From the NCBI GenBank assembly GCA_002069125.1, contig MVZN01000008.1, positions 5,643 through 69,642 of the forward strand: DNA of 64,000 nucleotides, given 5' to 3'. The notes below the pieces were generated by a model. That model saw only the letters and a list, made by a program, of their open reading frames with translations, had not been told where the DNA came from and made no database searches. The stretch is from Spirochaetes bacterium ADurb.BinA120 (lineage in GTDB: Bacteria > Spirochaetota > UBA4802 > UBA5368). The position numbers were made by a program, and so were the translations under genes. Positions 1-64,000 of the stretch are shown in pieces. How positions within the stretch are numbered: position 1 is the first letter of the stretch; each line of letters begins with the position of its first letter.

Positions 1-3000
1 GTTTCGCTCTCCGATTCGGACTCCCACAGGAGCCCCCATAGGCTTCCCGTCGAGCTGTAGCCGCGCTCGGGCCTTTCCAGATGATAATACGGGATGCCGA
101 GAAGCAGCATGCGCCGCTCGTAGCGCTCGGCCGGTTTAAGATTGCGGTACCACAGCGCCCCCAGGCCCCAGAGCTGGAAGGTGTCGCCGTCGCTCTCCGC
201 GCTCATGTAGCTAAGGAGCGGAGGGATACAGAGCACCCATTCGTCCGAATCGCTCCCATAGTACCAGAACGGAATGAAGCTGTGGCGGAAGTAATCGCCC
301 TCTCGCTTAAGGTTGTAGATGAACCAGAGTAGGCTGAAGTCGTAGCCGTCTCCGGTGCGCGACCACTCGTGGCTTGCAAGGAGGCCCCAGGCCAGGCGGT
401 AGGCCCGGACCTCCGGCGAGACCTCGTAGCTTAACAGGTTGAACGCCAGGCCGTAGCGCTTGTGCCCGGCATCGGCCCACTCCCGACGATCGAAGAGTCC
501 CAGGAGGTTCTGCCGGTTGTAGGCGGGCGAGGAGTGCAGGTATAGCCCCGCTATAAAACGGCTGGATGAGCTTTCCGATTGAGATGAAAAATAGAGGGGC
601 AGAATGAAGCGAGTAGACGCCCGCTCTGAGAGCCAAGAATAATAGAGTGGGAAGAGATGCAGAGACCGCTCGCCCGTGCCGGCGTCGGCGCTTCTCCACA
701 GAAGCAGCTTGAGCGAGCGTTCCTCCCGCGGCGTAGAGGCCGAATAGAAGAGCGGGAATACGTACCGGTAGCTTTTATCCGGCGACGTTCGGGCAAAATA
801 GAAGGGCATAACCCATAGACGGGAGTCCGCGCCGTCGGCGCTCCTCGCGCTATCGACGAGCCATAGCGCGTTGGCGTGCGTATCGCCGTTGTCGGTCGAG
901 CGGTAGAAGAGCGGAACGATCGGAAAGAAGTAGAAACCCGCCTTGCGGCCGTCCACGGTCTCACTTTTTGCGCAGTGCAGAGGGCTGATCGAAAACGAGC
1001 GCGAGTATTTCGTCGCGTCCTCCGCCGCGGCCGAAGCTTTGAAATACAGCGGGCTCGTGGTGCGCTTTATGAGCAGGCCGCTTTCCCTATGCTCCCGGCG
1101 CCAGATAAGCGGGAATATCCTCCAGCCGCTCTTTGCAGGCGAAGAGTACCAGTTGAAGATGGGCCAGAGCACCGTCCTCTCGCGCAGCTCGTTCGTCGCG
1201 TCGTACTCGTCCCAGTACAGGTTTAGCGCATAGCCGCGTTTGAACGAACGACCTTCGCGCTGCATGCCGTACAACGGGAAAAACACAAGGTACTCCGCCT
1301 CGCCCGATTTGTATGAAATGTAATTGAGTATCCATTGTATGCGGTCGTCCGATTCCCTGTCCCAGGTCAGCCAGGAGAGCGGCAGCAGGCGGAAATGGCG
1401 CCTGGAGTCCGCCATCTCGAAGGCCATAAGGCCGAAAAGCAGCCGGAAGCCCCAGAAATACTCGGAATTCTCGCGCGTAAAGGTCTTCTTTTCGCGTATC
1501 TGTACGCCTCCGTCGGGCGTCCCGGCCGCGGATGTATCGATTGGTGTCTCCACTTTCGGCACGCCCGGCCCGTCCTGGCGAGGCGGGCGCGCCAGCGTGA
1601 CTCGAGTCGAGACGCTCACGACATCGTAGAGCCACGAGAGCTCGCTGTCCACATGCCAGCCGCGCTCTCCCCTGCCAAGCCCCAGGCCCACGCCAGGGGC
1701 CGGGCCGGCGGCGACGCTTTTGGACATGCCGAGGATGTTTATGTGCATTTCCCTGTTCGGGCTCTCATAGTCGAAATACAGAGGGAGAAAGAGCGTGATG
1801 TCCCTCTCCGGGGTTTTGCCGTGGAAATAGAGCGGCGCCCAGTACGTGGCCTCCTCGCCCTTTACCGGCGCGCTCCTGCCGTAGTAGATGAGCATCCAGC
1901 GCACCGATTCGTCGGCCGTGCGCTTATTGTAATGAAACAGGCCGTACGAGATGCCCTCGTCGTTTCTCGAACCGGCCGGCCGCATATAGAACGGGAAGGA
2001 GTAGCGATAACCCGATTCGCCCGTTTCGTGGAAGATGATGGGAATCAGCCAGAAGCGTTTAAGGCCGCCCTCGGGCGCGGTGCGCCAGTCGAATACCCAT
2101 AAAAGGTTGCGGTGCGTGCCGTCGATCGCATTCGAGCCCTGGAAGTAGAGCGGGATGACGGGAAACCAGAAGCTCGATTCCAGGCTTTTCCCGGACCACC
2201 GGTCTTCACCGTAGCGGGCGGTAGTGCGGCCGAAGAGCGGTGTGAGTAGGCCGGATGTGTAGATGGCACGAGACTCCTTTTCGCCGGGAACACGGCCGTA
2301 GTCCGTTCCCTTCCACCGGCTAAACAGGGGCAGAAGGTGGGTATAGTACGCACCGTCGGAGTGGCGGTTGTTCAGGAGCAGTGGCGGGAGCAGGTGCGTG
2401 TAGCCGTCGGAGCCAGGCCGGTGAAAGAGAAGCGGCGCGAGCCACAGCCGTGCAAGCCGGTCGCTCCCGTCCTCAGACCTCCAGGAGTAGTCTATAAGCC
2501 ACAGAATATTCCTGTGGCCGTATTTTTGCGTCGTGTGATGATAGGTGAGAGGGATGAGTGGAACCCACCAGGTTCTTTTTTTCAGAGAGCTGTCCCGGTT
2601 ATGCGACGACCAGTAGGCGTGAAGCGGCGAGAGGTTCCAGCGTTCCTCGGCGCCCGGTGCGTAATCGCCGCGGTGGACGGTGTGCTGCGTCCCAAATATC
2701 GGCGAGTAGAAGTACGAATGATCGGCATGGGCCTCCCTGTCGCGGCCCCACCAGAAGAGGTACAGGACAGCCCTGTCGGCGTCGTCGCCGCTGATATTCG
2801 AATAGTACAGCGGGTTTACCATCATGCTCGAATTCCCGTCGCGCTCGCCGTAGTGAAGGAGCAGGGGGATGAAATATCCGCGACGGTCGTCGATCTTGCT
2901 CGTCAGCCGGCACCAGAACGGGAGCAGGCGGAGGGATGTGTACCGGGGATAATCCGTATACTTGAACAGCCACAGGGCCATGAAGGAGTAGTGCCCTTCC

Positions 3001-3188
3001 CAGTCTTCCTTTTCGACGAGAAAGGCGTTGATGCTGTATTTACTCTCCTTCTCGCTTCCGAATACCTTCCGCTCGCCTTCGTCGAGGTCGGACCAGTCGC
3101 ACGCCGCGGCGCTTCCGGCAAGGGCGAGCGTCAAAAGGCATATAACCGCCACTGTACGGCTCGCGCGAATCGCCGCGGTTGCCATCAT
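1..3188 (-). CDS. Large repeat-rich lipoprotein, partial (more than 1060 codons in window; C-terminus beyond position 1)
   Basis: Hand translation of the minus strand from ATGATG at 3188 (MMATAAIRASRTVAVICLLTLALAGSAAAACDW, signal peptide plus lipobox Cys) stays open to the window edge. The protein is built of recurring W/Y-x-x-P-L-F/Y-Y units such as FPLYY, LPLYF, VPLFY and IPLYF. It is absent from the ORF track because its stop lies outside the window. An SD-like GGAGGA sits about 5 nt upstream of the start. Confidence 0.6.
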   Translation of the reverse strand, partial: MMATAAIRASRTVAVICLLTLALAGSAAACDWSDLDEGERKVFGSEKESKYSINAFLVEKEDWEGHYSFMALWLFKYTDYPRYTSLRLLPFWCRLTSKIDDRRGYFIPLLLHYGERDGNSSMMVNPLYYSNISGDDADRAVLYLFWWGRDREAHADHSYFYSPIFGTQHTVHRGDYAPGAEERWNLSPLHAYWSSHNRDSSLKKRTWWVPLIPLTYHHTTQKYGHRNILWLIDYSWRSEDGSDRLARLWLAPLLFHRPGSDGYTHLLPPLLLNNRHSDGAYYTHLLPLFSRWKGTDYGRVPGEKESRAIYTSGLLTPLFGRTTARYGEDRWSGKSLESSFWFPVIPLYFQGSNAIDGTHRNLLWVFDWRTAPEGGLKRFWLIPIIFHETGESGYRYSFPFYMRPAGSRNDEGISYGLFHYNKRTADESVRWMLIYYGRSAPVKGEEATYWAPLYFHGKTPERDITLFLPLYFDYESPNREMHINILGMSKSVAAGPAPGVGLGLGRGERGWHVDSELSWLYDVVSVSTRVTLARPPRQDGPGVPKVETPIDTSAAGTPDGGVQIREKKTFTRENSEYFWGFRLLFGLMAFEMADSRRHFRLLPLSWLTWDRESDDRIQWILNYISYKSGEAEYLVFFPLYGMQREGRSFKRGYALNLYWDEYDATNELRERTVLWPIFNWYSSPAKSGWRIFPLIWRREHRESGLLIKRTTSPLYFKASAAAEDATKYSRSFSISPLHCAKSETVDGRKAGFYFFPIVPLFYRSTDNGDTHANALWLVDSARSADGADSRLWVMPFYFARTSPDKSYRYVFPLFYSASTPREERSLKLLLWRSADAGTGERSLHLFPLYYSWLSERASTRFILPLYFSSQSESSSSRFIAGLYLHSSPAYNRQNLLGLFDRREWADAGHKRYGLAFNLLSYEVSPEVRAYRLAWGLLASHEWSRTGDGYDFSLLWFIYNLKREGDYFRHSFIPFWYYGSDSDEWVLCIPPLLSYMSAESDGDTFQLWGLGALWYRNLKPAERYERRMLLLGIPYYHLERPERGYSSTGSLWGLLWESESESE

Positions 3189-3261
3189 ACCGTCCTCCGG
3201 CCGGGTGATTGAGCTTCAGAGGGAGGGGCGCCGCGGGAATATATCAAGTAAAAATCGCGGG

Positions 3262-4152
3262 CTACTCTGCGAGCCGGCGCACGATCTCGTCGAAGAGGGC
3301 GAAGATGTCCACGGCCTCGGGGACCGAGCCTACGTCGTGGGGAAGCACAACGAGCTTTATCCCGGTCCGCGCGGCGAGATGGTTCGCCGCCGTGGCCGTG
3401 TTGAATACGTCGCGGATTATAAGCGCGGTCCGGTCGGCGGGCGTCTCGGAAAGGATGATGTTCGCCTGTTGCAAAGTGGGCGAAACCCCGGGGGCCGGCT
3501 CGAGCGAGCCCGCGCAGACGATGTCATACCGCCTGAGAAAATAATCGAACAGGGCGTGCCGCTGAATTACGGTGGAGCCCTTTCTGTCGGAAAGCCGCGA
3601 GTCCCATTGCTTCATCCTGCGCTTCCACTCGCCCACGAATGAACGGGCGTTCGCCCGGTAAAGACCGGCGTTCGATTCATCGAGCCTTTGGAGCCTCGCC
3701 GCTATGGCATCCGCGTAAACGGGGATGTTCGCCGGGTCGAGATGGTGATGGGGATTTACCCCGTTATGGGTGAACTGTGGAGTGCGCCTTAGCGTGGTTT
3801 GTCCCTCCGCGATCAGATCCACGAGCTCGGAGAGGTCGAGATGACCGTCCTTTCCGGGTTGGATGGCGGCGTTCTTCGAGCCCTTCAGCATCCCCTCGAG
3901 CCATTCATCCTCGAGACCGGCGCCGTTGACGATCAGGAGATCGGCCTTTCCAATGGCCCGCGCCGCCGCGCCGTTCGCGTTGACGTAATGGGGATGGCTC
4001 GTCCCCGAGGCGAGGGAGTGCACCTCCACCCCGTCGCCGCCCACGATGCGCGTGATGTCGGCGATGTATGGAAAGGCGGTAACGACCAGAACGCGGGCAT
4101 GGATAAGCACGGGCATGAAAAATATGAATGCAATCGTCAGTATGAACCTCAT
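3262..4152 (-). CDS. Metal (Zn/Mn) ABC transporter substrate-binding protein, ZnuA/TroA family
   Basis: Signal peptide MRFILTIAFIFFMPVLIHA and family-typical motifs (His-rich HPHYVNANG; PHHHLDP). The in-window start was chosen at the internal Met that begins the signal peptide. Confidence 0.65.
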   Translation of the reverse strand: MRFILTIAFIFFMPVLIHARVLVVTAFPYIADITRIVGGDGVEVHSLASGTSHPHYVNANGAAARAIGKADLLIVNGAGLEDEWLEGMLKGSKNAAIQPGKDGHLDLSELVDLIAEGQTTLRRTPQFTHNGVNPHHHLDPANIPVYADAIAARLQRLDESNAGLYRANARSFVGEWKRRMKQWDSRLSDRKGSTVIQRHALFDYFLRRYDIVCAGSLEPAPGVSPTLQQANIILSETPADRTALIIRDVFNTATAANHLAARTGIKLVVLPHDVGSVPEAVDIFALFDEIVRRLAE

Positions 4153-4424
4153 CGGCGCCTCTCCGGTCGAGTGTGATTGTCTGCGCGGCGTCGCGAGCCT
4201 CGTCGTCGCCTTGCGCGGGTCGATGTAGTCAGCGTGATCCCCCTCCGTGCGGCGCACGGACGGCAATGCAAATCTTAGGAATATACAACAATTCAGAAGC
4301 GGCGGCAACTGTACAGCCGTTTTTTTTTACATTACGCACTCGTTTTTTTCGTGGGGCGGCTCGGCCTTCGCGGCCACGGATCGGATATACTTCGTTTAAG
4401 CGGTCCGAAACGCCTAAGGGCGCA

Positions 4425-5228
4425 TCAGAAATATCTGCGATAGAAACGCTCGATGCCCTGCCAGATCCTTCGTCTGAGGTCGAGCATGCGCACGTTGTTT
4501 ACGGAGAGATCGTCGTGGCGGAAGTAGCGGTCGTTGATGAAAAGGGCGCGCGATACGGAAAGCCTAAGGAGCGGGATTTTCCCGCGCCCGTGCCGGAGCA
4601 TGATGTGTCCGTCGAACCGCGGGCTGTTGAGCGCAAAGGGTTCGCCAACTGTCCATTCCTCGCTTCCGAGCGATTTCCTCATGGATTCCAGCAGGCCGCG
4701 CGCCGTCTCGTCGGGGCACGTGCGCACCGGCTCGCCGCGGTCCATGACGGTATTGCTTACGGTAACGATGGGGCGCGGCCTTCCCGGATCCGCCGCGTGT
4801 TTGGGGCCCACCGCCATCATCGTGTGGCAATCGAGTACAAGGCGCACCCTGCCGCTCTCGAGTATCTTTTCGACGGTTTGATGGAATCCGTGGTAATAGC
4901 GCATAAGGAGATTGTTTATCGCGATCTCGTCGGGGAACACGCCGGGGGGGTAGATGGGAACGCCCGAGCTCGTTCGCTTTTTTACAACCCCGTCGTCGGT
5001 GCGGGGAGCGAGCGAAAGGTGGTGGCGGTCCAGGTCCACAAACAGGCGGTTTATCTGCGAGTCTATGCGCGCGGCGACGCTATCGCCGAAGTCGAAAAGC
5101 ACGTCGGCGCAGGCGTCGGACTCGAAAAACAGTTCGAAGTCACCCAGAATCTCGTACCCGGCGAGTTCGTCCGGCACGCTCCGTCCGGCGTGCGGCACGA
5201 GGATGAGGATGGGAAGGCCGCTCTTCAT
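4425..5228 (-). CDS. N-formylglutamate amidohydrolase family protein
   Basis: Size of 267 aa and overall pattern (LILVPHAGR...LDCHTM) resemble the FGase family. The long plus-strand ORF opposite it (4173..5342) is Arg-rich antisense. Confidence 0.5.
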   Translation of the reverse strand: MKSGLPILILVPHAGRSVPDELAGYEILGDFELFFESDACADVLFDFGDSVAARIDSQINRLFVDLDRHHLSLAPRTDDGVVKKRTSSGVPIYPPGVFPDEIAINNLLMRYYHGFHQTVEKILESGRVRLVLDCHTMMAVGPKHAADPGRPRPIVTVSNTVMDRGEPVRTCPDETARGLLESMRKSLGSEEWTVGEPFALNSPRFDGHIMLRHGRGKIPLLRLSVSRALFINDRYFRHDDLSVNNVRMLDLRRRIWQGIERFYRRYF

Positions 5229-5531
5229 GGCGCCCGGAGACCGCCCTCCGGGCGCACGCGCGCGCGTCCGGGCCGCGAACGGAAGGGGCCTTCCGCGGCG
5301 GGGAATGATATTTCGTGTTTTTCGTTCATTTTATTAACTTGAGCCGCACGGTAAATTAATTCGGGTATGGCAAAATACTATTGACGGAGCGGGCGGTAAA
5401 GCGTTAATTCGATTGAAGTACGCTCTCCGGACAGGCTGCGGATTTGACCGGCGCGAACGGCGTCCCACACCGGGCGATAGGAGAGCTGAGAGGGCGCCGG
5501 TATCCGGCGTGACGGGGACCAGGAGATCGCG

Positions 5532-6038
5532 ATGCGCGCATACAAGACCGACGAAATTGGGGAGGCAATCCTCGAGATACTTAGCGCCAACGCCAAGGCG
5601 ACAGCGGAGGACATCGCGCGCCAGCTCGACGTGGCCGAGAGCAGGGTGTCGAAATACATAAAGCAGTTCGAGAAGGACAGGATAATCCTGAGATACAAAA
5701 CCCATGTCAACTGGATGAGGGTCCGCAACAACCAGGTGCGCGCGCTCATCGAGGTGAAGGTCATCCCGGAGCGCGGCGTGGGTTTCGACGCGGTCGCGGA
5801 ATCCATCTACCGCTATCCGGAGGTGTCGTCGGTTTTCCTTCTGTCCGGAAGCTACGATCTTCTTGTGCAGGTCGAGGGACCGACCCTTCAAGAGGTTTCG
5901 CTCTTCGTATCGGAAAAGCTCGCCACAATCAAGAACGTGCAGTCCACGGTCACGCATTTCCTCCTTAAAAAATACAAGGAGGACGGTGATGTGCTCGTCG
6001 ATCAGCCGGAATCCAAGCGCCTGCCCATGAGTTTTTAG
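5532..6038 (+). CDS. Lrp/AsnC family transcriptional regulator
   Basis: N-terminal HTH (ILEILSANAKATAEDIARQLDVAESRVSKYIKQFE) followed by an AsnC-type ligand-binding domain; 168 aa. Confidence 0.75.
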   Translation: MRAYKTDEIGEAILEILSANAKATAEDIARQLDVAESRVSKYIKQFEKDRIILRYKTHVNWMRVRNNQVRALIEVKVIPERGVGFDAVAESIYRYPEVSSVFLLSGSYDLLVQVEGPTLQEVSLFVSEKLATIKNVQSTVTHFLLKKYKEDGDVLVDQPESKRLPMSF

Positions 6039-6041
6039 GCC

Positions 6042-6710
6042 GTGGCGTCCATAGCGGCGATCTACCGCGCGCTTTACGCATGCCATGGCCCCCAGCGCTG
6101 GTGGCCCGGCGAAACCGATTTCGAGATCGCTATAGGCGCGATCCTCACCCAGAACGTCTCGTGGGCCAATGTCGAGAAGGCCATCCGAAGGCTGAAGGAG
6201 GAAGGGCTTCTCAACCCGAAAGCCCTGCACCGGGAGCCGGCCGAAAGCCTGGCCCAGCTCATACGACCCACGGGCTACTACAACCAGAAGGCCAAAAAGC
6301 TAAGAAATTTTCTGGACTGGTTTTCCGCATACGGCTATTCGTTCGCCCGGCTGGGCGGGATCGATACCGGTCGCCTTAGAAAGGAGCTTCTTGGGATAAA
6401 TGGGGTGGGCCCGGAAACGGCCGACTCTATTCTTTTGTATGCGCTAAAGCGGCGGGTTTTTGTGGTGGATGCCTACACCATGCGGATCTTCGGCCGGATT
6501 GGCGTGCTTGGGGGCGGCGAGGGCTACGCGGAGACGCAGAGTCTTTTTCATCGGCGGTTCGCCGGTGATGTCGCCGAGTACAACGAGTACCACGCCCTCA
6601 TCGTAAATCACGGCAAGTCCGTTTGTAAAAAGAAGCCCCTGTGCGCGGAATGCTGCCTGGCGCGGTATTGCGCCTTTACGGCTTCCCGCCGGGTTTTTTT
6701 ATCCGGATAA
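6042..6710 (+). CDS. HhH-GPD superfamily DNA glycosylase, endonuclease III-like
   Basis: Helix-hairpin-helix-GPD signature (LLGINGVGPETADSILLYAL...VVDAYTMRIF) and a C-terminal Cys cluster (CKKKPLCAECCLARYC). Confidence 0.7.
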   Translation: MASIAAIYRALYACHGPQRWWPGETDFEIAIGAILTQNVSWANVEKAIRRLKEEGLLNPKALHREPAESLAQLIRPTGYYNQKAKKLRNFLDWFSAYGYSFARLGGIDTGRLRKELLGINGVGPETADSILLYALKRRVFVVDAYTMRIFGRIGVLGGGEGYAETQSLFHRRFAGDVAEYNEYHALIVNHGKSVCKKKPLCAECCLARYCAFTASRRVFLSG

Positions 6711-7425
6711 GAGAGCATATCCGGCCCGTGTCGCTCGAGGCGGTCTCCTTGTTGTACAGGTCGAGCGACCATTCCCCATCGATAATATAACAATAACGAA
6801 AATCGCCCCGGTTAAGCTTTTTTCGCAGCCTCCATATGCCGTCGCGGCCGCGCGTCAGCGGATCGTTCTCGGGGTTCCAGTTGTTGAAATCGCCCACCAG
6901 CGAGATCATACGCGCCTCCGGGCGGCGCAGCCGGAATTCAACCGTGTAGTCGTCTATCGCCCGGTAGGTGAGATGGAGACCCTCCGAGGCGTCCAGGCCG
7001 GGCAGTATTGAAACATATGATCCCATGCCATCGTCGTCGCGGATCGGATTGGCCGTATCATGGGTCCACACGCCATCCACGATGAGTTTATAGCGCGGAC
7101 GTTCCTCCCCGGGCTCACGGACGAGAAAGTGATACCATACGCCGTTCTCACCCCGTTCCATTGGCAGGGGCTTCCAGTGCGAGAAGTCCCCGGCCAGAAG
7201 GACGCGTCGCGCCGAGCGGCTTTTATACGTAATCAGGGTACCCCTTTCCACCACCTGTTTCTGTCGTCCCGTGTCGTACCGGATCAGTTTCATTTCCACC
7301 GGTGTTTGCGCGTTCCGAAGAAAGCGAAGCTGGTAGTGGCTTTTCTCCCCTGGTGGTCCGCCCTCCATGGGGGCTGAGGCGACGAGCAGTACCGGCAGAA
7401 GCGCGAAGATGGTGCGGAATCCCAT
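6676..7425 (-). CDS. Secreted protein with two CBM48/AMPK-beta-like glycogen-binding (E-set) domains
   Basis: Signal peptide MGFRTIFALLPVLLVASAP. It has two repeats of the LAGDFSHWKP / LVGDFNNWNP type typical of CBM48 and isoamylase N-domains. Its 3' end overlaps the glycosylase gene convergently by 35 nt. Confidence 0.55.
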   Translation of the reverse strand: MGFRTIFALLPVLLVASAPMEGGPPGEKSHYQLRFLRNAQTPVEMKLIRYDTGRQKQVVERGTLITYKSRSARRVLLAGDFSHWKPLPMERGENGVWYHFLVREPGEERPRYKLIVDGVWTHDTANPIRDDDGMGSYVSILPGLDASEGLHLTYRAIDDYTVEFRLRRPEARMISLVGDFNNWNPENDPLTRGRDGIWRLRKKLNRGDFRYCYIIDGEWSLDLYNKETASSDTGRICSLIRIKKPGGKP

Positions 7426-7702
7426 GTGCGAGGACCTCTGTGCCAAAATGAGTTACAGCGATATAGTACTTATGTCGATAACTAAAGAGAAAATATTTAT
7501 GTAAAAAAGGATCGTTTCCGGAATTCCGCGCCCGGCCTCGAGCGAAGATGGCGCTTTTCTTCCGCATGACGCGCGGTGGCACGAAAAGTAATTGCTTTTT
7601 ATAAAACGATGGATTCTTCTGAATTATGTCGCTTTTTGGCCCGTCGCGACGCACGAAGCTTAGGGTCGAAGCGAACAATCCGCCTCGGGACTGTAAACGG
7701 TG

Positions 7703-10700
7703 ATGGGCGATAGCGAAGAAAGAACAGCGTACACCCCGGAAGAGCAGAACGAGATCGACAGGATACTGGGACTTCTGCCCGGCGAGCAGACGGAAAAGGG
7801 CCCTGCCGAAGCCGCTCAGGGGCCTCCATCGGGGGAGCCCGGGGGTTTCGAAGACGAGCTCGATCTGAGCTCCGACCTCGTCGAACTGGATGAAACGCCC
7901 CCGCCCGCCTCGGATGAGATAGAGGACATTACCGATATCATCGAAATGGTGGAGGAGCCGCCCGCAGACGAGGTCGCCGATCTCGAGGAGATCGGCTTTG
8001 ACGAAGCGGCGGTCGAGGTCCCGACGGAGATAGAGGCGCCGCCCGGAGAAGAGCCTGCGGCCTTGGAGGAGGCCCCATCTCCGCCGAAGAAAGTTGGAAA
8101 GGCCCGCACCTCGATAGAGGAGCTTGACGAGCTCACCTCGATGGAGCCCGAATCGGTCGATTTACAGGATGTTTCCGACGACCGCTACGTCGAAGAGGCT
8201 GAGGCCCAGAGGGGGCCGATCGCTGAAGAAGCCGCCGGTCCGGAGGAATCCATCGACTCCTTCGACATGGACCTGGGGCCGATCGAGGAGCCCTTTCAGG
8301 CGCCACCCGAAGTGCATATCGAGAAAGAGCCCGAGTTCGACATTGGCGCCCTTTCCGATATCTCCGTCGAGGAGATGCAGGACATGCCCGAGGCCGGCGC
8401 GGCCGATATACCCGAGATAGACCTGGGCGACATGGTCCCGGAAAGCGACCTGCCGTCAAGCCCGCCTCCCGCCGCTGACTTCATGGGGGATTTTCAGGAC
8501 GAGGGGATCCCCGAGCCACTCAGTATGGAGGAAACGCCGCCTCAGGCCCGAAGGGCCGCGCCATCGCCCGATCTCGATATCGGGATGGAGCAGGAGGAGA
8601 TTATTCCCGGCATCGGCCGCATCGAGGAGGCGGTAAGCACCGAGGAGATTCCGGATGTCGAGGAGGAGCCGCCGCCGGAGGTCGAAAAACCCAGGAAGGG
8701 GCGCGCCAGGGCCCGCGAGGAGGAAGAAGACGATCTTTCCGAGCGCGACATCAAGCGCCTCAAAAAGGCGCTATTGCTGTTCCATCCCGCGCTACGAAAG
8801 GCAGTCAAGGAAGCCATCTTAAACGACATCCTGCCGCCCCGGGACTCCCGGCAGCTCATCGATATGATCCTCTCGGGAAAATCCGAGGAGAGCATAAACC
8901 GATTTCTGGAGGGAAAACTCGGCCGAAGCATCGATATAAGCGAAGGCCCGGCGCCGGGAAGGCGCGTGCTAACCTCGCGTCCCGAATACACCCGCGAGGG
9001 ACTGGAGCGCCAGAAGCGCCTGTTCAAGGCCACGCGCATTGGGGCGATAGCCGCGCTGGCCGCCTTTACAGTCACCATACTGAGCTATCAGTTCATCTAC
9101 AAGCCCGTGATGGCCAAACGGCTTATCAAGGAAGGTGTCGCTCTTATCCGCGAACAGGGCGATCCTGTAACCAAGAAAGTGAAGGATTACGAGAAGGCCG
9201 AGACGCTCTTCTCCAGGGTGGACAACGATTACGCCAAGGACTATCTTCCCGGATACAACGCCTACGGCCGGGCCTATTTGGACAGGCGTGAATTTGAGCT
9301 CGCTCTTGGAAAGCTCGAGCGGGCCAATAAAATCAATCCGGTCGATATCGAGACGCTCAACAACCTGGGCTATTTCTACTCCAGGGTGCCGGAGGGCGTA
9401 TATAACAGGATCAAGAAGGCCGACGAGAAGGAGTCGAGGCTAGACAAGGCGATCAAGTACTACAAATACGTCCTAAACCGCAAGCCCGGCAATGAGACGG
9501 CACTCTACGGTATAGGGAATGCGTACATGCACTTGGGGCAGTACGTCAAGGCCCGCCAGTATTATGAGGACATACTCAAACAGGACAGCAAGTCGGTCGT
9601 GGGCCATTCCGGGCTTCTAAACCTCTACATCGAACGCGACGTAATGCCGCGGGTGATGTCCATCCACTCCGACCTCGTGGACAAAAAAATGCTCACCGAT
9701 CTCCCGTCGCCCCTCCTCGGGAAGCTTGCGGCCTATTACATCGGGAAAAAACGCACGGACAGCGTAAATATCCGCGTGGATTACGGGGTCCAGTCCACGC
9801 GATTCAAGGACCCGGCGGACAATCCGTTTCCGGCCGCGAAGGCCGTTCTGGAGGCGCTCCACCAGAAGGACCCGCATTACGCGCAGCAGTACGTGCTTTA
9901 CGCGAGGCTTAACCGGGGGGAGGGGAACCTGAAGCTTATGGAAAACTATGCCGAAAAGGCCTGCAAAGAGATGCCCAATTACTTTGCGGCCCTGCACCTG
10001 CTCGGCGAGTACCATTATCTGGTCAAGGAACCTGCAAAGGCCTACGGGCTTTTCCGGGAGGCAGTGAAGGCCCACGGCTCGCCGCCCGACTTTACCCTCG
10101 AGGATTTCTATTACAAGACCGAGAACCTCGGAAACACCTATTTTCTAATGGGCAATATCTTCTATTACTTCTTCGACAAGGTCAGATACCGTTTCGGCGA
10201 CGAGCTCGAAGAGGAGCCGCTGGACGCCGAACTCGAACAGCAGGCCAATTATACCATCGCCCGCGAAAAGTACGAGGCGGCGCTAAAGGAGGGCTTCGAG
10301 TCGCCCGAGCTCTTCTATAATCTGGGCCGTATCGATTACATGAACGGCCGTTACGAGGCCGCGCTCAACCGCTGGCTCGCGCTCAATGAGGAGTCCGTGG
10401 ACAGCCCCGAGGTAATGCTCGCCATGGGCAACGCCTTTTATCACCTCGACAACCTTCAGGCCGGGCGCGGCGAGTACCTAAAACTCATTTCAATCTTCGA
10501 GCGGCAGGCGGAATCGATTAGCAAGGTATTCCCGGACCGGGCCGACCATGTGAAGATCTTCCAGACGCTTGCCACGGCCTACAACAATCTGGGCGCGATA
10601 TACGAGCTTAGAAAAGATGAAACCCGCAGCAACGTGAGCTACTGGAAGGCCATAGATTACGCGAAGCGCATCGACCGGGAGAACGAGTTCGCACGGGTAA

Positions 10701-10801
10701 ACATGGCCCGCGCCTTCAAGGAGCGGAGCGAGCCAATTAGGCCCATCCTCGACGAAAACATCCCCTTCAGTCTGGGAGTGTACAGCAAGGAGATGCGCTG
10801 A
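7703..10801 (+). CDS. Membrane-anchored TPR-repeat protein with a roughly 450-aa acidic, Pro/Glu/Asp-rich N-terminal region
   Basis: The 1033-aa ORF begins GTG 7700 then ATG 7703. The N-terminal low-complexity acidic region is followed by one predicted TM helix (IGAIAALAAFTVTILSYQFIY) and multiple TPR-like repeats (YNAYGRAY, YGIGNAYMHLGQY, YNLGRIDYMNGRY). Confidence 0.7.
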   Translation: MGDSEERTAYTPEEQNEIDRILGLLPGEQTEKGPAEAAQGPPSGEPGGFEDELDLSSDLVELDETPPPASDEIEDITDIIEMVEEPPADEVADLEEIGFDEAAVEVPTEIEAPPGEEPAALEEAPSPPKKVGKARTSIEELDELTSMEPESVDLQDVSDDRYVEEAEAQRGPIAEEAAGPEESIDSFDMDLGPIEEPFQAPPEVHIEKEPEFDIGALSDISVEEMQDMPEAGAADIPEIDLGDMVPESDLPSSPPPAADFMGDFQDEGIPEPLSMEETPPQARRAAPSPDLDIGMEQEEIIPGIGRIEEAVSTEEIPDVEEEPPPEVEKPRKGRARAREEEEDDLSERDIKRLKKALLLFHPALRKAVKEAILNDILPPRDSRQLIDMILSGKSEESINRFLEGKLGRSIDISEGPAPGRRVLTSRPEYTREGLERQKRLFKATRIGAIAALAAFTVTILSYQFIYKPVMAKRLIKEGVALIREQGDPVTKKVKDYEKAETLFSRVDNDYAKDYLPGYNAYGRAYLDRREFELALGKLERANKINPVDIETLNNLGYFYSRVPEGVYNRIKKADEKESRLDKAIKYYKYVLNRKPGNETALYGIGNAYMHLGQYVKARQYYEDILKQDSKSVVGHSGLLNLYIERDVMPRVMSIHSDLVDKKMLTDLPSPLLGKLAAYYIGKKRTDSVNIRVDYGVQSTRFKDPADNPFPAAKAVLEALHQKDPHYAQQYVLYARLNRGEGNLKLMENYAEKACKEMPNYFAALHLLGEYHYLVKEPAKAYGLFREAVKAHGSPPDFTLEDFYYKTENLGNTYFLMGNIFYYFFDKVRYRFGDELEEEPLDAELEQQANYTIAREKYEAALKEGFESPELFYNLGRIDYMNGRYEAALNRWLALNEESVDSPEVMLAMGNAFYHLDNLQAGRGEYLKLISIFERQAESISKVFPDRADHVKIFQTLATAYNNLGAIYELRKDETRSNVSYWKAIDYAKRIDRENEFARVNMARAFKERSEPIRPILDENIPFSLGVYSKEMR

Positions 10802-10807
10802 GGCGTC

Positions 10808-10840
10808 CCGGGAAGGCCCACGGCCTTCCCAAAAAAAAAC
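10808..10840 (+). terminator. GC-rich hairpin (gggaaggcc-cacg-ggccttccc) followed by an A9 tract
   Basis: Perfect 9-bp stem lies 7 nt after the TPR gene stop. It is followed by A9 rather than a U-tract on the plus transcript, so it is a non-canonical terminator or RNA-stability hairpin. Confidence 0.3.
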
Positions 10841-10868
10841 TTGTAAATCCCGCGGCCGGCCGTATTAT
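10841..10868 (+). promoter_or_regulatory. Candidate sigma70-type promoter (TTGTAA, 16 nt, TATTAT) upstream of the SNF2 helicase gene
   Basis: Hexamers lie at 10841-10846 and 10863-10868 with 16-nt spacing, about 110 nt upstream of the helicase start. Confidence 0.35.
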
Positions 10869-10979
10869 GTCGCATTCGCATAATCCAATCCAGATCGTTT
10901 TTGCCCGGGCATATCCAGGCGTGGCTCCTACAGGGGCCTTTTTTACGGCAGCGCCGGTATGCCGGGCGTGGAAAAAGGA

Positions 10980-13799
10980 ATGAAACCGGAGATATCGACA
11001 ACAGCCGAAGACCTATTCACGTTCGTGCCGGAGGAACCGGCCGAATACGGTATACAGGGCGAGGACGAAATCCGCTCGCTTCTGGAAGCCGGAATCCTTC
11101 CTGCCGGCCGGCGCTTCGAGCTGCGCGCGGAGTCCTGCGCTCTTCGCCTTGCCCACGCCAACGACAAGATACTCTCGCTCTCCAATTCACGCACGCGCAT
11201 ACTGGCCCACCAGGTCGAGAGCACGCACCGCATCGTGAACAGCCTCAACAAGCGCTTCATAATAGCCGACGAGGTCGGTCTGGGCAAGACCATAGAGGCG
11301 GGGCTGGTCATCAAGGAGCTCGTCTACCGTCACGCGTATTCAAGGATACTCATTGTCGCCCCCGCGTCTCTACTTCTTCAGTGGCAGCACGAGATGGAAA
11401 ACAAGTTCAACGAGCGCTTCGAGGTGCTCGACCGGCGCTTCATCCGCCGCGCGGAGGCCCTGTGGGGGCGCGGGTCCAACCCCTGGCAGTATTGCGAAAA
11501 GGCGATATGCTCGCTTGACTTCATCAAGAACAGGGCGTTCGGCGAGGCCCTGGCCTCCTCCCGATGGGACGCGGTCATTTTCGACGAGGCGCACCGCCTG
11601 CGCCGCGATTCGCAGCGCAGCACGCTGGCGTATAATGTCGCCGAGGTCCTGTCGCGCAATGCGCGCTCTCTTCTTCTACTTACGGCGACCCCGTTCCGCG
11701 GAAAAATCGAGGAGCTCTACTATCTGGCGCGGCTCGTAGACAAAAACCTTCTGGGCCCGTTCCAGACCTTTTATAACCGATTTTGCGCGGACGACGCCGA
11801 CCTTGCGGAGCTTCGCGACCGCCTTTCGTCGGTGCTCATCCGCCGGACCAAAAAGGAGGTCGGAGGTTTTACCCGTCGCTACGCACGCACGGTGCGTTTC
11901 GAACTGTACCCCGAAGAGCGCGAGCTCTATGACGCGACCACCCGCTATGTGGTCGAGGAGTTCAACAGGGCCATGCAGTCGGAAAACAGGGCGGTGGGAT
12001 TTGTCATGACCGTATTCCAGAAACTCCTCGACTCCTCCTCTTACGCGCTTCTCTCCGCGCTTGCAAAGAGGCGGGACAACCTTGCAGGCATGCTCGAGCG
12101 CGCCGAATCCCTCCTCGGGACGGATGGGTTCGATCCCGATGACGCCGACATAGACGACGAAAACGCGGACGAATCGCTTGCCGCGCCCGCCCGTAAAAGC
12201 GCCTCGGAGATTCGCGAGGAGATCGCCACGCTGGACCGCCTGCTCGTTCTCGCTCGCTCCATAGAGCGCAATAAAAAGGGGGAAAAACTATTGTCCCTTC
12301 TGCGCCAGCTTCGCGGGAAGGGATGCGCCAGGTTCGTCATATTCACGCAGTTTCGCACTACCCAGGAGTATCTCCACGGCCTTCTCCGTGGATTTCGGGT
12401 AGCGCTGTTTCACGGATCCATGGACAGGGACGAGAAGGAGAGGGCCATCCTCGAGTTCAAGGAAAACGCAGAGGTGCTCATCTGTACGGAGGCGGGAGGC
12501 GAGGGGCGCAATATGCAGTTCTGCAACGTCCTCATCAATTACGATCTTCCCTGGTCGCCGCTCAAAATCGAGCAGCGTATCGGGAGAATTCACAGGTTCG
12601 GCCAGCCGCACGACGTCTTTATCTACAACTTCTCGACCAGGGATACGGTCGCCGAGCGCGTTCTGGAGGTGCTGGAGAAAAAACTCAGGCTCTTCGAGGA
12701 GTCGATCGGGGTGCCCGACGTTTTGCTTGGCCGGATTGAGGACGAGCTGGCGCTCTCGAGACTGTTCATGGAAATGGCGGTCGGAGGGAGCCCGCGCCGA
12801 AAGCTCCTCGCCGAGATCGACGAAAAGATCGAGAACGCGCGCAGGAGCTATGAAAAGCTCTCCGAACTTACAGTTATGCGAAATATGGATTTCAATTACG
12901 ACGAGTATTACTCCATAACCATGAAAGAGCGGCGGTTCTCCAACCGGCGCATAGAGCGTTTCGTCGAGCGCATGGCCGGGGAGGACGGACTGGTCGGCGA
13001 ATATCTCGGAAGAAGGAGCCCCAGGACAGGGCTTTACAGGATAAAGCGCCTCCACGGCCGCGCGCCCGAGCTTCCGCGCTTCGGAAGTTTCGACAGCAGG
13101 GTGGCGCTCGAAAACGAGGGAATGGAGTTTCTCGCCTTCGGACACCATATAGTGGACACCCTCTTCGAGCGATGCGTTTCCGACGACTTCGGCGGAAAGA
13201 CCGGCGTCAAGCAGATACGGTATCGTCAACCATACAGTGGCATGGTCTTCTGTTATCTGGTCACGTTCAACGCGCATTCGAAGACGCAGGAGCTCTTCGT
13301 GGTGGCGTCCGACGGAACAGGAAGGGGGGAGGGAGACCTCGATGAGATCGAAAGGGAGTTTATAGAACAGGAGGGGATGGAACTCGATTCCGATGAGCTT
13401 AAAAGCCAGGTCCAGGCCGTCATGGCGAATATGGATCGATGCTTCGAGGAGTCGCGCCTGAGGCTGTGGAAAAGGGTGGAGCGCAGGCTCGACGAGCTGC
13501 GGGAAACCCTGGGGCTGTCGATGGATCCGGAAATCGAAAAGATAACCGAGGCGTCCGAAAGCCGAATAAGGGAGCTTTCGGAACAACTCGAGCGGCAGGA
13601 ATGCAGGCAGAAGTGGTTCGGCAAGGACATGCGCGGCGCGCTCACCCGCACGAGGAATGAGATCGCACAGGTGGAGCTGGAGCGGGATAGGCTGCTTTCA
13701 GCCTGCAGGCGCTACCGTGAGGCGAAACCGGAGGCGCGGCTTGTGTGCGCCGGGGTACTGATCGCCCTTCCCGAAACGTTCAGCTCAAATGCTTCTTGA
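10980..13799 (+). CDS. SNF2-family ATP-dependent helicase, RapA/HepA-like (RNA polymerase-associated)
   Basis: SNF2_N motifs (IIADEVGLGKTIEAG; DEAH-like VIFDEAH; LLLTATP) and helicase C motif (YDLPWSPLKIEQRIGRIHRFGQ). Size and domain order resemble RapA. The ATG at 10980 is preceded by an AAAGGA RBS; the ORF-track start is 10959. Confidence 0.7.
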   Translation: MKPEISTTAEDLFTFVPEEPAEYGIQGEDEIRSLLEAGILPAGRRFELRAESCALRLAHANDKILSLSNSRTRILAHQVESTHRIVNSLNKRFIIADEVGLGKTIEAGLVIKELVYRHAYSRILIVAPASLLLQWQHEMENKFNERFEVLDRRFIRRAEALWGRGSNPWQYCEKAICSLDFIKNRAFGEALASSRWDAVIFDEAHRLRRDSQRSTLAYNVAEVLSRNARSLLLLTATPFRGKIEELYYLARLVDKNLLGPFQTFYNRFCADDADLAELRDRLSSVLIRRTKKEVGGFTRRYARTVRFELYPEERELYDATTRYVVEEFNRAMQSENRAVGFVMTVFQKLLDSSSYALLSALAKRRDNLAGMLERAESLLGTDGFDPDDADIDDENADESLAAPARKSASEIREEIATLDRLLVLARSIERNKKGEKLLSLLRQLRGKGCARFVIFTQFRTTQEYLHGLLRGFRVALFHGSMDRDEKERAILEFKENAEVLICTEAGGEGRNMQFCNVLINYDLPWSPLKIEQRIGRIHRFGQPHDVFIYNFSTRDTVAERVLEVLEKKLRLFEESIGVPDVLLGRIEDELALSRLFMEMAVGGSPRRKLLAEIDEKIENARRSYEKLSELTVMRNMDFNYDEYYSITMKERRFSNRRIERFVERMAGEDGLVGEYLGRRSPRTGLYRIKRLHGRAPELPRFGSFDSRVALENEGMEFLAFGHHIVDTLFERCVSDDFGGKTGVKQIRYRQPYSGMVFCYLVTFNAHSKTQELFVVASDGTGRGEGDLDEIEREFIEQEGMELDSDELKSQVQAVMANMDRCFEESRLRLWKRVERRLDELRETLGLSMDPEIEKITEASESRIRELSEQLERQECRQKWFGKDMRGALTRTRNEIAQVELERDRLLSACRRYREAKPEARLVCAGVLIALPETFSSNAS

Positions 13800-14100
13800 A
13801 GGCCTCGATGTCCTTCTTCGAGGCATCGAGGAATTCTATGCCCATTCCGGCCTTGCTGTCTTCCGACTCATCCTCGCGTTTCCAGCGAATGACGCCCTTT
13901 AGATTTATGGGTTCCTCGCCGGGGACGTACAGCGCGAGTTCTACCCGGGAGCCCTCTTCCATAGGCTCGGGGGTGGTTATGAACAGCCCGCCCGAGCTGA
14001 GGTCGAATGTCGCGCTGAGCGTGAGCCCCTGGTCGGAATGGACCTCCGTTTTCATGCGTTTTTGAAGCCTGTTGTGTTTCCTTTTCTCTTCCATGATCAT
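13780..14100 (-). CDS. PilZ domain protein (c-di-GMP binding)
   Basis: RxxxR...DxSxGG pattern (KRKHNRLQKR ... DLSSGGLFI). It is 106 aa and overlaps the helicase 3' end by 20 nt on the convergent strand. Confidence 0.65.
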   Translation of the reverse strand: MIMEEKRKHNRLQKRMKTEVHSDQGLTLSATFDLSSGGLFITTPEPMEEGSRVELALYVPGEEPINLKGVIRWKREDESEDSKAGMGIEFLDASKKDIEAFKKHLS

Positions 14101-14322
14101 TTCCCCGATAACGAGTGTAACGCCCTCTCCGCCGCGGCCGTCAGAACGGAAAAGCCCGTATTCCGGCGTTTTCCGCCGCGGGCGGCCGATATTTCATTTC
14201 CCTGTTCCAGCCATTCGTAACTATATACATATTGACAAATAATACAATAATTTTTTTACTTCGTATCATGCGATAAGCGGAAGTCAAATGCGCATCGCTG
14301 TTCGATAAATACGGCGCGGATA

Positions 14323-14919
14323 ATGAACGACAGATCTCTTCCCATAATTTATCTGCAGAGGCAGGTGGTGTTCCCCTATTGCAACCTTTCATTCAGGTCG
14401 GCCGGCCGGAATCTCGCCGGAATAGGCCAGGGGGACAGGGTGGTGGCGCTTCCGGTGCGCACCGTGCTTGACGGCCTGTTTCCTCGAGGAAAGCCGGCCA
14501 CCCTCTCGGAGGTGGTGGAGATAAAGCGGGAGGAGGGGGCCTGGAACCTTCAGCTCAAGGGCATCTCCAGGGTGACCGTCCTTCGCGCAATGAAGTTCCG
14601 TACGGCCGAATACGAGCCTATCGAGGAGGCGGAGCGCCCCGGGCAGGAACGGCTGCGTGAGGGCCTCAGGAAGAAGTCACAGGAACTAATCTTTCTGATA
14701 AACGTCAACGAGTCCGACAAGCTGATCCATCTCCTCAATTTTCTGGTCAGTCTCACGCAGCTTGCAGATTTTGTATCGAATTATTTCATATTGAAATTTC
14801 CGCGAAGGTACGAGGTGTTCGCCGAGAGGGACGTCGAATTGAGGGCGAGAAAGCTATTGTTTGTGCTCGACGAGCTGATATCGGACCTCAAGGCCAAAAG
14901 GGAAAGGGAACGTCAATGA
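14323..14919 (+). CDS. Stand-alone Lon protease N-terminal (LON substrate-binding) domain protein
   Basis: LPIIYLQRQVVFPY start typical of the LON N domain, no ATPase or protease domain, 198 aa. Confidence 0.55.
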   Translation: MNDRSLPIIYLQRQVVFPYCNLSFRSAGRNLAGIGQGDRVVALPVRTVLDGLFPRGKPATLSEVVEIKREEGAWNLQLKGISRVTVLRAMKFRTAEYEPIEEAERPGQERLREGLRKKSQELIFLINVNESDKLIHLLNFLVSLTQLADFVSNYFILKFPRRYEVFAERDVELRARKLLFVLDELISDLKAKRERERQ

Positions 14920-15380
14920 AAAAGACAGTGGTAAACGACGATGTTTTCTACACCATTGCCTGGTCACGCCTTATAGAATACGATAAGCATTCGGCCTCGA
15001 GGATCCTTCCCGAGATGCCGGGCATACTCTGCCTCATGGAACGGCTTGCCGGCGGCGCGATGGAATATCTCATCTTCTATAGCTGCTGGCGTGACGGACT
15101 TCGAATGGCCCTAAAGAATTTTCTCGATCCGGACTTCAGCAAATTCCCCGAAATCAACGCCAGTATTAAAAGGCGGGGCCTTTTTTATAAATACACCGTT
15201 ATCGATACCAATATACAGGACATGCAGGACGTCATGTTCTGGCTGATCAGAACCTATAAGCCCGAGTTCAACGCGCTGGAGGGATTCGGGGACTCGAAGC
15301 GCTACAGGAACATATCGATACGGGAGATGGACCTAGGGGAAAACAGCGTAATAGAGCGGCTTCCAAAAACCGGGCTCTGA
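14916..15380 (+). CDS. Hypothetical protein, translationally coupled to the Lon-N domain gene (ATGA overlap)
   Basis: 154-aa ORF with a 4-nt start/stop overlap with the upstream gene. No recognisable motif. Confidence 0.45.
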   Translation: MKKTVVNDDVFYTIAWSRLIEYDKHSASRILPEMPGILCLMERLAGGAMEYLIFYSCWRDGLRMALKNFLDPDFSKFPEINASIKRRGLFYKYTVIDTNIQDMQDVMFWLIRTYKPEFNALEGFGDSKRYRNISIREMDLGENSVIERLPKTGL

Positions 15381-15386
15381 GGCTTC

Positions 15387-16034
15387 CTACCGCCGTTCCG
15401 GCGCGAGCCTGAGCTCCTCCTCGGTAAATATATGCGAGACGTTCCGGTTCAGCGCGATGAATTCCAGCACGTATTTGAGCCGGCAGGCCGCGTCGAGCGG
15501 GGACGCGACGCTGTTGTCGGTGCGGGGTGATGCCTGCATTATCCGCTTCACGTTTACGCTCCTCGTGTCCGGGTCGGACTCGAAAACGTCGGAACGAAAG
15601 CGAATATATGTTTCGTAGATCGAGCGGATTATATCGTCGGAGCGTATAAGCCATGCGACGTGCAGGTTCGAGTCCGAATCGTGCATGTTTCTGGTAAAAA
15701 ATTTAAGTATCTTGAGCACAATTTCCGGGTAGAGATGCTCGTTTACCAGCTCTATGACCCTGGACTCGAGCTCGGGATCGATCATTCTCATCGAAGGGTA
15801 GGCGAGGCTCGGTATGTACGGAATGCCGGTCCTGGCCTTGAATGCCGCATAGTCCAGGAACCGGTCCAGCGAGTCCTTCCGCATTATGTCGGTGTCCCGG
15901 AAGGTGTCCTCCAACAGGACGGAGGCGATCGTCTCCAGGTCGCGTTCCTTGAGCAGGTTTTCGATATGGATCGAACGGCTGGCCTCGAGCGCCGCCGTTA
16001 GTTCCGTCACGCTTCCGTTGAGATATTCACCCAT
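15387..16034 (-). CDS. Hypothetical protein
   Basis: 215-aa ORF with coding-like composition and no recognisable motif. Confidence 0.45.
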   Translation of the reverse strand: MGEYLNGSVTELTAALEASRSIHIENLLKERDLETIASVLLEDTFRDTDIMRKDSLDRFLDYAAFKARTGIPYIPSLAYPSMRMIDPELESRVIELVNEHLYPEIVLKILKFFTRNMHDSDSNLHVAWLIRSDDIIRSIYETYIRFRSDVFESDPDTRSVNVKRIMQASPRTDNSVASPLDAACRLKYVLEFIALNRNVSHIFTEEELRLAPERR

Positions 16035-16054
16035 CGTTTCGACGCATGCTCGAA

Positions 16055-16894
16055 TTAAAAATGCCGGCGTACGGCAAGCCGTGCCGAACGCTGGAAGGGC
16101 TCCCTGCTGTTGTATTCGTATACATTGCGGACGGAGGATACCAGGGAGTACTGGTATACCGTAAATTCCGCCAGGCTGAATACCGCCATCCTGAATTTAT
16201 TATCGTCCCGCCACGCGTCGTAAATTAGATAGATTAAGGCGGAGTTGGTTAAAAGGGCAAGTAGGCCCTCCAGATATTTTCCGGTATAGAAGTGTCCGAA
16301 GCCTGGAATGAGAATGGAACCTCCAATAGAAAGCGCCAGGTTTTTCCGCGGGCGCTCGATCTCCTCGTCCATGAGCCTCTGAAGCTCGCGCGCCCGGTCC
16401 GCGAAGGCGCCGTCAGGAAAGGAGGCCCCATACGCCGCGAGCGCCGTCCCGGCCCCCTCGAAATCCAACTGAAGCGCCATGGCGTAACAGGCGTCTATTT
16501 CCGCCTCCTCCCGGCCGGGCCCTTCAGGATAGACGTACAGGTATTCCTGATAGGTGCGGAGCGCGAAAAACGGCGAGCCGGTCATAAGACGGATGTATCC
16601 CAGCGAAAGGAGGGCCTTCCGTCCCTCGGGCGCCGATCGGTATGACTGGTAGCAGAGCCTGAAGGATTCCGAGGCTTCGTAGTAATTGCCTCCCCTGTAG
16701 CTGGCCTCCCCGGAGAGGAGGAGCGAGGCCGGTACAAGCGGCCCGTCGGGGTTAAGATGGCGGTATCGCATCCCCTCGGTGACGGCCGAATAGTAGTCGC
16801 CGCTTTTCAGGTTCGCCCTCATGAGCGCTATAATGTCTTCACCCTCGGCGTAAAGCCTCAGCGGGAGCGTGCAGAGGAATATAATGACCGCCAT
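16055..16894 (-). CDS. TPR-like/membrane protein, paralog B of a tandem pair
   Basis: Signal-like N-terminus (MAVIIFLCTLPLRLYA), TPR-like helical region and C-terminal hydrophobic hairpin (LSIGGSILIPGFGHFYTG...EYNSREPF). Architecture and C-terminal motifs match the upstream paralog. Confidence 0.5.
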   Translation of the reverse strand: MAVIIFLCTLPLRLYAEGEDIIALMRANLKSGDYYSAVTEGMRYRHLNPDGPLVPASLLLSGEASYRGGNYYEASESFRLCYQSYRSAPEGRKALLSLGYIRLMTGSPFFALRTYQEYLYVYPEGPGREEAEIDACYAMALQLDFEGAGTALAAYGASFPDGAFADRARELQRLMDEEIERPRKNLALSIGGSILIPGFGHFYTGKYLEGLLALLTNSALIYLIYDAWRDDNKFRMAVFSLAEFTVYQYSLVSSVRNVYEYNSREPFQRSARLAVRRHF

Positions 16895-16942
16895 TCCCGC
16901 GGCGCGGGCGGCGCTTTCGGCGCGGAGCCACATCGGCGCTAC

Positions 16943-17854
16943 CTATCTAAGCGGTCCCGGCAGGTCGCCGTTGCGATATGGCCGGTATTCTGGTATTAAG
17001 CTTTGCGCCTCCGAGGCGAATCGTTCGTTTTGGGACCTGTTGTATTCCCCGGCGGCGTTCCACGCGCCGTATATGCCGCCGCCGTAGGCAAGGGCCGTAA
17101 AAAAGCCAAGCGTAAACGCGACACCGCGATGCCCCGCCCTCCAGGTGAGGACGGAGCCGGCCCCCAGAGCGAGCACCGCAGCCGCGCTGAGAAGGGCGTC
17201 GGCCGTTCTTCCGGCATAGGCCTGTCCCGCGCCCGGAAAGACGGCTGAAAGCGCGGCGGCAAGGCTCCTCGAGCGCGATGCAAGCGCGTCGTGCGACGCG
17301 AGGCGGTCCCGCAGTGAAGGCAGAACGGAATCCGGATGGAGCGCCGCCCCCTCGCGCGCCTTTTCGTACGCCGAGGCGAAATCGCCCGCCAGGAGGCGGA
17401 TCTCCACGGAGCGGACGAAGAGCTCCCCATCGACCGCTCTTCCCGGCGGAGAGGCCGCGTCGTTCAGCGCGCGCACGGCCTCGGCATAGGACCCAAGCCG
17501 GGCAAGGGCCTGGGAGTACAGCATCAGGGCGTCGTTATCGCGTTTTTCGTTGCGAGCCTGTAGATTTCGCACCACGGTTCGGTATTGCCCGGCGAGGTAG
17601 TAATTGACATTAATGAAGTGCTCGAGCTCGCGTTCATGGGCCGCCGGCAGAAGGCCCATGAGCCTTCTGGTCTCGGCTATGCACTCGAAATGCCGACCCT
17701 CGCGGTACAGGGAGCGGACAAAGGCGGATTGAAATCCCACCAAATTGTCCGCGGCGGTCGCCGGGTCCCCGGATAGCGCCGCAATGGCCGACAGGGCCGC
17801 GAGAAGCCCCCGCAGGGCGCATCCGGTGAGAACTGACGTTAGGCGCATGTGCAC
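16943..17854 (-). CDS. TPR-like/membrane protein, paralog A of a tandem pair
   Basis: Signal-like N-terminus, helical repeat region and C-terminal hydrophobic hairpin (LSAVFPGAGQAYAGR...EYNRSQNERF) similar to paralog B. It starts 3 nt after the yidD stop. Confidence 0.5.
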   Translation of the reverse strand: MHMRLTSVLTGCALRGLLAALSAIAALSGDPATAADNLVGFQSAFVRSLYREGRHFECIAETRRLMGLLPAAHERELEHFINVNYYLAGQYRTVVRNLQARNEKRDNDALMLYSQALARLGSYAEAVRALNDAASPPGRAVDGELFVRSVEIRLLAGDFASAYEKAREGAALHPDSVLPSLRDRLASHDALASRSRSLAAALSAVFPGAGQAYAGRTADALLSAAAVLALGAGSVLTWRAGHRGVAFTLGFFTALAYGGGIYGAWNAAGEYNRSQNERFASEAQSLIPEYRPYRNGDLPGPLR

Positions 17855-17857
17855 CGG

Positions 17858-18265
17858 CTATCTCCCGAAGATTTCCATGGGCAGCGGGTCCTCCCCCGGA
17901 GGGGTATAGGGGTTGCACCTCAGCACTCGGTCTCCGGCCAATAGCGAGCCGGCGAACATGCCGAAGCGTTCGACCGCCGCGGCCGCGTAGGCGCTGCAGG
18001 TGGGATGGAAGCGGCAGTTCGGACCGTCCTGGGGCGATATCACCACCTGGAAAAACCGTATGAGCAGGTGCCCGGCCGCCTGTGGGGCGCCGTATACCGC
18101 TCGTTCGCGGCGGGGGCCGGAAGGTGTTTTAGGGAGCAGCTCGTCTCCGACCTTGACGTCCGCATTCCATGGGATGAAGTTGTCTTCCGCCGCCGTCTCT
18201 CCCGCCGAGAGCGCAAATGCCGCAAGGACAAGGCAGCATGTTCGCGATATCATCCTCATGCACAT
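17858..18265 (-). CDS. yidD: Membrane protein insertion efficiency factor YidD family protein (with N-terminal extension)
   Basis: Conserved YidD core (ISPQDGPNCRFHPTCSAYAAAAVERFG) preceded by a signal-like hydrophobic N-terminus. Confidence 0.65.
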   Translation of the reverse strand: MCMRMISRTCCLVLAAFALSAGETAAEDNFIPWNADVKVGDELLPKTPSGPRRERAVYGAPQAAGHLLIRFFQVVISPQDGPNCRFHPTCSAYAAAAVERFGMFAGSLLAGDRVLRCNPYTPPGEDPLPMEIFGR

Positions 18266-18275
18266 CGTTCCGAAC

Positions 18276-18899
18276 TCAGGCGTAATAACGCTTCTGTTCC
18301 CTGACGGTCGAGACGGGGAACCTGCCGTAATTGTGTCCGGGCCAGATTTTGGTATCGTCGGGGAGCCGGAGTATGATGTTGACGATGGAATTCATGATCT
18401 CCGACTGGGACCCGCCCGGAAAATCGGTGCGCCCCATGCCCTCGGTAAAAAGGGTGTCGCCGGTAAACAGATTGCCTTCGGCGAGAATACAGATGCCGCC
18501 GGGAGTATGCCCCGGAGTATGGATGATGTCGAGGCTCAGGCGGCCCAGCGGGATGATCTCTCCGCCTTTGAGGAGCCTGACCGGCTCGGGCGAGATCCTG
18601 CCACCAAGGGTGCGGGACAGCACGCGGTTGGGGATGCTTCGCGCCTGTCTGGCGTCCGACTCGTGGATGAGGAGCGTCGCACCTGTCTCCTTGACCGCAC
18701 GGTCGTTTCCCGATGTATGATCCCAGTGGCCGTGCGTGTTAATTATATAGCGCACGGTCGCCCGATGTCGCTGGACCGCGCCGAAAATTGCATCGAAATC
18801 ACCGGCGGGATCGATAAGCGCGGCCTCGCGCGTCTCCTCGTCGCAGAGGAGATAGCAGAATACCGACATCCATGTGACTTCGATCTGTTCGATAATCAT
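18276..18899 (-). CDS. MBL-fold metallo-hydrolase (glyoxalase II-like)
   Basis: HxHxDH motif (INTHGHWDHTSGN) plus downstream His/Asp ligands (HTPGHTPG; GDTLF). The internal Met MIIEQ was chosen as the start. Confidence 0.7.
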   Translation of the reverse strand: MIIEQIEVTWMSVFCYLLCDEETREAALIDPAGDFDAIFGAVQRHRATVRYIINTHGHWDHTSGNDRAVKETGATLLIHESDARQARSIPNRVLSRTLGGRISPEPVRLLKGGEIIPLGRLSLDIIHTPGHTPGGICILAEGNLFTGDTLFTEGMGRTDFPGGSQSEIMNSIVNIILRLPDDTKIWPGHNYGRFPVSTVREQKRYYA

Positions 18900-19090
18900 G
18901 GCGCCATACCCGCGGTGATGTCCCCGTTTTCGAAGTCCGATGGCCGGCCGTAGCGCGGCCATGCCGGAACGACTTTGTATCAGCGGACGGGGGCTTTTGG
19001 CAAGATAAAAAACGGTTGCATTTATCGATTGGCTGGATGAGCGTTTCCGGAAGGATCGTGTTTCACAGCGGAGGAGCGAATACAAAGCGA

Positions 19091-20233
19091 ATGGGCGCCG
19101 AAACCTTCATCGAACGGCTAATGCGTTCCCTCGATCCGTTGAAAGACACGCTTTCCATCGGCTGTCTGGATGTGATCGTGCGACGGGACGGTTCTTATAT
19201 CTCGAAGATGAAGAAGATGTTCGATGGATCCTTTCCGGTGGTGGCCATCACGCGCCTTGTCGAGACCGGAGCCCTCGATTCGATTGAAGGCTCGCCGGTG
19301 TTGAATCTAAAATTTGCAGATACCGGCGGAGAGGTCTACTCGTCGCTTTTCCCCCTCGCCGGTGAAGCCGGCGCCGGATTTATCGTTATGCAGGGCCACT
19401 CTCCGACGGGGCCGGCGGAAAAGGCGCTTGGTCTGTTTCTCGCGGAGATGCTCGCGGACCAGGCGGACGGACCGGGGCGCGAAGACGCGGAGGCCGGTGG
19501 GAAATACCGCAAGGGCCTGCTCGACATGCGCGAGATCCAGGCGAAGCTGTTTCCCCGCTTCGGAGATGTGGACGGGCTCGACATCGCCTCCGTTTATCTG
19601 CCCGTGGAGCTCATGTCCGGCGATTTTATCGACGCTTTTTTACTCGAAGATGGGCTCTACCAGATCACCGGCTGCGATGTGACCGGTTACGACGCGGCCT
19701 CCTCATACGTGGGGGCGGCGATGCGCACACTCGTCAAGTCGCTCTCGTCGAGGAAAATCGTCCCGTCGGCGCTCATAAATCTTGTGGTCTCCAAGCTGGA
19801 CAGGGCGCTGAGCGAGCTGAATTCGCTGGTCTATATGACGATTTTCCAGATCGAGCCGAAAACCGGCAAGACGAGGGCCTCCTCGCTGGGCCGGATGAAC
19901 ACAATATTGTATAAGGCCATGAAGAAAGGCTTCGTCGTTCTTAACAAGACCGCGATAGGCGGCGACCTGGCCAAGCGGCATTCCTTCAAGGATATCTCCT
20001 TCGTGCTTGAGCCCGGGGACATCCTGCTTTTTTATTCCAACGGCGTGACGGAGATTCCGACCGAGGACGGCAGGAATATTTTCGGGGAGGACAGGATCGT
20101 GCAGTGTTTAAACGAAAACCTCGCCGAGTCCTCGATGGATATAGTCCACGCCCTGGTTGAGGCTCTGTCGACCTTCAACAATCATTCCGGTTTCACGTTC
20201 GACGTTCTGTTGATCAGTATAAAGAAAACTTGA
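19091..20233 (+). CDS. PP2C-type (SpoIIE/RsbU-like) serine phosphatase
   Basis: C-terminal PPM fold signature (SGDFIDAF...GCDVTGYDAASS...FYSNGVTE...DDVLLISIK); start uncertain. Confidence 0.6.
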   Translation: MGAETFIERLMRSLDPLKDTLSIGCLDVIVRRDGSYISKMKKMFDGSFPVVAITRLVETGALDSIEGSPVLNLKFADTGGEVYSSLFPLAGEAGAGFIVMQGHSPTGPAEKALGLFLAEMLADQADGPGREDAEAGGKYRKGLLDMREIQAKLFPRFGDVDGLDIASVYLPVELMSGDFIDAFLLEDGLYQITGCDVTGYDAASSYVGAAMRTLVKSLSSRKIVPSALINLVVSKLDRALSELNSLVYMTIFQIEPKTGKTRASSLGRMNTILYKAMKKGFVVLNKTAIGGDLAKRHSFKDISFVLEPGDILLFYSNGVTEIPTEDGRNIFGEDRIVQCLNENLAESSMDIVHALVEALSTFNNHSGFTFDVLLISIKKT

Positions 20234-20300
20234 CTTTAGTGGATTCCGCGGGGGATGATGTCCCGTCCCTGTGGAGACGACAATTATCATTGGTAAATAT

Positions 20301-21143
20301 ATGAAGTCCCTTTCCATATTTTTGTTCAGGATTATTCCGACCAGCCTGCTCTCCCGCTGTTTCGGATACGCGGCGAGGATTCCGCTTCCGGCCTTTCTGC
20401 TCGAGCGGATAACGGACTGGTACTCCGTGCGCTTCGGCGTAAAAACCGACGAGATCGAGCGTCCGGCCGGAGGCTTCGGCTCGCTCGACGCCTTTTTTAC
20501 GAGAAGGCTAAAACCCGGAGTTCATGTAGTGGACGCCAGTCCCGGCTCCGTCGTGTCCCCGGTCGATGCCCGAGTCGATCAGCATGGACAGATCGAAGGG
20601 GGAACCGTGTTTCAGGCCAAAGGCGTAGGTTATGCGCTTTCGGACCTCATCCCCTCCGATTATCACCGTAATTTCGTAGACGGCTCGTTTTTAACATTGT
20701 ACCTCTCGCCGGGCGATTATCACCGCATACATTCGCCTGTGGCCGGCGAGGTCGCGGGGTACTTCGCGCTGCCCGGCAGGCTCTTCACTGTCCAGGACTT
20801 CATGGTGCGCGGCGTTCCGGGGCTTTTCGCAAGGAACGAAAGGCTAATAAGCTATATCGAGAGCGCCGCGGGGCCTGTGGCCGTAGTGAAGGTCGGGGCC
20901 ATGAACGTTGGACGCATCACCGTTTGCTACGATGGGGTTGTCACCAATCGCGCATTCAGGCGGAGGACCGAACATTTCTATCCCGATGGGGCACGGCCCC
21001 ACGTCGAAAAGGGGGGCGACCTGGGGGCATTCCATCTGGGTTCGACGATCGTGGTCCTTTTTGGCAAGGGCGCCGTCAGGCTGGAGGCGTTCGAGCCTGG
21101 GGCCCGTGTCCGGGTCGGGCAGAGGATCGCCCTGTTCAGATAG
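20301..21143 (+). CDS. psd: Phosphatidylserine decarboxylase proenzyme
   Basis: LSPGDYHR motif and LGST self-cleavage site (FHLGSTIV); typical size. Confidence 0.8.
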   Translation: MKSLSIFLFRIIPTSLLSRCFGYAARIPLPAFLLERITDWYSVRFGVKTDEIERPAGGFGSLDAFFTRRLKPGVHVVDASPGSVVSPVDARVDQHGQIEGGTVFQAKGVGYALSDLIPSDYHRNFVDGSFLTLYLSPGDYHRIHSPVAGEVAGYFALPGRLFTVQDFMVRGVPGLFARNERLISYIESAAGPVAVVKVGAMNVGRITVCYDGVVTNRAFRRRTEHFYPDGARPHVEKGGDLGAFHLGSTIVVLFGKGAVRLEAFEPGARVRVGQRIALFR

Positions 21144-21201
21144 ACGATTTTATTGCCGACACCGCGTTTTGCACATATCTTCCAGTCCAGGAGGCGATGA
21201 T

Positions 21202-21936
21202 ATGGTACCTGCGCGAACGGCATCGATCACTACGCATATCAATTCACAGATCGCGACCTGGCGAAAACAGCGCGAGAGGATGGACCTCGAAACGAAGAGG
21301 CCGGGCCCCATCCGCCCAACGGGCCCATTCGTTACAATCTCTCGCGAGTATGGCTGCGGGGGGTTCGAGATAGCGGAAAAAATGGCCGGCATCCTAAACC
21401 GGGAGCGCCGTCCCTCGCCGCAATGGGCGGCCTACGACCGTGCGATCCTCGATACTATCATGGAGGACCTGGGGCTGAGCTCGAGCCTCATGGAGACCCT
21501 CACATCGCCCGCCCGAAAACAGATCGACGACTTTCTGCAGACGGCGCTTGGCGAACTCCCTTCGCAGGTCGTGGTCTACCGCCGGCTCGCGGAGACCGTC
21601 CGGACGCTTGCCACAAACGGCAACGTAATCATCGTAGGAAGGGCCGGGCGGGCCATTACTCGCGGCCTTGATGGAGGATACCATGTGAGGATAGTCGCGC
21701 CGTTCGAATGGCGCGCGGAGCGCATCGCCGGCCTGTGCGGCCTTTCGCGCAGGGAGGCGGAAAAGATGATAAGGGAGAAGGGTGGCTTGCGAGAGGATTT
21801 CCTGCGCCGTTTCGTAAAATTCGAGAGCACCGAGCCGGGGGACTATCACCTCGTCGTCAATAACGCGCTGCACGGCATGGACGGAACGGCGAGGATGATC
21901 ATCGCCGGGCTTTCGGCGATGGGTCTTTTGGGCTGA
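21202..21936 (+). CDS. Cytidylate kinase-like family protein
   Basis: ISREYGCGG P-loop-like start typical of the cytidylate-kinase-like family. AGGAGG RBS 9 nt upstream of the ATG at 21202. Confidence 0.55.
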   Translation: MVPARTASITTHINSQIATWRKQRERMDLETKRPGPIRPTGPFVTISREYGCGGFEIAEKMAGILNRERRPSPQWAAYDRAILDTIMEDLGLSSSLMETLTSPARKQIDDFLQTALGELPSQVVVYRRLAETVRTLATNGNVIIVGRAGRAITRGLDGGYHVRIVAPFEWRAERIAGLCGLSRREAEKMIREKGGLREDFLRRFVKFESTEPGDYHLVVNNALHGMDGTARMIIAGLSAMGLLG

Positions 21937-21943
21937 GCCTTAT

Positions 21944-22438
21944 ATGGAGTACGCGGGCGCGTTGCAATCGTATACGCTCGACAGCGGCGTGTTATCGTTC
22001 GATCCGGCAAGGGGAATCCTTGTGTGCCGCGAGGCCGGTGAAGAGCGGCGCAAGCGCTGGGTAAAGAAGCTGGATGGCGTCGTCTGGGTGGGGAATATTA
22101 TAGAAGACGGCGAGCGCTATTACGTCGCCTGCGAGAGCGGAGAGGCGAACGGGCAGTTCCTCGCGATCGACAGGCGCACCGGCGCGACGGCGTGGTTCAT
22201 TCCCGGGAGGTCGTTTCTTCAGCTTGTTTACGAAGAGGGCTTGTACATAATTTTCGTCGACGGATCCATGAGGCATTATCTTCTGAGGATCGATACGGCC
22301 GACGGCTCCACGCTGTGGCACCATAAGGTGGACGAGGACCTGGCGGAATACAGTTTCAGGGAGCGCGCCATTACGCTCCGCTACGCCTCCGGAAAGATGG
22401 AGGTCCTCGACCCGCATAGCGGCCTGTGTGCGCGTTAA
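21944..22438 (+). CDS. Hypothetical protein with PQQ-like beta-propeller repeats
   Basis: Repeated G-x-T-x-W motifs (TGATAWF, DGSTLWHH); 164 aa. Confidence 0.4.
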   Translation: MEYAGALQSYTLDSGVLSFDPARGILVCREAGEERRKRWVKKLDGVVWVGNIIEDGERYYVACESGEANGQFLAIDRRTGATAWFIPGRSFLQLVYEEGLYIIFVDGSMRHYLLRIDTADGSTLWHHKVDEDLAEYSFRERAITLRYASGKMEVLDPHSGLCAR

Positions 22439-22592
22439 AAGCGGGCACTTTTCTCTCAAACATCCGGCGCGGGCTGTCGATAATTCCAATTAGAAGGGGC
22501 GTATTGTCGTCGGCTCCCCGCAGGCGGGCGCGGACGGAACGCGCGTTCCGGAATCGATTGGACAACCAAAGGATGACGAGCGAGGACATGCT

Positions 22593-23432
22593 ATGAGAAC
22601 TGCGGTACCGAGGGAAGCGGTCGACATATACAATAACGCCCTGGCCCTGTCCACCAGGGGCGATTACAGTAAGGCGCTCAGCGAGTATTCCAAGGCAATA
22701 GAGCTGTATCCGCGCTTCATCGAGGCGTACAACAACATCGGAGAGATCTATTCGCGCATCGGCGACAGGGAGCACGCGATTTCCACATACATGCGGGCGC
22801 TTTCCATCGAGCGGAACCATAAAATTCTGCTAAATATTGGGGTCGAATATTACAACAGGCACGACTACCAGCAGGCCCTGAAGTATTTCAGGGAATCGCT
22901 TGCAAGCGAGCCCGGCTTTCTGGAGGGGAATTTTTATCTTGGCATGACCCTGTTCAACCTGAAGGAGTTGCGACTGGCCGAGGGCGCGTTTGCGAGGGTC
23001 GTCTCGATCGACAGGCGCCATCTGAAGGCGAATTACATGCTGTCGTACATCTATTACGAATGGAAGGAATACGCGAAGACCATCGAGTGCCTCGACCGCA
23101 TCCGCGACATCGCCGACGACAGGCAGTTCGTCAATAAATACTACGGGTTTTGCCACTTCCACATGGGTAATTTCGACAAGGCGATCGAGTACCTCACGGT
23201 AGCGCTCGAGTCGAACCCGCGCTACGCCAGGTTCCGCAACTACCTGCGGGAGCTCACCTACGAAAACAAGCTAAAGGAGATAGGAGACCTCGACGGGCGC
23301 GTGCGCGAGATGGAGGCGAAGCTTCTGAGGTCCACGCCCTCGATCCGCGAGCTTTCACATCTTAGCATGCTCTATATATTCAAGGGGGAGTACAAGAAGG
23401 CCGAGAACCTGCTCCTTTCCGCCAGGCCCTAG
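22593..23432 (+). CDS. TPR-repeat protein
   Basis: Canonical TPR repeats (AYNNIGEIYSRIGDREHAISTYMRAL etc.). Confidence 0.65.
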   Translation: MRTAVPREAVDIYNNALALSTRGDYSKALSEYSKAIELYPRFIEAYNNIGEIYSRIGDREHAISTYMRALSIERNHKILLNIGVEYYNRHDYQQALKYFRESLASEPGFLEGNFYLGMTLFNLKELRLAEGAFARVVSIDRRHLKANYMLSYIYYEWKEYAKTIECLDRIRDIADDRQFVNKYYGFCHFHMGNFDKAIEYLTVALESNPRYARFRNYLRELTYENKLKEIGDLDGRVREMEAKLLRSTPSIRELSHLSMLYIFKGEYKKAENLLLSARP

Positions 23433-24115
23433 CAGGTCGCCGCGGCCCCCGTCCCCGCCGCGCACCCGTTGAATGGAGCGCGCCTCAGGCCGCAGGCGGC
23501 GCGGGAGCACCTTTCGCAGCTTACGAATCCTTCGCTCGACGTAAAAAATATTCCCGAAATCGACTTAAGCGGCCTCATGACAAGACTGTCGGTAAGCGCC
23601 ACGCCTATCCGGGCCGCGGAGCGGCCCAGGAGCGCGAATAGCTTCCGCTGCTCATCGAGGGGCCAGGTCGCAAGCGAGCCCGGGTTCATCATCGCGAGGG
23701 GGCCGGCGCCATGGCGTTCGGCGATGAGAGTTTTAAGGGAGTCGACAGCCGATTCGAGCGCGAGGTTCGCGATCACATCGGCCCGGTAGCGATCGAGCAT
23801 GTCGCAGAACGAGCCGGCCCATTCCTCCAGATGCGTCCCGCAGGTCGCGATGAACGGGAACACGGTCTTTTGCCCGTCGAGGTTTTCGGCGAGCAGGGTC
23901 CCGTCGAAGGATATGCCGTCTATGTCGACGCCATCGGCGCGCGGGCGGGCCAGGCGTGATATCCTGTACACGGCGGAGGGGGCGCCCGCCGCCTCCGCCT
24001 CCCGCGCCATCTCCTCCGTGCGCAGGGACGAGTATGCGTCGGGCGGCGCGCCGAGCGCGGACTCCAGGCGGGCCCGGTCTACGGAAAAGGGGATGCCTTC
24101 GAGGACGGTTTCCAT
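23429..24115 (-). CDS. Hypothetical protein, possibly methionine-synthase activation-domain-like
   Basis: 228-aa ORF with coding-like composition. Weak resemblance to stand-alone Met_synt_B12-like proteins; not confirmed. Confidence 0.4.
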   Translation of the reverse strand: METVLEGIPFSVDRARLESALGAPPDAYSSLRTEEMAREAEAAGAPSAVYRISRLARPRADGVDIDGISFDGTLLAENLDGQKTVFPFIATCGTHLEEWAGSFCDMLDRYRADVIANLALESAVDSLKTLIAERHGAGPLAMMNPGSLATWPLDEQRKLFALLGRSAARIGVALTDSLVMRPLKSISGIFFTSSEGFVSCERCSRAACGLRRAPFNGCAAGTGAAATC

Positions 24116-24144
24116 CCCGCCTGGCTTCTGTCAGAAAACGCGGC

Positions 24145-24635
24145 CTAACACGAACATCCGGACCCGCATGAATCGCATCCGCCCGCTCCGCACGGGTCGC
24201 CGTATTTTGCGCTGTCGTTTATCTCGAGGAGCTTGATGTGGAAGTGCAGGGCCTTTCCGGAGAGCGGATGGTTGAGGTCTATGGTCACGATTTCGTCGGT
24301 AATTTCCGTTATCGTGGCGGGAACGCGCTCCCCGTTGTCGAGCTGAACGCCTATCGTCATGCCGATCTCGGGTTCGAACTGCGATCGAACGTCGGTCACC
24401 GGAAAGCGGTGTAAAAGCGATTCGTCGTAGTCGCCGTAGGCTTCGGCGGGCGGAAGCACGATGTCTATCTCTTCATCTATCTTCATGCCGGCCACGGCGC
24501 TGTCGAAGCCGGGAATGACCATCCCTGCGCCCAGTTGAAACTCGAGCGGCTCCCCGTCCGTGGAGGTGTCGAACACCTCTCCGTTCTCGAGTGAACCTGT
24601 ATAGTGAACGACCACGTATTTCCCATTCTCAGTCA
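24145..24635 (-). CDS. slyD: FKBP-type peptidyl-prolyl cis-trans isomerase SlyD with C-terminal Cys-rich metal-binding tail
   Basis: FKBP core (VVVHYTGSLENGEVFDTS...LEFQLGAGMVIPGFD) with insert-in-flap domain and tail GDPCGAGGCDSCGSGCSC. AGGAGA RBS upstream. Confidence 0.75.
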
Positions 24636-24674
24636 TGAGTGTTCTCCTTTGATTTTTTTTTGCCCGCGTTGGAC

Positions 24675-25148
24675 CTACCAGTCCGTCATGTCGAATTTCC
24701 AGTACGGTCCCTCCTTTACGAACGAAAGCTCCATGCCGTTCTGGGCCGTAAGGACCGCCCCGGTGTCCTTTATCTCGCATTTCAGTATGCCGCTGTCCAG
24801 GGCCTTCCCCAGCGCGTCGTCGTTCTGCGCGCGCGCGAGGCGCATCTCGAGGCCCAAATAGGCCGTGGGCGAAAGGCTTGAGAGCCGTTCCGCCTCCACC
24901 CCATAGCGTTCGGCGAGCTTTTCGCGCCGCTTTTCCCCCATTGCCGCGATGAGGGAGCTCATCGTCGTGACATGGCGTATGCTCTCCTCCGATAGCGCCG
25001 TAAGCATGAGCTCGGGATTTCCCCTGTGATACGCCTTCTGTATAACGCCGAAAGCCTCCTCCGGCGAAAGGGGACCACGCGAAGAGCACGATGCGGCGAA
25101 TACGATAAGGGCAAGCATTGCCCGAAAGGCCATGCTCAATACACGCAT
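24675..25148 (-). CDS. Hypothetical lipoprotein
   Basis: Signal peptide with lipobox (LIVFAASCSS), 157 aa. Overlaps the panC 3' end by 13 nt. Confidence 0.45.
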   Translation of the reverse strand: MRVLSMAFRAMLALIVFAASCSSRGPLSPEEAFGVIQKAYHRGNPELMLTALSEESIRHVTTMSSLIAAMGEKRREKLAERYGVEAERLSSLSPTAYLGLEMRLARAQNDDALGKALDSGILKCEIKDTGAVLTAQNGMELSFVKEGPYWKFDMTDW

Positions 25149-26005
25149 GAGAACTTTCCCTCCCTCTCTTCGACTATCATGTTGTCGATCAGCCTGGTGG
25201 GCCCGAAAAAGGCCGCAACGGCGAGAACGCTCCTTTCGGAGATTTCGTCGGCTGGCTGGAGGTCACTATAGCGCACCAGGCTCGCGTAATCTATTTTATC
25301 GGGCCTGCCGGTGGAAAGCTCTTTTTTTACCTCGGAAAGAATTTTACGGGCCGAACGCTCGCCGGAGGCTATCATCCCTTCCGCCATCCGCAATGATCGG
25401 ATGATACAGAGCGAGCGCCTTCGTTCGTCCGGGTCCAGGTGCTTGTTACGGGAGCTCATTGCGAGGCCGTCCTCCTCCCGCACGGTTGGGGCTATTACTA
25501 TTTTCAGCGGGAAGTCGAGGTCCATGACCATCTTTTCGAGGCTAACCGCCTGTTGAATGTCCTTCTGGCCGAATACGGCCACGTCGGGCAGCACGATGTT
25601 AAAAAGCTTGCTTACGACGGTAAACACTCCCCGGAAATGGCCGGGCCGATGAGCGCCGCAGAGGTGATCGGTCAACAGCTCCATGTCCACGAACGTGCGC
25701 CGATCGCGGTACATTTCGTCGTCGCCGGGGGCGAAAACAAGATCGACTCCGCAGTCGCGTGCGACGGCGAGGTCGCGCTCGAGGTCCCTCGGATAGCGCG
25801 AGAAGTCGCCGGCATCGTTGAACTGAATCCTGTTGACGAAGATGCTCATCACCTGGAATCCGCTTAGCTTTTTCGAATGCTCGACAAGGCTGGTGTGTCC
25901 CCTGTGCAGGTAGCCCATGGTGGGAACGAACCCGATGCCCTTGCCATCCAGGCGGGCCGAGCGCACTATCGAACGGACTTCCTCTATGGTGCGGACTGTC
26001 TGCAT
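25136..26005 (-). CDS. panC: Pantoate--beta-alanine ligase
   Basis: PanC motifs (GFVPTMGYLHRGH; MSIFVN..QF; VFGQKDIQQ; MSSRN). The internal Met MQTVRT was chosen as the start, with a GGAGG RBS. The longer ORF-track N-terminus is Arg-rich and implausible. Confidence 0.85.
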   Translation of the reverse strand: MQTVRTIEEVRSIVRSARLDGKGIGFVPTMGYLHRGHTSLVEHSKKLSGFQVMSIFVNRIQFNDAGDFSRYPRDLERDLAVARDCGVDLVFAPGDDEMYRDRRTFVDMELLTDHLCGAHRPGHFRGVFTVVSKLFNIVLPDVAVFGQKDIQQAVSLEKMVMDLDFPLKIVIAPTVREEDGLAMSSRNKHLDPDERRRSLCIIRSLRMAEGMIASGERSARKILSEVKKELSTGRPDKIDYASLVRYSDLQPADEISERSVLAVAAFFGPTRLIDNMIVEEREGKFSCVY

Positions 26006-26028
26006 CGTGGCCTCCTTTCCGCGGTCTT

Positions 26029-26892
26029 TTAATCGCTTCCCGGGCCCTGGGCCCTGCGTGCGGCTATTACCATCATGTCCCCCAGCCCGAAACGCTTGGC
26101 CGCGTAATCCGCGGCCTTTCGCACGATGGAGCCGGGAGCGCCGAAACCGCTGCCATAGGTGGACAGGGCCTCGACCTCGAAGCCCTTCATCTCCAGAAGC
26201 CGCTTCAATTGCCTGAACGTAAAGAAATACAGGTGTTCGGGAAAGTTGTAATAACGCCATCTTTCCCCCCGGAGAAGCATAAAGGGTCCCCCGGCGCGGC
26301 AGGTGGATATGTAGAGCCTGCCGCCTTCGGCGAGGTCTTCGCGTATCTTTTCGAGAAAAAGGTCGGGGCGGTGCAGGTGTTCTATGGTGGCCCACAGGCT
26401 TATGAGGTCGAAGCCGCCCTCGTAGCGCTGTTCCAGATAACCGCCCAGCGCAATATCGAGCCCCAGCCGCTCTCGGGCAAAAGCGACACAGCTTTCCGAG
26501 ATGTCGATTCCACGTGCGGTCCAGCCGCGCGAGGCGAGCATATTGACGAAATAGCCCGCGGCGCAGCCTATATCGAGCGATTTGCGCGGCCCTGGAAGAG
26601 AGCGTTCGAAATCCTCGAATCCCAGGTCCTCGAGATTGAGGAGAAAGAGGCGCTCGATCTGGGAGCGTGTCCCCGGCGCGAAGTAATCGTCGTAGCCCCG
26701 GTCGGTGCGCTGCGTGAAGTAGGTCGACTGATAGTACCGGCCTATCTCCGCTTCTGTGGGGCGCGGCGAGAGATAGCGCAGCCCGCAAGAGGCGCAGCGC
26801 ACCAGCGTAAAGGCTTCGCCTTCGGCCGAAGACCGCTCGAAGACGCTCCGGCGATTGTCCGCGCCGCAGAGTATGCAGGGGGGCTCTTCCAT
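26029..26892 (-). CDS. Class I SAM-dependent methyltransferase with N-terminal zinc-ribbon
   Basis: CxxC...CxxC N-terminus (CILCGADN...CASCGLRY) and SAM-binding motif (LDIGCAAGYF). Confidence 0.7.
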   Translation of the reverse strand: MEEPPCILCGADNRRSVFERSSAEGEAFTLVRCASCGLRYLSPRPTEAEIGRYYQSTYFTQRTDRGYDDYFAPGTRSQIERLFLLNLEDLGFEDFERSLPGPRKSLDIGCAAGYFVNMLASRGWTARGIDISESCVAFARERLGLDIALGGYLEQRYEGGFDLISLWATIEHLHRPDLFLEKIREDLAEGGRLYISTCRAGGPFMLLRGERWRYYNFPEHLYFFTFRQLKRLLEMKGFEVEALSTYGSGFGAPGSIVRKAADYAAKRFGLGDMMVIAARRAQGPGSD

Positions 26893-27094
26893 TTGACGGG
26901 GGAATAGCCCGTTTCGACCCGCGCGTCAAGGGTTTTTCCTCTCTATATGCGAAACGGACTTGAGAAGAAATAATCTTGCCATTTTCGGCATCGGGTGTTT
27001 TGAATCGTCCTGTTAAGCCATGCGCCGAACCGCTTCCGGCGCGTTCATTCGGGTTCCCGACATACTTGTGCCGAAAAACAGGCGGATAACGTAA

Positions 27095-28159
27095 ATGGAT
27101 TCATTGAGGACATCCCGGAAGGTACTGTTGATCTCCGATAACAAGCGTGCGTCGGTCGGCGTCCGGGGGGCCCTGGCGAGGGCCGGGCTGGAGGTGGAGA
27201 GCCGATATCTCAATCTATTTTCCATCCCAATGATTAAAAAAATACTCGCGCGCACCGGCAACACCGCGTTCATCCGCACCGGCCTCTTTCGCTTTATCCG
27301 CGAGGAGGGGGCCCCTTTCGCCGTGGTGATGGATTACGCGGCCGGCCTGGGGGCGGACCTGGGCGACGCCGACGGCAGGAAGCTTTTACGCACCTTCCTC
27401 ATCTCATACGTCATCCTATCGAGGGGCCGTGGCTTCGAATCTCTAAGGGCGAATTTCCTTCTGCTCGGGACATCGCGTAACATGGAAGAGATAGAGCGAA
27501 TAGAACGGGACCCGCTTTTGGCGCTCGACATGATCGCGACTGGGGATGCGATCGTGAATTCCTTCGTCCAGGACCTCCGCGCCGACAGGCAGGGCTTTCT
27601 GGGCCGTTTCCTGATACGGGGCCTCAATGCCGAGTCCCCGGGGGGCCATATCGCCGATATCGTGGGCAGATTCGTTCAGAGCGTCAATGACCGGGCGCGC
27701 CTTGCGCCGGCGGCCGTCATCGGCTCGGCCCCCTCGAACGAGGGGCCGGCCGCCCGGCTTCTATACCGTATCGACGAACGCAGGGTGTGGGCGGACGGAG
27801 ATATCTCGGACGTCGATTCCGCGCCCGAATACTCGGCGCTCAGGATGGGGGAGTTCTACCTGGAGGGTTATTACACCAACCGTAACCTCAAAGAGGTCGG
27901 CGATAAACTCAAGAACGCTATCGGAAGGGGTATCGCCACGCTGAAGTTCGACACAGACACGCCCATCGTCATCAACATGCAGGATCGCTGCGTTACCGAC
28001 GCCGGCACCGCCGCGTCCCTCGCCCAGATCCTGGCGCGCGACCTGGCCGGCTATGCCGGTATCCGCGTCAGCGTAAGCGAGGAGAACAGGAGGATTCTGG
28101 AAAAATCGACCGGATACAATCTTCTGCGGGAATACCTGCGTTTCGCCCCGGGGGCCTGA
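27095..28159 (+). CDS. Hypothetical protein with receiver-like N-terminus and STAS-like C-terminus
   Basis: N-terminus KVLLISDNKRASVGVRGALARAGLEV resembles a degenerate receiver. The C-terminus DRCVTDAGTAASLAQILARDL...NRRILEKSTGYNLL resembles the anti-sigma-antagonist (STAS) fold. Confidence 0.45.
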   Translation: MDSLRTSRKVLLISDNKRASVGVRGALARAGLEVESRYLNLFSIPMIKKILARTGNTAFIRTGLFRFIREEGAPFAVVMDYAAGLGADLGDADGRKLLRTFLISYVILSRGRGFESLRANFLLLGTSRNMEEIERIERDPLLALDMIATGDAIVNSFVQDLRADRQGFLGRFLIRGLNAESPGGHIADIVGRFVQSVNDRARLAPAAVIGSAPSNEGPAARLLYRIDERRVWADGDISDVDSAPEYSALRMGEFYLEGYYTNRNLKEVGDKLKNAIGRGIATLKFDTDTPIVINMQDRCVTDAGTAASLAQILARDLAGYAGIRVSVSEENRRILEKSTGYNLLREYLRFAPGA

Positions 28160-28177
28160 TACGCGCCTGCTTTCGCT

Positions 28178-31618
<3,441 letters not shown>

Positions 31619-31806
31619 GACGGGAACCCGCCTATGGTCGGGCAAAGGGGACATAATTTCAAGCACATTAATCAAAAAAATTCCGGCATATTTTTATTGA
31701 CTGATTTTCGGGCGGCTTCGATACTCCGCCTTGACGGTGCGTTTACGTTCCGTGCCGCCCTCCCGGCGCGCCCGGGCGACAAATCCAATAGGTGCGGCTG
31801 GCAATC

Positions 31807-31974
31807 ATGATAGATACCAAACTCCTCGATATTCTGGCCTGCCCGGTATGCAAGGGCGATATAGAATATGACGCCAGAAACGAAAAAATCATATGCACCG
31901 AGTGCGCCCGGAAATATCCGGTCAAAGACGGCATCCCGGTGATGCTGGCCGACGAGGCCGAGCAGGGCTCGTAA
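31807..31974 (+). CDS. Trm112 family protein (UPF0434)
   Basis: LLDILACPVCKGDIEYD...DGIPVML is the Trm112 zinc-ribbon signature; 55 aa. Confidence 0.7.
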   Translation: MIDTKLLDILACPVCKGDIEYDARNEKIICTECARKYPVKDGIPVMLADEAEQGS

Positions 31975-32065
31975 TTATATTGACAAAAATGCGTTACGGA
32001 GTTCATCCCCTTCCCCGGGGCAAGGGCGCGCCGTCGCCCCCATAATCCGATTCTGAAGGTAAACC

Positions 32066-33205
32066 ATGTTCGATTCCAGGTCGCCAGTCATAAAGATCGC
32101 CGGATACGCCATAGTAGGTTTTTTCGTGCTGATCATCATCATCTCCTTCGGGATGCCCGACTTCATGTCGAGGCTCGGCATGGATAAAAGCACAGTGGCG
32201 ATAATAAACGGAGAGAAAATACATCACCTCGATTTTCTGCGCTACCGCAACAGCGTTTCGCAGCGGGTTCCCGACGCCACCAGCAAGGAAATGCAGAATT
32301 ATATCCTGGACAGCATGATCCGCTATCGCCTTCAGCTCCAGAAAGCGCGCGATATAGGCATCAGGGTCTCCGACGAAAGGGTAAAGCGCGTTATCCGCGA
32401 GATGCCCATGTTCAGGGACGATTCGGGCAGGTTCAACCGAAATCACCTAAATCTCTTTTTGGACCACCACCATTTAAGCCTCAACGATTATTACGTCATG
32501 GTCCGCGAAGACCTCGTCAACGAGGAGCTTATACGCCTTATCCAGAGCGGGGCGGGGGTTACGCGTGAGGAGATACTCGTCAATGGGGCGGTCGAAAATT
32601 CCAGGATCCAGATCCGATATTGTTATGCGGCCAATTCCGATCTCAGAAAGCGATGGGCCGGAGACATCCGCGTGACCGACGCGGAGGTTGACGCCGAGCT
32701 CGCGGCGAACCGCTCCGAGGTGAAAGACCCCAAAACGGACCGCCAGCGCATAAAAAGCAAGCTCGAGGACCGCAAGTTCGAGGCCAAAAAAAAGGAGATA
32801 ATCGGCGCTATCGACCGGCTTTCTCTGGATGGAGGCCCGTTCGAGCAGGCGGTTGCGCGCCTCGGGGGAATGGTGCGCACATCGGCGGTTTTCAAGGCGG
32901 GCGAGCCGGTGCGCGAGACGGGCGCGAAGGGCGTCGTAATTTACTCGCTAAGCGATTCGCCGCTTTTCGTGGGCGATTGCCTCTCGCTTAGAAGCGGCGC
33001 CTCCTCGCGCGTAGTCTCCTCCTTCGACGGCCTCTACGTATTTACTCCGCTCGTTAAGGATGTGCCGATGAGGGAGCCCGCCGGGGCTCAATACGAGGCC
33101 ACGGAGATGAGGCTTAGGAACGAGAAGACCAACGCGGTATACATAAACATGATGACGGCATTTCTCGAGAAATCGAAGGTGTCAAAAAATTTAAATTTTG
33201 ATTGA
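32066..33205 (+). CDS. Periplasmic chaperone, SurA N-terminal domain / PpiD-like
   Basis: N-terminal TM anchor followed by a SurA_N-like region (INGEKIHHLDFLRYRNSVSQ...), 379 aa, with no obvious parvulin domain. Confidence 0.5.
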   Translation: MFDSRSPVIKIAGYAIVGFFVLIIIISFGMPDFMSRLGMDKSTVAIINGEKIHHLDFLRYRNSVSQRVPDATSKEMQNYILDSMIRYRLQLQKARDIGIRVSDERVKRVIREMPMFRDDSGRFNRNHLNLFLDHHHLSLNDYYVMVREDLVNEELIRLIQSGAGVTREEILVNGAVENSRIQIRYCYAANSDLRKRWAGDIRVTDAEVDAELAANRSEVKDPKTDRQRIKSKLEDRKFEAKKKEIIGAIDRLSLDGGPFEQAVARLGGMVRTSAVFKAGEPVRETGAKGVVIYSLSDSPLFVGDCLSLRSGASSRVVSSFDGLYVFTPLVKDVPMREPAGAQYEATEMRLRNEKTNAVYINMMTAFLEKSKVSKNLNFD

Positions 33206-33304
33206 AATTGTCCGGTTTTCATGGCATAATTGCCGTTGCGGGAGTCGTTGGCGCCCGCCGGCAGCGGGGGAGACACCGGACACGCGGAAGACAAGAGGGC
33301 AGGT

Positions 33305-33769
33305 ATGAACATAAACGCTGAGTACGTCAATCCGTTTCTCGAGGCCGCGGGCGCGGTATTCAAATCCGTTGTCGGTGTGGATTTAAAAAGAGGTAAGCTT
33401 TCCATAAAGGAATCCCCGGACCCTTCCCACGAGGTGGCGATCCTCATAGGCATCACCGGCTCGATAAGCGGCGATGTGGTGTACAGCATGGGCTATAACA
33501 TGGTATACAAGATAGCGGAGATACTCGCTCCCGGTCTTAGCGAGGCCCAGCTTAAAACCGAGTATAAGGACATCATAGGCGAGCTCGCCAATATGATAAC
33601 GGGGAACGCGATGAACATCTTCGCCTACGCCGGCAAGCGTATTGAGATCACCACGCCAACCGTCATCGACGGCAAGAACTTCACAATCACCCATGTGAAG
33701 CAGACCACGCTGGCCATAAGCCTATACAGCCCCTTCGGTCAGCTCGAAATGAACGTGGCCCTTAAATAG
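33305..33769 (+). CDS. cheX: Chemotaxis protein CheX (CheC-like phosphatase family)
   Basis: CheX-like sequence (INAEYVNPFLEAAGAVFKSVVGV...GITGSISGDVVYSM...ELANMITGNA); 154 aa. Confidence 0.65.
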   Translation: MNINAEYVNPFLEAAGAVFKSVVGVDLKRGKLSIKESPDPSHEVAILIGITGSISGDVVYSMGYNMVYKIAEILAPGLSEAQLKTEYKDIIGELANMITGNAMNIFAYAGKRIEITTPTVIDGKNFTITHVKQTTLAISLYSPFGQLEMNVALK

Positions 33770-33781
33770 GTCCGCTTTGCT

Positions 33782-34648
33782 TTAGTTACCGGTTTTAAAA
33801 TACGTCGATTCGATGTATCGTAGGTCGCGCTCCACCCGCGCCTTCAGTGGGGAATTGCGAAAGTGGGGCGATCCCTCGTCCTCGGCCCTTTTTAAAAAGG
33901 CGCGGTACACCCGCCGGGCAGTCTCCATGTCCCTGAGGGTGGCGTCCTTTTCGAACACCTTCGCCATCAGATAATACGCGTCATCGACCGTTTCGCGGTC
34001 GGGATAATACCTGATGATATTGATCGCCGTTTCCAGCGCCTGTGCGCCCTTGCCGGCGTTTAGATAGATGGTGCCCAGGAAAAGAAGGGCGTCGTCGGAG
34101 CGTTCGTGGTCCGGGAACCGCGACGAAATCGCCATAAAAGACTCTATCGCCCCCGGGAGATTCCCGCTTTTATAGCGCGCCTCGCCGATGGAGTACAGGG
34201 CCATCGGGTACTCGCCGGAGTCTTCGGCTATGGATGAAAATTCGCGTATGGCTTCGTTCGGCCTGTCGGCCCCCATGTGTATCTTGCCCGCCCATATAGC
34301 GGCCGAGTCCCGGTAGGGGCTTTCCGGGAACCTGGACTTCAGCTCGTCGAATTTGGCCAGCGCCGCCCGGTTCATAGCGGCATTGTACAGTTGTATGCCG
34401 GTCTTCAGTAAAACCTCGTCCGGCCCCGGAGCCTGGGCGGCCCTGTCGGGTCCGGCGTCTTTTGCGGGGGACCTGGGCAAACCCGGAGCGGACGGAGGGC
34501 TCGCTTTGGGCGCGATCTCCTTCTTCTCCCCTACCGGTTCGCCCTCGAGTATGCTGCGGATTATGGCCTCGGTTCCGCGGGTCCCCTCCGCAATGAGGCA
34601 GGGGGTGGCAAGCAGCATGAAAAGGAGGATGAATACCGGGCGTTTCAT
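33782..34648 (-). CDS. Secreted TPR protein (YbgF/BamD-like)
   Basis: Signal peptide, Pro/Ala-rich linker, then TPR repeats (ALYSIGEARYKSGNLPGAIESF; ALLFLGTIYLNAG; AYYLMAKVF). Confidence 0.55.
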   Translation of the reverse strand: MKRPVFILLFMLLATPCLIAEGTRGTEAIIRSILEGEPVGEKKEIAPKASPPSAPGLPRSPAKDAGPDRAAQAPGPDEVLLKTGIQLYNAAMNRAALAKFDELKSRFPESPYRDSAAIWAGKIHMGADRPNEAIREFSSIAEDSGEYPMALYSIGEARYKSGNLPGAIESFMAISSRFPDHERSDDALLFLGTIYLNAGKGAQALETAINIIRYYPDRETVDDAYYLMAKVFEKDATLRDMETARRVYRAFLKRAEDEGSPHFRNSPLKARVERDLRYIESTYFKTGN

Positions 34649-35379
34649 TTGGTGATGATCCCGGAATCCTTTCGGATTGGTTTGAGCTCGGCCGGCCGGC
34701 GCTTTATCCCTTTTCCAGGCTCAGTCGACTGTTTCTCCGAAGGGGCCGTTCCCTCGCGGACGAGCGGCCTCTCGACGATAGGCGGCGGGACGCGGTCTTC
34801 GGGTTCAATTTGCCCTGGTTTAAGTGTGCCCTTATCGCGCTCCTCCCGTATAATCTCCGGCTTTTCGTCCGCGCCAGGATACGGATCCCGCCGTTTCAGG
34901 TTTCGTACGTCCGCGGGGACTCGAACGTCGTCGGTGCGGGGAGGTTCCGAGATTCGGTCGCGCAGGTCGAGGCCCGGAGTCGGGCTTATGGACCGTTCGG
35001 GGGAGGGGGGTTCGATGATGCCGTCACCGGTCTCAGGCTCGAGCCGCCCCCGCGCCGGAAATCCAATCTTTCCAATTGACGATTCCCGCACCTCGCTCAT
35101 CAGATCGGAATCGAGCATGAAGCGGGAATCGCCTCCCTTCCGTTCCAGTTTTATGTCGATGTCGAAGGTGTCGTTGGTCTCTCCGGCGATCTGAGTACCC
35201 ATTTTTCGCGCGCCCTTCTTGCCTATCTGGTGCCCGATTATCACGCCGGTCACCATGAGTATCGCGGTGAGCAGAAAAAAGCTCTGCCGTATCGTGTCGG
35301 CCGTCCTTTTGGGCGTGTGTTCGATGGCATTATTCAGCGTCTCGATTATTTTTGATACAATCCGCATAAGTGAATTCAT
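34645..35379 (-). CDS. Membrane-anchored Pro/Glu-rich hypothetical protein
   Basis: One TM helix (FFLLTAILMVTGVIIGHQI) followed by a low-complexity charged C-terminal region. ATGA overlap with the downstream TPR gene. Confidence 0.45.
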   Translation of the reverse strand: MNSLMRIVSKIIETLNNAIEHTPKRTADTIRQSFFLLTAILMVTGVIIGHQIGKKGARKMGTQIAGETNDTFDIDIKLERKGGDSRFMLDSDLMSEVRESSIGKIGFPARGRLEPETGDGIIEPPSPERSISPTPGLDLRDRISEPPRTDDVRVPADVRNLKRRDPYPGADEKPEIIREERDKGTLKPGQIEPEDRVPPPIVERPLVREGTAPSEKQSTEPGKGIKRRPAELKPIRKDSGIITK

Positions 35380-35391
35380 CGTCCCGCCCGG

Positions 35392-36279
35392 TCATCCTTT
35401 TTTATCAAGTATAATGACGACCCTGCAGCGTTTCAAACTATTTCTGGTGGCCTGCGCCCCCAGGACCCTTCGCGCGTCCTTTTCGGATATCACCGGGCAC
35501 GCGTTCAAGCTTTTCAGGGCCACGGAATAATACGGGCGGTCCCCGGCCCTTTTTAGCGCTTTCGCCTCGTCCTCGGTATGGCAGTAGGATGCCATGCCGT
35601 TTTTGAGCGCATAGCGGCTGTCGATGAAGATCCGGCCGAAGATTTCCACCCCGTTCTCGTCATAGATGGACGGGAAAAGCATCGGTTCCAGCTTGAGCCC
35701 GCGGCCGTCCACGATAAGTCCGGTGTAATCGGTCTTGAGCGGAGTGTTGTCGATAACCGGCAGTTCCATGTCGGGGTAGTCCCAGGGGAGCGAAGCGATG
35801 ATTCCGCCGAAGCCCAGGCGCGCTTCGCAGGTGCTCGCGACAAACCCCGAGGGATGGCGCCTGAACCTGGTCTCGGCGGCGATCGTTTCGGAGAGGCGCC
35901 TCTGAACGGTATCGTCCGCCTGGAGGAGATCACCCAGCCGGCGATTGGGATCGACGCGGATGGTTTTCATGGCGCTGAGCAGGCTTTCTATGGAGGCCTC
36001 CTGCGCTCTGCGGCGTGTGTCTTTTCGCGCGCCGTTTATGCCAAGCTCCCTGCCGTCCTCGGGGTCCACCGGCAGGCCCGTGCCCGACACCTCAGCCTCG
36101 AAACGGCCGGTCGAGCTTATAAACGATCGGGTCCAGTTGATGCTTCCGTCGCCGTGTCTAACGATGAGGTCGGCCGCCTCCGCGGAAGCGCAAAGCAGGC
36201 ACAGCGCCGCGCCCGCAATGAAAGCCGCGGCCGTTATCCGTTTTCCAGCCCCGTGGCGGTTATGGTCTCGTTTCGGCAA
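35392..36279 (-). CDS. Secreted hypothetical protein
   Basis: Signal peptide (ITAAAFIAGAALCLLCASAEA); 295 aa; no confident family assignment. Confidence 0.45.
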   Translation of the reverse strand: MPKRDHNRHGAGKRITAAAFIAGAALCLLCASAEAADLIVRHGDGSINWTRSFISSTGRFEAEVSGTGLPVDPEDGRELGINGARKDTRRRAQEASIESLLSAMKTIRVDPNRRLGDLLQADDTVQRRLSETIAAETRFRRHPSGFVASTCEARLGFGGIIASLPWDYPDMELPVIDNTPLKTDYTGLIVDGRGLKLEPMLFPSIYDENGVEIFGRIFIDSRYALKNGMASYCHTEDEAKALKRAGDRPYYSVALKSLNACPVISEKDARRVLGAQATRNSLKRCRVVIILDKKG

Positions 36280-36366
36280 GGGGAGATTCCGTTCGCATTC
36301 AGTATGGAACAGCCATATCCCTCCAATTATCGGTACGAGCGTCGGTCTTTTCCAGTAAAATATGCC

Positions 36367-38082
36367 TTAAGGGAGTTCGTCGAGCCGCGCGCGGCACAGG
36401 GCAAGGTGTCGCTGCAGCCTGTTCGCGGCCGAGACGATATCGGCGAGCAGTATTGCCGTGCTCCTCCCGGAGGGGAGCTCGCCGTGCCTGGCGAGATAGG
36501 CGTTCGTCCTGCGTAACAGCGGGTTGAAGAGCTCCGGTAGGTCCGAAAGGGCGGTATCGAGCAGTGTCTTTCGTTCCTCATCGCTAAGGCTTTCCACCGA
36601 TTTGGACGCCAGCGCCGCGGCGGGCGCGGTCAGATCGAGGGCATGGTCCACGGCCCCCCGGAGCCTCCCGGCGCCTCTTGCGCCGCGGGCGAGGGTGCGG
36701 CGAAGCACTTCGGCCGGACCGGGGGTCCGCACGGGAAATTCCTCGATGAGCGACTCTATCGAACGCTCCTCGGTCCAGGCGATGCGGGCCCCGCCGCCGC
36801 TTGCGTTGATGACCGGCACGGGCACCTTTCGGGCCGAATCCTCGAACCAGCTCCGGTAGAGATCGAAAACATAATCGGAGACGACCCGGCCCTTTCCGCC
36901 GTAGGCCTCCACGTACTTTATCTTCCTCTTGCGGATAACGCGCTGGTTTATGCTGTCGAGGTTTAAAAAGCGCGTGGTCATGGCGAGCCACTCCCCGTTG
37001 TGGTGGGTCCCGGTGCTGTGGATCTCCCTTCCGGTATAGGCGAGGTCCTGCCCCACAAGCACTATCGGGGAACAGCCAAGGTTAAGCATGAGATCGAACG
37101 CGCTGGTGGCGACCGACCCTCCGGACTGAATGTCTCCCGGCGGATCGATAAAGCGCTCGACCCAGTCCATCGCCGGGGTCGGTTCACGCCGCAACGTTCC
37201 GTCGGGAGCGCTGTAATACTTGGCCGTGGTGCTGAAAAACGTTTTACCGGGGTAGAGGTCCGCAATGCGCGGATAGCTGACCAGGTCCGCAAGCAGGACA
37301 GTCCCTCCGGGACGTTCGCCGAGGAAGTGCCTAAGGCTGTGCTTCTGGGCGTCGATTGTCATGACGATGTGCGGTTCGACGCCATGGCGAAGCAATACCT
37401 TAAGGGCGGTGTCCACCGATACGATTAGGGCCCTGCCTTTCATGAGGCCGAGCAGACCGGCGTTCCTTCTCAGTGATGGCCCGGCCGAAACTATGACGCC
37501 CGGAATGCCCGAAAATCCGCCGAAGAGGTCGGCCACCCGGCCGGCGTCGAAGGCGCGGGGGAGGTTTGCGAATATGTTCGCCATCCACCGCTCCTCGAAC
37601 TCGAAGCGCGTGAGTAGGTCGGAGAGTTTGGACGAAAAATAGCGGCCTATGTCGGTGACCATGGAGTCGTAGAACTCCCTGTCGAGCAGATACGAGGGAC
37701 GGTGAAAATAAACGGCCTTGCCGCGGAACGCGTCCACCTCGAAGTTTTCCAGTATCGGAGGGATGTCGTCCGGGGACACAATTATATGAGCCCCCTCGAG
37801 GTTTTCGGGGCATGACTCCAGGGCAAGGCGGACAACATCCCGGTCCTTTTCGAGTACCATTAGGGCGTGATCGGGATAGCGGTGGCGCAGGGCGGCGACA
37901 TGGTATCCCAGGCCGAGCCCGCAGACGAGAATGCCGGTCGCCCTTCCGGTTGCGAACCCGGCCGTGGCGCGTTCGGCCTCGCGCACCGGATCATAGGCCG
38001 AGTGTATCCGTATTTCCGGCGGACCGGTGTAAAGGAGCGTCCGGTGTCCCGAGGGGGTGTCGTTGACGGTAAAGCGGCCCAT
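36367..38082 (-). CDS. Motility-associated factor (Maf, DUF115) glycosyltransferase family protein
   Basis: 571-aa protein with the central DUF115 Rossmann-like region (IVSAGPSL...VDTALKVL) typical of Maf proteins that glycosylate flagellin. Confidence 0.6.
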   Translation of the reverse strand: MGRFTVNDTPSGHRTLLYTGPPEIRIHSAYDPVREAERATAGFATGRATGILVCGLGLGYHVAALRHRYPDHALMVLEKDRDVVRLALESCPENLEGAHIIVSPDDIPPILENFEVDAFRGKAVYFHRPSYLLDREFYDSMVTDIGRYFSSKLSDLLTRFEFEERWMANIFANLPRAFDAGRVADLFGGFSGIPGVIVSAGPSLRRNAGLLGLMKGRALIVSVDTALKVLLRHGVEPHIVMTIDAQKHSLRHFLGERPGGTVLLADLVSYPRIADLYPGKTFFSTTAKYYSAPDGTLRREPTPAMDWVERFIDPPGDIQSGGSVATSAFDLMLNLGCSPIVLVGQDLAYTGREIHSTGTHHNGEWLAMTTRFLNLDSINQRVIRKRKIKYVEAYGGKGRVVSDYVFDLYRSWFEDSARKVPVPVINASGGGARIAWTEERSIESLIEEFPVRTPGPAEVLRRTLARGARGAGRLRGAVDHALDLTAPAAALASKSVESLSDEERKTLLDTALSDLPELFNPLLRRTNAYLARHGELPSGRSTAILLADIVSAANRLQRHLALCRARLDELP

Positions 38083-38102
38083 GCGACACGACCTTAAGGG
38101 GC

Positions 38103-39581
38103 CTATTCGGCCCGGGCTTCGAAGGAGTTTTTAAGCTCGGCATGGAGCTCGTTAAACGCCGAATCGGACAAAATGCCGAAACGCGAGAGTACCTCGTCCT
38201 CCGTGTAGTACATCTGGTAACGGCGCGACTCGATCCCGCAAAGGATATTGGCCAGGTATACGCAGAACACGGTATCCCGGTGTTTCTCCTCCGCGTTCAG
38301 CGGGGCGTGGTGGTTGTGAATCGATTCGACAAGGTAATCGGGGAATCCCCATTTTTCGGCAGTCAAGCGCCCGATGCTGGCGTGGCTGATACCCACGGAG
38401 ATCTCCTCCATTACGGTGGAGGTCCGAATCTTGCGGTCCTTTACGATGTCCGCAATTTTGTTTGTGGTGCCGAGGTCGGTCGAAAGCATTATGATCTTGC
38501 CGAGATCGTGGAGCAGGCCGCCGAGAAAGGCGTTTTCGACTATTTTTGAAAGCCTGTACTTCAGCGCGATACCGCGGGCATAGAAGGCGACCTTGTTGCA
38601 GTGCGCCCATATCTGTTCAAAGCGCGAATAGCGTTTGTCCAGTATCGATCGGGCGCTGGTGGCAAGCAGGATGGCGTTTAGGTTTTTTAACCCGATGATT
38701 TTGACCGCCTCCGGAATGGTCTCGATGCGCTTGCCGGAGATGAATCCGGCGGAGTTTGAGAGTTTCAGCACATCGGAGGAGAGCGCCGGGTCGACCGCGA
38801 TCTTGTCCGATATCTCCGTTATGGACGATTCCGGATTTGCGCAGAGGCGCTGGAGCTCCATGACGTTTTCGGGAAAGGTCGGGATCCCGTCGACCTCCGC
38901 CAGGATCTGCTTCTTTATCGTGGTGGTTACCTCCCACGGCCGGAGTTCAAACGGTATCGCAAGCAGGGAGCGGGTGTCCTTTTCGCCGCGGATCATCTTG
39001 AAATTCTCCGCGCCGATACCGGAATTTTTTAGAAGAAGGATGGTCAGCACAATCCCAAGGCCGGCGCCTTCGGCATCGTCGTAGATCTCCTCGTATGCCT
39101 CGGTGAAGTCCTCGTAATGCCGCGCCTTTTCCATGCGCATGCTGATGCGGGCCATCTCCTCCGGCTGGATCACCGAGTTGTTGAGGACCTGTATCACCAG
39201 GCCGTTGGGGCCCTTTTTAACGCTGAAGTTGACCCTGTAGTCGCTGTTTTTAAGCTCCGGCTCTATGGATTCGAAATGGCCGATGACATTTTTCTTGAAC
39301 TGCGCTATCCCCTCAGCATAGCGTTGGCGGTCACCGATGTCTATGCCGAGCGTACTAAAAAATACGCGCTTCGCGTTGGCCTTCACGGCGTTTATGCAAA
39401 TCTCCCTTATGACAGTGGTAAAGGTGTCCAGCAGGAAAATCTGGTCCACCGAGGCGAAAATTTTGGCGAAAAGCGAGTTTATATAACGTACTACTTCCTC
39501 AGACAGGTAATGGAACGAGAAGCTGAATGGCTCGCCCCTTTTTATCTTTGCGACTGTTTCGGATGTGTTGGGTATGGCCAT
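38103..39581 (-). CDS. Fusion protein: GHKL ATPase (RsbW/SpoIIAB-like anti-sigma kinase fold) plus HDOD domain
   Basis: N-terminal HATPase_c_2-like motifs (EICINAVKAN; GLVIQVLNN; GAGLGIVLT) and C-terminal HDOD domain (LPTFPENVMELQRL...GLLHDLGKIIM). Start chosen at the internal Met MAIPNT. Confidence 0.6.
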   Translation of the reverse strand: MAIPNTSETVAKIKRGEPFSFSFHYLSEEVVRYINSLFAKIFASVDQIFLLDTFTTVIREICINAVKANAKRVFFSTLGIDIGDRQRYAEGIAQFKKNVIGHFESIEPELKNSDYRVNFSVKKGPNGLVIQVLNNSVIQPEEMARISMRMEKARHYEDFTEAYEEIYDDAEGAGLGIVLTILLLKNSGIGAENFKMIRGEKDTRSLLAIPFELRPWEVTTTIKKQILAEVDGIPTFPENVMELQRLCANPESSITEISDKIAVDPALSSDVLKLSNSAGFISGKRIETIPEAVKIIGLKNLNAILLATSARSILDKRYSRFEQIWAHCNKVAFYARGIALKYRLSKIVENAFLGGLLHDLGKIIMLSTDLGTTNKIADIVKDRKIRTSTVMEEISVGISHASIGRLTAEKWGFPDYLVESIHNHHAPLNAEEKHRDTVFCVYLANILCGIESRRYQMYYTEDEVLSRFGILSDSAFNELHAELKNSFEARAE

Positions 39582-39791
39582 AGTGGTACTCTTTTTATTT
39601 TCATGAAAGCTCGGTTTTCGCGCCCTGCATATAATATCGAACAGGCATTCCCTCGACTGTACTGATAATTTGCCGCGGCCAGGGCCCGGTTTTTTAGAGA
39701 CTCGGAGGCGAGGCCGCCTTTTGTCAACCGTGTTTTCCACTGCCCCGGCCGCCGCTGCGACCATCGCCTTCGGAAGGGCGGTCCCGCCTCT

Positions 39792-41825
39792 CTACGAGAC
39801 GGCGGACCGGTGGTGGAAACGCTTAAGCGCCTCTTTGACGGAGGAGAGCGGCCCCTCGCGGACCGGTGGGGCAAAAAGCGCCTTATGGCGGTTAAAATCG
39901 GCGTAAAACCCGGAGGGGGGCGGCACGCGCCTGAATTCCGGCTTGACGCCGTCCCGCTCCAAAATCGCGACCAGCCTGGTAAGCGCTCCGGAAAACCGAA
40001 AGCTCGAATCGATTGCGCATGAGCTAATTATCCATCTGCGGGCCAGGAATGCCGCGCCCGCGAGCGACTGGTAGTCGGTTCCCCACAGCTCCAACTGTAC
40101 GGTGTCGACTCCATCGAGCTCCAGCGCCTCGTGCACCTCCGCGGCCGTTTGGATTCCGGATATCCTTCCGTGAACCAGGGCGTGGTTCCCGTCGGATACG
40201 ACCGCAAGCTCCTCTCCGTGCCCGTACACGATACGCGGAGCGGCGGGACGGGAGTGCCGCGGGGACAGGGTAATCCAGGCCCCGATGAAGGCGGCCAGGA
40301 TGGCCATCGCGGAGAATCTTCTCCACCAGCGCGGAACGAGTAGCGGAAGCGCGTACAATACATAGAAGGGTATAACCATGCCGCATCCCCCATGGGGGCG
40401 GAAGTGCCCTCCGAGCGAGGCAGCGACTCCGACGAATGCGGAGGTCAGCTCTGTGAGGCAATCGACCGGAAGCGCTATGAGCCGTCCCGCCGCTTGGGAG
40501 ACCAGCCCGAAGCAATGCGACGCGATCGAGGCGCCCAGGGCGAAGGTGATCCCCGGAACGGCAACGAGGTTCGAGAGGGGGCCGATTAGGTTGATCTCCC
40601 CCATCTGAAACAGAATGATCGGGAATACGGGCAATTGGGCTGAAAGCGTCATGGCGAGCGGCCCCCGTAGAGCGCGGGGGAGATGCGCGAGCGATTCCTC
40701 GAATCGGCGGGAAAAAAGCAGTATGCCGAGTGTCGCGCCGAAGGTGAGCTGAAAGCCGGGTTCGTAGAGCTCGTGCGGCGCGAACATCAGAATTGCGGAG
40801 GCCGCCAGGAAAAGAGCATTGACGGCGCCCCGGTCCATGTCGAGAAGGCGCTGAGCCGCATAGGCGGAGAACATGATAAAGGCCCGCACCAGCGAGACGG
40901 GCATGTCGGTTATGTATAGATAAAAGCAGAGAAGGACGGTGGTGATGATCAGGATGGTTCGCTTCCCGATTCTGACCGGGGCGAGCAGCATGAAGGGCAC
41001 GGCCGCGACTATGCCCACATGAAGGCCGCTTGCCGCGAGCACGTGCATAACCCCTGCCTTTTTATATGTTTCTATGGTTTTCTTGTCCAGGTGGTTTTTA
41101 TTGCCGAAGTACAGGGCCTTAAGGAGCGCTGCGGTCCGCGGACCGAAGAGCCGGTCGATCGAACGCCCGATAACGGAGCGGACGGCTTCGCGCCTCCCCT
41201 GTGGCGCTGTGGCGATAATTGAAAGCGAATCCTCATCGGCGTAGGCTATGCAGGAAAATCCGCGCCTGACAAGGCCGCGCGTATATGAGGAGTCCCGGGC
41301 GGACTCCAAGTCCACGGGACGGGGCCTGGAAAGTACCGCAACCACGTCCCCCCGGTTTATCGGGCAGTCAAGAGGCGCGAGCACCATGGCCCGCCTTGCG
41401 CCCGGAAGGTCGTGGATTATAAGGCTCAATTCCACGGTATAGCGCAACAGACGCGACTCCTCCACGGTGCCGATGAAGGCCCCCAAGGCCACCCCGGTTG
41501 CGGGAGAGAAAATGCAGGAGCGGATGCGATGGGCCGAAAACGAAGCGGCCCCCAGGGCGATTACGAGGAGCAGGCATGTCCTGAATGGAAAGGGTCTCCG
41601 CACCGGCCCCCCGGCTCCGGTCATCCCGTCTTTGGGCGCTTCCTCGCGCGCCAGCGATGCGCGGAGAACCGGGCGCGTGAGGAAAAACGCGGCCAGAGCC
41701 AGAACCGCGCCCGTAAAGCGTTCCGCGTCGACGCGCATTGCGGTTCCGTACGAATACAGTACGGCGGCCGTAACCGCAAGCAGGACCAAAAGGGACGGTT
41801 GCAGGATTCGGGACGATGGGCTCAC
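39792..41825 (-). CDS. comEC: DNA internalization-related competence protein ComEC/Rec2 (with C-terminal MBL-like domain)
   Basis: Polytopic membrane region with ComEC motifs (VMHVLAASGLHVGIVA) and a C-terminal metallo-beta-lactamase-like part. The proposed GTG start at 41825 overlaps the upstream OMP gene stop (GTGA); an ATG further downstream is an alternative. Confidence 0.6.
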   Translation of the reverse strand: MSPSSRILQPSLLVLLAVTAAVLYSYGTAMRVDAERFTGAVLALAAFFLTRPVLRASLAREEAPKDGMTGAGGPVRRPFPFRTCLLLVIALGAASFSAHRIRSCIFSPATGVALGAFIGTVEESRLLRYTVELSLIIHDLPGARRAMVLAPLDCPINRGDVVAVLSRPRPVDLESARDSSYTRGLVRRGFSCIAYADEDSLSIIATAPQGRREAVRSVIGRSIDRLFGPRTAALLKALYFGNKNHLDKKTIETYKKAGVMHVLAASGLHVGIVAAVPFMLLAPVRIGKRTILIITTVLLCFYLYITDMPVSLVRAFIMFSAYAAQRLLDMDRGAVNALFLAASAILMFAPHELYEPGFQLTFGATLGILLFSRRFEESLAHLPRALRGPLAMTLSAQLPVFPIILFQMGEINLIGPLSNLVAVPGITFALGASIASHCFGLVSQAAGRLIALPVDCLTELTSAFVGVAASLGGHFRPHGGCGMVIPFYVLYALPLLVPRWWRRFSAMAILAAFIGAWITLSPRHSRPAAPRIVYGHGEELAVVSDGNHALVHGRISGIQTAAEVHEALELDGVDTVQLELWGTDYQSLAGAAFLARRWIISSCAIDSSFRFSGALTRLVAILERDGVKPEFRRVPPPSGFYADFNRHKALFAPPVREGPLSSVKEALKRFHHRSAVS

Positions 41826-42439
41826 AGTCTGCCGATCTTGTACACCACCCCCAGGCTCGCGCCGTAGGACATGATGGTGGATTCCTCCCCGAGCCCATAT
41901 GAGCCGTACCGTCCGACGAGGTCGAAAAGGAGGATCCAGTCGCGGGAAAACACCCATCCCAGCCCGGCCGAGGCGGAAAGGCCGGCCCCTCCCTGATAGC
42001 TCTTGTCGGAGGGCCCGGACTCGAGGTAAAGCCCAATGCCGGGGCAAAGGAAAAAGGAGTCACTCAGACGGAAGGCGTATTTACCGGTTACCGAGTAAAG
42101 AAGCCGAAGCGACGCCACCGTATCCTCGGAGGCGCCGGTGTTTATGGCCTGCATGGTGAATTCGCCGATGATGTCGCGAACCACAACATCGAGTAAAAGG
42201 CCTCCCGAGAAATACACCCCCGAGGCGTTTTGGGATTTCCGTTCGTCGACCACCCATTCGTTGTAATCGATGGAGGCTGTGCCCCCTCCAAGGGTGGCGC
42301 CGATATACGTAAAGAAGAGCTCCTGTTGGGCCAGGGCGGGCCGGGCTATTGCCAGTGTTAGGACTGCAAGGACGCACCCGGCCCACGCCCGGGGCCGCTT
42401 GCCTGTTGTTTTTGGAGCGTCGGCGGAGCTTATGTTCAT
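41822..42439 (-). CDS. Outer-membrane beta-barrel protein (OmpW/OmpA-like fold), hypothetical
   Basis: Signal peptide (AVLTLAIARPALAQQ) followed by alternating amphipathic beta-strands with Gly/aromatic residues; 205 aa. Confidence 0.5.
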   Translation of the reverse strand: MNISSADAPKTTGKRPRAWAGCVLAVLTLAIARPALAQQELFFTYIGATLGGGTASIDYNEWVVDERKSQNASGVYFSGGLLLDVVVRDIIGEFTMQAINTGASEDTVASLRLLYSVTGKYAFRLSDSFFLCPGIGLYLESGPSDKSYQGGAGLSASAGLGWVFSRDWILLFDLVGRYGSYGLGEESTIMSYGASLGVVYKIGRL

Positions 42440-42610
42440 TGCGAGCGTTCTCCCGCTACTTTCGTCATACGGCGCGCGAGGAGAACACGCGCCTTTTATG
42501 TTCCTGGCGGCCCGTCACGAGCGGAGCCGGCCGAAAGCACCGGTCCGAATGCCGCTTCGCCCCAATCCGGAGCGCGACCATGTGCGAAACCGCGAGGGAC
42601 GGCCGCCCTA

Positions 42611-42630
42611 AAACGCGATATCGCGCCCCG
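42611..42630 (-). terminator. Small palindromic hairpin (cgcgatatcgcg) followed by TTTT on the minus strand
   Basis: Lies immediately downstream of the LolA-like gene stop at 42632. It is a weak candidate intrinsic terminator. Confidence 0.3.
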
Positions 42631-42631
42631 T

Positions 42632-43240
42632 CTATTTTACATCGAGCGGATTTTTAACCAGTTGCGCGTTTGACGGGACCGAGAAATCGAATATGCCGGG
42701 GGCCATGCTCTCGCCGGTCCGAAGGTTCGAGAACGTGATGGACATCCCGTCCCCCGACTTGTTCAGTAAAACGATCTTTCGGGGAAGGAAACCGCCGTCC
42801 AGCACGAGTGTAATGTCCGAATACGCGCGCTCGCTGTTTTTTAACTTTATGGTATACCCCGAAGGGCCCTGTGCCGTCAGAATCGCCAGATACCCGCTTA
42901 CAAGCCCCGCAAGACCGCCCGAGGCCCCGCGGGCGAGGTCCTGGACGCCGCAGATATTGCTCGAAGAGTCGAATACCCAGAGCCGCCTGCCGTTTGACGA
43001 GATAATCCGCCCCGAGGGGCTGGTGAACTTGACGAGTATCCTTCCGGGCGCCATATATTTGAAGTTGCCGCTGTACCCCTGGCCGCTCTGGTGCATCCAG
43101 GAGATGGTTCCGCTCATCGTGCCGACGCTGTTCAAGCGCGCCTGGAATTTTCCCACGGCCTCGTCCCCGGTCAGCGCGGACACTGCCCCGGCATGCGTAA
43201 GCAACAGGAGGCCCGCGAGTAGTGCGAGTGTTCGTTTCAT
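42632..43240 (-). CDS. LolA-like outer-membrane lipoprotein carrier family protein
   Basis: Signal peptide and a roughly 180-aa mature domain with the LolA-like pattern (ISSNGRRLWVFD). Confidence 0.5.
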   Translation of the reverse strand: MKRTLALLAGLLLLTHAGAVSALTGDEAVGKFQARLNSVGTMSGTISWMHQSGQGYSGNFKYMAPGRILVKFTSPSGRIISSNGRRLWVFDSSSNICGVQDLARGASGGLAGLVSGYLAILTAQGPSGYTIKLKNSERAYSDITLVLDGGFLPRKIVLLNKSGDGMSITFSNLRTGESMAPGIFDFSVPSNAQLVKNPLDVK

Positions 43241-43481
43241 CGGTCTTACGTCCTCACATATACTACGTTTTAAGATTGAAAAAAGTAAAAAGAAAATTTA
43301 GAAATGGCAAAAAATGTACGCCCCAGCCGCGGAAGCACCTCCCGCGGCCGGCATCGGGCGGCCGGCGCTTCCGGTGACACTCATTATGGAAGATAATCGT
43401 AAATGCAATACAATTTCGGTTTCGCTTTTATCTTGATCGGCCTCCATGGGTGGGGTAGAGTAGTCTAAGCGGGGAGGGGCT

Positions 43482-43973
43482 ATGATCGCGCGGTTGTTCA
43501 GGGAAAATATGGATATCGAGGCCTTCCGACAGAAGGTCGTGGCGTTCGACGGAGACTTTCCGTTCGATAAAGAAGACATGATAGCCTTAGGGGACGCCTA
43601 TTTCGAACGATATCCGGACTGCTTTTCAAACCGGAATTGTCAGGACGTCACCCTGGGGTATCGCATGGTCCGCATCTGTGTAATCGAGAAGCTCGTAAGG
43701 CGGTGCGAGGCCGTACCGCGGGCCATCCTTAGGGAAGCCTTCGGCAACGCCTCCTCGATCCAGGCCGGAATAGAACGCCTGATGAGGGAGATCGGTGTCG
43801 AACGAGCGCTCGAATGCCACCGGATGATGGAGGAGGAGCTTGCCGCCGTCCAACATGTTATCGACTCCCTGCCCGTGGGAATGACGAAGGAGCGGTTTAT
43901 CGGCGGCATAAGCTATCTCCACAACGCCCTATACCTCATCAGAAGCGCGATCGACAAGGCTCCGCTGGGCTGA
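43482..43973 (+). CDS. Hypothetical protein
   Basis: 163-aa ORF with coding-like composition and no recognised motif. Confidence 0.45.
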   Translation: MIARLFRENMDIEAFRQKVVAFDGDFPFDKEDMIALGDAYFERYPDCFSNRNCQDVTLGYRMVRICVIEKLVRRCEAVPRAILREAFGNASSIQAGIERLMREIGVERALECHRMMEEELAAVQHVIDSLPVGMTKERFIGGISYLHNALYLIRSAIDKAPLG

Positions 43974-43989
43974 CCGCCAGCCGCGTGGA

Positions 43990-45753
43990 TCAGCATCCCC
44001 CGCGGACCAGCCGGAGCAGTTCGCGGGCGGCCTCCTCCGGTCCCCTCATCTCGAACCCGTTTATCCCCAGCCTGGTGCGCATCTGGCCGACGAACACTCC
44101 GCGCCCGAAGAAGGCGTTGAAGAACACCATGGCCAGACGGTCGTGGATCTCACGGTACTGGGGAGGTCCGAAGATGTTCGCGAAATAGGAGTGTACGATC
44201 CCGGTTGAGGTCGTGGTCCCCTTGCTCATCACCATCCCCTCGCGGAATATAGTGAACGCCCTGTCGACGTCGGAAAAGCGCTCGATGATCGGATGGTCGT
44301 CATCCACCTGCTCGTAGTTGTTCGCGTAGAGCACCATGTCGACACGGTGCCCTTTCATGACGATATCGCATGTGGTGACGGGGATGACGATACGCGCGTT
44401 GACCTGCGCGGGGCTCATTATGATGGAGCGGTCGATCTGACCGAAGGCGTACCCCGGCTGCAGGTCGTCAAGGCGGAGGAACGCCCCGATCTCCGTCCCG
44501 TAGCCGATGATGTCGCCCCTGTCGTCGATGTCCAGCGATCCCATGTCGTCGGCGATGATGGTCATGTCGCGTATATCGTCCCCGCCGATGGTCCTGAAGG
44601 CCTCGAGGGTCTCCGATTTTCCCGCCCCGGTATCTCCGATGATCAGGATGTTCTTCTGCGAGTCTCCGTCCATGACGATACGGACGAACGCGCCGTGAAA
44701 CGGGAGCCGCCCCGCCTGCATCATCCGTATGTTGTGGAGAGTCAACACCATCTTCTTCAGATAGCCGAAGTAGCCGAACTCGTCACGATTCGGTACCGCG
44801 GCGACCAGCATGCCGCCCTCCCTGTCCTCGTGGAACACCGTGGGGAACTCCGCCAGCGTATCGATGGCGTCTCCGGGCACGCCGAAAAGGTACAGTGCGT
44901 CGGGCTTTCGTGCAAGGTCTTCATCGGAGGCCATTTCGAAGAGATTACAGAGCGAAAAGCCCAGCTCGAAGAACCTGGCATGGAAGTAGATGAGTATCAG
45001 GAGCGGCCCCACCTTTGCCGGATAGCACAGCCATTCGTCGTCGACCGGATCGATTACCTCAAGGGGGTTGCGCTCTACGCGTATGAACTGCCCGGTGCGC
45101 TTGTTGATCGGCGGGTTCAGGATGAGCGGCGGATTGATGAGCACCTGCCGGATCACCCTTATGCGCGAAAGCTTCTCGTAGAGTCCGCCCGGAAGCTCGA
45201 GCGGCCGCGGAAGCGAGATGGCGGCTACCTGCGCGCCCGCCGTGAGCTGGCGGTAGATCCTGGGGTGAGTGCAGGTGAGGTTTTCGTCGATGTCCCGGTA
45301 AGCGCCGCGGACCAGGTGCGTCATCCGTTCGACGGTGTCGTTGAAGGTGCGGTACGGCCTCTTGTCCAGGATGTCTCCCTCGGAGTCGCATACGATGAAG
45401 CGGTCGTGCGAGCGCCAGAAGTTATACATCTGCTCGATGAGCCTGCTGAAATTCTGAACATCGCGCAGGAGAACCTCGGCCCCTTTAACGACGTTCGGTA
45501 CTACCGGTGCCGGAAGCTTGGCCAGGTGGCGCATCGTTTCCGCGAGTAGAGCAACCGCCCCTCCGTCTGGAAGCTCGTCAATGCCGGCGGCATCGAGGAT
45601 GGGCGAGCGCTTCTCGCGAAGCATCTCGAGGAAGCGGCCGAGTATTTCATGGAAAAGCTCGCTCGAAAAAAGCTCGTCAGCGGTTTCGCAGACTTTCCCC
45701 CGTGTGTAAATGATCACCTTGTTGTCCATTATTCTGAAACGCATCGTGTTCAT
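43990..45753 (-). CDS. Large protein with C-terminal HprK-like P-loop kinase domain
   Basis: ILIIGDTGAGKSETLEAF Walker A followed by ADD and downstream motifs parallel the HPr kinase C-domain (GDSGVGKSE). The N-terminal 380 aa or so are unrecognised. Confidence 0.55.
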   Translation of the reverse strand: MNTMRFRIMDNKVIIYTRGKVCETADELFSSELFHEILGRFLEMLREKRSPILDAAGIDELPDGGAVALLAETMRHLAKLPAPVVPNVVKGAEVLLRDVQNFSRLIEQMYNFWRSHDRFIVCDSEGDILDKRPYRTFNDTVERMTHLVRGAYRDIDENLTCTHPRIYRQLTAGAQVAAISLPRPLELPGGLYEKLSRIRVIRQVLINPPLILNPPINKRTGQFIRVERNPLEVIDPVDDEWLCYPAKVGPLLILIYFHARFFELGFSLCNLFEMASDEDLARKPDALYLFGVPGDAIDTLAEFPTVFHEDREGGMLVAAVPNRDEFGYFGYLKKMVLTLHNIRMMQAGRLPFHGAFVRIVMDGDSQKNILIIGDTGAGKSETLEAFRTIGGDDIRDMTIIADDMGSLDIDDRGDIIGYGTEIGAFLRLDDLQPGYAFGQIDRSIIMSPAQVNARIVIPVTTCDIVMKGHRVDMVLYANNYEQVDDDHPIIERFSDVDRAFTIFREGMVMSKGTTTSTGIVHSYFANIFGPPQYREIHDRLAMVFFNAFFGRGVFVGQMRTRLGINGFEMRGPEEAARELLRLVRGGC

Positions 45754-46856
45754 AGTTGTTCCTCCCTGTCGTCCTGTGATCGGGCCGTGTCGGGCGAAGT
45801 GCGCTCATTCGGGACCTGGATGTGCCGCCACAGGCCACGCGACCCCTGCCCAAGGCGCCAGAAGGCGGCGGCCTCGATATTTTTATCGCGGCAGAGCTTA
45901 AGTTTCATCCGGGTCGATTCAATGTCATCGTAGAAAACGCTTACTCTTACTTTTTCCTCGTATTCGAAATGGCAGCCCTTCTCGGGATTGTAGGATGGGC
46001 TTAGCTTTTTCGATTCGATCAGTTCGTCGATATGATGGTTGCGGAGCGCCCGGGCGAGGGTCCTGTCCTGCCAGGCCCTTCCGTACAGCGGAAGCCCCGC
46101 TACGAGTTTCCCGCCGGAGACCCTGGTCTTCGCGAACTCCAGTATCTCTTTGAGCCATATCACTGAGCTCACTGGTCCCGGGCCGCTGGCGCTCCAGTGC
46201 TGGTCGTATGCCATTATGATGACCCTGTCGGCGATGCCGGCTATCGCCCGGTAATCGTACGCGTCCGAAACGGATTTTCTGCGGGCGGGCACGGCGACGC
46301 TAAGCGTTTTCGAGGCCGGAAGGCCCTTTTTAAGCTCGCCCAGAAAATCGTGGAAATATTTCGCGTCGTCGGCCGGCACGCTCTCGAAGTCGATCTGCAC
46401 GCCGTCAAAGTTTTCCGCGGCTCGTACGATGTCGCCGGCGAGCCGTTTTCGATAGGGCAGGGACGGGTTTAGGCAGAAATGGGCGAGGGCCGGATTGGAG
46501 AGCTCCGTGATGACGATGTGCAAGCGCGCACGGGCGCGCAGGGCGCCTGGTAATACCGGCGGCGCGGGCACGGCCGCCAATACGCCCTTGGGGGTGATGG
46601 GAACTCCGAAATAACAGATATCGGTGAGAGGCTCCGTGCCTGTTAGCTCCTTCTCTTCCCCTTTCATGAGGTATCCCCAGAGCTCTTTGAAAACCAGCGG
46701 ACGCTCGAAAACCGTATTCCGCTCCTTTGCGTTCTCGATGGGATTCCCGGCAATGGGTTTCCGCCCGGATGAGGCGCTTCCCGCGCCGGCGGTGGAACAG
46801 GCCGATGACACAAGTATCAGGAGGGCCAGGGCGGCCTGTCGTAAAGGTGTGCTCAT
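45750..46856 (-). CDS. Glycoside hydrolase family 18 (chitinase-like/YaaH-like) lipoprotein
   Basis: Signal peptide plus lipobox (LILVSSACS) and the GH18 catalytic-region pattern (GVQIDFESV). ATGA overlap with the upstream kinase-domain gene. Confidence 0.6.
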   Translation of the reverse strand: MSTPLRQAALALLILVSSACSTAGAGSASSGRKPIAGNPIENAKERNTVFERPLVFKELWGYLMKGEEKELTGTEPLTDICYFGVPITPKGVLAAVPAPPVLPGALRARARLHIVITELSNPALAHFCLNPSLPYRKRLAGDIVRAAENFDGVQIDFESVPADDAKYFHDFLGELKKGLPASKTLSVAVPARRKSVSDAYDYRAIAGIADRVIIMAYDQHWSASGPGPVSSVIWLKEILEFAKTRVSGGKLVAGLPLYGRAWQDRTLARALRNHHIDELIESKKLSPSYNPEKGCHFEYEEKVRVSVFYDDIESTRMKLKLCRDKNIEAAAFWRLGQGSRGLWRHIQVPNERTSPDTARSQDDREEQL

Positions 46857-47187
46857 TCTCGATCTCCCGTATCAATTGGATCCGCCGGCTGTCCGGGGAT
46901 GGAGTTCAATCCCCGACCGGCGTAATAATTCCATCGGGCCCCATTGCGCGATGGTCCTTATTCAACATTCGATCGGCATTCGTCCCGGGACAACAAAAAA
47001 GCCACTACCGCTTTTCTCCCGAATGGCGAGGGAGTTAAAACGATACTGGCTTATCGAGCGACGGCCCGCTTACGGCTTCCGCCGGGGTTTCCGCGCCTTC
47101 CGCGCCGAGCTCCCGTCGCAAGAGGCGAAGTGGGCCTTCCCGCAATCTTCCAATCGATTAAAACGAAGCGAACGATTAGTTTGACGG

Positions 47188-47550
47188 TCAGCTTTTGTCA
47201 AGCGTTTTAATTCTGGTCTCCAGGTCGCATTCCATAGTAAATACTATGACCCTCTCGCCGGTGACGGTGCTGATATCGGTGTGCATGCTGCGGCAGGCGC
47301 AGCCGGTGATTTCCGCGAGTATCGCCGAGAGCATGTCTCGCGCCTCCTCGATGAGCCTGATGCGCACCTTCTTGATCAGGTCAAGGCCTTCACCGCTACT
47401 GGTGAGCCGGCTTTCGGCGCGCGTCATGACCCCCTTCATCCTCACGATCACCATGTCTTCGATGATATAGGTGCGCGTCTCGATGGGGCCGCGCCCCATG
47501 TATTCCTTTTCGAACTTGATCAGCGCCTCGCTGATCTCCGCCTCGATCAT
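47188..47550 (-). CDS. DUF2294 family protein
   Basis: About 120-aa conserved pattern (EISEALIKFEKEYMGRGP...DISTVTGERVIVF). Start at the internal Met MIEAEIS. Confidence 0.5.
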   Translation of the reverse strand: MIEAEISEALIKFEKEYMGRGPIETRTYIIEDMVIVRMKGVMTRAESRLTSSGEGLDLIKKVRIRLIEEARDMLSAILAEITGCACRSMHTDISTVTGERVIVFTMECDLETRIKTLDKS

Positions 47551-47789
47551 GCCCCTGCTTTTGGTCTTCACGGCCCCGTTCCTGTGCCTCGTACGGCGCA
47601 AACCGCCGTCGATATTCTCCGATTCACTTAGCACATTCCCGCCCGCGCCGTCCAGTTATTTTCCTTCCGAGGTGAGATTTGGGATATTCCGGAACGGCCG
47701 TCCGTGCGCATTCCGGATTCGAAAAACACCGTGCGGCCGGATGATATTCGCGCCCCGGCTCTGATGTATACGATTGACGCGATCGCCTG

Positions 47790-48105
47790 TCCGGGAAGCC
47801 CTAATAATCGATATATATATGCCCATGAAAAATATTTTTAATCATAATAGTTCAACGATTTAAATGCTCCGCTCCGCCAGCTCGCCCCGCGGCGCCGTGT
47901 TCCATGTGTGCTTTACCGCTGACTACTAACACGGAGGCCGGTGTTCTGCAATATCTGATAATATATTTATCATATTATATTATATGCATATATTATAAGA
48001 TGTATAAAATAATATATTAAATATCCTAATATTGTATGATTAAGAAAAAATAATAAATCACGGCGCATTAGCATTAAAATAATATTGACTAATCCAATGC
48101 CGGGT
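47790..48105. promoter_or_regulatory. About 320-bp AT-rich island upstream of the Fdh-like/hydrogenase operon
   Basis: A stretch at roughly 15-25% GC inside a roughly 62% GC background, with many short A/T palindromes (atatgcatat at 47982-47991) and a TTGACT-16 nt-TACGGT promoter-like pair at 48084-48111. No ORF on either strand. Confidence 0.4.
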
Positions 48106-48309
48106 CTACGGTTGTCGCGTGATAGACGTGTGAGGCGCAACAATCACAAGGCCGCCCGCCACGGGTACCGTAAGCTCTGCTTTAGGTCTTGTCGGTTTGC
48201 GTACAGCCGTCCGCGGCGCTTATGGGCCTGTCTTGTTGAACGGGTCGTAATTGCGGGCGGCGCTGTGCGCGACCGACAACGGAAATTCTAATGCGTGGAG
48301 TGTTATGGT

Positions 48310-50316
48310 ATGAATCAGAAACCTGGCGTGTGCACCTTCTGCGGCACGGGTTGCGGCCATTTCATCGGCGTCGAAAACAACAGGATCGCGCGTGTCTATC
48401 CCTCCCAAAACCATCCCGTAAGCAAGGGGCGTCTTTGCGTTCGGGGCTGGAACATCCACGAACTCCTCGATACTCCCGATAGAATTAAAAAACCGCTGAT
48501 TCGTTCCGACGGCCCTTTCGTGGAGGCGTCCTGCGACGAGGCGGTGGGCCGACTAATTGACTCGTTGAAGAAGTACCCTCCGGAATCCATCGGCTTTCTC
48601 GCCTCGCCCCGCTCCTCCAACGAGGAGCAGTATCTTCTAATGAAGCTCGCCCGTTCGGTCTTCGGGACCAACAACATCTGCTTGGACAGCGAATCGGGCC
48701 ATCGCGCAAGCCTCAATGTTCTGCACGCGGGTACCGGTATGGCTGGAATGCTCGGCTCGATCGAGGAGATATGCGGGGCGGAATTCATCCTTGTAGCCGG
48801 GATAGACATCACCCGGCAGAACCCCATAATAGGAAGCGAGATCCACATGGCCGCGCGGGCGGGGGCCATGGTGGTGACCATGGACAGCCGGCGCACCCAG
48901 ATCGCCAGGCTATCGAAGAAATTTTTACAGGTGAGGCCCGGCGCAAACAAGCTTGCCGTCCTCGCCCTGGCTAAAACCATATATGAGGAAAATCTCCACG
49001 ACCCATCGTTCCTCGAAGCGCATACGGAAGGCTTCGAGGGGTTCCGAAGGGCTTTCGGAAAGCTATCCGAAAACGAATTATACGAAAAGACCGGCCTTAA
49101 GGCCGACGAGATAAAAACGGTCGCCCGCCATCTGGCCAGGGCGAAATCGGCGATGGTATTCTTCTCCTCCGGCATCTCGGGCCTCGATGAGGACACAATA
49201 GGGTATATCTACAATCTCTTTCTTCTGGCCGGAAAAATCGGAAAGGAGGGCTGCGGCGTAAATCCGATAGCCGGGCTCAACAACCTTCAGGGCGGCTACG
49301 ATATGGGGCTGGCCCCGGACCTCCTCACCGGATTCCAGCCGCTTGCCGACGCGGCGACGGCTAAAAAATTCGAAAAGGAGTGGGGGACGGCACTTCCCTC
49401 CTCACCGGGAAAGCCGATCTACCGATCGCTGGCGGACCAGGCATCGGAACTGAAGGCGCTTGTCGTGGTTGACCACGACGAGGGGATAGTGCGCTACGCC
49501 GACGCCATCAAAAAGCTCGACTTCGTGGCATACATAGGGGCCTTCAAGAACCCATTTGCGGAGTACGCTCATGTGGTGCTTCCAATCGCCACCTACGTAC
49601 AGGAGGACGCCACATTCACGAACGCGGAACGGCGCATACAGCTCTCAACGAAAAAGATCGAACCGGAAGACGGGCTGCTCCCCGGATGGAAACTGTATTC
49701 GATGATAGCCGCGAAGGCCGGCAGGGCATGGAAATACGCAAAGGTATCGGAGGTGATGGACGAGATCGCCCGGCTTACTCCTGCGTACGCCGGAGTTACG
49801 CACGCAAAGCTTGCCGGCGGTTTCGGCCTGCAGTGGCCTGTGGACGATAAAAACCCGGGCGGAACCAGGCGCTTCGACCTCGCCAAAGCAGGGCGAAAGC
49901 TCGCTTTTTACGGGGTGAGCGATGTGTTTGAGGCCCCATCGGCCGACGACCGGTTTCCATTCCTCCTCATGGTGGGCAAGGCGCAGCATTTCTGGCACCA
50001 GAACAACCTCATGAAAAAGACGCACATCCCCATGCGCGAATATAACGCGACACTGATGGATTATCCCGAAGGCTACGTCGAGATATGCCCGCAAAGCGCG
50101 AAGGAGATAGGGGTGCGCGACCGCTGGCCTGTGCGAGTGGTATCGCCTCACGGGGAGATGCGCGTGTCGGCTAGGGTTTCGGACGACGTGAGCCCCAATA
50201 CGGCCTATGCGCCCTACTTTGTACAGGAAATGATATCGCGTTTTTTGCTGGGGCACACCGAGGTTCTAAGGCAGGGAGAAGACGCAACGATTCCAGTAAG
50301 GATTGAGAAGGTATGA
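48310..50316 (+). CDS. Molybdopterin oxidoreductase, FdhF (formate dehydrogenase H)-like catalytic-type subunit lacking the Cys/Sec Mo ligand
   Basis: N-terminal 4Fe-4S motif CTFCGTGCG, MGD-binding regions and C-terminal Mo-bisPGD domain. Aligning the E. coli FdhF segment NNVDCCARVUHGPSVAGLHQSVG with NNICLDSESGHRASLNVLHAGTG puts Gly at the U140 position. There is no in-frame TGA. GTG 48295 is an alternative start. Confidence 0.75.
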   Translation: MNQKPGVCTFCGTGCGHFIGVENNRIARVYPSQNHPVSKGRLCVRGWNIHELLDTPDRIKKPLIRSDGPFVEASCDEAVGRLIDSLKKYPPESIGFLASPRSSNEEQYLLMKLARSVFGTNNICLDSESGHRASLNVLHAGTGMAGMLGSIEEICGAEFILVAGIDITRQNPIIGSEIHMAARAGAMVVTMDSRRTQIARLSKKFLQVRPGANKLAVLALAKTIYEENLHDPSFLEAHTEGFEGFRRAFGKLSENELYEKTGLKADEIKTVARHLARAKSAMVFFSSGISGLDEDTIGYIYNLFLLAGKIGKEGCGVNPIAGLNNLQGGYDMGLAPDLLTGFQPLADAATAKKFEKEWGTALPSSPGKPIYRSLADQASELKALVVVDHDEGIVRYADAIKKLDFVAYIGAFKNPFAEYAHVVLPIATYVQEDATFTNAERRIQLSTKKIEPEDGLLPGWKLYSMIAAKAGRAWKYAKVSEVMDEIARLTPAYAGVTHAKLAGGFGLQWPVDDKNPGGTRRFDLAKAGRKLAFYGVSDVFEAPSADDRFPFLLMVGKAQHFWHQNNLMKKTHIPMREYNATLMDYPEGYVEICPQSAKEIGVRDRWPVRVVSPHGEMRVSARVSDDVSPNTAYAPYFVQEMISRFLLGHTEVLRQGEDATIPVRIEKV

Positions 50317-51380
50317 CCATGTTCCTTATCAAGAAATCCGACGTCGGTAAAATTGCAGAGGAGCTCGCACGGGACCACCAGGTGTACGGCCCCATGATAG
50401 AGAAGGGCTCGGGACAGACCTTTTTCGACCGGGCGGACGATGTGTCCGAAATAAGCCTCTCGGCGCCCATCCCGTCGAATCCGCCCAAATCGGTCGTTTT
50501 TCCGCAGATGGAACGAGTCCTTGCCTACGAGTATGACAGGCCTAAAAATTCGGTAAAGATCGAGCCCGATTACAAGGTCGAGCCCAAGGCCCTTGTGGGG
50601 CTTCGTCCCTGCGACCTGGCGGGCATGTTATGCCTGGACCGCTTCTTTATGGGACAGGAATTCGTCGACGAGGTTTATCTCGCGCACCGCAAAAAGATGT
50701 TCATCGTCACCAACACCTGCGTCGCGCCGTTCAAGCAGTGCTTCTGCGTGTGCACGGACAGCGGCCCGGCGGCAAGCGAGGGCTATGACCTTAACCTCAC
50801 GGACTTAGGCGATGAGTTTCTGGTGGAGACCGGTTCCGAAAAGGGCGCAGTATTCGCGGCCGGGCTCGGCCTTGCGGCCGCCGACGACTCGCACCTGGCG
50901 AGGAAAAAGAAGATAGTGGACAAATCGATCTCTCTCTTCGAGGACATCGCGGTCGATTCAAAGGCCTGGATCTCGCGCGTGATGAACCGCGTAACCACCG
51001 GCTTCGTGAAGGAGGAGGTCTGGGAATACATCGGCGACCAGTGCTTCGAGTGCGGGGCCTGCTCCTTCGTGTGCCCGTCCTGCTCGTGCTTCAACATCGC
51101 CGACGTAACCAACCCGGAATGCGAGGGCTGCGCCGACCGTCTGCGCTCCTGGGATTCGTGCTCCTATGAGGGATATTCGCGCATGGCGGGCGGGCACAAT
51201 CCGCGAAAACCGGTCGAGGACCGGCGCAACAAGCGCTTTTTCTGCAAGCTGTCATATTCGCAGATGAAGAAATATCTCAGGCCGGGATGCGTGGGCTGCG
51301 GGCGCTGCGCCTGGGTGTGTCCCGGCGATATCGGCCTGCCGAACGTCGTGACCTATGTCAGAAGGGAAATTACGAGGTAG
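50313..51380 (+). CDS. Fe-S subunit, AsrA/HydB (sulfhydrogenase beta)-like
   Basis: Multiple Cys clusters (CFCVC; CFECGACSFVCPSCSC; CVGCGRCAWVCP). ATGA overlap with the upstream gene. Confidence 0.65.
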   Translation: MTMFLIKKSDVGKIAEELARDHQVYGPMIEKGSGQTFFDRADDVSEISLSAPIPSNPPKSVVFPQMERVLAYEYDRPKNSVKIEPDYKVEPKALVGLRPCDLAGMLCLDRFFMGQEFVDEVYLAHRKKMFIVTNTCVAPFKQCFCVCTDSGPAASEGYDLNLTDLGDEFLVETGSEKGAVFAAGLGLAAADDSHLARKKKIVDKSISLFEDIAVDSKAWISRVMNRVTTGFVKEEVWEYIGDQCFECGACSFVCPSCSCFNIADVTNPECEGCADRLRSWDSCSYEGYSRMAGGHNPRKPVEDRRNKRFFCKLSYSQMKKYLRPGCVGCGRCAWVCPGDIGLPNVVTYVRREITR

Positions 51381-51389
51381 GGGAATCCT

Positions 51390-52241
51390 ATGAGCCAGGT
51401 ACTGAACATCCAGGACGGTAAGATAGTCACCGTGCCCGAGGTCGCCACGATAGAGGAAATAAGGGACGAGATCCGCGAGGTCAAGACCTTCTACCTCTCG
51501 ATCGACAACAGGGAGATATGGAGCGGCTTCAAGTACAAATCGGGGCAGTTCATCATGCTGACGGTTTTCGGTTCGGGCGAGTTCGCCGTTTCGCTCCCGC
51601 CCAGCCCCGAAAACGACCGGTTTCACATAACGGTTCGGACCGTGGGCAAGGTGACGAGCGCCCTCCACGCCCTCAAGCCCGGCGACAAGGTGGGCATAAG
51701 AGGGCCGTTTGGAAACGGCTTTCCCTTCGAGGAGTTCAAGGGGAAAAACTTAGTGTACGTGGCGGGCGGCATAGGGCTCATCCCGCTTCGTTCGTCCATC
51801 GTCCATGCGCTCCAGCACAAGAAAGACTTTGGCAGGGTGCTGGTGCTGCACGGCGCCCGTACGCCCGACGACCTCATGTATAAGGAAAATCTTAAAGAGT
51901 GGCAGAGCTTCGAAGGCTTCGAGACCTACATCACCGTGGATGTCTCGACTCCGGGCTGGACGGGCGAGACAGGCTTCGTCCATACGCTTTTCGACAAGGC
52001 GAACCTCCCCATCGACAATACGGTCGCCTTCGTATGCGGTCCCCCGGTGATGTTCAATACGGTGATAGGGGAGCTCATGAAGCGGGGCCTTTCGGACGAA
52101 AACATATATTCAACACTCGAGCGGCACATGAAATGCGGAGTGGGAAAGTGCCAGCACTGCGCGGTCGGAAGGACCCTGGTCTGCACCGACGGGCCGGTGT
52201 ACACCTACCGGCAGATAAAGACCCTGGGCGAGGAGATATAG
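51390..52241 (+). CDS. FAD/NAD(P)-binding oxidoreductase with C-terminal 2Fe-2S, AsrB/HydG/PyrK-like
   Basis: FAD site (RFHITVRTVGKVT), NAD(P) site (VYVAGGIGLIPL) and C-terminal CxxxxCxxC (CGVGKCQHCAV). Confidence 0.7.
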   Translation: MSQVLNIQDGKIVTVPEVATIEEIRDEIREVKTFYLSIDNREIWSGFKYKSGQFIMLTVFGSGEFAVSLPPSPENDRFHITVRTVGKVTSALHALKPGDKVGIRGPFGNGFPFEEFKGKNLVYVAGGIGLIPLRSSIVHALQHKKDFGRVLVLHGARTPDDLMYKENLKEWQSFEGFETYITVDVSTPGWTGETGFVHTLFDKANLPIDNTVAFVCGPPVMFNTVIGELMKRGLSDENIYSTLERHMKCGVGKCQHCAVGRTLVCTDGPVYTYRQIKTLGEEI

Positions 52242-52262
52242 CCCGCCGGGGACGGAAAGAGC

Positions 52263-52778
52263 ATGAAGGAACAGGCGGTGAACATCGTGGACGACATCCG
52301 CAGCGCACTCTCGCGAAAGACCTGCATCGTGGGCGTGGGGAACACCCTGCTCGGCGATGATGGCGCGGGCGTGCTTCTCGTCGAGACGCTCAGGCGCGAC
52401 GGCGCGGGCGAACGCGTACACTTAGTCAACGCGGAGGATATCATCGAGAGTCATGCTTTCGAAATCGCGGAAGGCGACTGGGGCACCGTGATAGTGGTGG
52501 ACGCGGTGAGTTTCGGCGGAAGCCCCGGAGACGTAATGTTCGGGGACTTTTCTGAGACAGGCGATTTGCTGAACGATTTCTCGACGCATAAGCTTTCGCT
52601 CAGGCTTTCCGAGTCGATCTGGCGGCAAAGCGGAAAAAAGACCTTTCTCCTCGGCATCCAGCCGGAGGCCGTGGATTTCGGCGAGGGGCTCTCGGAGGCC
52701 GTGCGCAGGAGCGTCGATACGCTCGGCGGCATACTACTCGAAGCAGTTAAACAGCACCCCGAAGGAGCGTGTGTATGA
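52263..52778 (+). CDS. [NiFe]-hydrogenase maturation endopeptidase (HycI/HyaD family)
   Basis: GVGNTLLGDDGAGV motif and 171 aa. Confidence 0.8.
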   Translation: MKEQAVNIVDDIRSALSRKTCIVGVGNTLLGDDGAGVLLVETLRRDGAGERVHLVNAEDIIESHAFEIAEGDWGTVIVVDAVSFGGSPGDVMFGDFSETGDLLNDFSTHKLSLRLSESIWRQSGKKTFLLGIQPEAVDFGEGLSEAVRRSVDTLGGILLEAVKQHPEGACV

Positions 52779-54634
52779 GTGACCTTTATGGAAAACTGAT
52801 TCTCGCGATGGCGATACTCCTCTGTTCGGCGGTCGTTGTGCCGTTTATCGCCGAAAAACGCAAGCTGGCGGGCTGGCTCAACTTCATCTTCGTTGCGGTG
52901 GCGGGCGCCATCCTCCTTTCGATCAGCTACAGCGTGATATTCGTGAAGTCCCTTCCGTCGCGGCTCGTTTCGGTGGGCCCTCTGGATATCTACTTTCTGC
53001 TGGACGGCTTTTCAGGGTTTTTCCTGGGGATAATTTCGCTCATGGCGATCGTAAGCGCGTTCTATTCGATAGAATACATGGAGCATTACGGCGATTACGG
53101 CCTCAGGAGCTACTACGCCAATTATCCAATTTTCGTACTGGGCATGGCGGGCATCGTTACGGTCGACGATCTTACTACGGGCTTTTCCATCGCATGGCAG
53201 GCGATGACCATTACGAGCTATTTTCTCGTGCGCTTCGAACATCGAAAAAAAGAGATCGTAAAGGCCGCCAACAAGTACCTCGTCCTCATGGAGCTTGCAT
53301 GGCTCTTCATAGTGATCGCCGCCCTCGCGGCGGGAAGCTCCATGGGCGATTCGGTGCACTCGGTCACCCGCCTCATCGGCGAGACCGGGGGCGCGCTTCC
53401 CTATCTCATCTACGGACTCGTCTTCCTGGGGTTCGGCTTTAAGGCCGCGGTCTTTCCGTTCGGACAGATGTGGCTGCCGGACGCGCACTCCATCGCCCCT
53501 TCGCCCATAAGCGCGCTCCTTTCGGGGGTGATGATAAAGACCGGCGTCTATGGGATCATCCGATCGTTTTTCTGGATGGTGCCGCACTCCGATACCTTTC
53601 ACTTCAGCGGGGCCTTCTGGGGCGCGCTCATCGCCTCCTTCGGCGTGGTCACGCTCTTTATCGGCACGGTGCAGTCCATGAAGCAGAGCCAGTCGAAGCG
53701 GCTGCTGGCTTATTCCTCGATAGGGCAGGTGGGCTATATCATCTTCGGAATCGGCGCCGCCCTCTTCATGGTAAACGCCGAGAGCGCCGCGCTTAAAATG
53801 CTCGGCCTCATAGCGCTCGTCGGGGTGGTGTATCACATACTCAATCACGCGGTGTTCAAGGGGCTGCTCTTTCTTACAAGCGGCAGCGTGCTCTACAGCA
53901 CCGGGACCAAGGACCTCAACAGGTTAGGCGGGCTTATAAACCTCATGCCGGTCACCGCGTTTGTCGCCGGCATAGCCTCCCTGTCCATCTCGGGGGTCCC
54001 TCCGTTCAGCGGTTTCGTGAGCAAATGGACGCTTGTGTCCACTTCGCTTCTTGCCGGAAGCGAGGTGCTGTTCCTTGTCATCTTCGGCATCGTGGCGCTC
54101 TTTACGAGCGCGGTGACGCTTGCGTGTTATGTGAAATTTTTTGGCATGACCTTCACCTCGGCGGGGGCCGAGTGGGGGGTGGGCAGGGAGGTCAGGGAGG
54201 TCCCCGCGGGCATGCTTATCCCCAAGCTCTTTCTTACGGCGCTGTGCCTGCTCCAGGGGCTCATCCCCTTCTTCTACTTCCAGACCATAATAGGCATATT
54301 CGCGGGTTCCGGGGGCTCCCTCATTTCGGCGGCTTTCAGGAACCTGAACGTGCAGGGCCACGTATTCAACTCGGCCATGGGCGTGTCGGTGGGAATTCCG
54401 GGGCTTTCCGCCGTCTCGTCGATCGCGGTTCCCGCGGTGCTTCTTGCGGTTTTCGCGGCGGCGTTCGTCGTCGTAGCTTTTTTAAGAAAGTCCGGCGGAT
54501 CGAAGGAACGCGAGGTCCCGACATGGCTCTGCGGTTATCAGGACCTGCACGATAAAAACAGGTACCGCGACAAGAGCATGTTCGCGGCGCTAAAAAACCT
54601 TCTGTATTGGACCGGCGGAAACGTAAAGGAATAA
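52775..54634 (+). CDS. Hydrogenase membrane subunit, HycC/HyfB (NuoL/antiporter-like) family
   Basis: About 14 TM helices with the NuoL/MrpA-like core. The ATG at 52775 has a GGAG RBS and overlaps the protease stop. Confidence 0.8.
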   Translation: MSDLYGKLILAMAILLCSAVVVPFIAEKRKLAGWLNFIFVAVAGAILLSISYSVIFVKSLPSRLVSVGPLDIYFLLDGFSGFFLGIISLMAIVSAFYSIEYMEHYGDYGLRSYYANYPIFVLGMAGIVTVDDLTTGFSIAWQAMTITSYFLVRFEHRKKEIVKAANKYLVLMELAWLFIVIAALAAGSSMGDSVHSVTRLIGETGGALPYLIYGLVFLGFGFKAAVFPFGQMWLPDAHSIAPSPISALLSGVMIKTGVYGIIRSFFWMVPHSDTFHFSGAFWGALIASFGVVTLFIGTVQSMKQSQSKRLLAYSSIGQVGYIIFGIGAALFMVNAESAALKMLGLIALVGVVYHILNHAVFKGLLFLTSGSVLYSTGTKDLNRLGGLINLMPVTAFVAGIASLSISGVPPFSGFVSKWTLVSTSLLAGSEVLFLVIFGIVALFTSAVTLACYVKFFGMTFTSAGAEWGVGREVREVPAGMLIPKLFLTALCLLQGLIPFFYFQTIIGIFAGSGGSLISAAFRNLNVQGHVFNSAMGVSVGIPGLSAVSSIAVPAVLLAVFAAAFVVVAFLRKSGGSKEREVPTWLCGYQDLHDKNRYRDKSMFAALKNLLYWTGGNVKE

Positions 54635-54665
54635 AAGGGGCCATCCTTATTTAACGAGGTACGCT

Positions 54666-56339
54666 ATGCCAGGCATTGAAGAGATCAAAAACGGCTTGAA
54701 GAAGGGTTTTAAGGACGCCGTCGTCTCGGTCGAGGAGCAGAACCCGACGCGGATGTTCGTTGATATAAAAAGCGCCAAGGTGCGCGATGTTTCCAACGCG
54801 ATCGTCGCGATGGGCGGGCGCTATCTTGTAAGCGTGGGCTACGACAATATCGCGCGTGACGGCACGCTGGGGATGATCCACACCTTCGGCTTCGACCGCG
54901 ACGGCATTTATCTGGCCCTTCGCACGTCGGTGCCCGAATCGAAGCCCGAGATGGACTCCATAACGCCGGATATTCCAAACGCCGGCTGGTCCGAGCGGGA
55001 ATATATGGACCTGTTGGGGATGAGGTTTTCCGGGCACCCCAAACCGAAGAGGCTCGTTCTTGCCGACGACTGGCCCGAGGGCGTGCATCCCCTTCGAAAG
55101 GACATCCCCTGGAACCTCATGCCGCCGGCGGCGGAGGACGTCGCCTACCAACTCGACGAGTGCCCCGAGGGCTGCAGTATAGTCCCGCTCGGGCCGTATC
55201 ATCCCACCCTGCACGAGCCGGAGCACTTCGCCATCTACGTCGATGGGGAGACAGTAAAGGGGTGCGATTACCGCGGTTTTATGACGCACCGCGGAATCGA
55301 AAAGCTGTGCCAGACGCAGCTTACGTACAATGAGGTGCCGTTCGTCGCGGAGCGCATCTGCGGCATCTGCGGCTCGGTCCACGCCACCAGCTATTCGCAG
55401 GCGGTTGAGCTTGCGGGCGGCATAAAAATTTCCCGCAGGGCCGAGTACATCCGCACCATAATGCTCGAGATCGAGCGCATACACTCGCACCTATTGTGGC
55501 TTGGGGTCGCAGGCCACCTCATTGGTTTCGACACGGTCTTCATGCAGTCGTGGCGCATTCGCGAGCCCGTCATGTGGCTCGGAGAGAGGATCACCGGAAA
55601 CAGGAAGACCTATGGGATGATCGTTATCGGCGGAGTGCGCCGGGACATTACGGACGAAATGAAAGACGATATACGGAATGTGATCGGGACGATCGAAAAG
55701 GAGCTTCTGACCGTTCAGAAGGCGATACAGGGCGACACGGCGATTCACAGGCGAACAAGGGGCGTCGGTTACATCTCCACCGATGATACGAAGCTCTGGA
55801 GCCTGGTAGGCCCGGTCGCCAGGGCGCGGAACGTGGACATCGACGTTCGCCGCGACTACCCGTACGCCGCCTACGATGAGATGAAGTTCGACGTTCCGGT
55901 CTTCGATTCAAACGACGTGTGGGCCACCGTGCTGGTTCGCCTGGTCGAGACCTTCGAGGCGATCAAGATCATACGCCAGTGCCTGGACAAAATGCCGAAC
56001 GACGGCCCGGTTCTTACCGAGCTCGATGCGCCCATCCCGGCGCTGAAGCACGGCCTGGCGGCGGTGGAGGCCCCGCGCGGCGAGGTGGTGCACTATGTCA
56101 TCACCGGCGAAAAGAACGCCCCCGAGCGCTGGCGGGTGCGCGCCCCTACCTATCCCAATCTCCAGGGGGTCCCGCTCATGCTTTTGAACAACCAGCTCGC
56201 CGACGTGCCGATCATCATCGGGAGCATAGACCCATGCTTTTCGTGCACCGACCGGATGGAGGTAGTGGACCTGAGATCGGGTGCGGCGAAGATCGCCTCG
56301 CAGGTCGAGCTCGAAGAGCTCTCACGGAACAAAAGGTAG
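54666..56339 (+). CDS. Group-4 [NiFe]-hydrogenase large subunit, fused NuoC-NuoD type (HycE-like)
   Basis: N-terminal NuoC-like domain, Ni-Fe site cysteines RICGICGSVH and DPCFSCTDR, and a C-terminal extension consistent with HycI-type processing. Confidence 0.85.
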   Translation: MPGIEEIKNGLKKGFKDAVVSVEEQNPTRMFVDIKSAKVRDVSNAIVAMGGRYLVSVGYDNIARDGTLGMIHTFGFDRDGIYLALRTSVPESKPEMDSITPDIPNAGWSEREYMDLLGMRFSGHPKPKRLVLADDWPEGVHPLRKDIPWNLMPPAAEDVAYQLDECPEGCSIVPLGPYHPTLHEPEHFAIYVDGETVKGCDYRGFMTHRGIEKLCQTQLTYNEVPFVAERICGICGSVHATSYSQAVELAGGIKISRRAEYIRTIMLEIERIHSHLLWLGVAGHLIGFDTVFMQSWRIREPVMWLGERITGNRKTYGMIVIGGVRRDITDEMKDDIRNVIGTIEKELLTVQKAIQGDTAIHRRTRGVGYISTDDTKLWSLVGPVARARNVDIDVRRDYPYAAYDEMKFDVPVFDSNDVWATVLVRLVETFEAIKIIRQCLDKMPNDGPVLTELDAPIPALKHGLAAVEAPRGEVVHYVITGEKNAPERWRVRAPTYPNLQGVPLMLLNNQLADVPIIIGSIDPCFSCTDRMEVVDLRSGAAKIASQVELEELSRNKR

Positions 56340-56349
56340 AGGAAAGACC

Positions 56350-57249
56350 ATGGATATCCTGACAGCCGTGATCAACGCGTTGATTTTCCTGGCGCTGGCC
56401 CCGTTTTTCGAGGGTGTCATACGAAGGCTTTACGCCAGGGTGCAGTCCCGAAAGGGGCCGCCGCTCATTCAGCCCTATCTCGATCTCCTTAAGCTTCTGG
56501 GCAAGGAGACGCTTTCGGCCGGAAACTGGGCCTTCAGGATCGCACCGATGATGGCGCTGGCGTCCATAATTACGGTGGTGTCGATAATGCCCCTCGGCTA
56601 CAGGGCGGGATACCTGACCCAATACGGCGACATCATCACGGTCATATATCTGCTCATGCTCGGCGGGGTGTCGGTGCTTCTGGGGGCGCTCTCCAGCAAA
56701 AACACATACGCCATGTTAGGGGCGAGCCGCGAGATGGTGACCATGATAATGATCGAGCCGGTCCTGGCCATGACCCTTATATTAGGCGCGCTGAAGGCGA
56801 AAAGCCTTGCGATCGACGCGAGCCTTTCGAGCTCCCTTAACGGCGCTTACGGCATTTCGATGGTGCTCATGCTCGTCGTTTTTCTGATGGCGCTCCAGGC
56901 CTTTGTGGCCAGGCAGCCCTTCGATATTGCCGAGGCGGAGGTCGAGATTATGGAGGGCCCGTTTATCGAATACAGCGGCCCGGGGCTGGCGCTCTTCAAG
57001 TATTACATGATGATTAAGCAGATGTTCTACGCGGCGCTTTTCGCTGCGGTGTTCGTTCCGCTGGTCAACACCGGCTATTATATCGTGGATGTGGCGGTCC
57101 AGCTTGTCGAGATTCTGGCGGTCTTCGTGCTGATCTCGCTCCTCGGCTCGACCAACCCGCGCTTGCGCATAGACCAGGCGGTTAAGTATTATGCCGTGCT
57201 AATATTCGCTTCGCTCGCGGCCGTGGGGCTTACGGCGTACGGAATTTAG
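56350..57249 (+). CDS. Hydrogenase membrane subunit HycD/NuoH-like
   Basis: Polytopic NuoH-family membrane protein with RKGPPLIQPYLDLLKLL. GAGGA RBS. Confidence 0.8.
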   Translation: MDILTAVINALIFLALAPFFEGVIRRLYARVQSRKGPPLIQPYLDLLKLLGKETLSAGNWAFRIAPMMALASIITVVSIMPLGYRAGYLTQYGDIITVIYLLMLGGVSVLLGALSSKNTYAMLGASREMVTMIMIEPVLAMTLILGALKAKSLAIDASLSSSLNGAYGISMVLMLVVFLMALQAFVARQPFDIAEAEVEIMEGPFIEYSGPGLALFKYYMMIKQMFYAALFAAVFVPLVNTGYYIVDVAVQLVEILAVFVLISLLGSTNPRLRIDQAVKYYAVLIFASLAAVGLTAYGI

Positions 57250-57376
57250 AAGATTAAAGATTAGAAGATTAGAAGATTGGAAGATTTGAAGATTATGGAT
57301 AGCATAATGACCGAATTCAAGACGAGTGATTTCCTGCTCAATAGATCTTTTAATCTTGAATCTTAAATCTTAAATC
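57250..57376 (+). repeat. Intergenic element A: direct array of 6 AAGATTA-like heptamers, roughly 47-nt spacer, inverted array of about 4 heptamers
   Basis: The direct array aagattaaagattagaagattagaagattggaagatttgaagatta (57250-57296) starts at the hycD-like stop. The inverted array atcttttaatcttgaatcttaaatcttaaatcc (57344-57376) ends just before the AAGGAG RBS of the hycF-like gene. Confidence 0.6.
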
Positions 57377-57390
57377 CAAGGAGAAACACC

Positions 57391-57936
57391 GTGTGGCTGA
57401 CAAGTAAGATAAAACAGGTATTCATGGTGGCCAAACCCGGAGTGGTGACGCTTCAATATCCTTTCGAGCCGCGCCCGGCTCCGGAGAATTTTCGGGGCCA
57501 GCCCTACTGGGACCATCACAAGTGCATTGGATGCGGCGGCTGTGCGGCCCACTGTCCGGCGCGCACCATACTTGTGCGGGACCTTTGCCAGGAGCTTCGA
57601 GTGATGGTCTACGACGGCTCCCGATGCACCTACTGCGGAAGGTGCGCCGACGTGTGTCCCGAGGACGCCATCACCATGACGGCAAGCTACGAGCTGGCTA
57701 CCGGCAGCAAAGAGGACGTAAACGAGACCATGGAGCTCTTTATGGCGACCTGTCAGCGATGCGGCCGTTGTTACGACCACGAGATCACCAACGCGATCGA
57801 TCGCATGTCGAGGATAGGGTTCAAGTACGACAGCCTGGAGATGAGGGCGGTGGTGCCGGTGAGCTCCGAGCAGTTCGACATGAAGCTGTATGAAAAAACC
57901 GAAAAAATCAAAAGGCCGGAAAAGGCGGGAGAATAG
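57391..57936 (+). CDS. Hydrogenase Fe-S subunit HycF/NuoI-like (two 4Fe-4S)
   Basis: CIGCGGCAAHCP and CTYCGRCADVCP ferredoxin motifs plus a further CQRCGRC. GTG start with an AAGGAG RBS. Confidence 0.8.
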   Translation: MWLTSKIKQVFMVAKPGVVTLQYPFEPRPAPENFRGQPYWDHHKCIGCGGCAAHCPARTILVRDLCQELRVMVYDGSRCTYCGRCADVCPEDAITMTASYELATGSKEDVNETMELFMATCQRCGRCYDHEITNAIDRMSRIGFKYDSLEMRAVVPVSSEQFDMKLYEKTEKIKRPEKAGE

Positions 57937-57938
57937 CC

Positions 57939-58469
57939 ATGCTTGCCAACCTGATCAAAAAGGCGTTTCCCAGATCCCTGTGGGTTTATCATTGCAACTC
58001 GGGAGCGTGCAACGGCTGCGACATCGAGATCCTGAACGTGCTGACCCCTTATTACGATATCGAGCGTTTCGGCATGAAGCTTGTGGGCTCGCCCCGGCAC
58101 GCCGATGTCATGCTCATTTCCGGCGCCGTGACGAGACCGACTCTTCCGATAGTCAAGAAGGCCTATGAAGCGATTCCCGCCCCGAAACTTGTCTTCGGAG
58201 TTGGTTCGTGCGCCGTGGGCGGGGGCTGCTGGTTCGACTGCTACAATGTTACGGGCGGCGCGGACAAGGCCGTGCCGATCGATTATTACATTCCCGGCTG
58301 CCCGCCGCGTCCGGAGGCGATTATCTACGGGGTGGCGCTCGCGCTTGGACTTGTCGAAAAGAAGGTCGCCCCCATAGAGCTCAAGCAGATGGAGTTTCCG
58401 ATCGACATGTACGAGCGGAACAAGGCCTGGGAAGAGCGCAATGTCATATACGAGTTGATTAAAGATTAA
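57939..58469 (+). CDS. Group-4 [NiFe]-hydrogenase small subunit HycG/NuoB-like
   Basis: NuoB-family cysteines (CNGCD; GSCAVGGG; CPPRP). Confidence 0.85.
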   Translation: MLANLIKKAFPRSLWVYHCNSGACNGCDIEILNVLTPYYDIERFGMKLVGSPRHADVMLISGAVTRPTLPIVKKAYEAIPAPKLVFGVGSCAVGGGCWFDCYNVTGGADKAVPIDYYIPGCPPRPEAIIYGVALALGLVEKKVAPIELKQMEFPIDMYERNKAWEERNVIYELIKD

Positions 58470-58578
58470 TAGATTAAAGATTATAAGATTAAAGATAATC
58501 GGCGGCATGACGCCTGGTTTGCCGGAAAGGACTTGCCGCCAGGCGAATGTCTTAATCTTGAACTCATAATCTTTAATA
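58457..58578 (+). repeat. Intergenic element B: direct array of about 5 AAGATTA heptamers overlapping the hycG-like stop, roughly 51-nt GC-rich spacer hairpin, inverted array of about 2 heptamers
   Basis: Direct array ttgattaaagattaatagattaaagattataagattaaagataatc. The spacer ggcggcatgacgcctggtttgccggaaaggacttgccgccagg is self-complementary. Inverted array cttaatcttgaactcataatctttaata. Same design as element A. Confidence 0.6.
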
Positions 58579-58604
58579 CGCAATCCATAACCCTGGAGCG
58601 AGAC

Positions 58605-59006
58605 ATGGCAAAAAAGATACTCTTGGTTGATGACGACAGCGACCTGGTGGCCAGCCTTTCGCAGGCGCTTACAATGAATGGATATGAGGTGTCGGTTGCC
58701 TACAGCGGCGCCGAGGGCCTCGCGAGACTTCTTGAGGTAAGGCCGGACCTCATGATTCTCGACGTTATGATGGAGACCGACACCGCCGGGTTCGAAATGA
58801 CCTATCAGATCCGCGGTACGCGGCCCACGTCCAAATATCGAGACGTGAAGGACACCCCAATAATCATGCTGACAGCCATAAACCAGGTCACCAATTCCAG
58901 GTTCTCGCTAAACGAAGGCCAGAGCTTTCTTCCCGGCGTGAACGATTTCCTCACCAAACCGGTGAAGATCGACGAACTACTCGATAAGGTGAAAAAGCAG
59001 ATTTAG
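58605..59006 (+). CDS. Single-domain response regulator receiver (CheY-like)
   Basis: KILLVDDD...DLMILDVMM...KP receiver signature; 133 aa; no output domain. Confidence 0.8.
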   Translation: MAKKILLVDDDSDLVASLSQALTMNGYEVSVAYSGAEGLARLLEVRPDLMILDVMMETDTAGFEMTYQIRGTRPTSKYRDVKDTPIIMLTAINQVTNSRFSLNEGQSFLPGVNDFLTKPVKIDELLDKVKKQI

Positions 59007-59073
59007 CGGAAAAATGCCTTGCCCTCTGGGCGCCTCTGGTTTCACGATACTACACGTTATGGATAATCGTATA

Positions 59074-59103
59074 AGGGGATATCATTGGATATCCCCCTTT
59101 TCT
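59074..59103 (+). terminator. Candidate intrinsic terminator (ggggatatc-attg-gatatcccc followed by CTTTTCT)
   Basis: Perfect 9-bp stem with a 4-nt loop, about 70 nt after the receiver stop, followed by a T-rich tract. Confidence 0.45.
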
Positions 59104-59118
59104 ATGGCGGGCTATTCG

Positions 59119-59829
59119 ATGAAAATAAGGCATCTGGTATTCATCCTGCTTGTGGCGGTTGTCGCGGGCTCCCTGTACAACAGCCAGCGGCTGTACCACT
59201 GGTACCTCGCCGCGTATTACCAGCGCTTCCTCGGTGAAGATCGGGAAAAATCCATAGAAAGGGCGCGCTCGCTTTACAGGGATGAGCGCTATGAAGAGCT
59301 CGATGCCTATACCGGACGCATGAGGGTCCTCTACCCGGACAATTCCGACCTGCGCCGCCTGAAAGGGTTCGCGATGATTAAAACCGGCCGCGAATCGGAG
59401 GGGGCGCACATGGTTATATCCTCGTTGAGAAAGAACGAGGCCCTTCTTTCGGTTGCCAGTGCCATCGAAATATTGTTCAAGGAAGGGGAGTACGCGGACC
59501 TCGACGACATCATCTCCAGCCACGGGACCATGGGCGACCCGTATCTTCAATATATTCACGGCGTTTCGCTTTATCATGTCAAAAAATACGCTGAGGCGGA
59601 GCGGCGCCTTGCAGGAGCGTTGAGCGCCGGGAAACAGGATTACGACACGCTGTACTACCTTGGTCTGGCCCGTGAGAAAAACGGCAGAACGGTCGAGGCG
59701 CTCGCCGCGATCGAAAAGGCCTATGCGATAGACCCTATACGCCCCGAGGCCCGAAAGGCCCTGGTTCGTCTCTATCGAGTGACAAAACAATACGACAGGG
59801 CGGAAAGAATTCCGCGGAGGACACCATGA
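59119..59829 (+). CDS. TPR-repeat protein with N-terminal membrane anchor
   Basis: Hydrophobic N-terminus (LVFILLVAVVAGSL) and TPR repeats (YYLGLAREKNGRTVEAL). Start uncertain (59059, 59104 or 59119). The longer antisense ORF 59050..59790 was rejected. Confidence 0.5.
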   Translation: MKIRHLVFILLVAVVAGSLYNSQRLYHWYLAAYYQRFLGEDREKSIERARSLYRDERYEELDAYTGRMRVLYPDNSDLRRLKGFAMIKTGRESEGAHMVISSLRKNEALLSVASAIEILFKEGEYADLDDIISSHGTMGDPYLQYIHGVSLYHVKKYAEAERRLAGALSAGKQDYDTLYYLGLAREKNGRTVEALAAIEKAYAIDPIRPEARKALVRLYRVTKQYDRAERIPRRTP

Positions 59830-61220
59830 TCGACCATTTTTTCCATCCTAACGGCGTCGCCATCATCGGCGCGACGGACAACCCGGCAAAGGGCGGCTAT
59901 CATATTCTGCGAAATACGCTGGCCGGCTACAAGGGGCGCGTGTATCCCGTCAATCCGAGGTACGAAGAAATACAGGGGACCAGGTGCTATCCGAACGTCG
60001 AATCGATACCCGAGGATTTCGATCTTGCGATCTATTTTATCCCGGCCAAATTTCTGCCCGACACCATAAAGGCGTGCGCAAAGAAGGGGGTGAAGGCCAT
60101 AATCATTGAGTCCGCGGGCTTCTCGGAGGTGGGCGAGGAGGGGCGGCTCTTGCAGAGGGAATCGGTGGAGCTGGCGCGGAGCCTGGGGATAAGGCTGTGG
60201 GGGCCGAACTGCATGGGGCTTCTCGACGGCCATAGCCGCAACGTCTTCTCGTTCATGTACTCGGATAAATGGATGACCCTTATGAAGCCGGGGGGCGTTT
60301 CGCTGGTGGTCCAGAGCGGGATGCTTTCGGCGGGCTTTCTCATGATGATTCTGGAGAGCGGCGGCATGGGTATCGCCAAGGTGTGTTCCATCGGAAACAA
60401 GTGCGATGTGGATGAGACTGAACTGCTGGAGTACCTGATCGCCGACGAGGAGACCGGCGTCATAGGCCTTTATCTGGAGTCGATAATCGACGGCCGTAAA
60501 TTTCTTGAGCTCGCTCGCTCCACGTCCAAGCCCATTATAGTGCTAAAGGCCGGGCGAAGCGAGGAGGGCGCGAAGGCCGCGATGAGCCATACGGCGAGCC
60601 TGTCGGGCGTGGCGGCGGTCTACGAGGGGGCCTTTCGCCAGGCCGGAATAGTGCAGGTTTACGACGTGCACGAGTTGATGGACTTCGCGCGCGGTTTCTC
60701 CAAGGTGCCGCCTTGCGCCGTGGACGCAGGGACGGCCGTCATCACCTTCTCCGGCGGGGCCGGTATAGTAACCTCGGACCTCCTGTCCGACCGCGGGGTA
60801 AAGCTTGCCGATTTGGGAGAGCAAACCATCTCCGCCCTAAAAGAGGTGTTTCCGCCATGGATGAAGCCCACGCATCCTGTCGACGTATGGCCCTCGGTCG
60901 AGCTTAACGGCCTCGAGCCGGTTTACGCGAAGTCTATTGAGGCGGTCATGAAGGACCCGGGGGTCGATTCTATCATAGTCCAGTCTATCGCCTGGGAGCT
61001 TGCAAGCCCCGGCTATCTCGTCGAGGCCGGGAAGCTGCAGCGGAAGTACCAGAAGCCCATCGTGCTCTGGCAGATAGGCGCCATGGATATAGCCGAAAAG
61101 TACCGTGTCGCGGCGGAGGACGCCGGGATACCGGTCTTCACCGAGATCAGCCGATGTGTTGGGTTTGTCGCCGGGGCAAAGGAGCACTCGAGGAAGAAGG
61201 CCGGGACGGGTGTTTCATAA
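59826..61220 (+). CDS. Acyl-CoA synthetase (NDP-forming) alpha-domain / CoA-binding protein
   Basis: CoA-binding Rossmann motifs (PNGVAIIGATDNPAKGG; GVKAIIIESAGFSE; LWGPNCMGLL). ATGA overlap with the upstream TPR gene. Confidence 0.7.
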   Translation: MIDHFFHPNGVAIIGATDNPAKGGYHILRNTLAGYKGRVYPVNPRYEEIQGTRCYPNVESIPEDFDLAIYFIPAKFLPDTIKACAKKGVKAIIIESAGFSEVGEEGRLLQRESVELARSLGIRLWGPNCMGLLDGHSRNVFSFMYSDKWMTLMKPGGVSLVVQSGMLSAGFLMMILESGGMGIAKVCSIGNKCDVDETELLEYLIADEETGVIGLYLESIIDGRKFLELARSTSKPIIVLKAGRSEEGAKAAMSHTASLSGVAAVYEGAFRQAGIVQVYDVHELMDFARGFSKVPPCAVDAGTAVITFSGGAGIVTSDLLSDRGVKLADLGEQTISALKEVFPPWMKPTHPVDVWPSVELNGLEPVYAKSIEAVMKDPGVDSIIVQSIAWELASPGYLVEAGKLQRKYQKPIVLWQIGAMDIAEKYRVAAEDAGIPVFTEISRCVGFVAGAKEHSRKKAGTGVS

Positions 61221-61350
61221 TCGGCTCCTGCGATTATTGTGATGTCTGTTGAAATAGTATCGCGTGTGCTGTATCATACATTGTATCGGATTGCAAAGAG
61301 GGATTAGGGCGGGGCGTTTATTGAACCGGGTGCCTCGGAAAGGAGATCGT

Positions 61351-61485
61351 TATGATGAAGACGATTTTAATAATCATCGGCATGTCATGCTGGCTTTTTG
61401 TACTGGTGACGAGCAGTATAAGGCTGGTCAATTCACAACTGGATAAAAGCATCGAACAAAAGTTGAAATCAATAAATAATTGAGA
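61351..61485 (+). CDS. Small (44 aa) single-TM membrane peptide in a low-GC islet
   Basis: MMKTILIIIGMSCWLFVLVTSSIRLVNSQLDKSIEQKLKSINN. It has an AAGGAG RBS 7 nt upstream and A/T-rich codon usage unlike its neighbours. It is not in the ORF track because it is under 60 aa. Confidence 0.4.
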
Positions 61486-61536
61486 GGTTCGACAGGGTAC
61501 TTATCCTCCTCGCTTAGTTTGTGATTTCGATTGGAA

Positions 61537-62529
61537 TTAAAACTGCCTGAGCTTTTCGTGCTCGAGGCCGCACTTCTTCTCCTTTTTGTCTAAATACCAG
61601 CCGTAATAGTCCAGGTCGTGCGCAGGGACCATTATGCAATGCTCGTGGTCGTAGTAATCGCGGTAGTGGTTCAAAAAATGGCCGAATTCGTGCGTGGCGT
61701 ATAGCGCGATAACGTCGGTAAGCTTTTCGGGAGGGATCTCCCTTCCGCGCTTAAGGACAAAAAAGCCGTCTTTGGAAAGAAAGGGATAGGTAAAGATGAT
61801 CCCGGCCGCGCGGAATGCGTTGCGCCGATTTTCCTCGACAAGGCCGGTGGTGATACCGTGGCGGAGCGCCACGTAAATCGGTATGTCGAGCTCCATGTCC
61901 GCCATGATGGTATTGGTGAAGATGAAGTGCGCCCCCTCCAGATGGCGCAGGGCCATGTCCCAGAAGGGGTAGGTGAGCGTATCGGCGTATGGCGCCGCCC
62001 CGAGCGGCGTGCCGTCGGCGGTGCGGATGCCCTGTATCTTCCGGAGGTTCTCGACGTATTCTTCGTGGATGTGCGCCGCGATCTCTTTTCGGCCGGCAAA
62101 ACGCCCGTAATCGGGAACGTGGCGGCGCAGGGTCGATTCGGCCGTGTCGGCCACGAGTTTGTCGATATAGTCCTTCAAACGCGTACGGTCCGTTTCGCTT
62201 TCGACGTTTAAAAGGCTTTCCTTAAGCGTGGACATCATCGGGAGGTCGTCCAGCTTTTTCATCTCCTTTCTGAAGTCGGGCAATGGCTGGTTCGCCTGCA
62301 CAAAGAAGCTCACGTTATATCCAAGGTATTCGCGGATGTATTCCCGGCAGCGGTCAAGCATGTCCTGAAACTCGGCCTCGGAAAGGGCCGGCAGGCGCGG
62401 GTCTACGATATGCCGTACCACGATCGGGTATTCGCGGTCGCTCGGGAGCTCCCTTAGCGCGTTTCCAGCCAGTGTGGAACAGGAGAGGGCCAGTATGATT
62501 GCAAGGAATGGGCGCGGACGTCGTTTCAT
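61537..62529 (-). CDS. Putative zinc metalloprotease lipoprotein (HExxH)
   Basis: Signal peptide with lipobox (LAIILALSCS), HEFGH zinc-binding motif near the C-terminus. Confidence 0.55.
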   Translation of the reverse strand: MKRRPRPFLAIILALSCSTLAGNALRELPSDREYPIVVRHIVDPRLPALSEAEFQDMLDRCREYIREYLGYNVSFFVQANQPLPDFRKEMKKLDDLPMMSTLKESLLNVESETDRTRLKDYIDKLVADTAESTLRRHVPDYGRFAGRKEIAAHIHEEYVENLRKIQGIRTADGTPLGAAPYADTLTYPFWDMALRHLEGAHFIFTNTIMADMELDIPIYVALRHGITTGLVEENRRNAFRAAGIIFTYPFLSKDGFFVLKRGREIPPEKLTDVIALYATHEFGHFLNHYRDYYDHEHCIMVPAHDLDYYGWYLDKKEKKCGLEHEKLRQF

Positions 62530-62754
62530 ATCTCATACCTCCCGGAGCGGTTGTTATAGAAGATACGCCTTATGGGGCTTTAGTTCAAGCGAAATCCTGC
62601 GCCCATCCGAGGGTATTTGGGCGCCGGGTAAACGGCCTGAAAATGCCTTTGCCGGCATGGGCGGTGCGCCGGCGAATCATCGGCGAAGGCATAGTAATTT
62701 TCTTGACACGGCGGGGGGATTGGGTAGCCTTAATGCCGCCCTGTTCTAAACACA

Positions 62755-64000
62755 ATGAAAGCGTTTATATCTTATATAGGACGAAATATCTATTTCTCCC
62801 TCCGGGAGATCGTGAGGAATATTCTGCGAAGCCTATTGTCCAGCTTCGGGATCATATTCCTCATCGCCTTCCTGGTGCTCTACCTGTCCCTCAGGCAGTC
62901 GATCAAGGAATATATCGGCGGAACGCTCTTCGGCTCGCTCGATATCAACGAGATTGTGGTTTCCCCGCCGTCCATGGGCGCCGGCGAGCTTATCAGCATG
63001 GGGGCGCGCTCGGAGAAAATACCGGCGGACAGGGTGCGGCGCATCCGGGCCATACAGGGTATCGGCGAGGTGAATTCGATTATCAGGATGGAGTATCCGG
63101 CGAAGGTGAAGCTCGAGATGTTCGGCCGCTCAGTTCGGGAATACATGCCGGTATACGGCATCAGCCCGGCGTTTTTGCGGAAGTCGGAGAAGCGTTGGCG
63201 GCAGTTTGTCTCGGGGACCGAGGTCCCGGTCATAGTGCCCAAATTCGTCCTGGACGTCTTCAATAACCTGGCGGCGGCGCGGGGGCTTCCACAGCTTGGC
63301 GAAAAGGCGCTCTGGGGGTTCCCCATGGAGCTCGCCATCGAAACCGCGGCGCGCGGCGCGCCGGAGCGTAAAAAGTACGATCAGCCGGCCCGTGTGTTCG
63401 GTTTCAGCGCGGAGCTGCCGCTTACGGGGCTGGTAGTGCCTTCCGACTTCATCACCGGATTTGCCGCCTCGCACGCGGGCGATCCAAACGCCATCAAGCC
63501 GGGCTTTTCCTACGCACAGCTTGTGATTATGGTGAAGAATACAGGGGAGCTTCCCGAAATAAGTAAAAAAATCCAGGCCCTGGGCCTCAAGGTCGAATCG
63601 CAGCAGGACATCGCGGCGAAGACCAACAAGGCGCTCGCGGTCATCGACGGTTCGTCGCTGGTCATCATGGGGATATTCCTCTTCCTTACGGTGATCGCGA
63701 TCTTCAATTCCTATCTCACGATAGTCTACAATCGCAGCCATACCTTCTCGCTGTTGCGTGTGATAGGCGTATCGAAGGCCCGCATCATCCTCACCTTTGT
63801 CTTCGAAGCGGGGGTAATCGGAGCGCTCTTCGGGCTTGTAGGATATTATACGGGGGCTATGGCGATCGGTTATCTGAAGCACCATATACCGCACTGGGTC
63901 CCGGTGCTTAAAGGGCTTGCGCTCGGGCGTGAGCCGGGGGTGCTGCCTATGGCGGTTGGGCTTTCGGCGCTGTTGTCATCGGTCTCCGCGTTTATCCCGG
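62755..64000 (+). CDS. ABC transporter permease, FtsX/MacB/LolCE-like family (partial, continues beyond window)
   Basis: N-terminal TM, large periplasmic domain, then a FtsX-type helical bundle (LVIMGIFLFLTVIAIFNS...LLRVIGVSKARI). Found by hand translation; absent from the ORF track because the end is truncated. Confidence 0.7.
   Translation, partial: MKAFISYIGRNIYFSLREIVRNILRSLLSSFGIIFLIAFLVLYLSLRQSIKEYIGGTLFGSLDINEIVVSPPSMGAGELISMGARSEKIPADRVRRIRAIQGIGEVNSIIRMEYPAKVKLEMFGRSVREYMPVYGISPAFLRKSEKRWRQFVSGTEVPVIVPKFVLDVFNNLAAARGLPQLGEKALWGFPMELAIETAARGAPERKKYDQPARVFGFSAELPLTGLVVPSDFITGFAASHAGDPNAIKPGFSYAQLVIMVKNTGELPEISKKIQALGLKVESQQDIAAKTNKALAVIDGSSLVIMGIFLFLTVIAIFNSYLTIVYNRSHTFSLLRVIGVSKARIILTFVFEAGVIGALFGLVGYYTGAMAIGYLKHHIPHWVPVLKGLALGREPGVLPMAVGLSALLSSVSAFIP

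Follow-up and report, generated by a model that had tools for sequence, protein, structure and literature searches.

The gene under study lies on the forward strand of a 64-kb stretch of DNA (the window, whose numbering is used throughout) at positions 48310 to 50316 and encodes a formate dehydrogenase (FDH)-like subunit of 668 amino acids, here called FdhL, which has the FdhF/FdhA fold, an N-terminal [4Fe-4S] domain, and no Mo ligand. The open frame (48295 to 50316) is unbroken, with the ATG at 48310 as the likely start, and no in-frame TGA, TAA, or TAG codon was found in the gene, in agreement with what had been predicted for TGA. Selenocysteine read-through was rejected, since neither the window gene nor the 80 homologous loci contain an in-frame stop. 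The Pfam domains detected were Molybdop_Fe4S4, Molybdopterin, and Molydop_binding, and the protein begins directly with a single Molybdop_Fe4S4 domain. The best family match was Fdh-alpha (TIGR01591), with a score of 450.9 bits that stays under the cutoff of 666.25, and the scores against NuoG (TIGR01973; 127.7, cutoff of 470) and arsenite oxidase (TIGR02693; 62.4, cutoff of 359) were also below threshold. The AlphaFold2 model (pLDDT of 83.7 and pTM of 0.89) showed the four-domain FDH fold, with Foldseek TM scores of 0.87 to 0.90 to FDHs (FdhF and RaFDH; 1fdi, 1aa6, and 9ktl_A), and was farther from NuoG (TM score of 0.68 to 0.70, rank 43); the arsenite oxidase AioA appeared at rank 47. Public records name the relatives of FdhL “formate dehydrogenase major subunit.”

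The genes that follow on the same strand form an operon. The first two are related to subunits of the soluble sulfhydrogenase I (SHI). One (50319 to 51380, ~353 amino acids) encodes a SHI-beta/AsrA-like iron-sulfur subunit (Pfam Fer4_22; NCBIfam AsrA, ShyB, and HydB; sulfhydrogenase 1 beta, PDB 9nez_B, E value of 1.7e-38) and has an alternative ATG at 50313 that overlaps the FdhL stop codon. The other (51390 to 52241, 283 amino acids) encodes a SHI-gamma/AsrB-like subunit with sites for FAD, NAD(P)H, and [2Fe-2S] (Pfam FAD_binding_6, NAD_binding_1, and DHODB_Fe-S_bind; PDB 9nez_C, E value of 1.8e-56), and its translation shows GGIGLIP and C-terminal Cys motifs. They are followed by a HycI-type hydrogenase maturation endopeptidase (52263 to 52778; Pfam HycI; TIGR00072, 99.9 against a cutoff of 47.45), a HycC/HyfB-like membrane subunit that is the sole antiporter-like one (52775 to 54634; Pfam Proton_antipo_M; best NCBIfam match, hydrogenase 4 subunit B), and the [NiFe] large subunit (54666 to 56339), a HycE-type NuoC-NuoD fusion. 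The Ni-binding motifs of the large subunit are intact (RICGICGSVH for L1 and DPCFSCTDR for L2), and the latter is followed by a 27-amino-acid tail, the C-terminal extension for cleavage. Its best match, in a comparison made against solved structures only, was the group 4a HycE (PDB 7z0s_E, E value of 1.6e-119). The remaining genes encode a HycD/NuoH-like membrane subunit (56350 to 57249, from the gene call; Pfam NADHdh), a HycF/NuoI-like 2x[4Fe-4S] subunit (57391 to 57936; two Pfam Fer4 stretches), a HycG/NuoB-like small subunit (57939 to 58469; Pfam Oxidored_q6), and, as the last gene of the operon, a stand-alone receiver (REC) protein (58605 to 59006; Pfam Response_reg) with the phospho-acceptor residues DD, D, T, and K present.

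By Pfam, there is no HycB-like gene in the operon, and the beta and gamma genes take that place. No HyfE-like subunit, additional antiporter, or additional ferredoxin was found either, and the stretch from 52263 to 58469 leaves no spare room for them; the operon holds a single Proton_antipo_M gene and a single 2x[4Fe-4S] gene. The arrangement is nearly gene-for-gene constant across phyla in at least 80 species-level genomes and is always headed by the FdhL gene. The beta and gamma genes are adjacent in every sufficiently long locus, save one (L023) missing a beta match, and where a locus extends far enough past HycG, the REC gene almost always follows. Beta and gamma genes also neighbor the closest bona fide FDH (P0132), indicating that this association is older than the loss of the site and does not have to be a replacement for formate. 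Among the approximately 50 open reading frames scanned in the window, which is too small to speak for the genome, there were no Moco, selenocysteine, or Hyp genes, and an Rfam scan of the window gave no matches. The operon context, absent from the original prediction, carries most of the functional information.

Ligand position and other active-site residues

The position of the Sec/Cys Mo ligand (U140 in E. coli FdhF) is occupied in FdhL by Gly130, whose GGC codon (48697 to 48699) sits inside NNICLDSESGHRASLNV. In HMMER alignments to solved FDHs, this residue is matched with Sec in 9t1s_L and with Cys in 7bkb_D, with the flanking NN, H, S, and G residues in register and free of gaps. MAFFT and profile alignments to E. 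coli FdhF, whose sequence was checked for its length and for U140, H141, and R333, gave the same register, so that the placement of Gly at this position in the original prediction is borne out by all three, and none of the alignments shifts a Cys onto the ligand position. Cys124, in the NNICLD segment, was considered as a ligand and rejected, as it aligns with FdhF Asp134, which lies six residues before the ligand, and most relatives have Ser there.

The substitution extends to the whole clade. In a set of 81 sequences, made up of the window and 80 species-level genomes of Spirochaetota, Acidobacteriota/Aminicenantes, and Desulfobacterota, 77 have Gly and 4 have Trp at the ligand position, and neither Cys nor Sec was found in any of them; at the level of clusters with 90% identity, Gly is present in 118 of 120. 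The four species with Trp have the rest of the operon intact. Some relatives, such as P0151, P0168, and P0186, exceed the TIGR01591 cutoff even though they have no Cys. In more distant members of the family, which share 33 to 38% identity and the same operon, the position holds Tyr, Ala, Gln, or Gly, and the equivalent of His141 is often missing. This variability of the ligand residue, together with the frequent loss of His141, indicates that no active-site chemistry is conserved across the family.

The ligands of the [4Fe-4S] cluster, Cys8, Cys11, Cys15, and Cys43 (48331 to 48438; codons 48331 to 48333, 48340 to 48342, 48352 to 48354, and 48436 to 48438), which form the N-terminal CxxCxxxC...C motif, are invariant in 81 of 81 sequences. 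Arg45 (48442 to 48444) is found at the position of FdhF Lys44, which links the pterin to the FeS cluster; it is Lys in 65 of 65 bona fide FDHs and Arg in all 81 members of the FdhL clade. In E. coli FDH-H, the K44R variant keeps the cluster with ~7% of the activity left, and other substitutions of Lys44 abolish activity (PMC12176258). As for the two catalytic residues that the original prediction had singled out for checking, the His is kept (His131, 48700 to 48702, at the FdhF His141 position; His in 70 sequences of the clade, Gln in 9, and Tyr in 2), but the Arg is lost, its position being taken by Ala321 (49270 to 49272) in the window and by Thr, Ala, Pro, Ser, or Val, never Arg, in the 81 sequences. 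The equivalents of FdhF Gln335 and Val338 are also replaced, and the loss of Sec/Cys, Arg333, Lys44, Gln335, and Val338 is joint in every member of the clade. The expectation that a subunit with no protein ligand to the metal would not be a formate-oxidizing enzyme is thus supported and, with the replacement of Arg333, Lys44, Gln335, and Val338, strengthened; judging from its residues, FdhL probably does not oxidize formate.

Similar gene clusters in other genomes

Clusters of this type have already been reported. In an in silico study, Takano et al. (2026, Front Microbiol, PMC13582414) described the co-occurrence of Cys/Sec-less Fdh-like genes with SHI-beta/gamma genes in group 4 clusters, with a Group 4b [NiFe] hydrogenase, from uncultured bacteria of several phyla. 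The window adds a member, with the same Cys/Sec-less Fdh-like gene adjoining SHI beta and gamma genes and a membrane-bound group 4 [NiFe] partner. However, the typical cluster of that study includes a HyfE-like subunit, several antiporters, and several ferredoxins, whereas the window operon is compact, with one antiporter-like subunit, one HycF-type ferredoxin, and neither HyfE nor HycB, and its large subunit scores best against the group 4a HycE among solved structures. Neither Spirochaet* nor Aminicenantes appears in the main text of that article.

An “enigmatic” group 4 region whose function was left undetermined has also been described in Saganbacteria RX5A (Matheus Carnevali et al. 2019, PMC6349859, Supplementary Note 5). 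By its description, it resembles the window clade in having asrA- and asrB-like genes beside a group 4 hydrogenase, along with an FdhH-like molybdopterin protein that has a single [4Fe-4S] cluster and that phylogeny did not place as an FDH. It differs by a cooF-like gene and by a pair of antiporters of the Mrp type, and the supplementary text on this region mentions neither “cysteine” nor “selenocysteine.” A literature search on Aminicenantes/Saccharicenans hydrogenases and on SHI cryo-electron microscopy found nothing relevant, and a paper on the group 4f hydrogenase of Methylocystis was discarded as unrelated to the FdhL operon.

Among characterized enzymes, E. coli formate hydrogenlyase-1 (FdhF-HycBCDEFG; 7z0s/7z0t) shares with the window the equivalents of HycC, HycD, HycE, HycF, HycG, and HycI and an FdhF-fold protein with one [4Fe-4S] cluster. 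They differ in that Sec140, His141, Arg333, and Lys44 of FdhF correspond to Gly, His, Ala, and Arg in FdhL and in that HycB, the four-cluster ferredoxin that bridges FdhF and HycF, is replaced in the window by the SHI-type beta and gamma subunits. Pyrococcus furiosus SHI (9nez) has the homologous beta (FeS) and gamma (FAD, [2Fe-2S], and NAD(P)H) subunits, but it is a cytoplasmic group 3b enzyme, whereas in the window the same module accompanies a membrane-bound group 4 hydrogenase and an Fdh-like protein.

Possible readings: relic subunit or ligand-free cofactor

Conservation is distributed unevenly along FdhL. We took as FDH-invariant the 70 columns with 90% or more conservation across 65 bona fide FDHs; FdhL has lost 21 of them, including H181, G402, T435, D478, R581, N662, and K679, and the lost columns are putative MGD contacts by the FdhF structure and the Pfam domain definition. 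A literature search for a published list of MGD-contacting residues of FdhF gave only the Lys44 paper. Scores for Pfam domains II to IV are 2- to 3-fold lower than in FDHs (PF00384, 111 bits versus 233 to 337; PF01568, 40 bits over profile positions 25 to 78 of 110 versus 96 to 99 over the full length), and the C-terminal region containing Lys679 is absent. The FeS domain, in contrast, scores the same in FdhL as in FDHs and is the best-conserved part of the protein, with 42% of its columns conserved at 95% or more versus 10 to 16% elsewhere. The former ligand loop S-[DE]-x-G-H, the NPxxGxNNLQG motif, and the domain IV segment WHxNNxM...IPxREY are also well conserved in the clade. The dN/dS ratio of 0.07 to 0.09 indicates that FdhL is a working gene. 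By sequence, the pterin-binding domains have decayed, and this decay, the tolerance of Trp at the ligand position, and the FeS domain being the most conserved make the data lean toward a NuoG-like protein, one of the two alternatives initially proposed, rather than toward the other, an arsenite oxidase-like center.

The most likely reading, to which we give about an even chance, is that FdhL is, as a whole, a degenerate paralogue of the FdhF-type formate dehydrogenases that has lost the Mo/W active site and persists, devoid of catalysis but with its FeS cluster, as a relic in a hydrogenase that translocates ions and is coupled to NAD(P)H. FdhL would then be an obligatory part of a conserved complex of nine proteins, in which a compact membrane-bound [NiFe] hydrogenase of the HycCDEFG type is equipped with the beta/gamma diaphorase module of the soluble sulfhydrogenase I instead of HycB. 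We infer that electrons would travel between NAD(P)H, at the FAD and 2Fe-2S of gamma, and the NiFe site of HycE by way of FeS clusters in beta, HycF, and HycG. The FdhL cluster would either lie on this route or sit to one side of it, attached to beta. The ion-translocating membrane arm would pay for the uphill step from NAD(P)H to H2, and in the reverse direction NAD(P)+ would be reduced by H2 with energy conservation. FdhL itself would keep its [4Fe-4S] cluster and overall fold, carry out no formate oxidation, and act as an FeS-carrying scaffold. The co-occurrence described by Takano et al. (PMC13582414) fits with NAD(P)H taking over as the redox partner.

A comparable case is the molybdopterin-fold relic of complex I, NuoG/NDUFS1, which carries the N7 cluster and whose relationship to FdhF has been described (PMC9474812). 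By analogy with this subunit (Nqo3), FdhL may represent an FeS-bearing molybdopterin fold devoid of catalysis in an enzyme of the complex I superfamily with an NAD(P)H-oxidizing module. However, NuoG has an extra N-terminal domain with a 2Fe-2S and two 4Fe-4S clusters and partners with NuoE and NuoF (FMN), whereas FdhL has the single-cluster FdhF architecture and a FAD partner of the PyrK/SHI-gamma type. If the analogy holds, the two arose independently, and the operon would be a parallel to complex I gaining an NADH module and a dead molybdopterin domain.

Several observations speak against a relic. The whole 668-amino-acid fold is under strong purifying selection, and its model is closer to FDHs than to NuoG; the conserved ligand loop and domain IV segment could mean that something is still bound there. 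In the AlphaFold models of Takano et al. (PMC13582414), the Fdh-like protein is predicted at the end of a third branch of the FeS network, where a pure relic would be a dead end. The beta and gamma genes beside the bona fide FDH P0132 weaken the case for NAD(P)H having taken over from formate. Besides, H2 evolution driven by NAD(P)H is thermodynamically unfavorable.

Some of these features favor a second explanation, possible though on balance unlikely, in which FdhL retains a Mo- or W-bis-pyranopterin with no protein ligand, as in arsenite oxidase, which has Ala there, and acts on a substrate other than formate. The retention of the full, strongly selected fold, the conservation of the Gly130-His131 loop, of NPxxGxNNLQG, and of the domain IV segment, and the presence of Gly in 95% of species, with no free drift, are all consistent with it. 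FdhL does share with AioA a small noncoordinating residue at the ligand position and the fold of the DMSO reductase family. Nevertheless, AioA keeps a complete cofactor-binding site, while FdhL keeps the four Cys ligands and has degraded pterin domains; the cluster of AioA is a [3Fe-4S]. The wider family has no candidate catalytic residue in common, given the Gly, Trp, Ala, Tyr, and Gln at the ligand position and the loss of His141 in distant members, and a bound metal would be difficult to accommodate next to the Trp of four species. Also against a bound cofactor are the many replaced FDH-invariant columns of the pterin and dinucleotide domains, with the Lys679 region gone and the domain scores reduced, and the replacement of the Lys44 relay from pterin to cluster. 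No Moco biosynthesis gene was found beside FdhL at the loci whose gene tables were read, whereas a putatively MobA-like gene (Pfam NTP_transf_3) is present at the only locus of a bona fide FDH that was read.

With a ligand-free cofactor, the enzyme would be a three-terminal complex with electron bifurcation or confurcation between H+/H2, NAD(P)+/NAD(P)H, and a substrate, as Takano et al. (PMC13582414) suggested and as the three-way FeS network of their models, in which the Fdh-like protein is an end point, would allow. Confurcation would solve the thermodynamics of H2 production from NAD(P)H. In its full form, a membrane-bound, ion-translocating hydrogenase with a ligand-free Mo/W center and a substrate X at the third terminal, we regard this as rather improbable. 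To our knowledge, no enzyme has been shown to combine chemiosmotic with bifurcating energy coupling. FdhL would in that case be a novel type of pterin enzyme, housed in a membrane complex that bifurcates electrons.

We consider it very improbable that FdhL is still a formate dehydrogenase in an ordinary formate hydrogenlyase operon, with Glu128, Ser127/129, or a free sulfido/oxo ligand compensating for the missing residue. The Fdh-alpha and FDH matches as best family and structural hits, the retention of His141 in the window, the HycE type of the hydrogenase, and the public names of the relatives all point that way. However, the TIGR01591 score is well under the cutoff, five active-site residues are jointly gone from every member, including a lysine whose replacement costs E. 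coli FDH-H most or all of its activity, and HycB, the docking partner of FdhF in the hydrogenlyase, is missing. An assembly error, wrong frame, or recent inactivation, considered because the source is a metagenome-assembled sequence, has a negligible chance and is refuted by an identical protein on at least 10 contigs from several samples, by the Cys-less position across 80 species-level genomes, and by the unbroken frame and low dN/dS ratio, with no support found in its favor.

The operon probably represents an uncharacterized link between the NAD(P)H pool and H2 at the membrane; the group 4 classes of HydDB include no NAD(P)H-coupled type. As FdhL-type proteins are annotated as formate dehydrogenase and their operon resembles that of formate hydrogenlyase, formate-driven H2 production would be wrongly inferred in reconstructions of anaerobic Spirochaetota, Aminicenantes, and Desulfobacterota metagenome-assembled genomes.

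Active site of the Fdh-like subunit

The gene of the Fdh-like subunit (FdhL) lies in an uninterrupted ORF (48295-50316, plus strand) and encodes 668 aa from the ATG at 48310, the start given by public gene calls and homologues. The original prediction was that Gly occupies the position of the Mo-coordinating Sec/Cys of E. coli FdhF (U140), that no in-frame TGA is present, and that the protein is hence not a formate-oxidising enzyme. The frame indeed contains no in-frame stop, and codon 130 is GGC (Gly, 48697-48699), inside ...GTNNICLDSESGHRASLNVLHAGTG.... In HMMER comparisons with solved FDHs, which are ungapped here, Gly130 falls opposite the Sec of the F420-dependent FDH 9t1s_L and the Cys of 7bkb_D, and MAFFT and profile alignments against FdhF reproduced this register. 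A shift of the nearby Cys of NNICLD onto the ligand position, one of the two stated ways for the prediction to fail, did not occur: this residue pairs with FdhF Asp134, and most relatives have Ser there. His141 is retained (His131), as are all four [4Fe-4S] cysteines, but of the two residues singled out for checking only this one is conserved, Arg333 being replaced by Ala321 (49270-49272). Arg45 (48442-48444) is found at the position of Lys44, and Leu at those of both Gln335 and Val338.

A scan of one genome per species gave 80 loci; judging from the record titles, Spirochaetota/Leptospirales MAGs predominate among them, next to a few from Desulfobacterota and Acidobacteriota/Aminicenantes. 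Far from uniformly carrying Cys or Sec, the 81 sequences (loci plus window) have Gly (77) or Trp (4) at the ligand position, and Gly is also found in 118 of 120 clusters of at least 54% identity. Arg is never seen at the Arg333 position, which is occupied by Thr, Ala, Pro, Ser or Val, and Arg replaces Lys44 in all 81; the four cluster cysteines are invariant, and none of the genes has internal stops. The dN/dS of FdhL against its closest relatives (0.07 to 0.09) equals that of the adjacent beta subunit and is inside the range of the hydrogenase subunits. The substitution of Gly for Sec/Cys is a conserved, selected feature. Over long distances, FdhL diverges more than any other subunit (43 to 60% identity versus 60 to 85% for the others). 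The Trp variants (L055, L057, L072 and L073, labelled Acidobacteriota or Aminicenantes) have Gln or Tyr for His141; three retain the remaining operon, and L057 stops after HycI.

Cofactor-binding part and the wider Cys-less family

The AF2 model of FdhL is confident (pLDDT 83.7, pTM 0.89) and superposes best on FDHs (TM 0.87 to 0.90), with NuoG and arsenite oxidase ranking only 43rd and 47th. A set of 65 bona fide FDHs defines 70 columns with a conservation of 90% or more; the clade retains 41 of these and has lost 21, namely, K44, W80, Q121, D134, C136, R138, C140, H181, P203, A212, G305, R333, Q335, V338, G402, T435, D478, I481, R581, N662 and K679 (FdhF numbering). Several of these presumably fall in dinucleotide- or pterin-binding motifs of the FdhF structure. 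Pfam scores agree with this picture: FdhL reaches 111 bits for Molybdopterin (PF00384) versus 233 to 337 in bona fide FDHs, and 40 bits for Molydop_binding (PF01568), covering profile positions 25 to 78 of 110, versus 96 to 99 bits at full length. For the FeS domain (Molybdop_Fe4S4, PF04879), the values are 50 and 56 to 71 bits. This domain is the best conserved region in the clade (conservation reaches 95% or more in 42% of its columns versus 10 to 16% elsewhere) and bears clade-specific invariant residues.

The decay is graded serially among family members. Five distant relatives (P0125, P0127, P0131, P0137 and P0146; 33 to 38% identity) also lack the Cys, with Tyr, Ala, Gln or Gly in its place and His141 often gone, and share the FdhL-beta-gamma(-HycI-hydrogenase) context described below. 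Of the 140 informative representatives (50% identity) closest to the query (within P0121 to P0269), 64 are without Cys at this position, so that Cys-less FdhA-like proteins are common; in 55 of the 64, Arg333 is missing as well, and in 32 Lys44 has become Arg, a change that covaries with loss of the Cys. Some Cys-less proteins of about 890 aa with NuoG/HoxU-like N termini (P0151, P0168 and P0186) nevertheless score above the "formate dehydrogenase" cutoff of TIGR01591. P0132, the nearest bona fide FDH, has Lys44, Cys-His and Arg-Gly-Gln, and is followed by a Fer4_22 beta-type gene; just upstream or nearby are a gamma-type gene, an NTP_transf_3 (Pfam) gene, in our reading MobA-like, and a gene for a Y1 transposase. 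The association of FDH with beta and gamma thus predates the loss of the site. The module may descend from a free-standing NAD(P)-linked FDH-beta-gamma enzyme.

The hydrogenase operon and its putative function

FdhL heads an operon on the plus strand. It is followed by an FeS protein (beta, 50319-51380), whose only solved relative is the beta subunit of Pyrococcus furiosus sulfhydrogenase I (SHI; 9nez_B, 1.7e-38), and by a FAD/NAD(P)H/[2Fe-2S] protein (gamma, 51390-52241) closest to SHI gamma (9nez_C, 1.8e-56). Next come a HycI protease (52263-52778), one antiporter-like subunit (52775-54634), a NuoCD-fused [NiFe] large subunit (54666-56339) closest to E. coli HycE (7z0s_E, 1.6e-119), subunits like HycD/NuoH (56350-57249), HycF (57391-57936) and HycG (57939-58469), and a stand-alone receiver domain (58605-59006). 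In the large subunit, both RICGICGSVH and DPCFSCTDR are intact and are accompanied by a cleavable tail; no HycB is present in the operon. By tblastn, the order is held in essentially every sufficiently long locus of all phyla, with two membrane genes relocated upstream in four Desulfobacterota loci.

In E. coli FHL (PMC9474812), electrons leave FdhF (cluster A1) and reach the NiFe site by way of HycB (B1 to B4), HycF and HycG; the window operon differs in having an SHI beta/gamma diaphorase module and no HycB. According to Takano et al. [quoted passage not shown] 2019, PMC6349859), so the phenomenon has already been reported, if only in silico and in passing. All three core features of the former clusters are found here, although in a compact version with one antiporter, one ferredoxin and no HyfE; neither Spirochaet* nor Aminicenantes appears in the main text of Takano et al. 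2026.

The best-supported reading, to which we give about even chances, is a [NiFe] hydrogenase that is linked to NAD(P)H and translocates ions. Gamma would trade electrons with NAD(P)H through its FAD and 2Fe-2S cluster and beta would pass them on to HycF, HycG and HycE, while FdhL, probably devoid of cofactor, would supply its [4Fe-4S] cluster and a scaffold without formate chemistry, comparable to the relic molybdopterin fold in NuoG/NDUFS1. The uphill step from NAD(P)H to H2 would be powered by the membrane arm, which would conserve energy when the reaction runs in reverse. In the main rival, which we consider possible but clearly less probable, a Mo/W-pterin site without protein ligand would act on another substrate in a three-terminal bifurcating complex. 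In the AlphaFold models of Takano et al. 2026, the FeS network has branches leading to SHI-gamma, the Fdh-like protein and the large subunit, and these authors suggested that an unidentified substrate takes part in bifurcation or confurcation. What counts against a simple relic is that the clade has kept the former ligand loop (S-[DE]-x-G-H) and a segment of domain IV well conserved; the lost columns stand on the other side. Residual formate dehydrogenase activity is improbable: the overall fold is that of FDHs, but FdhL fails as an FDH at the ligand, Arg333, Lys44 and the family cutoff, which supports the predicted absence of formate oxidation. It equally fails as NuoG (domain architecture and cutoff) and as AioA (cutoff and cluster type). 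An artefact is scarcely credible, as the identical protein recurs in several samples, on at least 10 contigs. The source names of the protein and of its relatives indicate Spirochaetota. The operon points to a widespread putative NAD(P)H-H2 membrane complex, and in many MAGs of anaerobes the annotation as "formate dehydrogenase / formate hydrogenlyase" needs correcting.

Operon variants and surroundings

The FdhL stop (TGA, 50314-50316) overlaps an ATG at 50313, with a second ATG at 50319 (GTATGACCATG), which suggests that FdhL and beta are translationally coupled. In L007, L008, L009 and L024, whose labels read delta proteobacterium, Proteobacteria or Thermodesulfobacteriota, the genes of the antiporter-like and NuoH-like subunits are upstream of the Fdh-like gene, their usual place between HycI and HycE being vacated; as they are only 40 to 48% identical to those of the window, an exchange of the membrane module is suggested. 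The CheY-like receiver protein, a putative regulator or subunit (56 to 90% identity, phospho-acceptor residues DD, D, T and K complete), is the last operon gene in Spirochaetota, Desulfobacterota and Acidobacteriota, and follows HycG in almost every one of the loci L002 to L080 reaching that far; no cognate kinase adjoins it in the window. A public contig with an identical Fdh-like protein (L088) has 15 extra bases between HycG and the receiver gene, so the window is not byte-identical to it.

Several sizeable ORFs (244 to 587 aa) within 16055-18953, 34645-36279 and 43990-45753 had no Pfam match at an E value of ≤1e-5, and the 587-aa one adjoins a GH18 chitinase-like gene (45750-46856). A divergent MpsC-family gene (47188-47634, minus strand) upstream of the operon is conserved at that place only in the closest relatives (L001 and L003 to L005). 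The intergenic region that follows (47635-48309) is unusually long (about 675 bp), with an AT-rich stretch around 47900-48020 and no Rfam matches. Downstream of the operon are a TPR protein gene (59014-59829, plus strand), also found after the receiver gene in L004 to L006, and an ADP-forming acetyl-CoA synthetase-like gene (59826-61220, plus strand; CoA_binding and Succ_CoA_lig), which fit a fermentative lifestyle.

Follow-up and report, generated by a model that had tools for sequence, protein, structure and literature searches.

Two repeat elements, A and B, that bracket the HycF-like and HycG-like genes of a hydrogenase operon in an uncultured Spirochaetota lineage, abundant in anaerobic digesters, are considered with somewhat better than even confidence to be lineage-specific foldback inserts of a heptanucleotide simple sequence repeat (SSR), carried in the operon mRNA as cis-acting hairpins of the REP or STRR type. 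The best reading is that they are neither sequence-specific regulator sites nor structured riboregulators. Heptamer repeats are already known from cyanobacteria and other bacteria, and A and B are real but fairly ordinary; the part that could be new is the recurrence of RRGATTN foldbacks across phyla. All positions refer to the window, the whole stretch of 64 kb that was analysed.

Operon context and anatomy of the elements

Pfam scans and the gene tables of public contigs identify the cluster as a formate-hydrogenlyase-like operon of a group 4 [NiFe]-hydrogenase. Upstream, genes for a molybdopterin oxidoreductase, an Fe-S protein, a NAD-binding protein and a HycI protease are followed by those for a NuoL-like protein, a fused HycE-like large subunit and a HycD/NuoH-like protein, and then by element A. 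After A come the genes for the HycF-like 2x[4Fe-4S] subunit, homologues of which are named hydrogenase-4 component H by one source, and for the HycG/NuoB-like subunit; element B stands next, followed by a receiver-only response regulator, a TPR protein and a CoA ligase. The genes and the parts of the two elements are arranged as follows.

56350-57249, + strand: hycD/NuoH-like membrane subunit gene (Pfam NADHdh, 8.1e-55; 299 aa in public contigs)
57250-57377, + strand: element A as a whole, with direct units, a core of about 48-49 nt and inverted units
57250-57295, + strand: left arm of A, six direct AAGATT units with 1-2 nt each (sequence, TRF, motif enrichment)
57296-57342, + strand: core (loop) of A, unique sequence, with homologous cores in L011, L015, L016, L259 and element B of the window
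57343-57377, + strand: right arm of A, inverted units AGATCTTTT, AATCTTG, AATCTTA, AATCTTA and AATCC (TRF, inverted repeat, MFE fold)
57378-57393, + strand: Shine-Dalgarno (SD) sequence AAGGAG (57378-57383) and start codon GTG (57391) for the hycF-like gene, adjoining the stem base on its 3' side (sequence)
57391-57936, + strand: hycF-like 2x[4Fe-4S] subunit gene (Pfam Fer4 families)
57939-58469, + strand: hycG/NuoB-like small subunit gene (Pfam Oxidored_q6, 1.6e-29)
58457-58577, + strand: element B as a whole, designed as A, with direct units, a core of about 49 nt and inverted units
58457-58499, + strand: left arm of B, about five GATTAAA/GATTAAT/GATTATA units, seven in some same-species contigs
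58500-58548, + strand: core of B, a GC-rich hairpin CGCCTGG...CCAGGCG, diverged homologue of the A-type core (alignment via element B of L259, fold)
58549-58577, + strand: right arm of B, degenerate inverted units GTCTT AATCTTG AACTCAT AATCTTT AAT (inverted repeats I2/I4)
58580-58607, + strand: small local hairpin CGC-AA-TCCA...TGGA-GCG, pairing the SD of the response regulator (GGAG, 58595-58598; ATG, 58605) in MFE folds
58605-59006, + strand: CheY-like receiver-only response regulator gene, without output domain (Pfam Response_reg, 3.3e-20)

The first unit of element A directly follows the stop codon TAG (57247-57249) of the hycD-like gene, and the element is intergenic throughout, bounded by this stop codon and by the SD of the hycF-like gene. 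Six direct units, a spacer and an inverted array reaching up to AAGGAG had been described in the initial annotation, and this layout was confirmed both by the sequence and by TRF. Read from the sequence, the left-arm units end as AAGATT(A/AG/AG/GG/TG/A); TRF gave this arm a period of 8 with 6.4 copies and a score of 79, and the period of 8 results from the extra base in some of the units. The right arm was returned by TRF as AATCTTA in 3.6 copies, and its last unit abuts AAGGAG. Within the core, a small hairpin, ATTATG-GATAG-CATAAT, was located at 57292-57308, and a pyrimidine stretch, TTTCCT, is also found there.

The arms of A constitute an inverted repeat (I1, 90% complementary) and are paired in the MFE fold. 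The predicted RNA fold of A has a free energy of -37.3 kcal/mol with a z score of -2.85, and 0 of 200 shuffles were equal or better. The stem of about 30 bp or longer that had been proposed is borne out by these MFE folds as a predicted RNA structure interrupted by bulges, and a hairpin bulged at intervals of 6 bp is only moderately stable. The accompanying proposal that the hairpin sequesters the ribosome-binding site was not upheld, as the hycF SD is placed outside the stem, directly 3' of its base, and is mostly free in the full-length fold of A (P unpaired 0.52-0.84).

Element B had been described as a near-identical recurrence of the design of A. Its design is indeed shared, whereas its core sequence has diverged to the extent that homology is shown only through intermediates from related genomes. 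The opening units of B double as the end of the hycG-like reading frame (L-I-K-D-stop, TTGATTAAAGATTAA), and B overlaps hycG by these last four codons only. TRF detected the left array as GATTAAA with a period of 7 and 5.4 copies at 58457-58496. The RNA fold of B is predicted at -44 kcal/mol with a z score of -3.2, and across the SNPs found within the species in the right arm the prediction ranges from -44 to -56 kcal/mol. This arm ends about 17 nt upstream of the ribosome-binding site of the response regulator, the SD of which has a P(unpaired) of 0.12 in the window, 0.27 in L259 and 0.46 in L011. The A/T-richness attributed to the motif is reflected in a GC content of about 32-40% for the two elements, compared with about 53-62% for the window. 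The motif had also been seen nowhere else in the 64 kb, and this proved accurate: AAGATT-type arrays occur in the window at A and B only, and all 10 occurrences of the pair motif AGATT-N2-3-AGATT lie within A and B, against 0.27 expected from shuffles.

Variation within the species and among relatives

Eighteen places of the same species were fetched, some of them from the same contigs. Element A is constant across all of them except for one SNP, amounting to 1 segregating site in 141 nt. Element B exists in two length alleles, 15 nt or two units apart, and carries several SNPs in its right arm, with 5 segregating sites in 149 nt in addition to the indel; the coding flanks have 0.008-0.026 segregating sites per site. 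The longer allele, present in 3 of 10 same-species contigs, contains the 15-nt insertion TTATAAGATTAAAGA and was found in L005, L006, L010 and L283, the last being the same contig as L010. An assembly gap falls within the left array of B in one MAG. Variation of the heptamer copy number between strains, which the initial annotation had raised, is thereby observed within the species, and the numbers of units differ between species as well. A deletion of hycFG by recombination between A and B was not present among the 18 same-species places.

In the related loci L011, L015 and L016, whose HycF is about 96-97% identical, inserts stand at the same junctions with different numbers of arm units; the L015 contig stops before the B site, leaving only A comparable there. 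Unit counts vary among L011, L015, L016, L258, L259 and L260, and element B of L011, for instance, has four left units and about ten right units. In both L011 and L016 the B insert carries an A-type core, which establishes A and B as copies of one element, and in an alignment with few gaps (A1) the core of B in L259 links that of B in the window with the A-type cores. In L258 and L259, the A site has been mostly overwritten by a GC-rich palindrome ending AATCCCC...GGGGATT, and the arrays are kept at the B site. The A site of L260 is short, consisting of three units, 19 nt and two units, and its B site is an unrelated GC hairpin. Spacers without arrays are found in L012-L014 (27 and 33 nt; HycF 82% identical) and in L261 (18 and 3 nt). 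Since the spacers of these sister lineages are free of arrays, the A and B insertions arose within one clade and are not ancestral parts of the operon. No AAGATT arrays were found in the flanks of the related loci, and in most of the species that keep large inserts, another strong hairpin occupies the junction where the arrays have been lost.

The inserts of the related species are predicted to fold strongly at both junctions, except for the short A insert of L260 (-11.4 kcal/mol), and the folds of A in L015 and of B in L011 are not significantly better than shuffles, with z about -0.9. The sense strand folds better than the antisense strand in 13 of 14 Spirochaete inserts, which are not independent observations.

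Divergence at fourfold sites of hycF between the window and the relatives is 0.38 for L011, 0.41 for L015 and 0.47 for L259, and 0.03 between L011 and L016. The A core of the window differs from that of L015 by 7% and from that of L011 by 17%, both below the fourfold-site divergence. The A cores of L011 and L016 differ at 24% of positions between flanks that are 98-100% identical, and the 3' half of the L016 core is nearest to the B type, with 4 differences compared with 7-10 for A-type cores. This pattern of the L016 core suggests gene conversion between the A and B copies 1.2 kb apart. Judged by the alignments, the homology of the A and B cores is real and their divergence is fast; element A shows weak signs of constraint, and element B looks neutral.

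A clue to the origin of the arrays is offered by the native codons at the junctions. One AAGATTA unit is contained in the K-D-stop codons of hycG, both in the form AAAGATTAA shared by L258 and the window and in the form AAAGATTAG of L259. In the element-free relatives, the matching codons are AAAGACTGA in L012, and L261 ends TATGATTAA; the hycD-hycF spacer of L261, TAAATCTTAACGTTAAGGAG, contains AATCTTA. The elements probably grew in place from such native seeds or were captured by microhomology, which is a plausible reading of three short sequences. The finding of no other copies would fit in-place growth by slippage and template switching from the seeds, and would equally fit microhomology capture followed by exchange between both sites.

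Occurrence of the core and of the architecture elsewhere

An exact-pattern scan covered one genome per species for 185,579 species, using the left-arm/core junction AAGATTATGGNTAGNATAATGA with 20 specified bases. This core pattern was found only at the two operon junctions, in two Spirochaetota MAGs, in a scan that diverged copies could escape. A second pattern, AAGATT-N1-2-AAGATT-N45-75-AATCTT-N-AATCTT, described the architecture with any core and required the inverted partner by design. It was found in at least 120 metagenome stretches from many environments and in unrelated gene contexts, as well as in two viral contigs; the chance expectation for its 24 specified bases was estimated as a few at most. 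The initial annotation had considered that the arrays could prove to be a common dispersed repeat with no inverted partner and no tie to particular operons. Half of this was borne out: the architecture is common in metagenomes and has no link to hydrogenase operons, whereas the homologous copies of this lineage were found only at the two junctions.

Among the matches listed, the contig GC content ranges from 0.29 to 0.68, and the flanking ORFs are co-directional in 63, convergent in 10 and divergent in 4 of the 77 with classifiable flanks. Many of the listed matches extend from a few bases after a stop codon to about 30 nt before the next start, according to crude ORF calls. Several core families recur in differing flanks among the metagenome matches listed; one of them, TGTGGATGTCGCT-CGCTCCGTC, is shared by L176, L177, L193, L226, L138, L161 and L228 with different flanks and GC, and a low-GC family with extra outer inverted repeats comprises L155, L165, L207, L219, L222 and L246. 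Several arrays per contig are present in L193, L255 and L057. Other tandem heptamers in the listed contigs are mostly one-base variants of RRGATTN, and the remaining heptamers are rare. Slippage alone leaves the recurrence of RRGATTN heptamers in many unrelated genomes unexplained.

The folding of the metagenome matches listed has no asymmetry between sense and antisense (21 vs 21, p 0.97), and the class as a whole therefore bears no sign of selection at the RNA level. Some AAGATT-type foldbacks reside on phage-like contigs. With control heptamers on viral contigs, the inverted architecture was counted 2 times for AAGATT, 0 for ATAGAT, 4 for AATGAT and 0 for the reversed arm order, counts that are too low to judge whether AAGATT is special. 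The AATGAT control builds the same architecture in viral contigs, indicating that the architecture is generic, even if the RRGATTN family is common. A pattern of the array only (3 x AAGATT) was abandoned as too noisy; it matched at least 120 stretches of viral sequence, and an inverted partner was lacking for 125 of 129 arrays.

Proposed function, competing explanations and known systems

A mechanism was proposed in which replication slippage would add or remove units of AAGATT plus a variable base, gene conversion probably swaps sequence between A and B, and the core, as the loop, may mutate freely. Both elements are probably transcribed within the operon mRNA, where the arms would pair into a long, bulged, AU-rich hairpin and the insert would be looped out. 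At A, a single helix would hold the upstream stop codon and the downstream ribosome-binding site side by side at its base, in a geometry close to that of the short ancestral spacer, and the hairpin would preserve the translational hand-over across a spacer of 120-140 nt. It may also block 3'-5' exonucleases, or serve as a processing site that sets the relative stability and levels of hycFG. Effects of this kind are known for REP elements. They have also been put forward for the STRR hairpins between hupS and hupL (PMC2670836). A and B have the properties of heptanucleotide SSRs, namely at least three tandem 7-nt copies, an intergenic site and copy-number change of the slippage type.

REP hairpins are transcribed with the operon and affect the stability of the upstream mRNA in cis. 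Reportedly they stabilise mRNA and act on translation close to stop codons. A and B resemble them as palindromic inserts between cistrons, and a hairpin that begins at a stop codon, as here, corresponds to the REP layout for which an influence on translation termination has been reported. REPs differ in being GC-rich palindromes of 20-40 nt with a GTAG or CGTC tag, present in hundreds of copies and served by a RAYT transposase, none of which was seen for A and B; their arms are AU-rich heptamer arrays without either tag, and no RAYT (TnpA-REP) gene is among the ten operon-region proteins scanned. REP and BIME sequences are defined as families of extragenic palindromes of enterobacteria (PMC3733652). 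A closer setting is provided by cyanobacterial STRRs, hairpin-forming 7-bp repeats in the hupS-hupL spacer of the uptake hydrogenase genes, for which transcript stability or translational coupling was proposed (PMC2670836). In both cases tandem 7-nt units with a potential hairpin lie between [NiFe]-hydrogenase genes, and in both the function is only proposed. The differences are in the unit, AAGATTN rather than CCCCAGT and similar, in the Spirochaetota host and in the group 4 hyc-like hydrogenase. STRRs are dispersed over many intergenic regions of filamentous cyanobacteria (PMC2670836), unlike A and B with their two copies in 64 kb and a homologous core found nowhere else.

Purely neutral repeat DNA, made by slippage and template switching and tolerated between a stop codon and a ribosome-binding site, is a fairly unlikely account of the pair. 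It would agree with the absence of the elements from sister lineages that keep the operon, with the length variation of B and its polymorphism at the level of neutral sites, with cores that diverge fast without conserved structure, with the overwriting of much of A in L258 and L259, and with the lack of strand asymmetry in folding among the metagenome matches listed. However, a large insert is kept at both junctions in at least six species across 0.37-0.54 fourfold-site divergence, and the deletion bias usual in bacteria counts against such neutral retention. Change in the A core is also slower than at fourfold sites by a factor of 2-6, element A as a whole has 1 segregating site in 141 nt within the species, and loss of the arrays is mostly accompanied by another strong hairpin at the same place. 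Retention of large inserts at both junctions together with the slow change of the A core suggests more than neutrality. Two homologous copies, in arms and core, at sites that are empty in relatives could alternatively derive from a non-autonomous mobile element, a foldback-type MITE with terminal inverted repeats of tandem heptamers inserted twice in the operon. The recurrent core families inside the same arm architecture in contigs of different flanks and GC, the outer inverted repeats of the low-GC family and the multiple copies in L193, L255 and L057 speak for this origin, which is nevertheless quite unlikely: in the exact-pattern scan of species-representative genomes the core was found only at the two junctions, in two genomes, no transposase is visible, and comparison with the empty sites of L012 and L261 reveals no target-site duplication. 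The left arm of B is moreover continuous with native hycG codons, and the outer ends of the arms are ragged units that shift by slippage and are not fixed. A related view, judged unlikely, is that AAGATT-type (RRGATTN) foldbacks form an undescribed cross-phylum intergenic family with shared recognising machinery, the operon copies being domesticated or stranded and now shaping hycFG expression.

The direct and inverted heptads had been likened at the outset to arrayed binding sites for a regulator. Such sites could be DNA operators like those of the omega repressor or, in a variant, RNA sites of a multimeric RNA-binding protein controlling translation of hycF/hycG or of the response regulator. 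The omega repressor of pSM19035 is said to use heptad operator arrays; as in A and B, its units are tandem, 7 bp long and both direct and inverted, and the omega heptad WATCACW shares AATC with AATCTTN. Protein binding would accommodate the location of A at a ribosome-binding site and the recurrence of RRGATTN in unrelated contigs where other heptamers are rare, which slippage alone hardly explains. This reading is nonetheless very unlikely and was not sustained, as strains and species differ freely in unit number, in the spacing of 7 or 8 nt and in the base between units, each arm changes its unit number independently of the other, A is mostly replaced in L258 and L259, and sister operons dispense with the elements. 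The sites lie between cistrons rather than at promoters, only 4 of 77 class members listed lie between divergent genes, and no gene for a DNA- or RNA-binding protein is adjacent. Omega heptads are contiguous, stand at plasmid promoters or centromere sites and are accompanied by a cognate ribbon-helix-helix protein; the arms here are split by a 49-nt core, and neither a promoter-like site oriented with the operon nor a ribbon-helix-helix neighbour was found. Scans of A and B detected neither an intrinsic terminator of GC-rich stem plus U tract nor a sigma-70-like promoter in the direction of the operon. A specific structured regulatory RNA (riboswitch, attenuator or small RNA), or a leader micro-ORF in the core, is largely refuted and retains only a minute probability. 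In its favour, the core length is conserved without indels in five full-length A-type copies, the ATG of a 23-codon frame (MDSIMTEFKTSDFLLNRSFNLES) is present in A-type cores, the ATTATG/CATAAT hairpin recurs, as does a pyrimidine stretch with complementarity to the SD, and removal of the left arm lowers the predicted accessibility of the SD in 2 of 4 A orthologues. Against it, Rfam gave no match at E<=1 in 50000-64000 and none on the elements in a gathering-threshold scan of 18 element-bearing loci, and RNAalifold on 10 cores yielded only -1.2 kcal/mol and one covarying pair, with no support for a consensus structure. Variable columns of the frame are spread evenly over codon positions (8/7/7), without a conserved stop or SD, and core B of the window has lost both the ATG frame and the hairpin. 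An anti-SD switch, in which TTTCCT of the core would pair with AAGGAG when the left arm is unavailable, is predicted in the window and L011 and not in L015 and L016, and was dropped for lack of conservation.

Further candidates were rejected. A GGA site of the CsrA type in the loop of the core hairpin is not conserved, with GGGTAG and CGGCGG variants in alignment A1; bypassing like that of T4 gene 60 is contradicted by separate HycD and HycF proteins in all relatives; and an integron attC site found no integrase among the scanned operon-region genes.

As cis-acting foldback hairpins, the inserts may, in a spirochaete that is abundant in digesters, set how the output of the Fe-S subunits HycF and HycG compares with that of the membrane and catalytic subunits. 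Orthologous operons offer a clean natural experiment, since some contain the foldback, some lack it, and in others a different palindrome has overwritten it. The recurrence of RRGATTN in many unrelated genomes would be a second case of unexplained heptamer specificity beside TAACTGA; specificity for RRGATTN, if true, would point to a heptad-binding protein or to a trans-acting transposase using tandem heptads as ends, and if slippage alone is involved, the finding is ordinary.

For the majority of bacterial genomes, heptamers are reported to be the most abundant long SSR class (Mrazek et al. 2007, as cited in PMC4679880), and the function of heptamer repeats is still unknown (PMC4692102, PMC4679880). 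Direct TAACTGA heptamers occur in marine Beggiatoaceae, some Cyanobacteria and Bacteroidetes (MacGregor 2015, PMC4679880), and share with the present arrays the use of one heptamer across distant phyla, a mostly intergenic location and a variable copy number. Further shared traits are an end a few nt before start codons and the presence of stop codons in all frames (PMC4679880); unlike the foldbacks with a core, the TAACTGA sets are almost all direct, without inverted partner, and are predicted to be unstructured (PMC4679880). A literature search for AAGATTN and NAATCTT heptamers yielded no paper with two or more of them. GGGAATC in Xanthomonas and GGGGATT/GGGGACT in Nostoc are intergenic heptameric SSRs of 2-26 units (Rehm et al. 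2015, PMC4692102), which likewise hold a GATT/AATC motif and some of which are arranged in inverted pairs with the capacity for stem-loops or cruciforms (PMC4692102). They are G-rich, form G-quadruplexes and occupy about 90-190 sites per genome (PMC4692102), whereas quadruplexes are not possible with AAGATT arrays. In their AATCCCC...GGGGATT ends, the GC-rich palindromes found in place of A in L258 and L259 do resemble these GGGGATT heptamers.

Hairpins at the A and B junctions of related species

Elements A and B lie at the hycD-hycF and hycG-response-regulator junctions, respectively, and the equivalent sites of three related species hold other inverted repeats:

L258, 2553-2683: GC-rich palindrome at the A-equivalent site
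L259, 2632-2799: GC-rich palindrome at the A-equivalent site
L260, 3497-3631: GC-rich hairpin at the B-equivalent site

In L258 and L259, the palindrome CAAATCCCC...GGGGATTTG (-54 and -82 kcal/mol, respectively) stands in place of most of element A, and leftovers of the old element, GATTATG and TTTAAATCTTGAA, still adjoin it. The end of this palindrome is the Nostoc-type heptamer GGGGATT/AATCCCC (PMC4692102). Heptamer arrays are absent from the B-equivalent site of L260, where a perfect 20-bp GC-rich hairpin, CCGTTTGAAGGGGACGCATG/TATGCGTCCCCTTCAAACGG, is found instead, so that the B junction holds a strong hairpin even without the repeat element.

Core substitutions and assembly at the arrays

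Nearly all differences among the aligned core copies of A and B (alignment A1) are transitions, with A-G exchanges, in either direction, forming the majority; transitions of any kind account, for example, for 13 of 13 differences between the window A and L011 B cores and for 10 of 11 between the window A and L016 A cores, L011 and L016 both being related species. Conserved pairing of the kind that wobble pairs would keep was not found in the A and B cores of this alignment. A scaffold gap (run of N) lies within the left array of element B in GCA_035408725.1, an assembly of the window's species (L280:4640-4780); short-read assembly is broken or confused by the element B repeat. Many contigs with these genes are just 2-5 kb long.

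Foldbacks in metagenome and viral contigs

The 9.3-kb metagenome contig L193 carries AATCTTC arrays at four intergenic sites (1200-5700), and a small hairpin of the GCCGAAGGCG type adjoins each of them. L193 and six further metagenome contigs (L176, L177, L226, L138, L161 and L228), which differ in GC and in flanks, share a conserved core, TGTGGATGTCGCT-CGCTCCGTC...CCGCCGAAGGCGGACC, between AAGATT/AATCTT arms; these core elements appear to form a dispersed family in organisms other than that of the window. Six low-GC contigs (0.31-0.35; L155, L165, L207, L219, L222 and L246) form a family in which a longer outer inverted repeat (CAGACTATGCATTGAAGAATGAGATTG ...) encloses an AAGATTG/CAATCTT foldback; this nested family is the most MITE-like variant among the matches listed.

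Foldbacks were also found on the phage-like viral contig IMGVR_UViG_3300032020_000130:

L057, 1-90: AAGATT foldback
L057, 520-610: AAGATT foldback

Both have a GGAAAATAAGG-ATATCTTTCC core and enclose a single 133-aa gene, much as A and B enclose hycFG; an int-alpA RNA match lies at 3732-3808. Three other viral contigs (L275-L277) contain long foldback arrays of another heptamer, CAATGAT/ATCATTG with variants, and therefore the direct-core-inverted heptamer architecture is not unique to AAGATT.

Operon surroundings

Downstream of the hyc-like hydrogenase genes, on the same strand (window:50000-61220), come first the gene for a receiver-only response regulator, then that for a TPR protein and lastly one for an ADP-forming acyl-CoA-ligase-like protein, a set kept in all close relatives; a histidine kinase gene occupies that place in the more distant relatives L012 and L261. 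Elsewhere, window:47950-48060 is strongly AT-rich with ATATT-type repeats (TRF 47958-47991), the rest of the window being about 58% GC; this stretch possibly serves as a promoter or in regulation.

Follow-up and report, generated by a model that had tools for sequence, protein, structure and literature searches.

Organization of the hydrogenase locus

The window, i.e. the whole 64-kb stretch of DNA that was analysed, originates from an uncultured member of the Spirochaetota found in anaerobic digesters and carries an FHL-type [NiFe]-hydrogenase operon on its + strand. According to the NCBI annotation, proteins 93-95% identical to the small subunit come from Spirochaetota MAGs, and the identical small-subunit protein was found on many anaerobic-digester metagenome contigs. 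Two foldbacks built from AAGATTA-type heptamers are located in the distal part of the operon: element A between the HycD-like and HycF-like genes, and element B, the subject of this study, between the hycG-like gene and a receiver gene. The features of the locus, all on the + strand, are the following.

48295-50316, +: molybdopterin formate-dehydrogenase-like gene, first in operon order
next in operon order, +: Fe-S protein gene, FAD/NAD-binding protein gene, HycI-type protease gene
52769-54634, +: antiporter-like membrane subunit gene
54666-56339, +: large [NiFe] subunit gene, a 30-kDa/49-kDa fusion
end at 57249, +: NuoH/HycD-like subunit gene, stop codon 57247-57249
57250-57377, +: element A, of the same plan as element B
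57250-57295, +: 5' array of A, six units (AAGATTA AAGATTA g AAGATTA g AAGATTG g AAGATTT g AAGATTA)
57296-57344, +: spacer of A, with core TGGATAGCATAATGACCG at 57296-57313, homologous to the B-type spacer core
57345-57377, +: 3' array of A, inverted units (ATCTTTTAATCTTGAATCTTAAATCTTAAATCC)
57391-57936, +: HycF-like 2x[4Fe-4S] protein gene, GTG start at 57391, ribosome binding site (RBS) AAGGAG at 57378-57383
57939-58469, +: HycG/NuoB-like small subunit gene, with a PF01058 match (NuoB/HycG-type)
58455-58578, +: element B, foldback of ~125 nt
58455-58498, +: 5' array of B, six direct units (TTGATTA AAGATTA at AGATTA AAGATTA t AAGATTA AAGATAA)
58467-58469, +: TAA stop codon of the hycG-like gene, inside the B array
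58499-58550, +: spacer of B, 52 nt, comprising the core and a GC-rich hairpin region
58500-58517, +: spacer core of B, homologous to element A (CGGCGGCATGACGCCTGG)
58501-58546, +: GC-rich hairpin region of the B spacer (ggcggca/tgccgcc and cgcctgg/ccaggcg)
58551-58578, +: 3' array of B, inverted units (cTTAATCTTgaactcaTAATCTTTAATa; cttaatcttga...taatctttaata) that pair with the 5' array
58605-59006, +: receiver-only response-regulator gene, 3' of element B, PF00072, preceded by GGAG at 58595-58598
59075-59105, +: intrinsic terminator from a terminator scan, GGGGATATC-attg-GATATCCCC (hairpin 59075-59096) followed by a T-run

The terminator at 59075-59105 would mark the end of the transcription unit, which would make A and B internal to the transcript. 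Scanning of the + strand revealed no promoter-like or terminator-like site within A or B, and both elements are therefore taken to be transcribed within the polycistronic mRNA. The orphan receiver (PF00072) and the intrinsic terminator (hairpin 59075-59096) that the earlier note had placed downstream of B were both found.

The position of a stable hairpin just 5' of the receiver gene could suggest an internal terminator or attenuator that cuts read-through into this gene, and an ATG at 58507, located in the conserved core of all B spacers, could suggest a small spacer ORF of 20 codons. Both ideas are highly improbable. The stem is not followed by a T-run and the scan gave no terminator-like site there; A and B were rejected as intrinsic terminators (GC-rich stems running straight into a T-run), as the scan gave no such site in either. 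The small ORF was rejected as well: the peptides encoded by A and B have only Met-Thr in common, an RBS is lacking, and the changes among the B copies are non-synonymous.

Structure and paralogy of elements A and B

Direct reading of element B confirmed the architecture described earlier, with an array running over the hycG-like stop codon, a GC-rich spacer and inverted heptamers. The array itself stands, while the count of five heptamers does not, as there are six when the degenerate first and last units are included. The first two units encode the C-terminus of the hycG-like protein (L-I-K-D-stop; final codons ttg att aaa gat taa at 58455-58469). AAGATTA arrays hold TAA stops in all three frames, so that any ORF entering such an array ends within a few codons, and no special cause has to be invoked for an array reaching over the stop codon. 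Tandem Repeats Finder reported 58457-58496 with a period of 7 and 5.4 copies, and also a period of 15. A repeat search showed that 58473-58492 is complementary to 58558-58577 (20 nt, 85%) and tied both B arms to those of element A. The two self-pairings proposed for the spacer, ggcggca/tgccgcc and cgcctgg/ccaggcg, are present, but they overlap and are thus mutually exclusive alternatives rather than a single helix. The B spacer also holds a small CYGG-N4-CCGG stem-loop that is conserved among the B elements of relatives.

The 5' array of element A begins directly 3' of the hycD-like stop codon, and its 3' array stops one base short of the RBS of the hycF-like gene. Tandem Repeats Finder reported 57246-57295 (period 8, 6.4 copies) and 57352-57376 (period 7, 3.6 copies). 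Six A- and B-type elements from the window and its relatives could be aligned over their full length. In both types a common core, GGATRGCATRATGACCG, of 17-18 nt follows directly 3' of the 5' array; aligning A with B to define such a core had been proposed earlier. Element A of the window shares 15/17 identities with B of L014 (0/2000 shuffles scored as high) and 15/18 identities with B of L011 (4/2000 shuffles), while B of the window has a 30-nt match with the B elements of L014 and L011 (0/2000 shuffles). The alignment and the shared core indicate that A and B, which flank the hycF/hycG pair, are true paralogues, as had been claimed, and that the whole unit of arms and spacer was copied once. 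An nhmmer search with an A+B profile found no third copy in the 64-kb window, L001-L014 and L135-L140 (±10 kb flanks of the relatives). Rfam 15 covariance models gave 0 matches up to E = 10 on either strand of 56900-59400.

The repeats do not reflect chance, in agreement with the earlier note. Elements A and B together contain 10 of the 12 exact AAGATTA matches in the 64 kb, and nine AAGATT/AATCTT hexamers lie within 130 nt, a count that never exceeded 3 when windows were locally shuffled (200 shuffles). The RNA of B (58440-58610) is predicted to fold with -47.8 kcal/mol (z = -3.70), and none of 200 shuffles was as stable; for A the values are -36.7 kcal/mol and z = -2.67. The A and B stems leave the RBSs of the downstream genes, which lie just 3' of them, free. 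A consensus fold of the six A/B elements has 22 pairs, almost all of them invariant, with a double change in 1/22. Covariation is uninformative here, because the arms consist of invariant repeats. The sense strand folds better than the antisense strand in 8/11 Spirochaetota elements, which are not independent of each other.

Evolutionary history of the elements

The comparison covered the orthologous operon of ten conspecific contigs (L001-L010) and of nine other lineages. Neighbour joining of the large subunit (HycE) gave the topology ((((window,(L011,L012)),(L013,L014)),L137),L151),L139,L135,L152, and all element-bearing loci fall in one clade of this tree. Four outgroups have array-free sequence at the two junctions, with lengths of 23/24 nt in L151, 25/41 nt in L135, 12/11 nt in L152 and 49-79/45 nt in L139/140. 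Since these outgroups harbour the same operon with short, element-free junctions, the operon does not need the element. The ingroup junctions measure 129-166 and 114-239 nt, compared to outgroup ranges of 12-79 and 11-45 nt. It is thus largely established that A and B are inserts of ~125 nt each into normally short intercistronic gaps, in one clade only.

In each of the five ingroup lineages (L011-L014 and the species of the window; HycE proteins 90-98% identical), element B lies at the hycG-receiver junction. Its unit counts range from 4-8 forward and 3-5 reverse, the arms are not balanced, and its spacer is homologous but diverging; the L013 spacer reaches ~190 nt via extra hairpin modules. 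Only L012 and the species of the window have an AAGATTA-type element A. In L011, L013 and L014 it has been largely overwritten by a palindrome that is rich in GC and unrelated (GATTGAATCCCC...GGGGATTCGATT), and a remnant of its 3' array persists. L011 and L012 carry different inserts, yet their coding regions are near-identical (HycE 98%). In L137 both elements are half-decayed: no reverse units are left at site A and no forward units at site B.

It had been argued that the idea of a functional element would fail if the elements were not conserved at the orthologous junctions of close relatives and gave no signal of RNA structure or protein binding. Instead, B is kept in close relatives and its transcribed strand can fold into a long stem. 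The impression of a designed feature, on the other hand, did not survive the comparison: outgroups lack the insert, A has been replaced in three of the five ingroup lineages, and unit numbers drift within the species.

The heptamer may have a local origin. Outgroup hycG genes end in ...AAGGATTAA/G, one base off the heptamer unit, and the hycG-like protein of the window has the same length and a near-identical C-terminus compared to the outgroups (LIKD vs LLKD). Plausibly, judging from these termini, slippage at the 3' end of hycG itself (AAGGATTAA) gave rise to the B array, and the element was later copied to site A.

Within the species, 3/10 conspecific contigs carry a 15-nt (two-unit) insertion in the 5' array of B, and four linked SNPs in the 3' array define two haplotypes. 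Polymorphism in element B (5 SNP columns and the indel in 129 nt) exceeds that of the surrounding sequence (1.0% over 19.8 kb); element A has one SNP within the species. The fast turnover of units, the within-species indel and the raised polymorphism in B would be expected of neutral or slightly deleterious repeats in a tolerant intercistronic spot, produced by polymerase slippage, to which heptamers are particularly liable, with the hairpin potential as a side effect of an inverted duplication. The unbalanced arms, the decay in L137, the replacement of A in L011, L013 and L014, the four outgroups that run the same operon without the element, and the lack of a covariation or strand signal point the same way. 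Moreover, heptamers are the most over-represented long simple-sequence repeats of prokaryotes, for which slippage has been proposed (PMC4692102; PMC4679880). However, both arms of B and a homologous spacer persisted while five lineages diverged, and the whole unit of arms and spacer core was copied to a second site. That the elements are functionless by-products of this kind is considered rather unlikely, though more probable than the other alternatives.

The same variability bears on the suggestion that the heptamers are binding sites of a DNA- or RNA-binding regulator, possibly the neighbouring receiver. Multimeric binders do use identical, regularly spaced short motifs, and a post-transcriptional binder has been proposed for TAACTGA heptamer arrays (PMC4679880). 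However, strains and species differ freely in how many units they have and in the spacing of these units (7, 8 or 15 nt), the sites lie within a transcription unit without a promoter nearby, and relatives free of arrays retain the receiver gene; this gene is found 3' of hycG in every relative examined, whether the element is present or absent. The adjoining protein is a receiver domain only (133 aa; PF00072 spans residues 5-130; no output domain), and a period of 7-8 nt is unlike response-regulator sites. A protein-binding array is therefore regarded as very improbable, and its use by the neighbouring receiver, as proposed in the earlier note, as unlikely.

Comparison with known heptamer repeats and intercistronic stem-loops

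The architecture of A and B is already known from other bacterial repeats, in which heptamer simple-sequence arrays form convergent pairs (PMC4692102; PMC2670836); this was overlooked in the earlier note. In Xanthomonas, 70-75 convergent GGGAATC array pairs occur per genome, kept between the same genes while their length varies (PMC4692102). Like A and B, the GGGAATC pairs of Xanthomonas and the GGGGAYT pairs of Nostoc consist of intergenic 7-nt tandem units (Rehm et al. 2015, PMC4692102). Many of these arrays form close opposite-strand pairs capable of stem-loop formation, again as in A and B, and keep their gene position while length and sequence vary (PMC4692102). They are transcribed and have no known function (PMC4692102). 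A and B share several features with such convergent arrays: at least three head-to-tail 7-nt units, a complementary array nearby and, for B, a kept gene position with varying unit numbers. Differences were also noted. The AT-rich AAGATTA unit, unlike those of Xanthomonas and Nostoc, allows no G-quadruplex; the spacers of A and B hold a conserved core common to both copies, unlike the Xanthomonas and Nostoc pairs; and two copies were seen in the 64-kb window and the flanks of the relatives, compared to ~180 per genome in Xanthomonas and Nostoc (PMC4692102).

In cyanobacteria, STRR (short tandemly repeated repetitive) heptamers located between hupS and hupL fold into hairpins, for which a role in transcript stability or translational coupling has been proposed, not shown (PMC2670836). 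Like A and B, the STRR hairpin thus separates two genes of a [NiFe]-hydrogenase operon (PMC2670836). The phylum, the repeat unit and the hydrogenase group differ (A and B belong to a group 4 FHL-type operon), and STRR families are highly dispersed genome-wide. TAACTGA repeats of Beggiatoaceae, Cyanobacteria and Bacteroidetes (PMC4679880) resemble the AAGATTA arrays in being intergenic and in holding stops in all frames. They often overlap the end of the upstream ORF and lie just 5' of the next start codon, as is the case here; they are nearly always direct only (inverted in 1/170) and have been proposed as translational-regulator sites rather than hairpins (PMC4679880). A heptamer foldback of the STRR or convergent-array type has not previously been described in Spirochaetota or in an FHL-type operon.

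The REP of malE-malF is an intercistronic stem-loop that stabilizes mRNA, and ORF-less intervening sequences of ~100-150 nt are known in 23S rRNA. The intervening sequence in the 23S rRNA of Coxiella burnetii has strain-variable tandem heptamers in its stem and is cut by RNase III (PMC4990558). It shares with A and B an extended stem formed by heptamer-bearing terminal inverted repeats, inside an otherwise continuous transcript (PMC4990558). Unlike the 23S intervening sequences, which are located in helix 25 or 45, A and B reside in mRNA and contain no ORF for an S23p/four-helix-bundle protein, and their cleavage by RNase III is putative. In the cip-cel operon, intergenic stem-loops set subunit stoichiometry (PMC4423207). 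The action proposed for A and B, a stem-loop that may protect upstream mRNA or define processing sites and thereby let the genes of an operon differ in expression, is the same as that of REP/BIME elements and of the cip-cel stem-loops (PMC4423207). Unlike REP/BIME, A and B have no REP consensus and show no sign of hundreds of copies, and their arms are arrays of a 7-nt unit instead of a unique palindrome. The earlier description of B as REP-like therefore does not hold in the family sense: there is no REP-type unit, and there are only two copies in the 64 kb and the flanks of the relatives. REP/BIME membership was rejected on the basis of the heptamer-array arms and the two copies seen, compared to the RAYT-linked imperfect palindromes of 20-40 nt in that family, which follow a consensus and number tens to hundreds.

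Similar foldbacks and four-helix-bundle genes in other phyla

A pattern scan for three AGATTA units, with one genome per species, yielded at least 120 loci in many phyla; among the matches listed, most are single arrays and none comes from the species of the window. A forward array followed by a short spacer and a complementary array was found at ~19 loci among the matches listed. GGAGATT/AATCTCC foldbacks occur in Chloroflexota MAGs (L069, L086, L090, L117, L129 and others), and paired arrays were also found in a Saprospiraceae MAG and an Elusimicrobiota MAG. There are up to three or four of these foldbacks per 8 kb, with stems of up to 85 pairs. Their neighbouring genes in other phyla are co-directional in ~9 cases, convergent in 3 and divergent in 2 (among the matches listed). 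Such a co-directional share is estimated to be close to usual for intergenic sites, and enrichment in a particular gene context was rejected. For Chloroflexota foldbacks between co-directional genes, where the direction of transcription is known, the sense strand folds better in 3/9 only. Together with the non-independence of the 8/11 Spirochaetota elements this led to rejection of a G-U based, RNA-specific strand signal as evidence; a class-wide signal of this type is absent. The order within pairs is strongly biased, with AGATT-then-AATCT in 32 cases vs the reverse in 2 (array-level counts among the matches listed), and pairing alone does not predict such polarity. Pure slippage does not predict it either, which argues against A and B as mere slippage by-products.

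In L092 (Muribaculaceae), (AGATTAC)5 and (GTAATCT)11 flank an ORF of 117 aa located between ruvC and rlmN, which encodes a TIGR02436/PF05635 four-helix-bundle protein. The S23p ORF found in rRNA intervening sequences belongs to this family as well, and the family resembles Avd, a DGR protein (PMC10053308). Three further homologues of the L092 protein were chosen by protein similarity and contig size alone. All three (L141, L144, L148) are single-gene operon inserts between inverted heptamer arrays, the unit of which differs from case to case: ATTAATA arrays between genes for an aminotransferase and a hexapeptide transferase, ATGAATA/TATTCAT arrays between brxB and brxC, and AATTGTA-type arrays between hsdS and hsdR. 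The array arms around the four-helix-bundle genes are 20-56 nt long and 86-100% complementary. L125 provides a fifth four-helix-bundle gene within inverted heptamer arrays. No description of heptamer arrays flanking S23p/four-helix-bundle genes outside rRNA was found in the literature.

A further explanation for A and B is a non-autonomous mobile cassette, MITE- or IVS-like, with the heptamer arrays as its ends, in which A and B would be ORF-less derivatives of cassettes with an Avd/S23p-like four-helix-bundle gene. In agreement with this, A and B are paralogous over their full length and lie 1.2 kb from each other, presence and absence are clean when compared to the short empty sites, and L011 and L012 bear different inserts in near-identical coding surroundings. 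The intra-operon four-helix-bundle genes between inverted heptamer arrays in L092, L141, L144, L148 and L125, and the polarity bias of array pairs among the matches listed, would fit as well. However, a third copy is lacking in the 64-kb window and the ±10 kb of the relatives, and no transposase is known to be linked to such arrays. The repeat ends are AT-rich and show no recognizable target-site duplication, and the filled sites have diverged too far from the empty ones for a comparison. The resemblance of the heptamer unit to the native hycG terminus suggests a local origin. Furthermore, neither tblastn nor a six-frame hmmsearch found a four-helix-bundle gene in the window or the related loci, so that architecture is the only tie between the four-helix-bundle cassettes and A/B. 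Of the traits of MITEs, inverted arms are present, whereas dispersed copies and a cognate autonomous element were not found (nhmmer hits at the A and B sites only, in the window, L001-L014 and L135-L140). A mobile origin is thus improbable. A wider proposition is that heptamer foldbacks constitute one cross-phylum class of insertion cassettes that settle in rRNA helices as well as between cistrons, some of them carrying an Avd/S23p-like four-helix-bundle gene and others not. RNase III would excise them from the host transcript or cleave within them, and their polarity would be due to dedicated propagation or recognition instead of slippage alone. A and B would be ORF-less members of this class; the proposition is equally improbable.

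Possible role in the hydrogenase operon

Element B is genuine: a hairpin-forming insert that is specific to one lineage and represents a known but poorly understood kind of repeat, not a new regulatory device. The explanation tentatively preferred here is a slippage-driven heptamer foldback, transcribed within the operon, that acts, if at all, as an intercistronic mRNA stem-loop. Replication slippage adds and removes units of the arrays. Because both arms repeat one and the same unit, pairing survives the gain or loss of units in either arm. In the polycistronic mRNA, pairing of the two arrays would give an imperfect stem, ~30 bp long and rich in AU, with a GC-rich hairpin at its tip. Such a stem may serve as a substrate for RNase III or as a barrier to 3'-5' exonucleases. 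The stems of A and B could then divide the mRNA into three parts (fdh...hycD; hycF-hycG; receiver gene), the levels of which could differ, and may replace the tight coupling that is present in the relatives. The effect of the element is probably modest and dispensable, rather than that of an essential control device. Weak or no selection fits the outgroups without the insert, the overwriting of A in three ingroup lineages and the half-decay in L137.

The insert explains two intercistronic gaps that are ten times longer than in the relatives, and segment-wise processing of the hydrogenase mRNA is predicted in an abundant spirochaete of digesters. If the proposed cassette class were real, A and B would have broken up a tightly coupled hydrogenase operon, the mRNA of which would now be processed as three separate segments. 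Inverted heptamer arrays recur in the same kind of place in Spirochaetota, Chloroflexota, Bacteroidota, Elusimicrobiota, Xanthomonas and cyanobacteria, and they also bracket Avd-like four-helix-bundle genes in defence and polysaccharide operons. One experimental system for such a stem would clarify the long-noted, unexplained over-representation of heptamers in bacteria.

Hairpin inserts and half-arrays in the hydrogenase operon

The hycD-hycF junction, which carries element A in the window, was found to differ between relatives. In three close relatives (L011, L013, L014) it harbours a different, GC-rich palindrome, GATTGAATCCCC...GGGGATTCGATT, with a folding energy of -52 to -80 kcal/mol, followed by a remnant of an AATCTTG array. 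L139, an outgroup member of the Spirochaetota, displays a further distinct hairpin at this position, CCCCTCTCC-ccgg-AGGAGAGGGG. Hairpin-forming inserts have been gained repeatedly at this junction.

GC-rich palindrome with AATCTTG remnant
L011:9285-9440
L013:9320-9440
L014:9283-9440

L137 and L138 represent the next lineage out. At the hycD-hycF junction (L137:3399-3430) they retain forward AAGATTG units only, and at the junction of hycG and the receiver gene (L137:4565-4620) reverse AATCTTG units only. The hycF-hycG pair is therefore bracketed by two half-arrays, which form a long-range inverted repeat around it.

L011 and L012 both encode small subunit P0001 and share 98.2% HycE identity. 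The inserts of these near-identical operons differ at both junctions, and the elements and receiver protein of L012 are closer to those of the window species than to those of L011. This pattern suggests recombination between lineages inside the hydrogenase operon.

In outgroups, the small-subunit gene has a native 3' end (...TTGAAGGATTAG / ...CTCAAGGATTAA) that differs from the repeat unit AAGATTA by a single base. In the window, the small subunit is unchanged in length (176 aa), with LIKD vs. LLKD. The gene's own terminus may have been the seed of the AAGATTA array.

Small-subunit gene 3' ends compared
window:58455-58469
L135:4520-4531 (outgroup)
L152:4520-4531 (outgroup)

Flanks of the operon

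Some 280 nt upstream of the operon's first gene lies a palindromic, AT-rich stretch containing ATATT/ATATTATATTTATC repeats (window:47958-48015), with an MpsC-like gene in divergent orientation (47188-47634) on its other side. This stretch is probably the promoter/operator region. At the other end, the receiver gene after hycG is followed in outgroups by genes for a Cache-HAMP histidine kinase and a hybrid kinase. In L151 and the window clade, its downstream neighbours encode a TPR protein and an ADP-forming acyl-CoA-synthetase-like protein. The receiver's neighbouring kinases have therefore been lost in this clade.

Regions downstream of the receiver gene in outgroups
L135:5109-8165
L139:5073-8139
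L152:5048-6109

Inverted arrays in other bacteria

Four-helix-bundle genes of TIGR02436/PF05635 (S23p/Avd-like family) occur as operon-internal single-gene inserts of ~350 nt (ruvC-rlmN, a polysaccharide operon, brxB-brxC, hsdS-hsdR). Each is flanked on both sides by inverted heptamer arrays, with a different heptamer unit per locus and arms of 20-56 nt showing 86-100% complementarity. Three of the five loci were selected by protein similarity only. A literature search found no paper on inverted heptamer arrays bracketing such genes.

Four-helix-bundle gene with inverted heptamer arrays
L092:3999-4487
L141:1463-1906
L144:1479-1893
L148:1423-1972
L125:694-3530

In metagenome-assembled genomes of Chloroflexota (Caldilinea and others), (GGAGATT)n ... 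(AATCTCC)n foldbacks occupy gaps between co-directional genes. Among the matches listed, an 8-kb stretch holds as many as 3-4 of them, and the longest stem has 85 pairs (-121 kcal/mol). A Shine-Dalgarno-like GGAG is repeated along the 5' arm.

Chloroflexota foldbacks
L086:2649-2697, 5571-5663, 6491-6555
L069:3739-3835, 5178-5300
L090:4076-4293
L117:1583-1632
L129:6666-6747

AGATT-type arrays with a complementary array at most 250 nt away were counted among the matches listed (at least 120 loci, L015-L134): 32 array counts had the order AGATT-then-AATCT vs. 2 with the reverse order. The purine-rich arm is therefore 5' on either strand, a polarity that is not explained by pairing alone.
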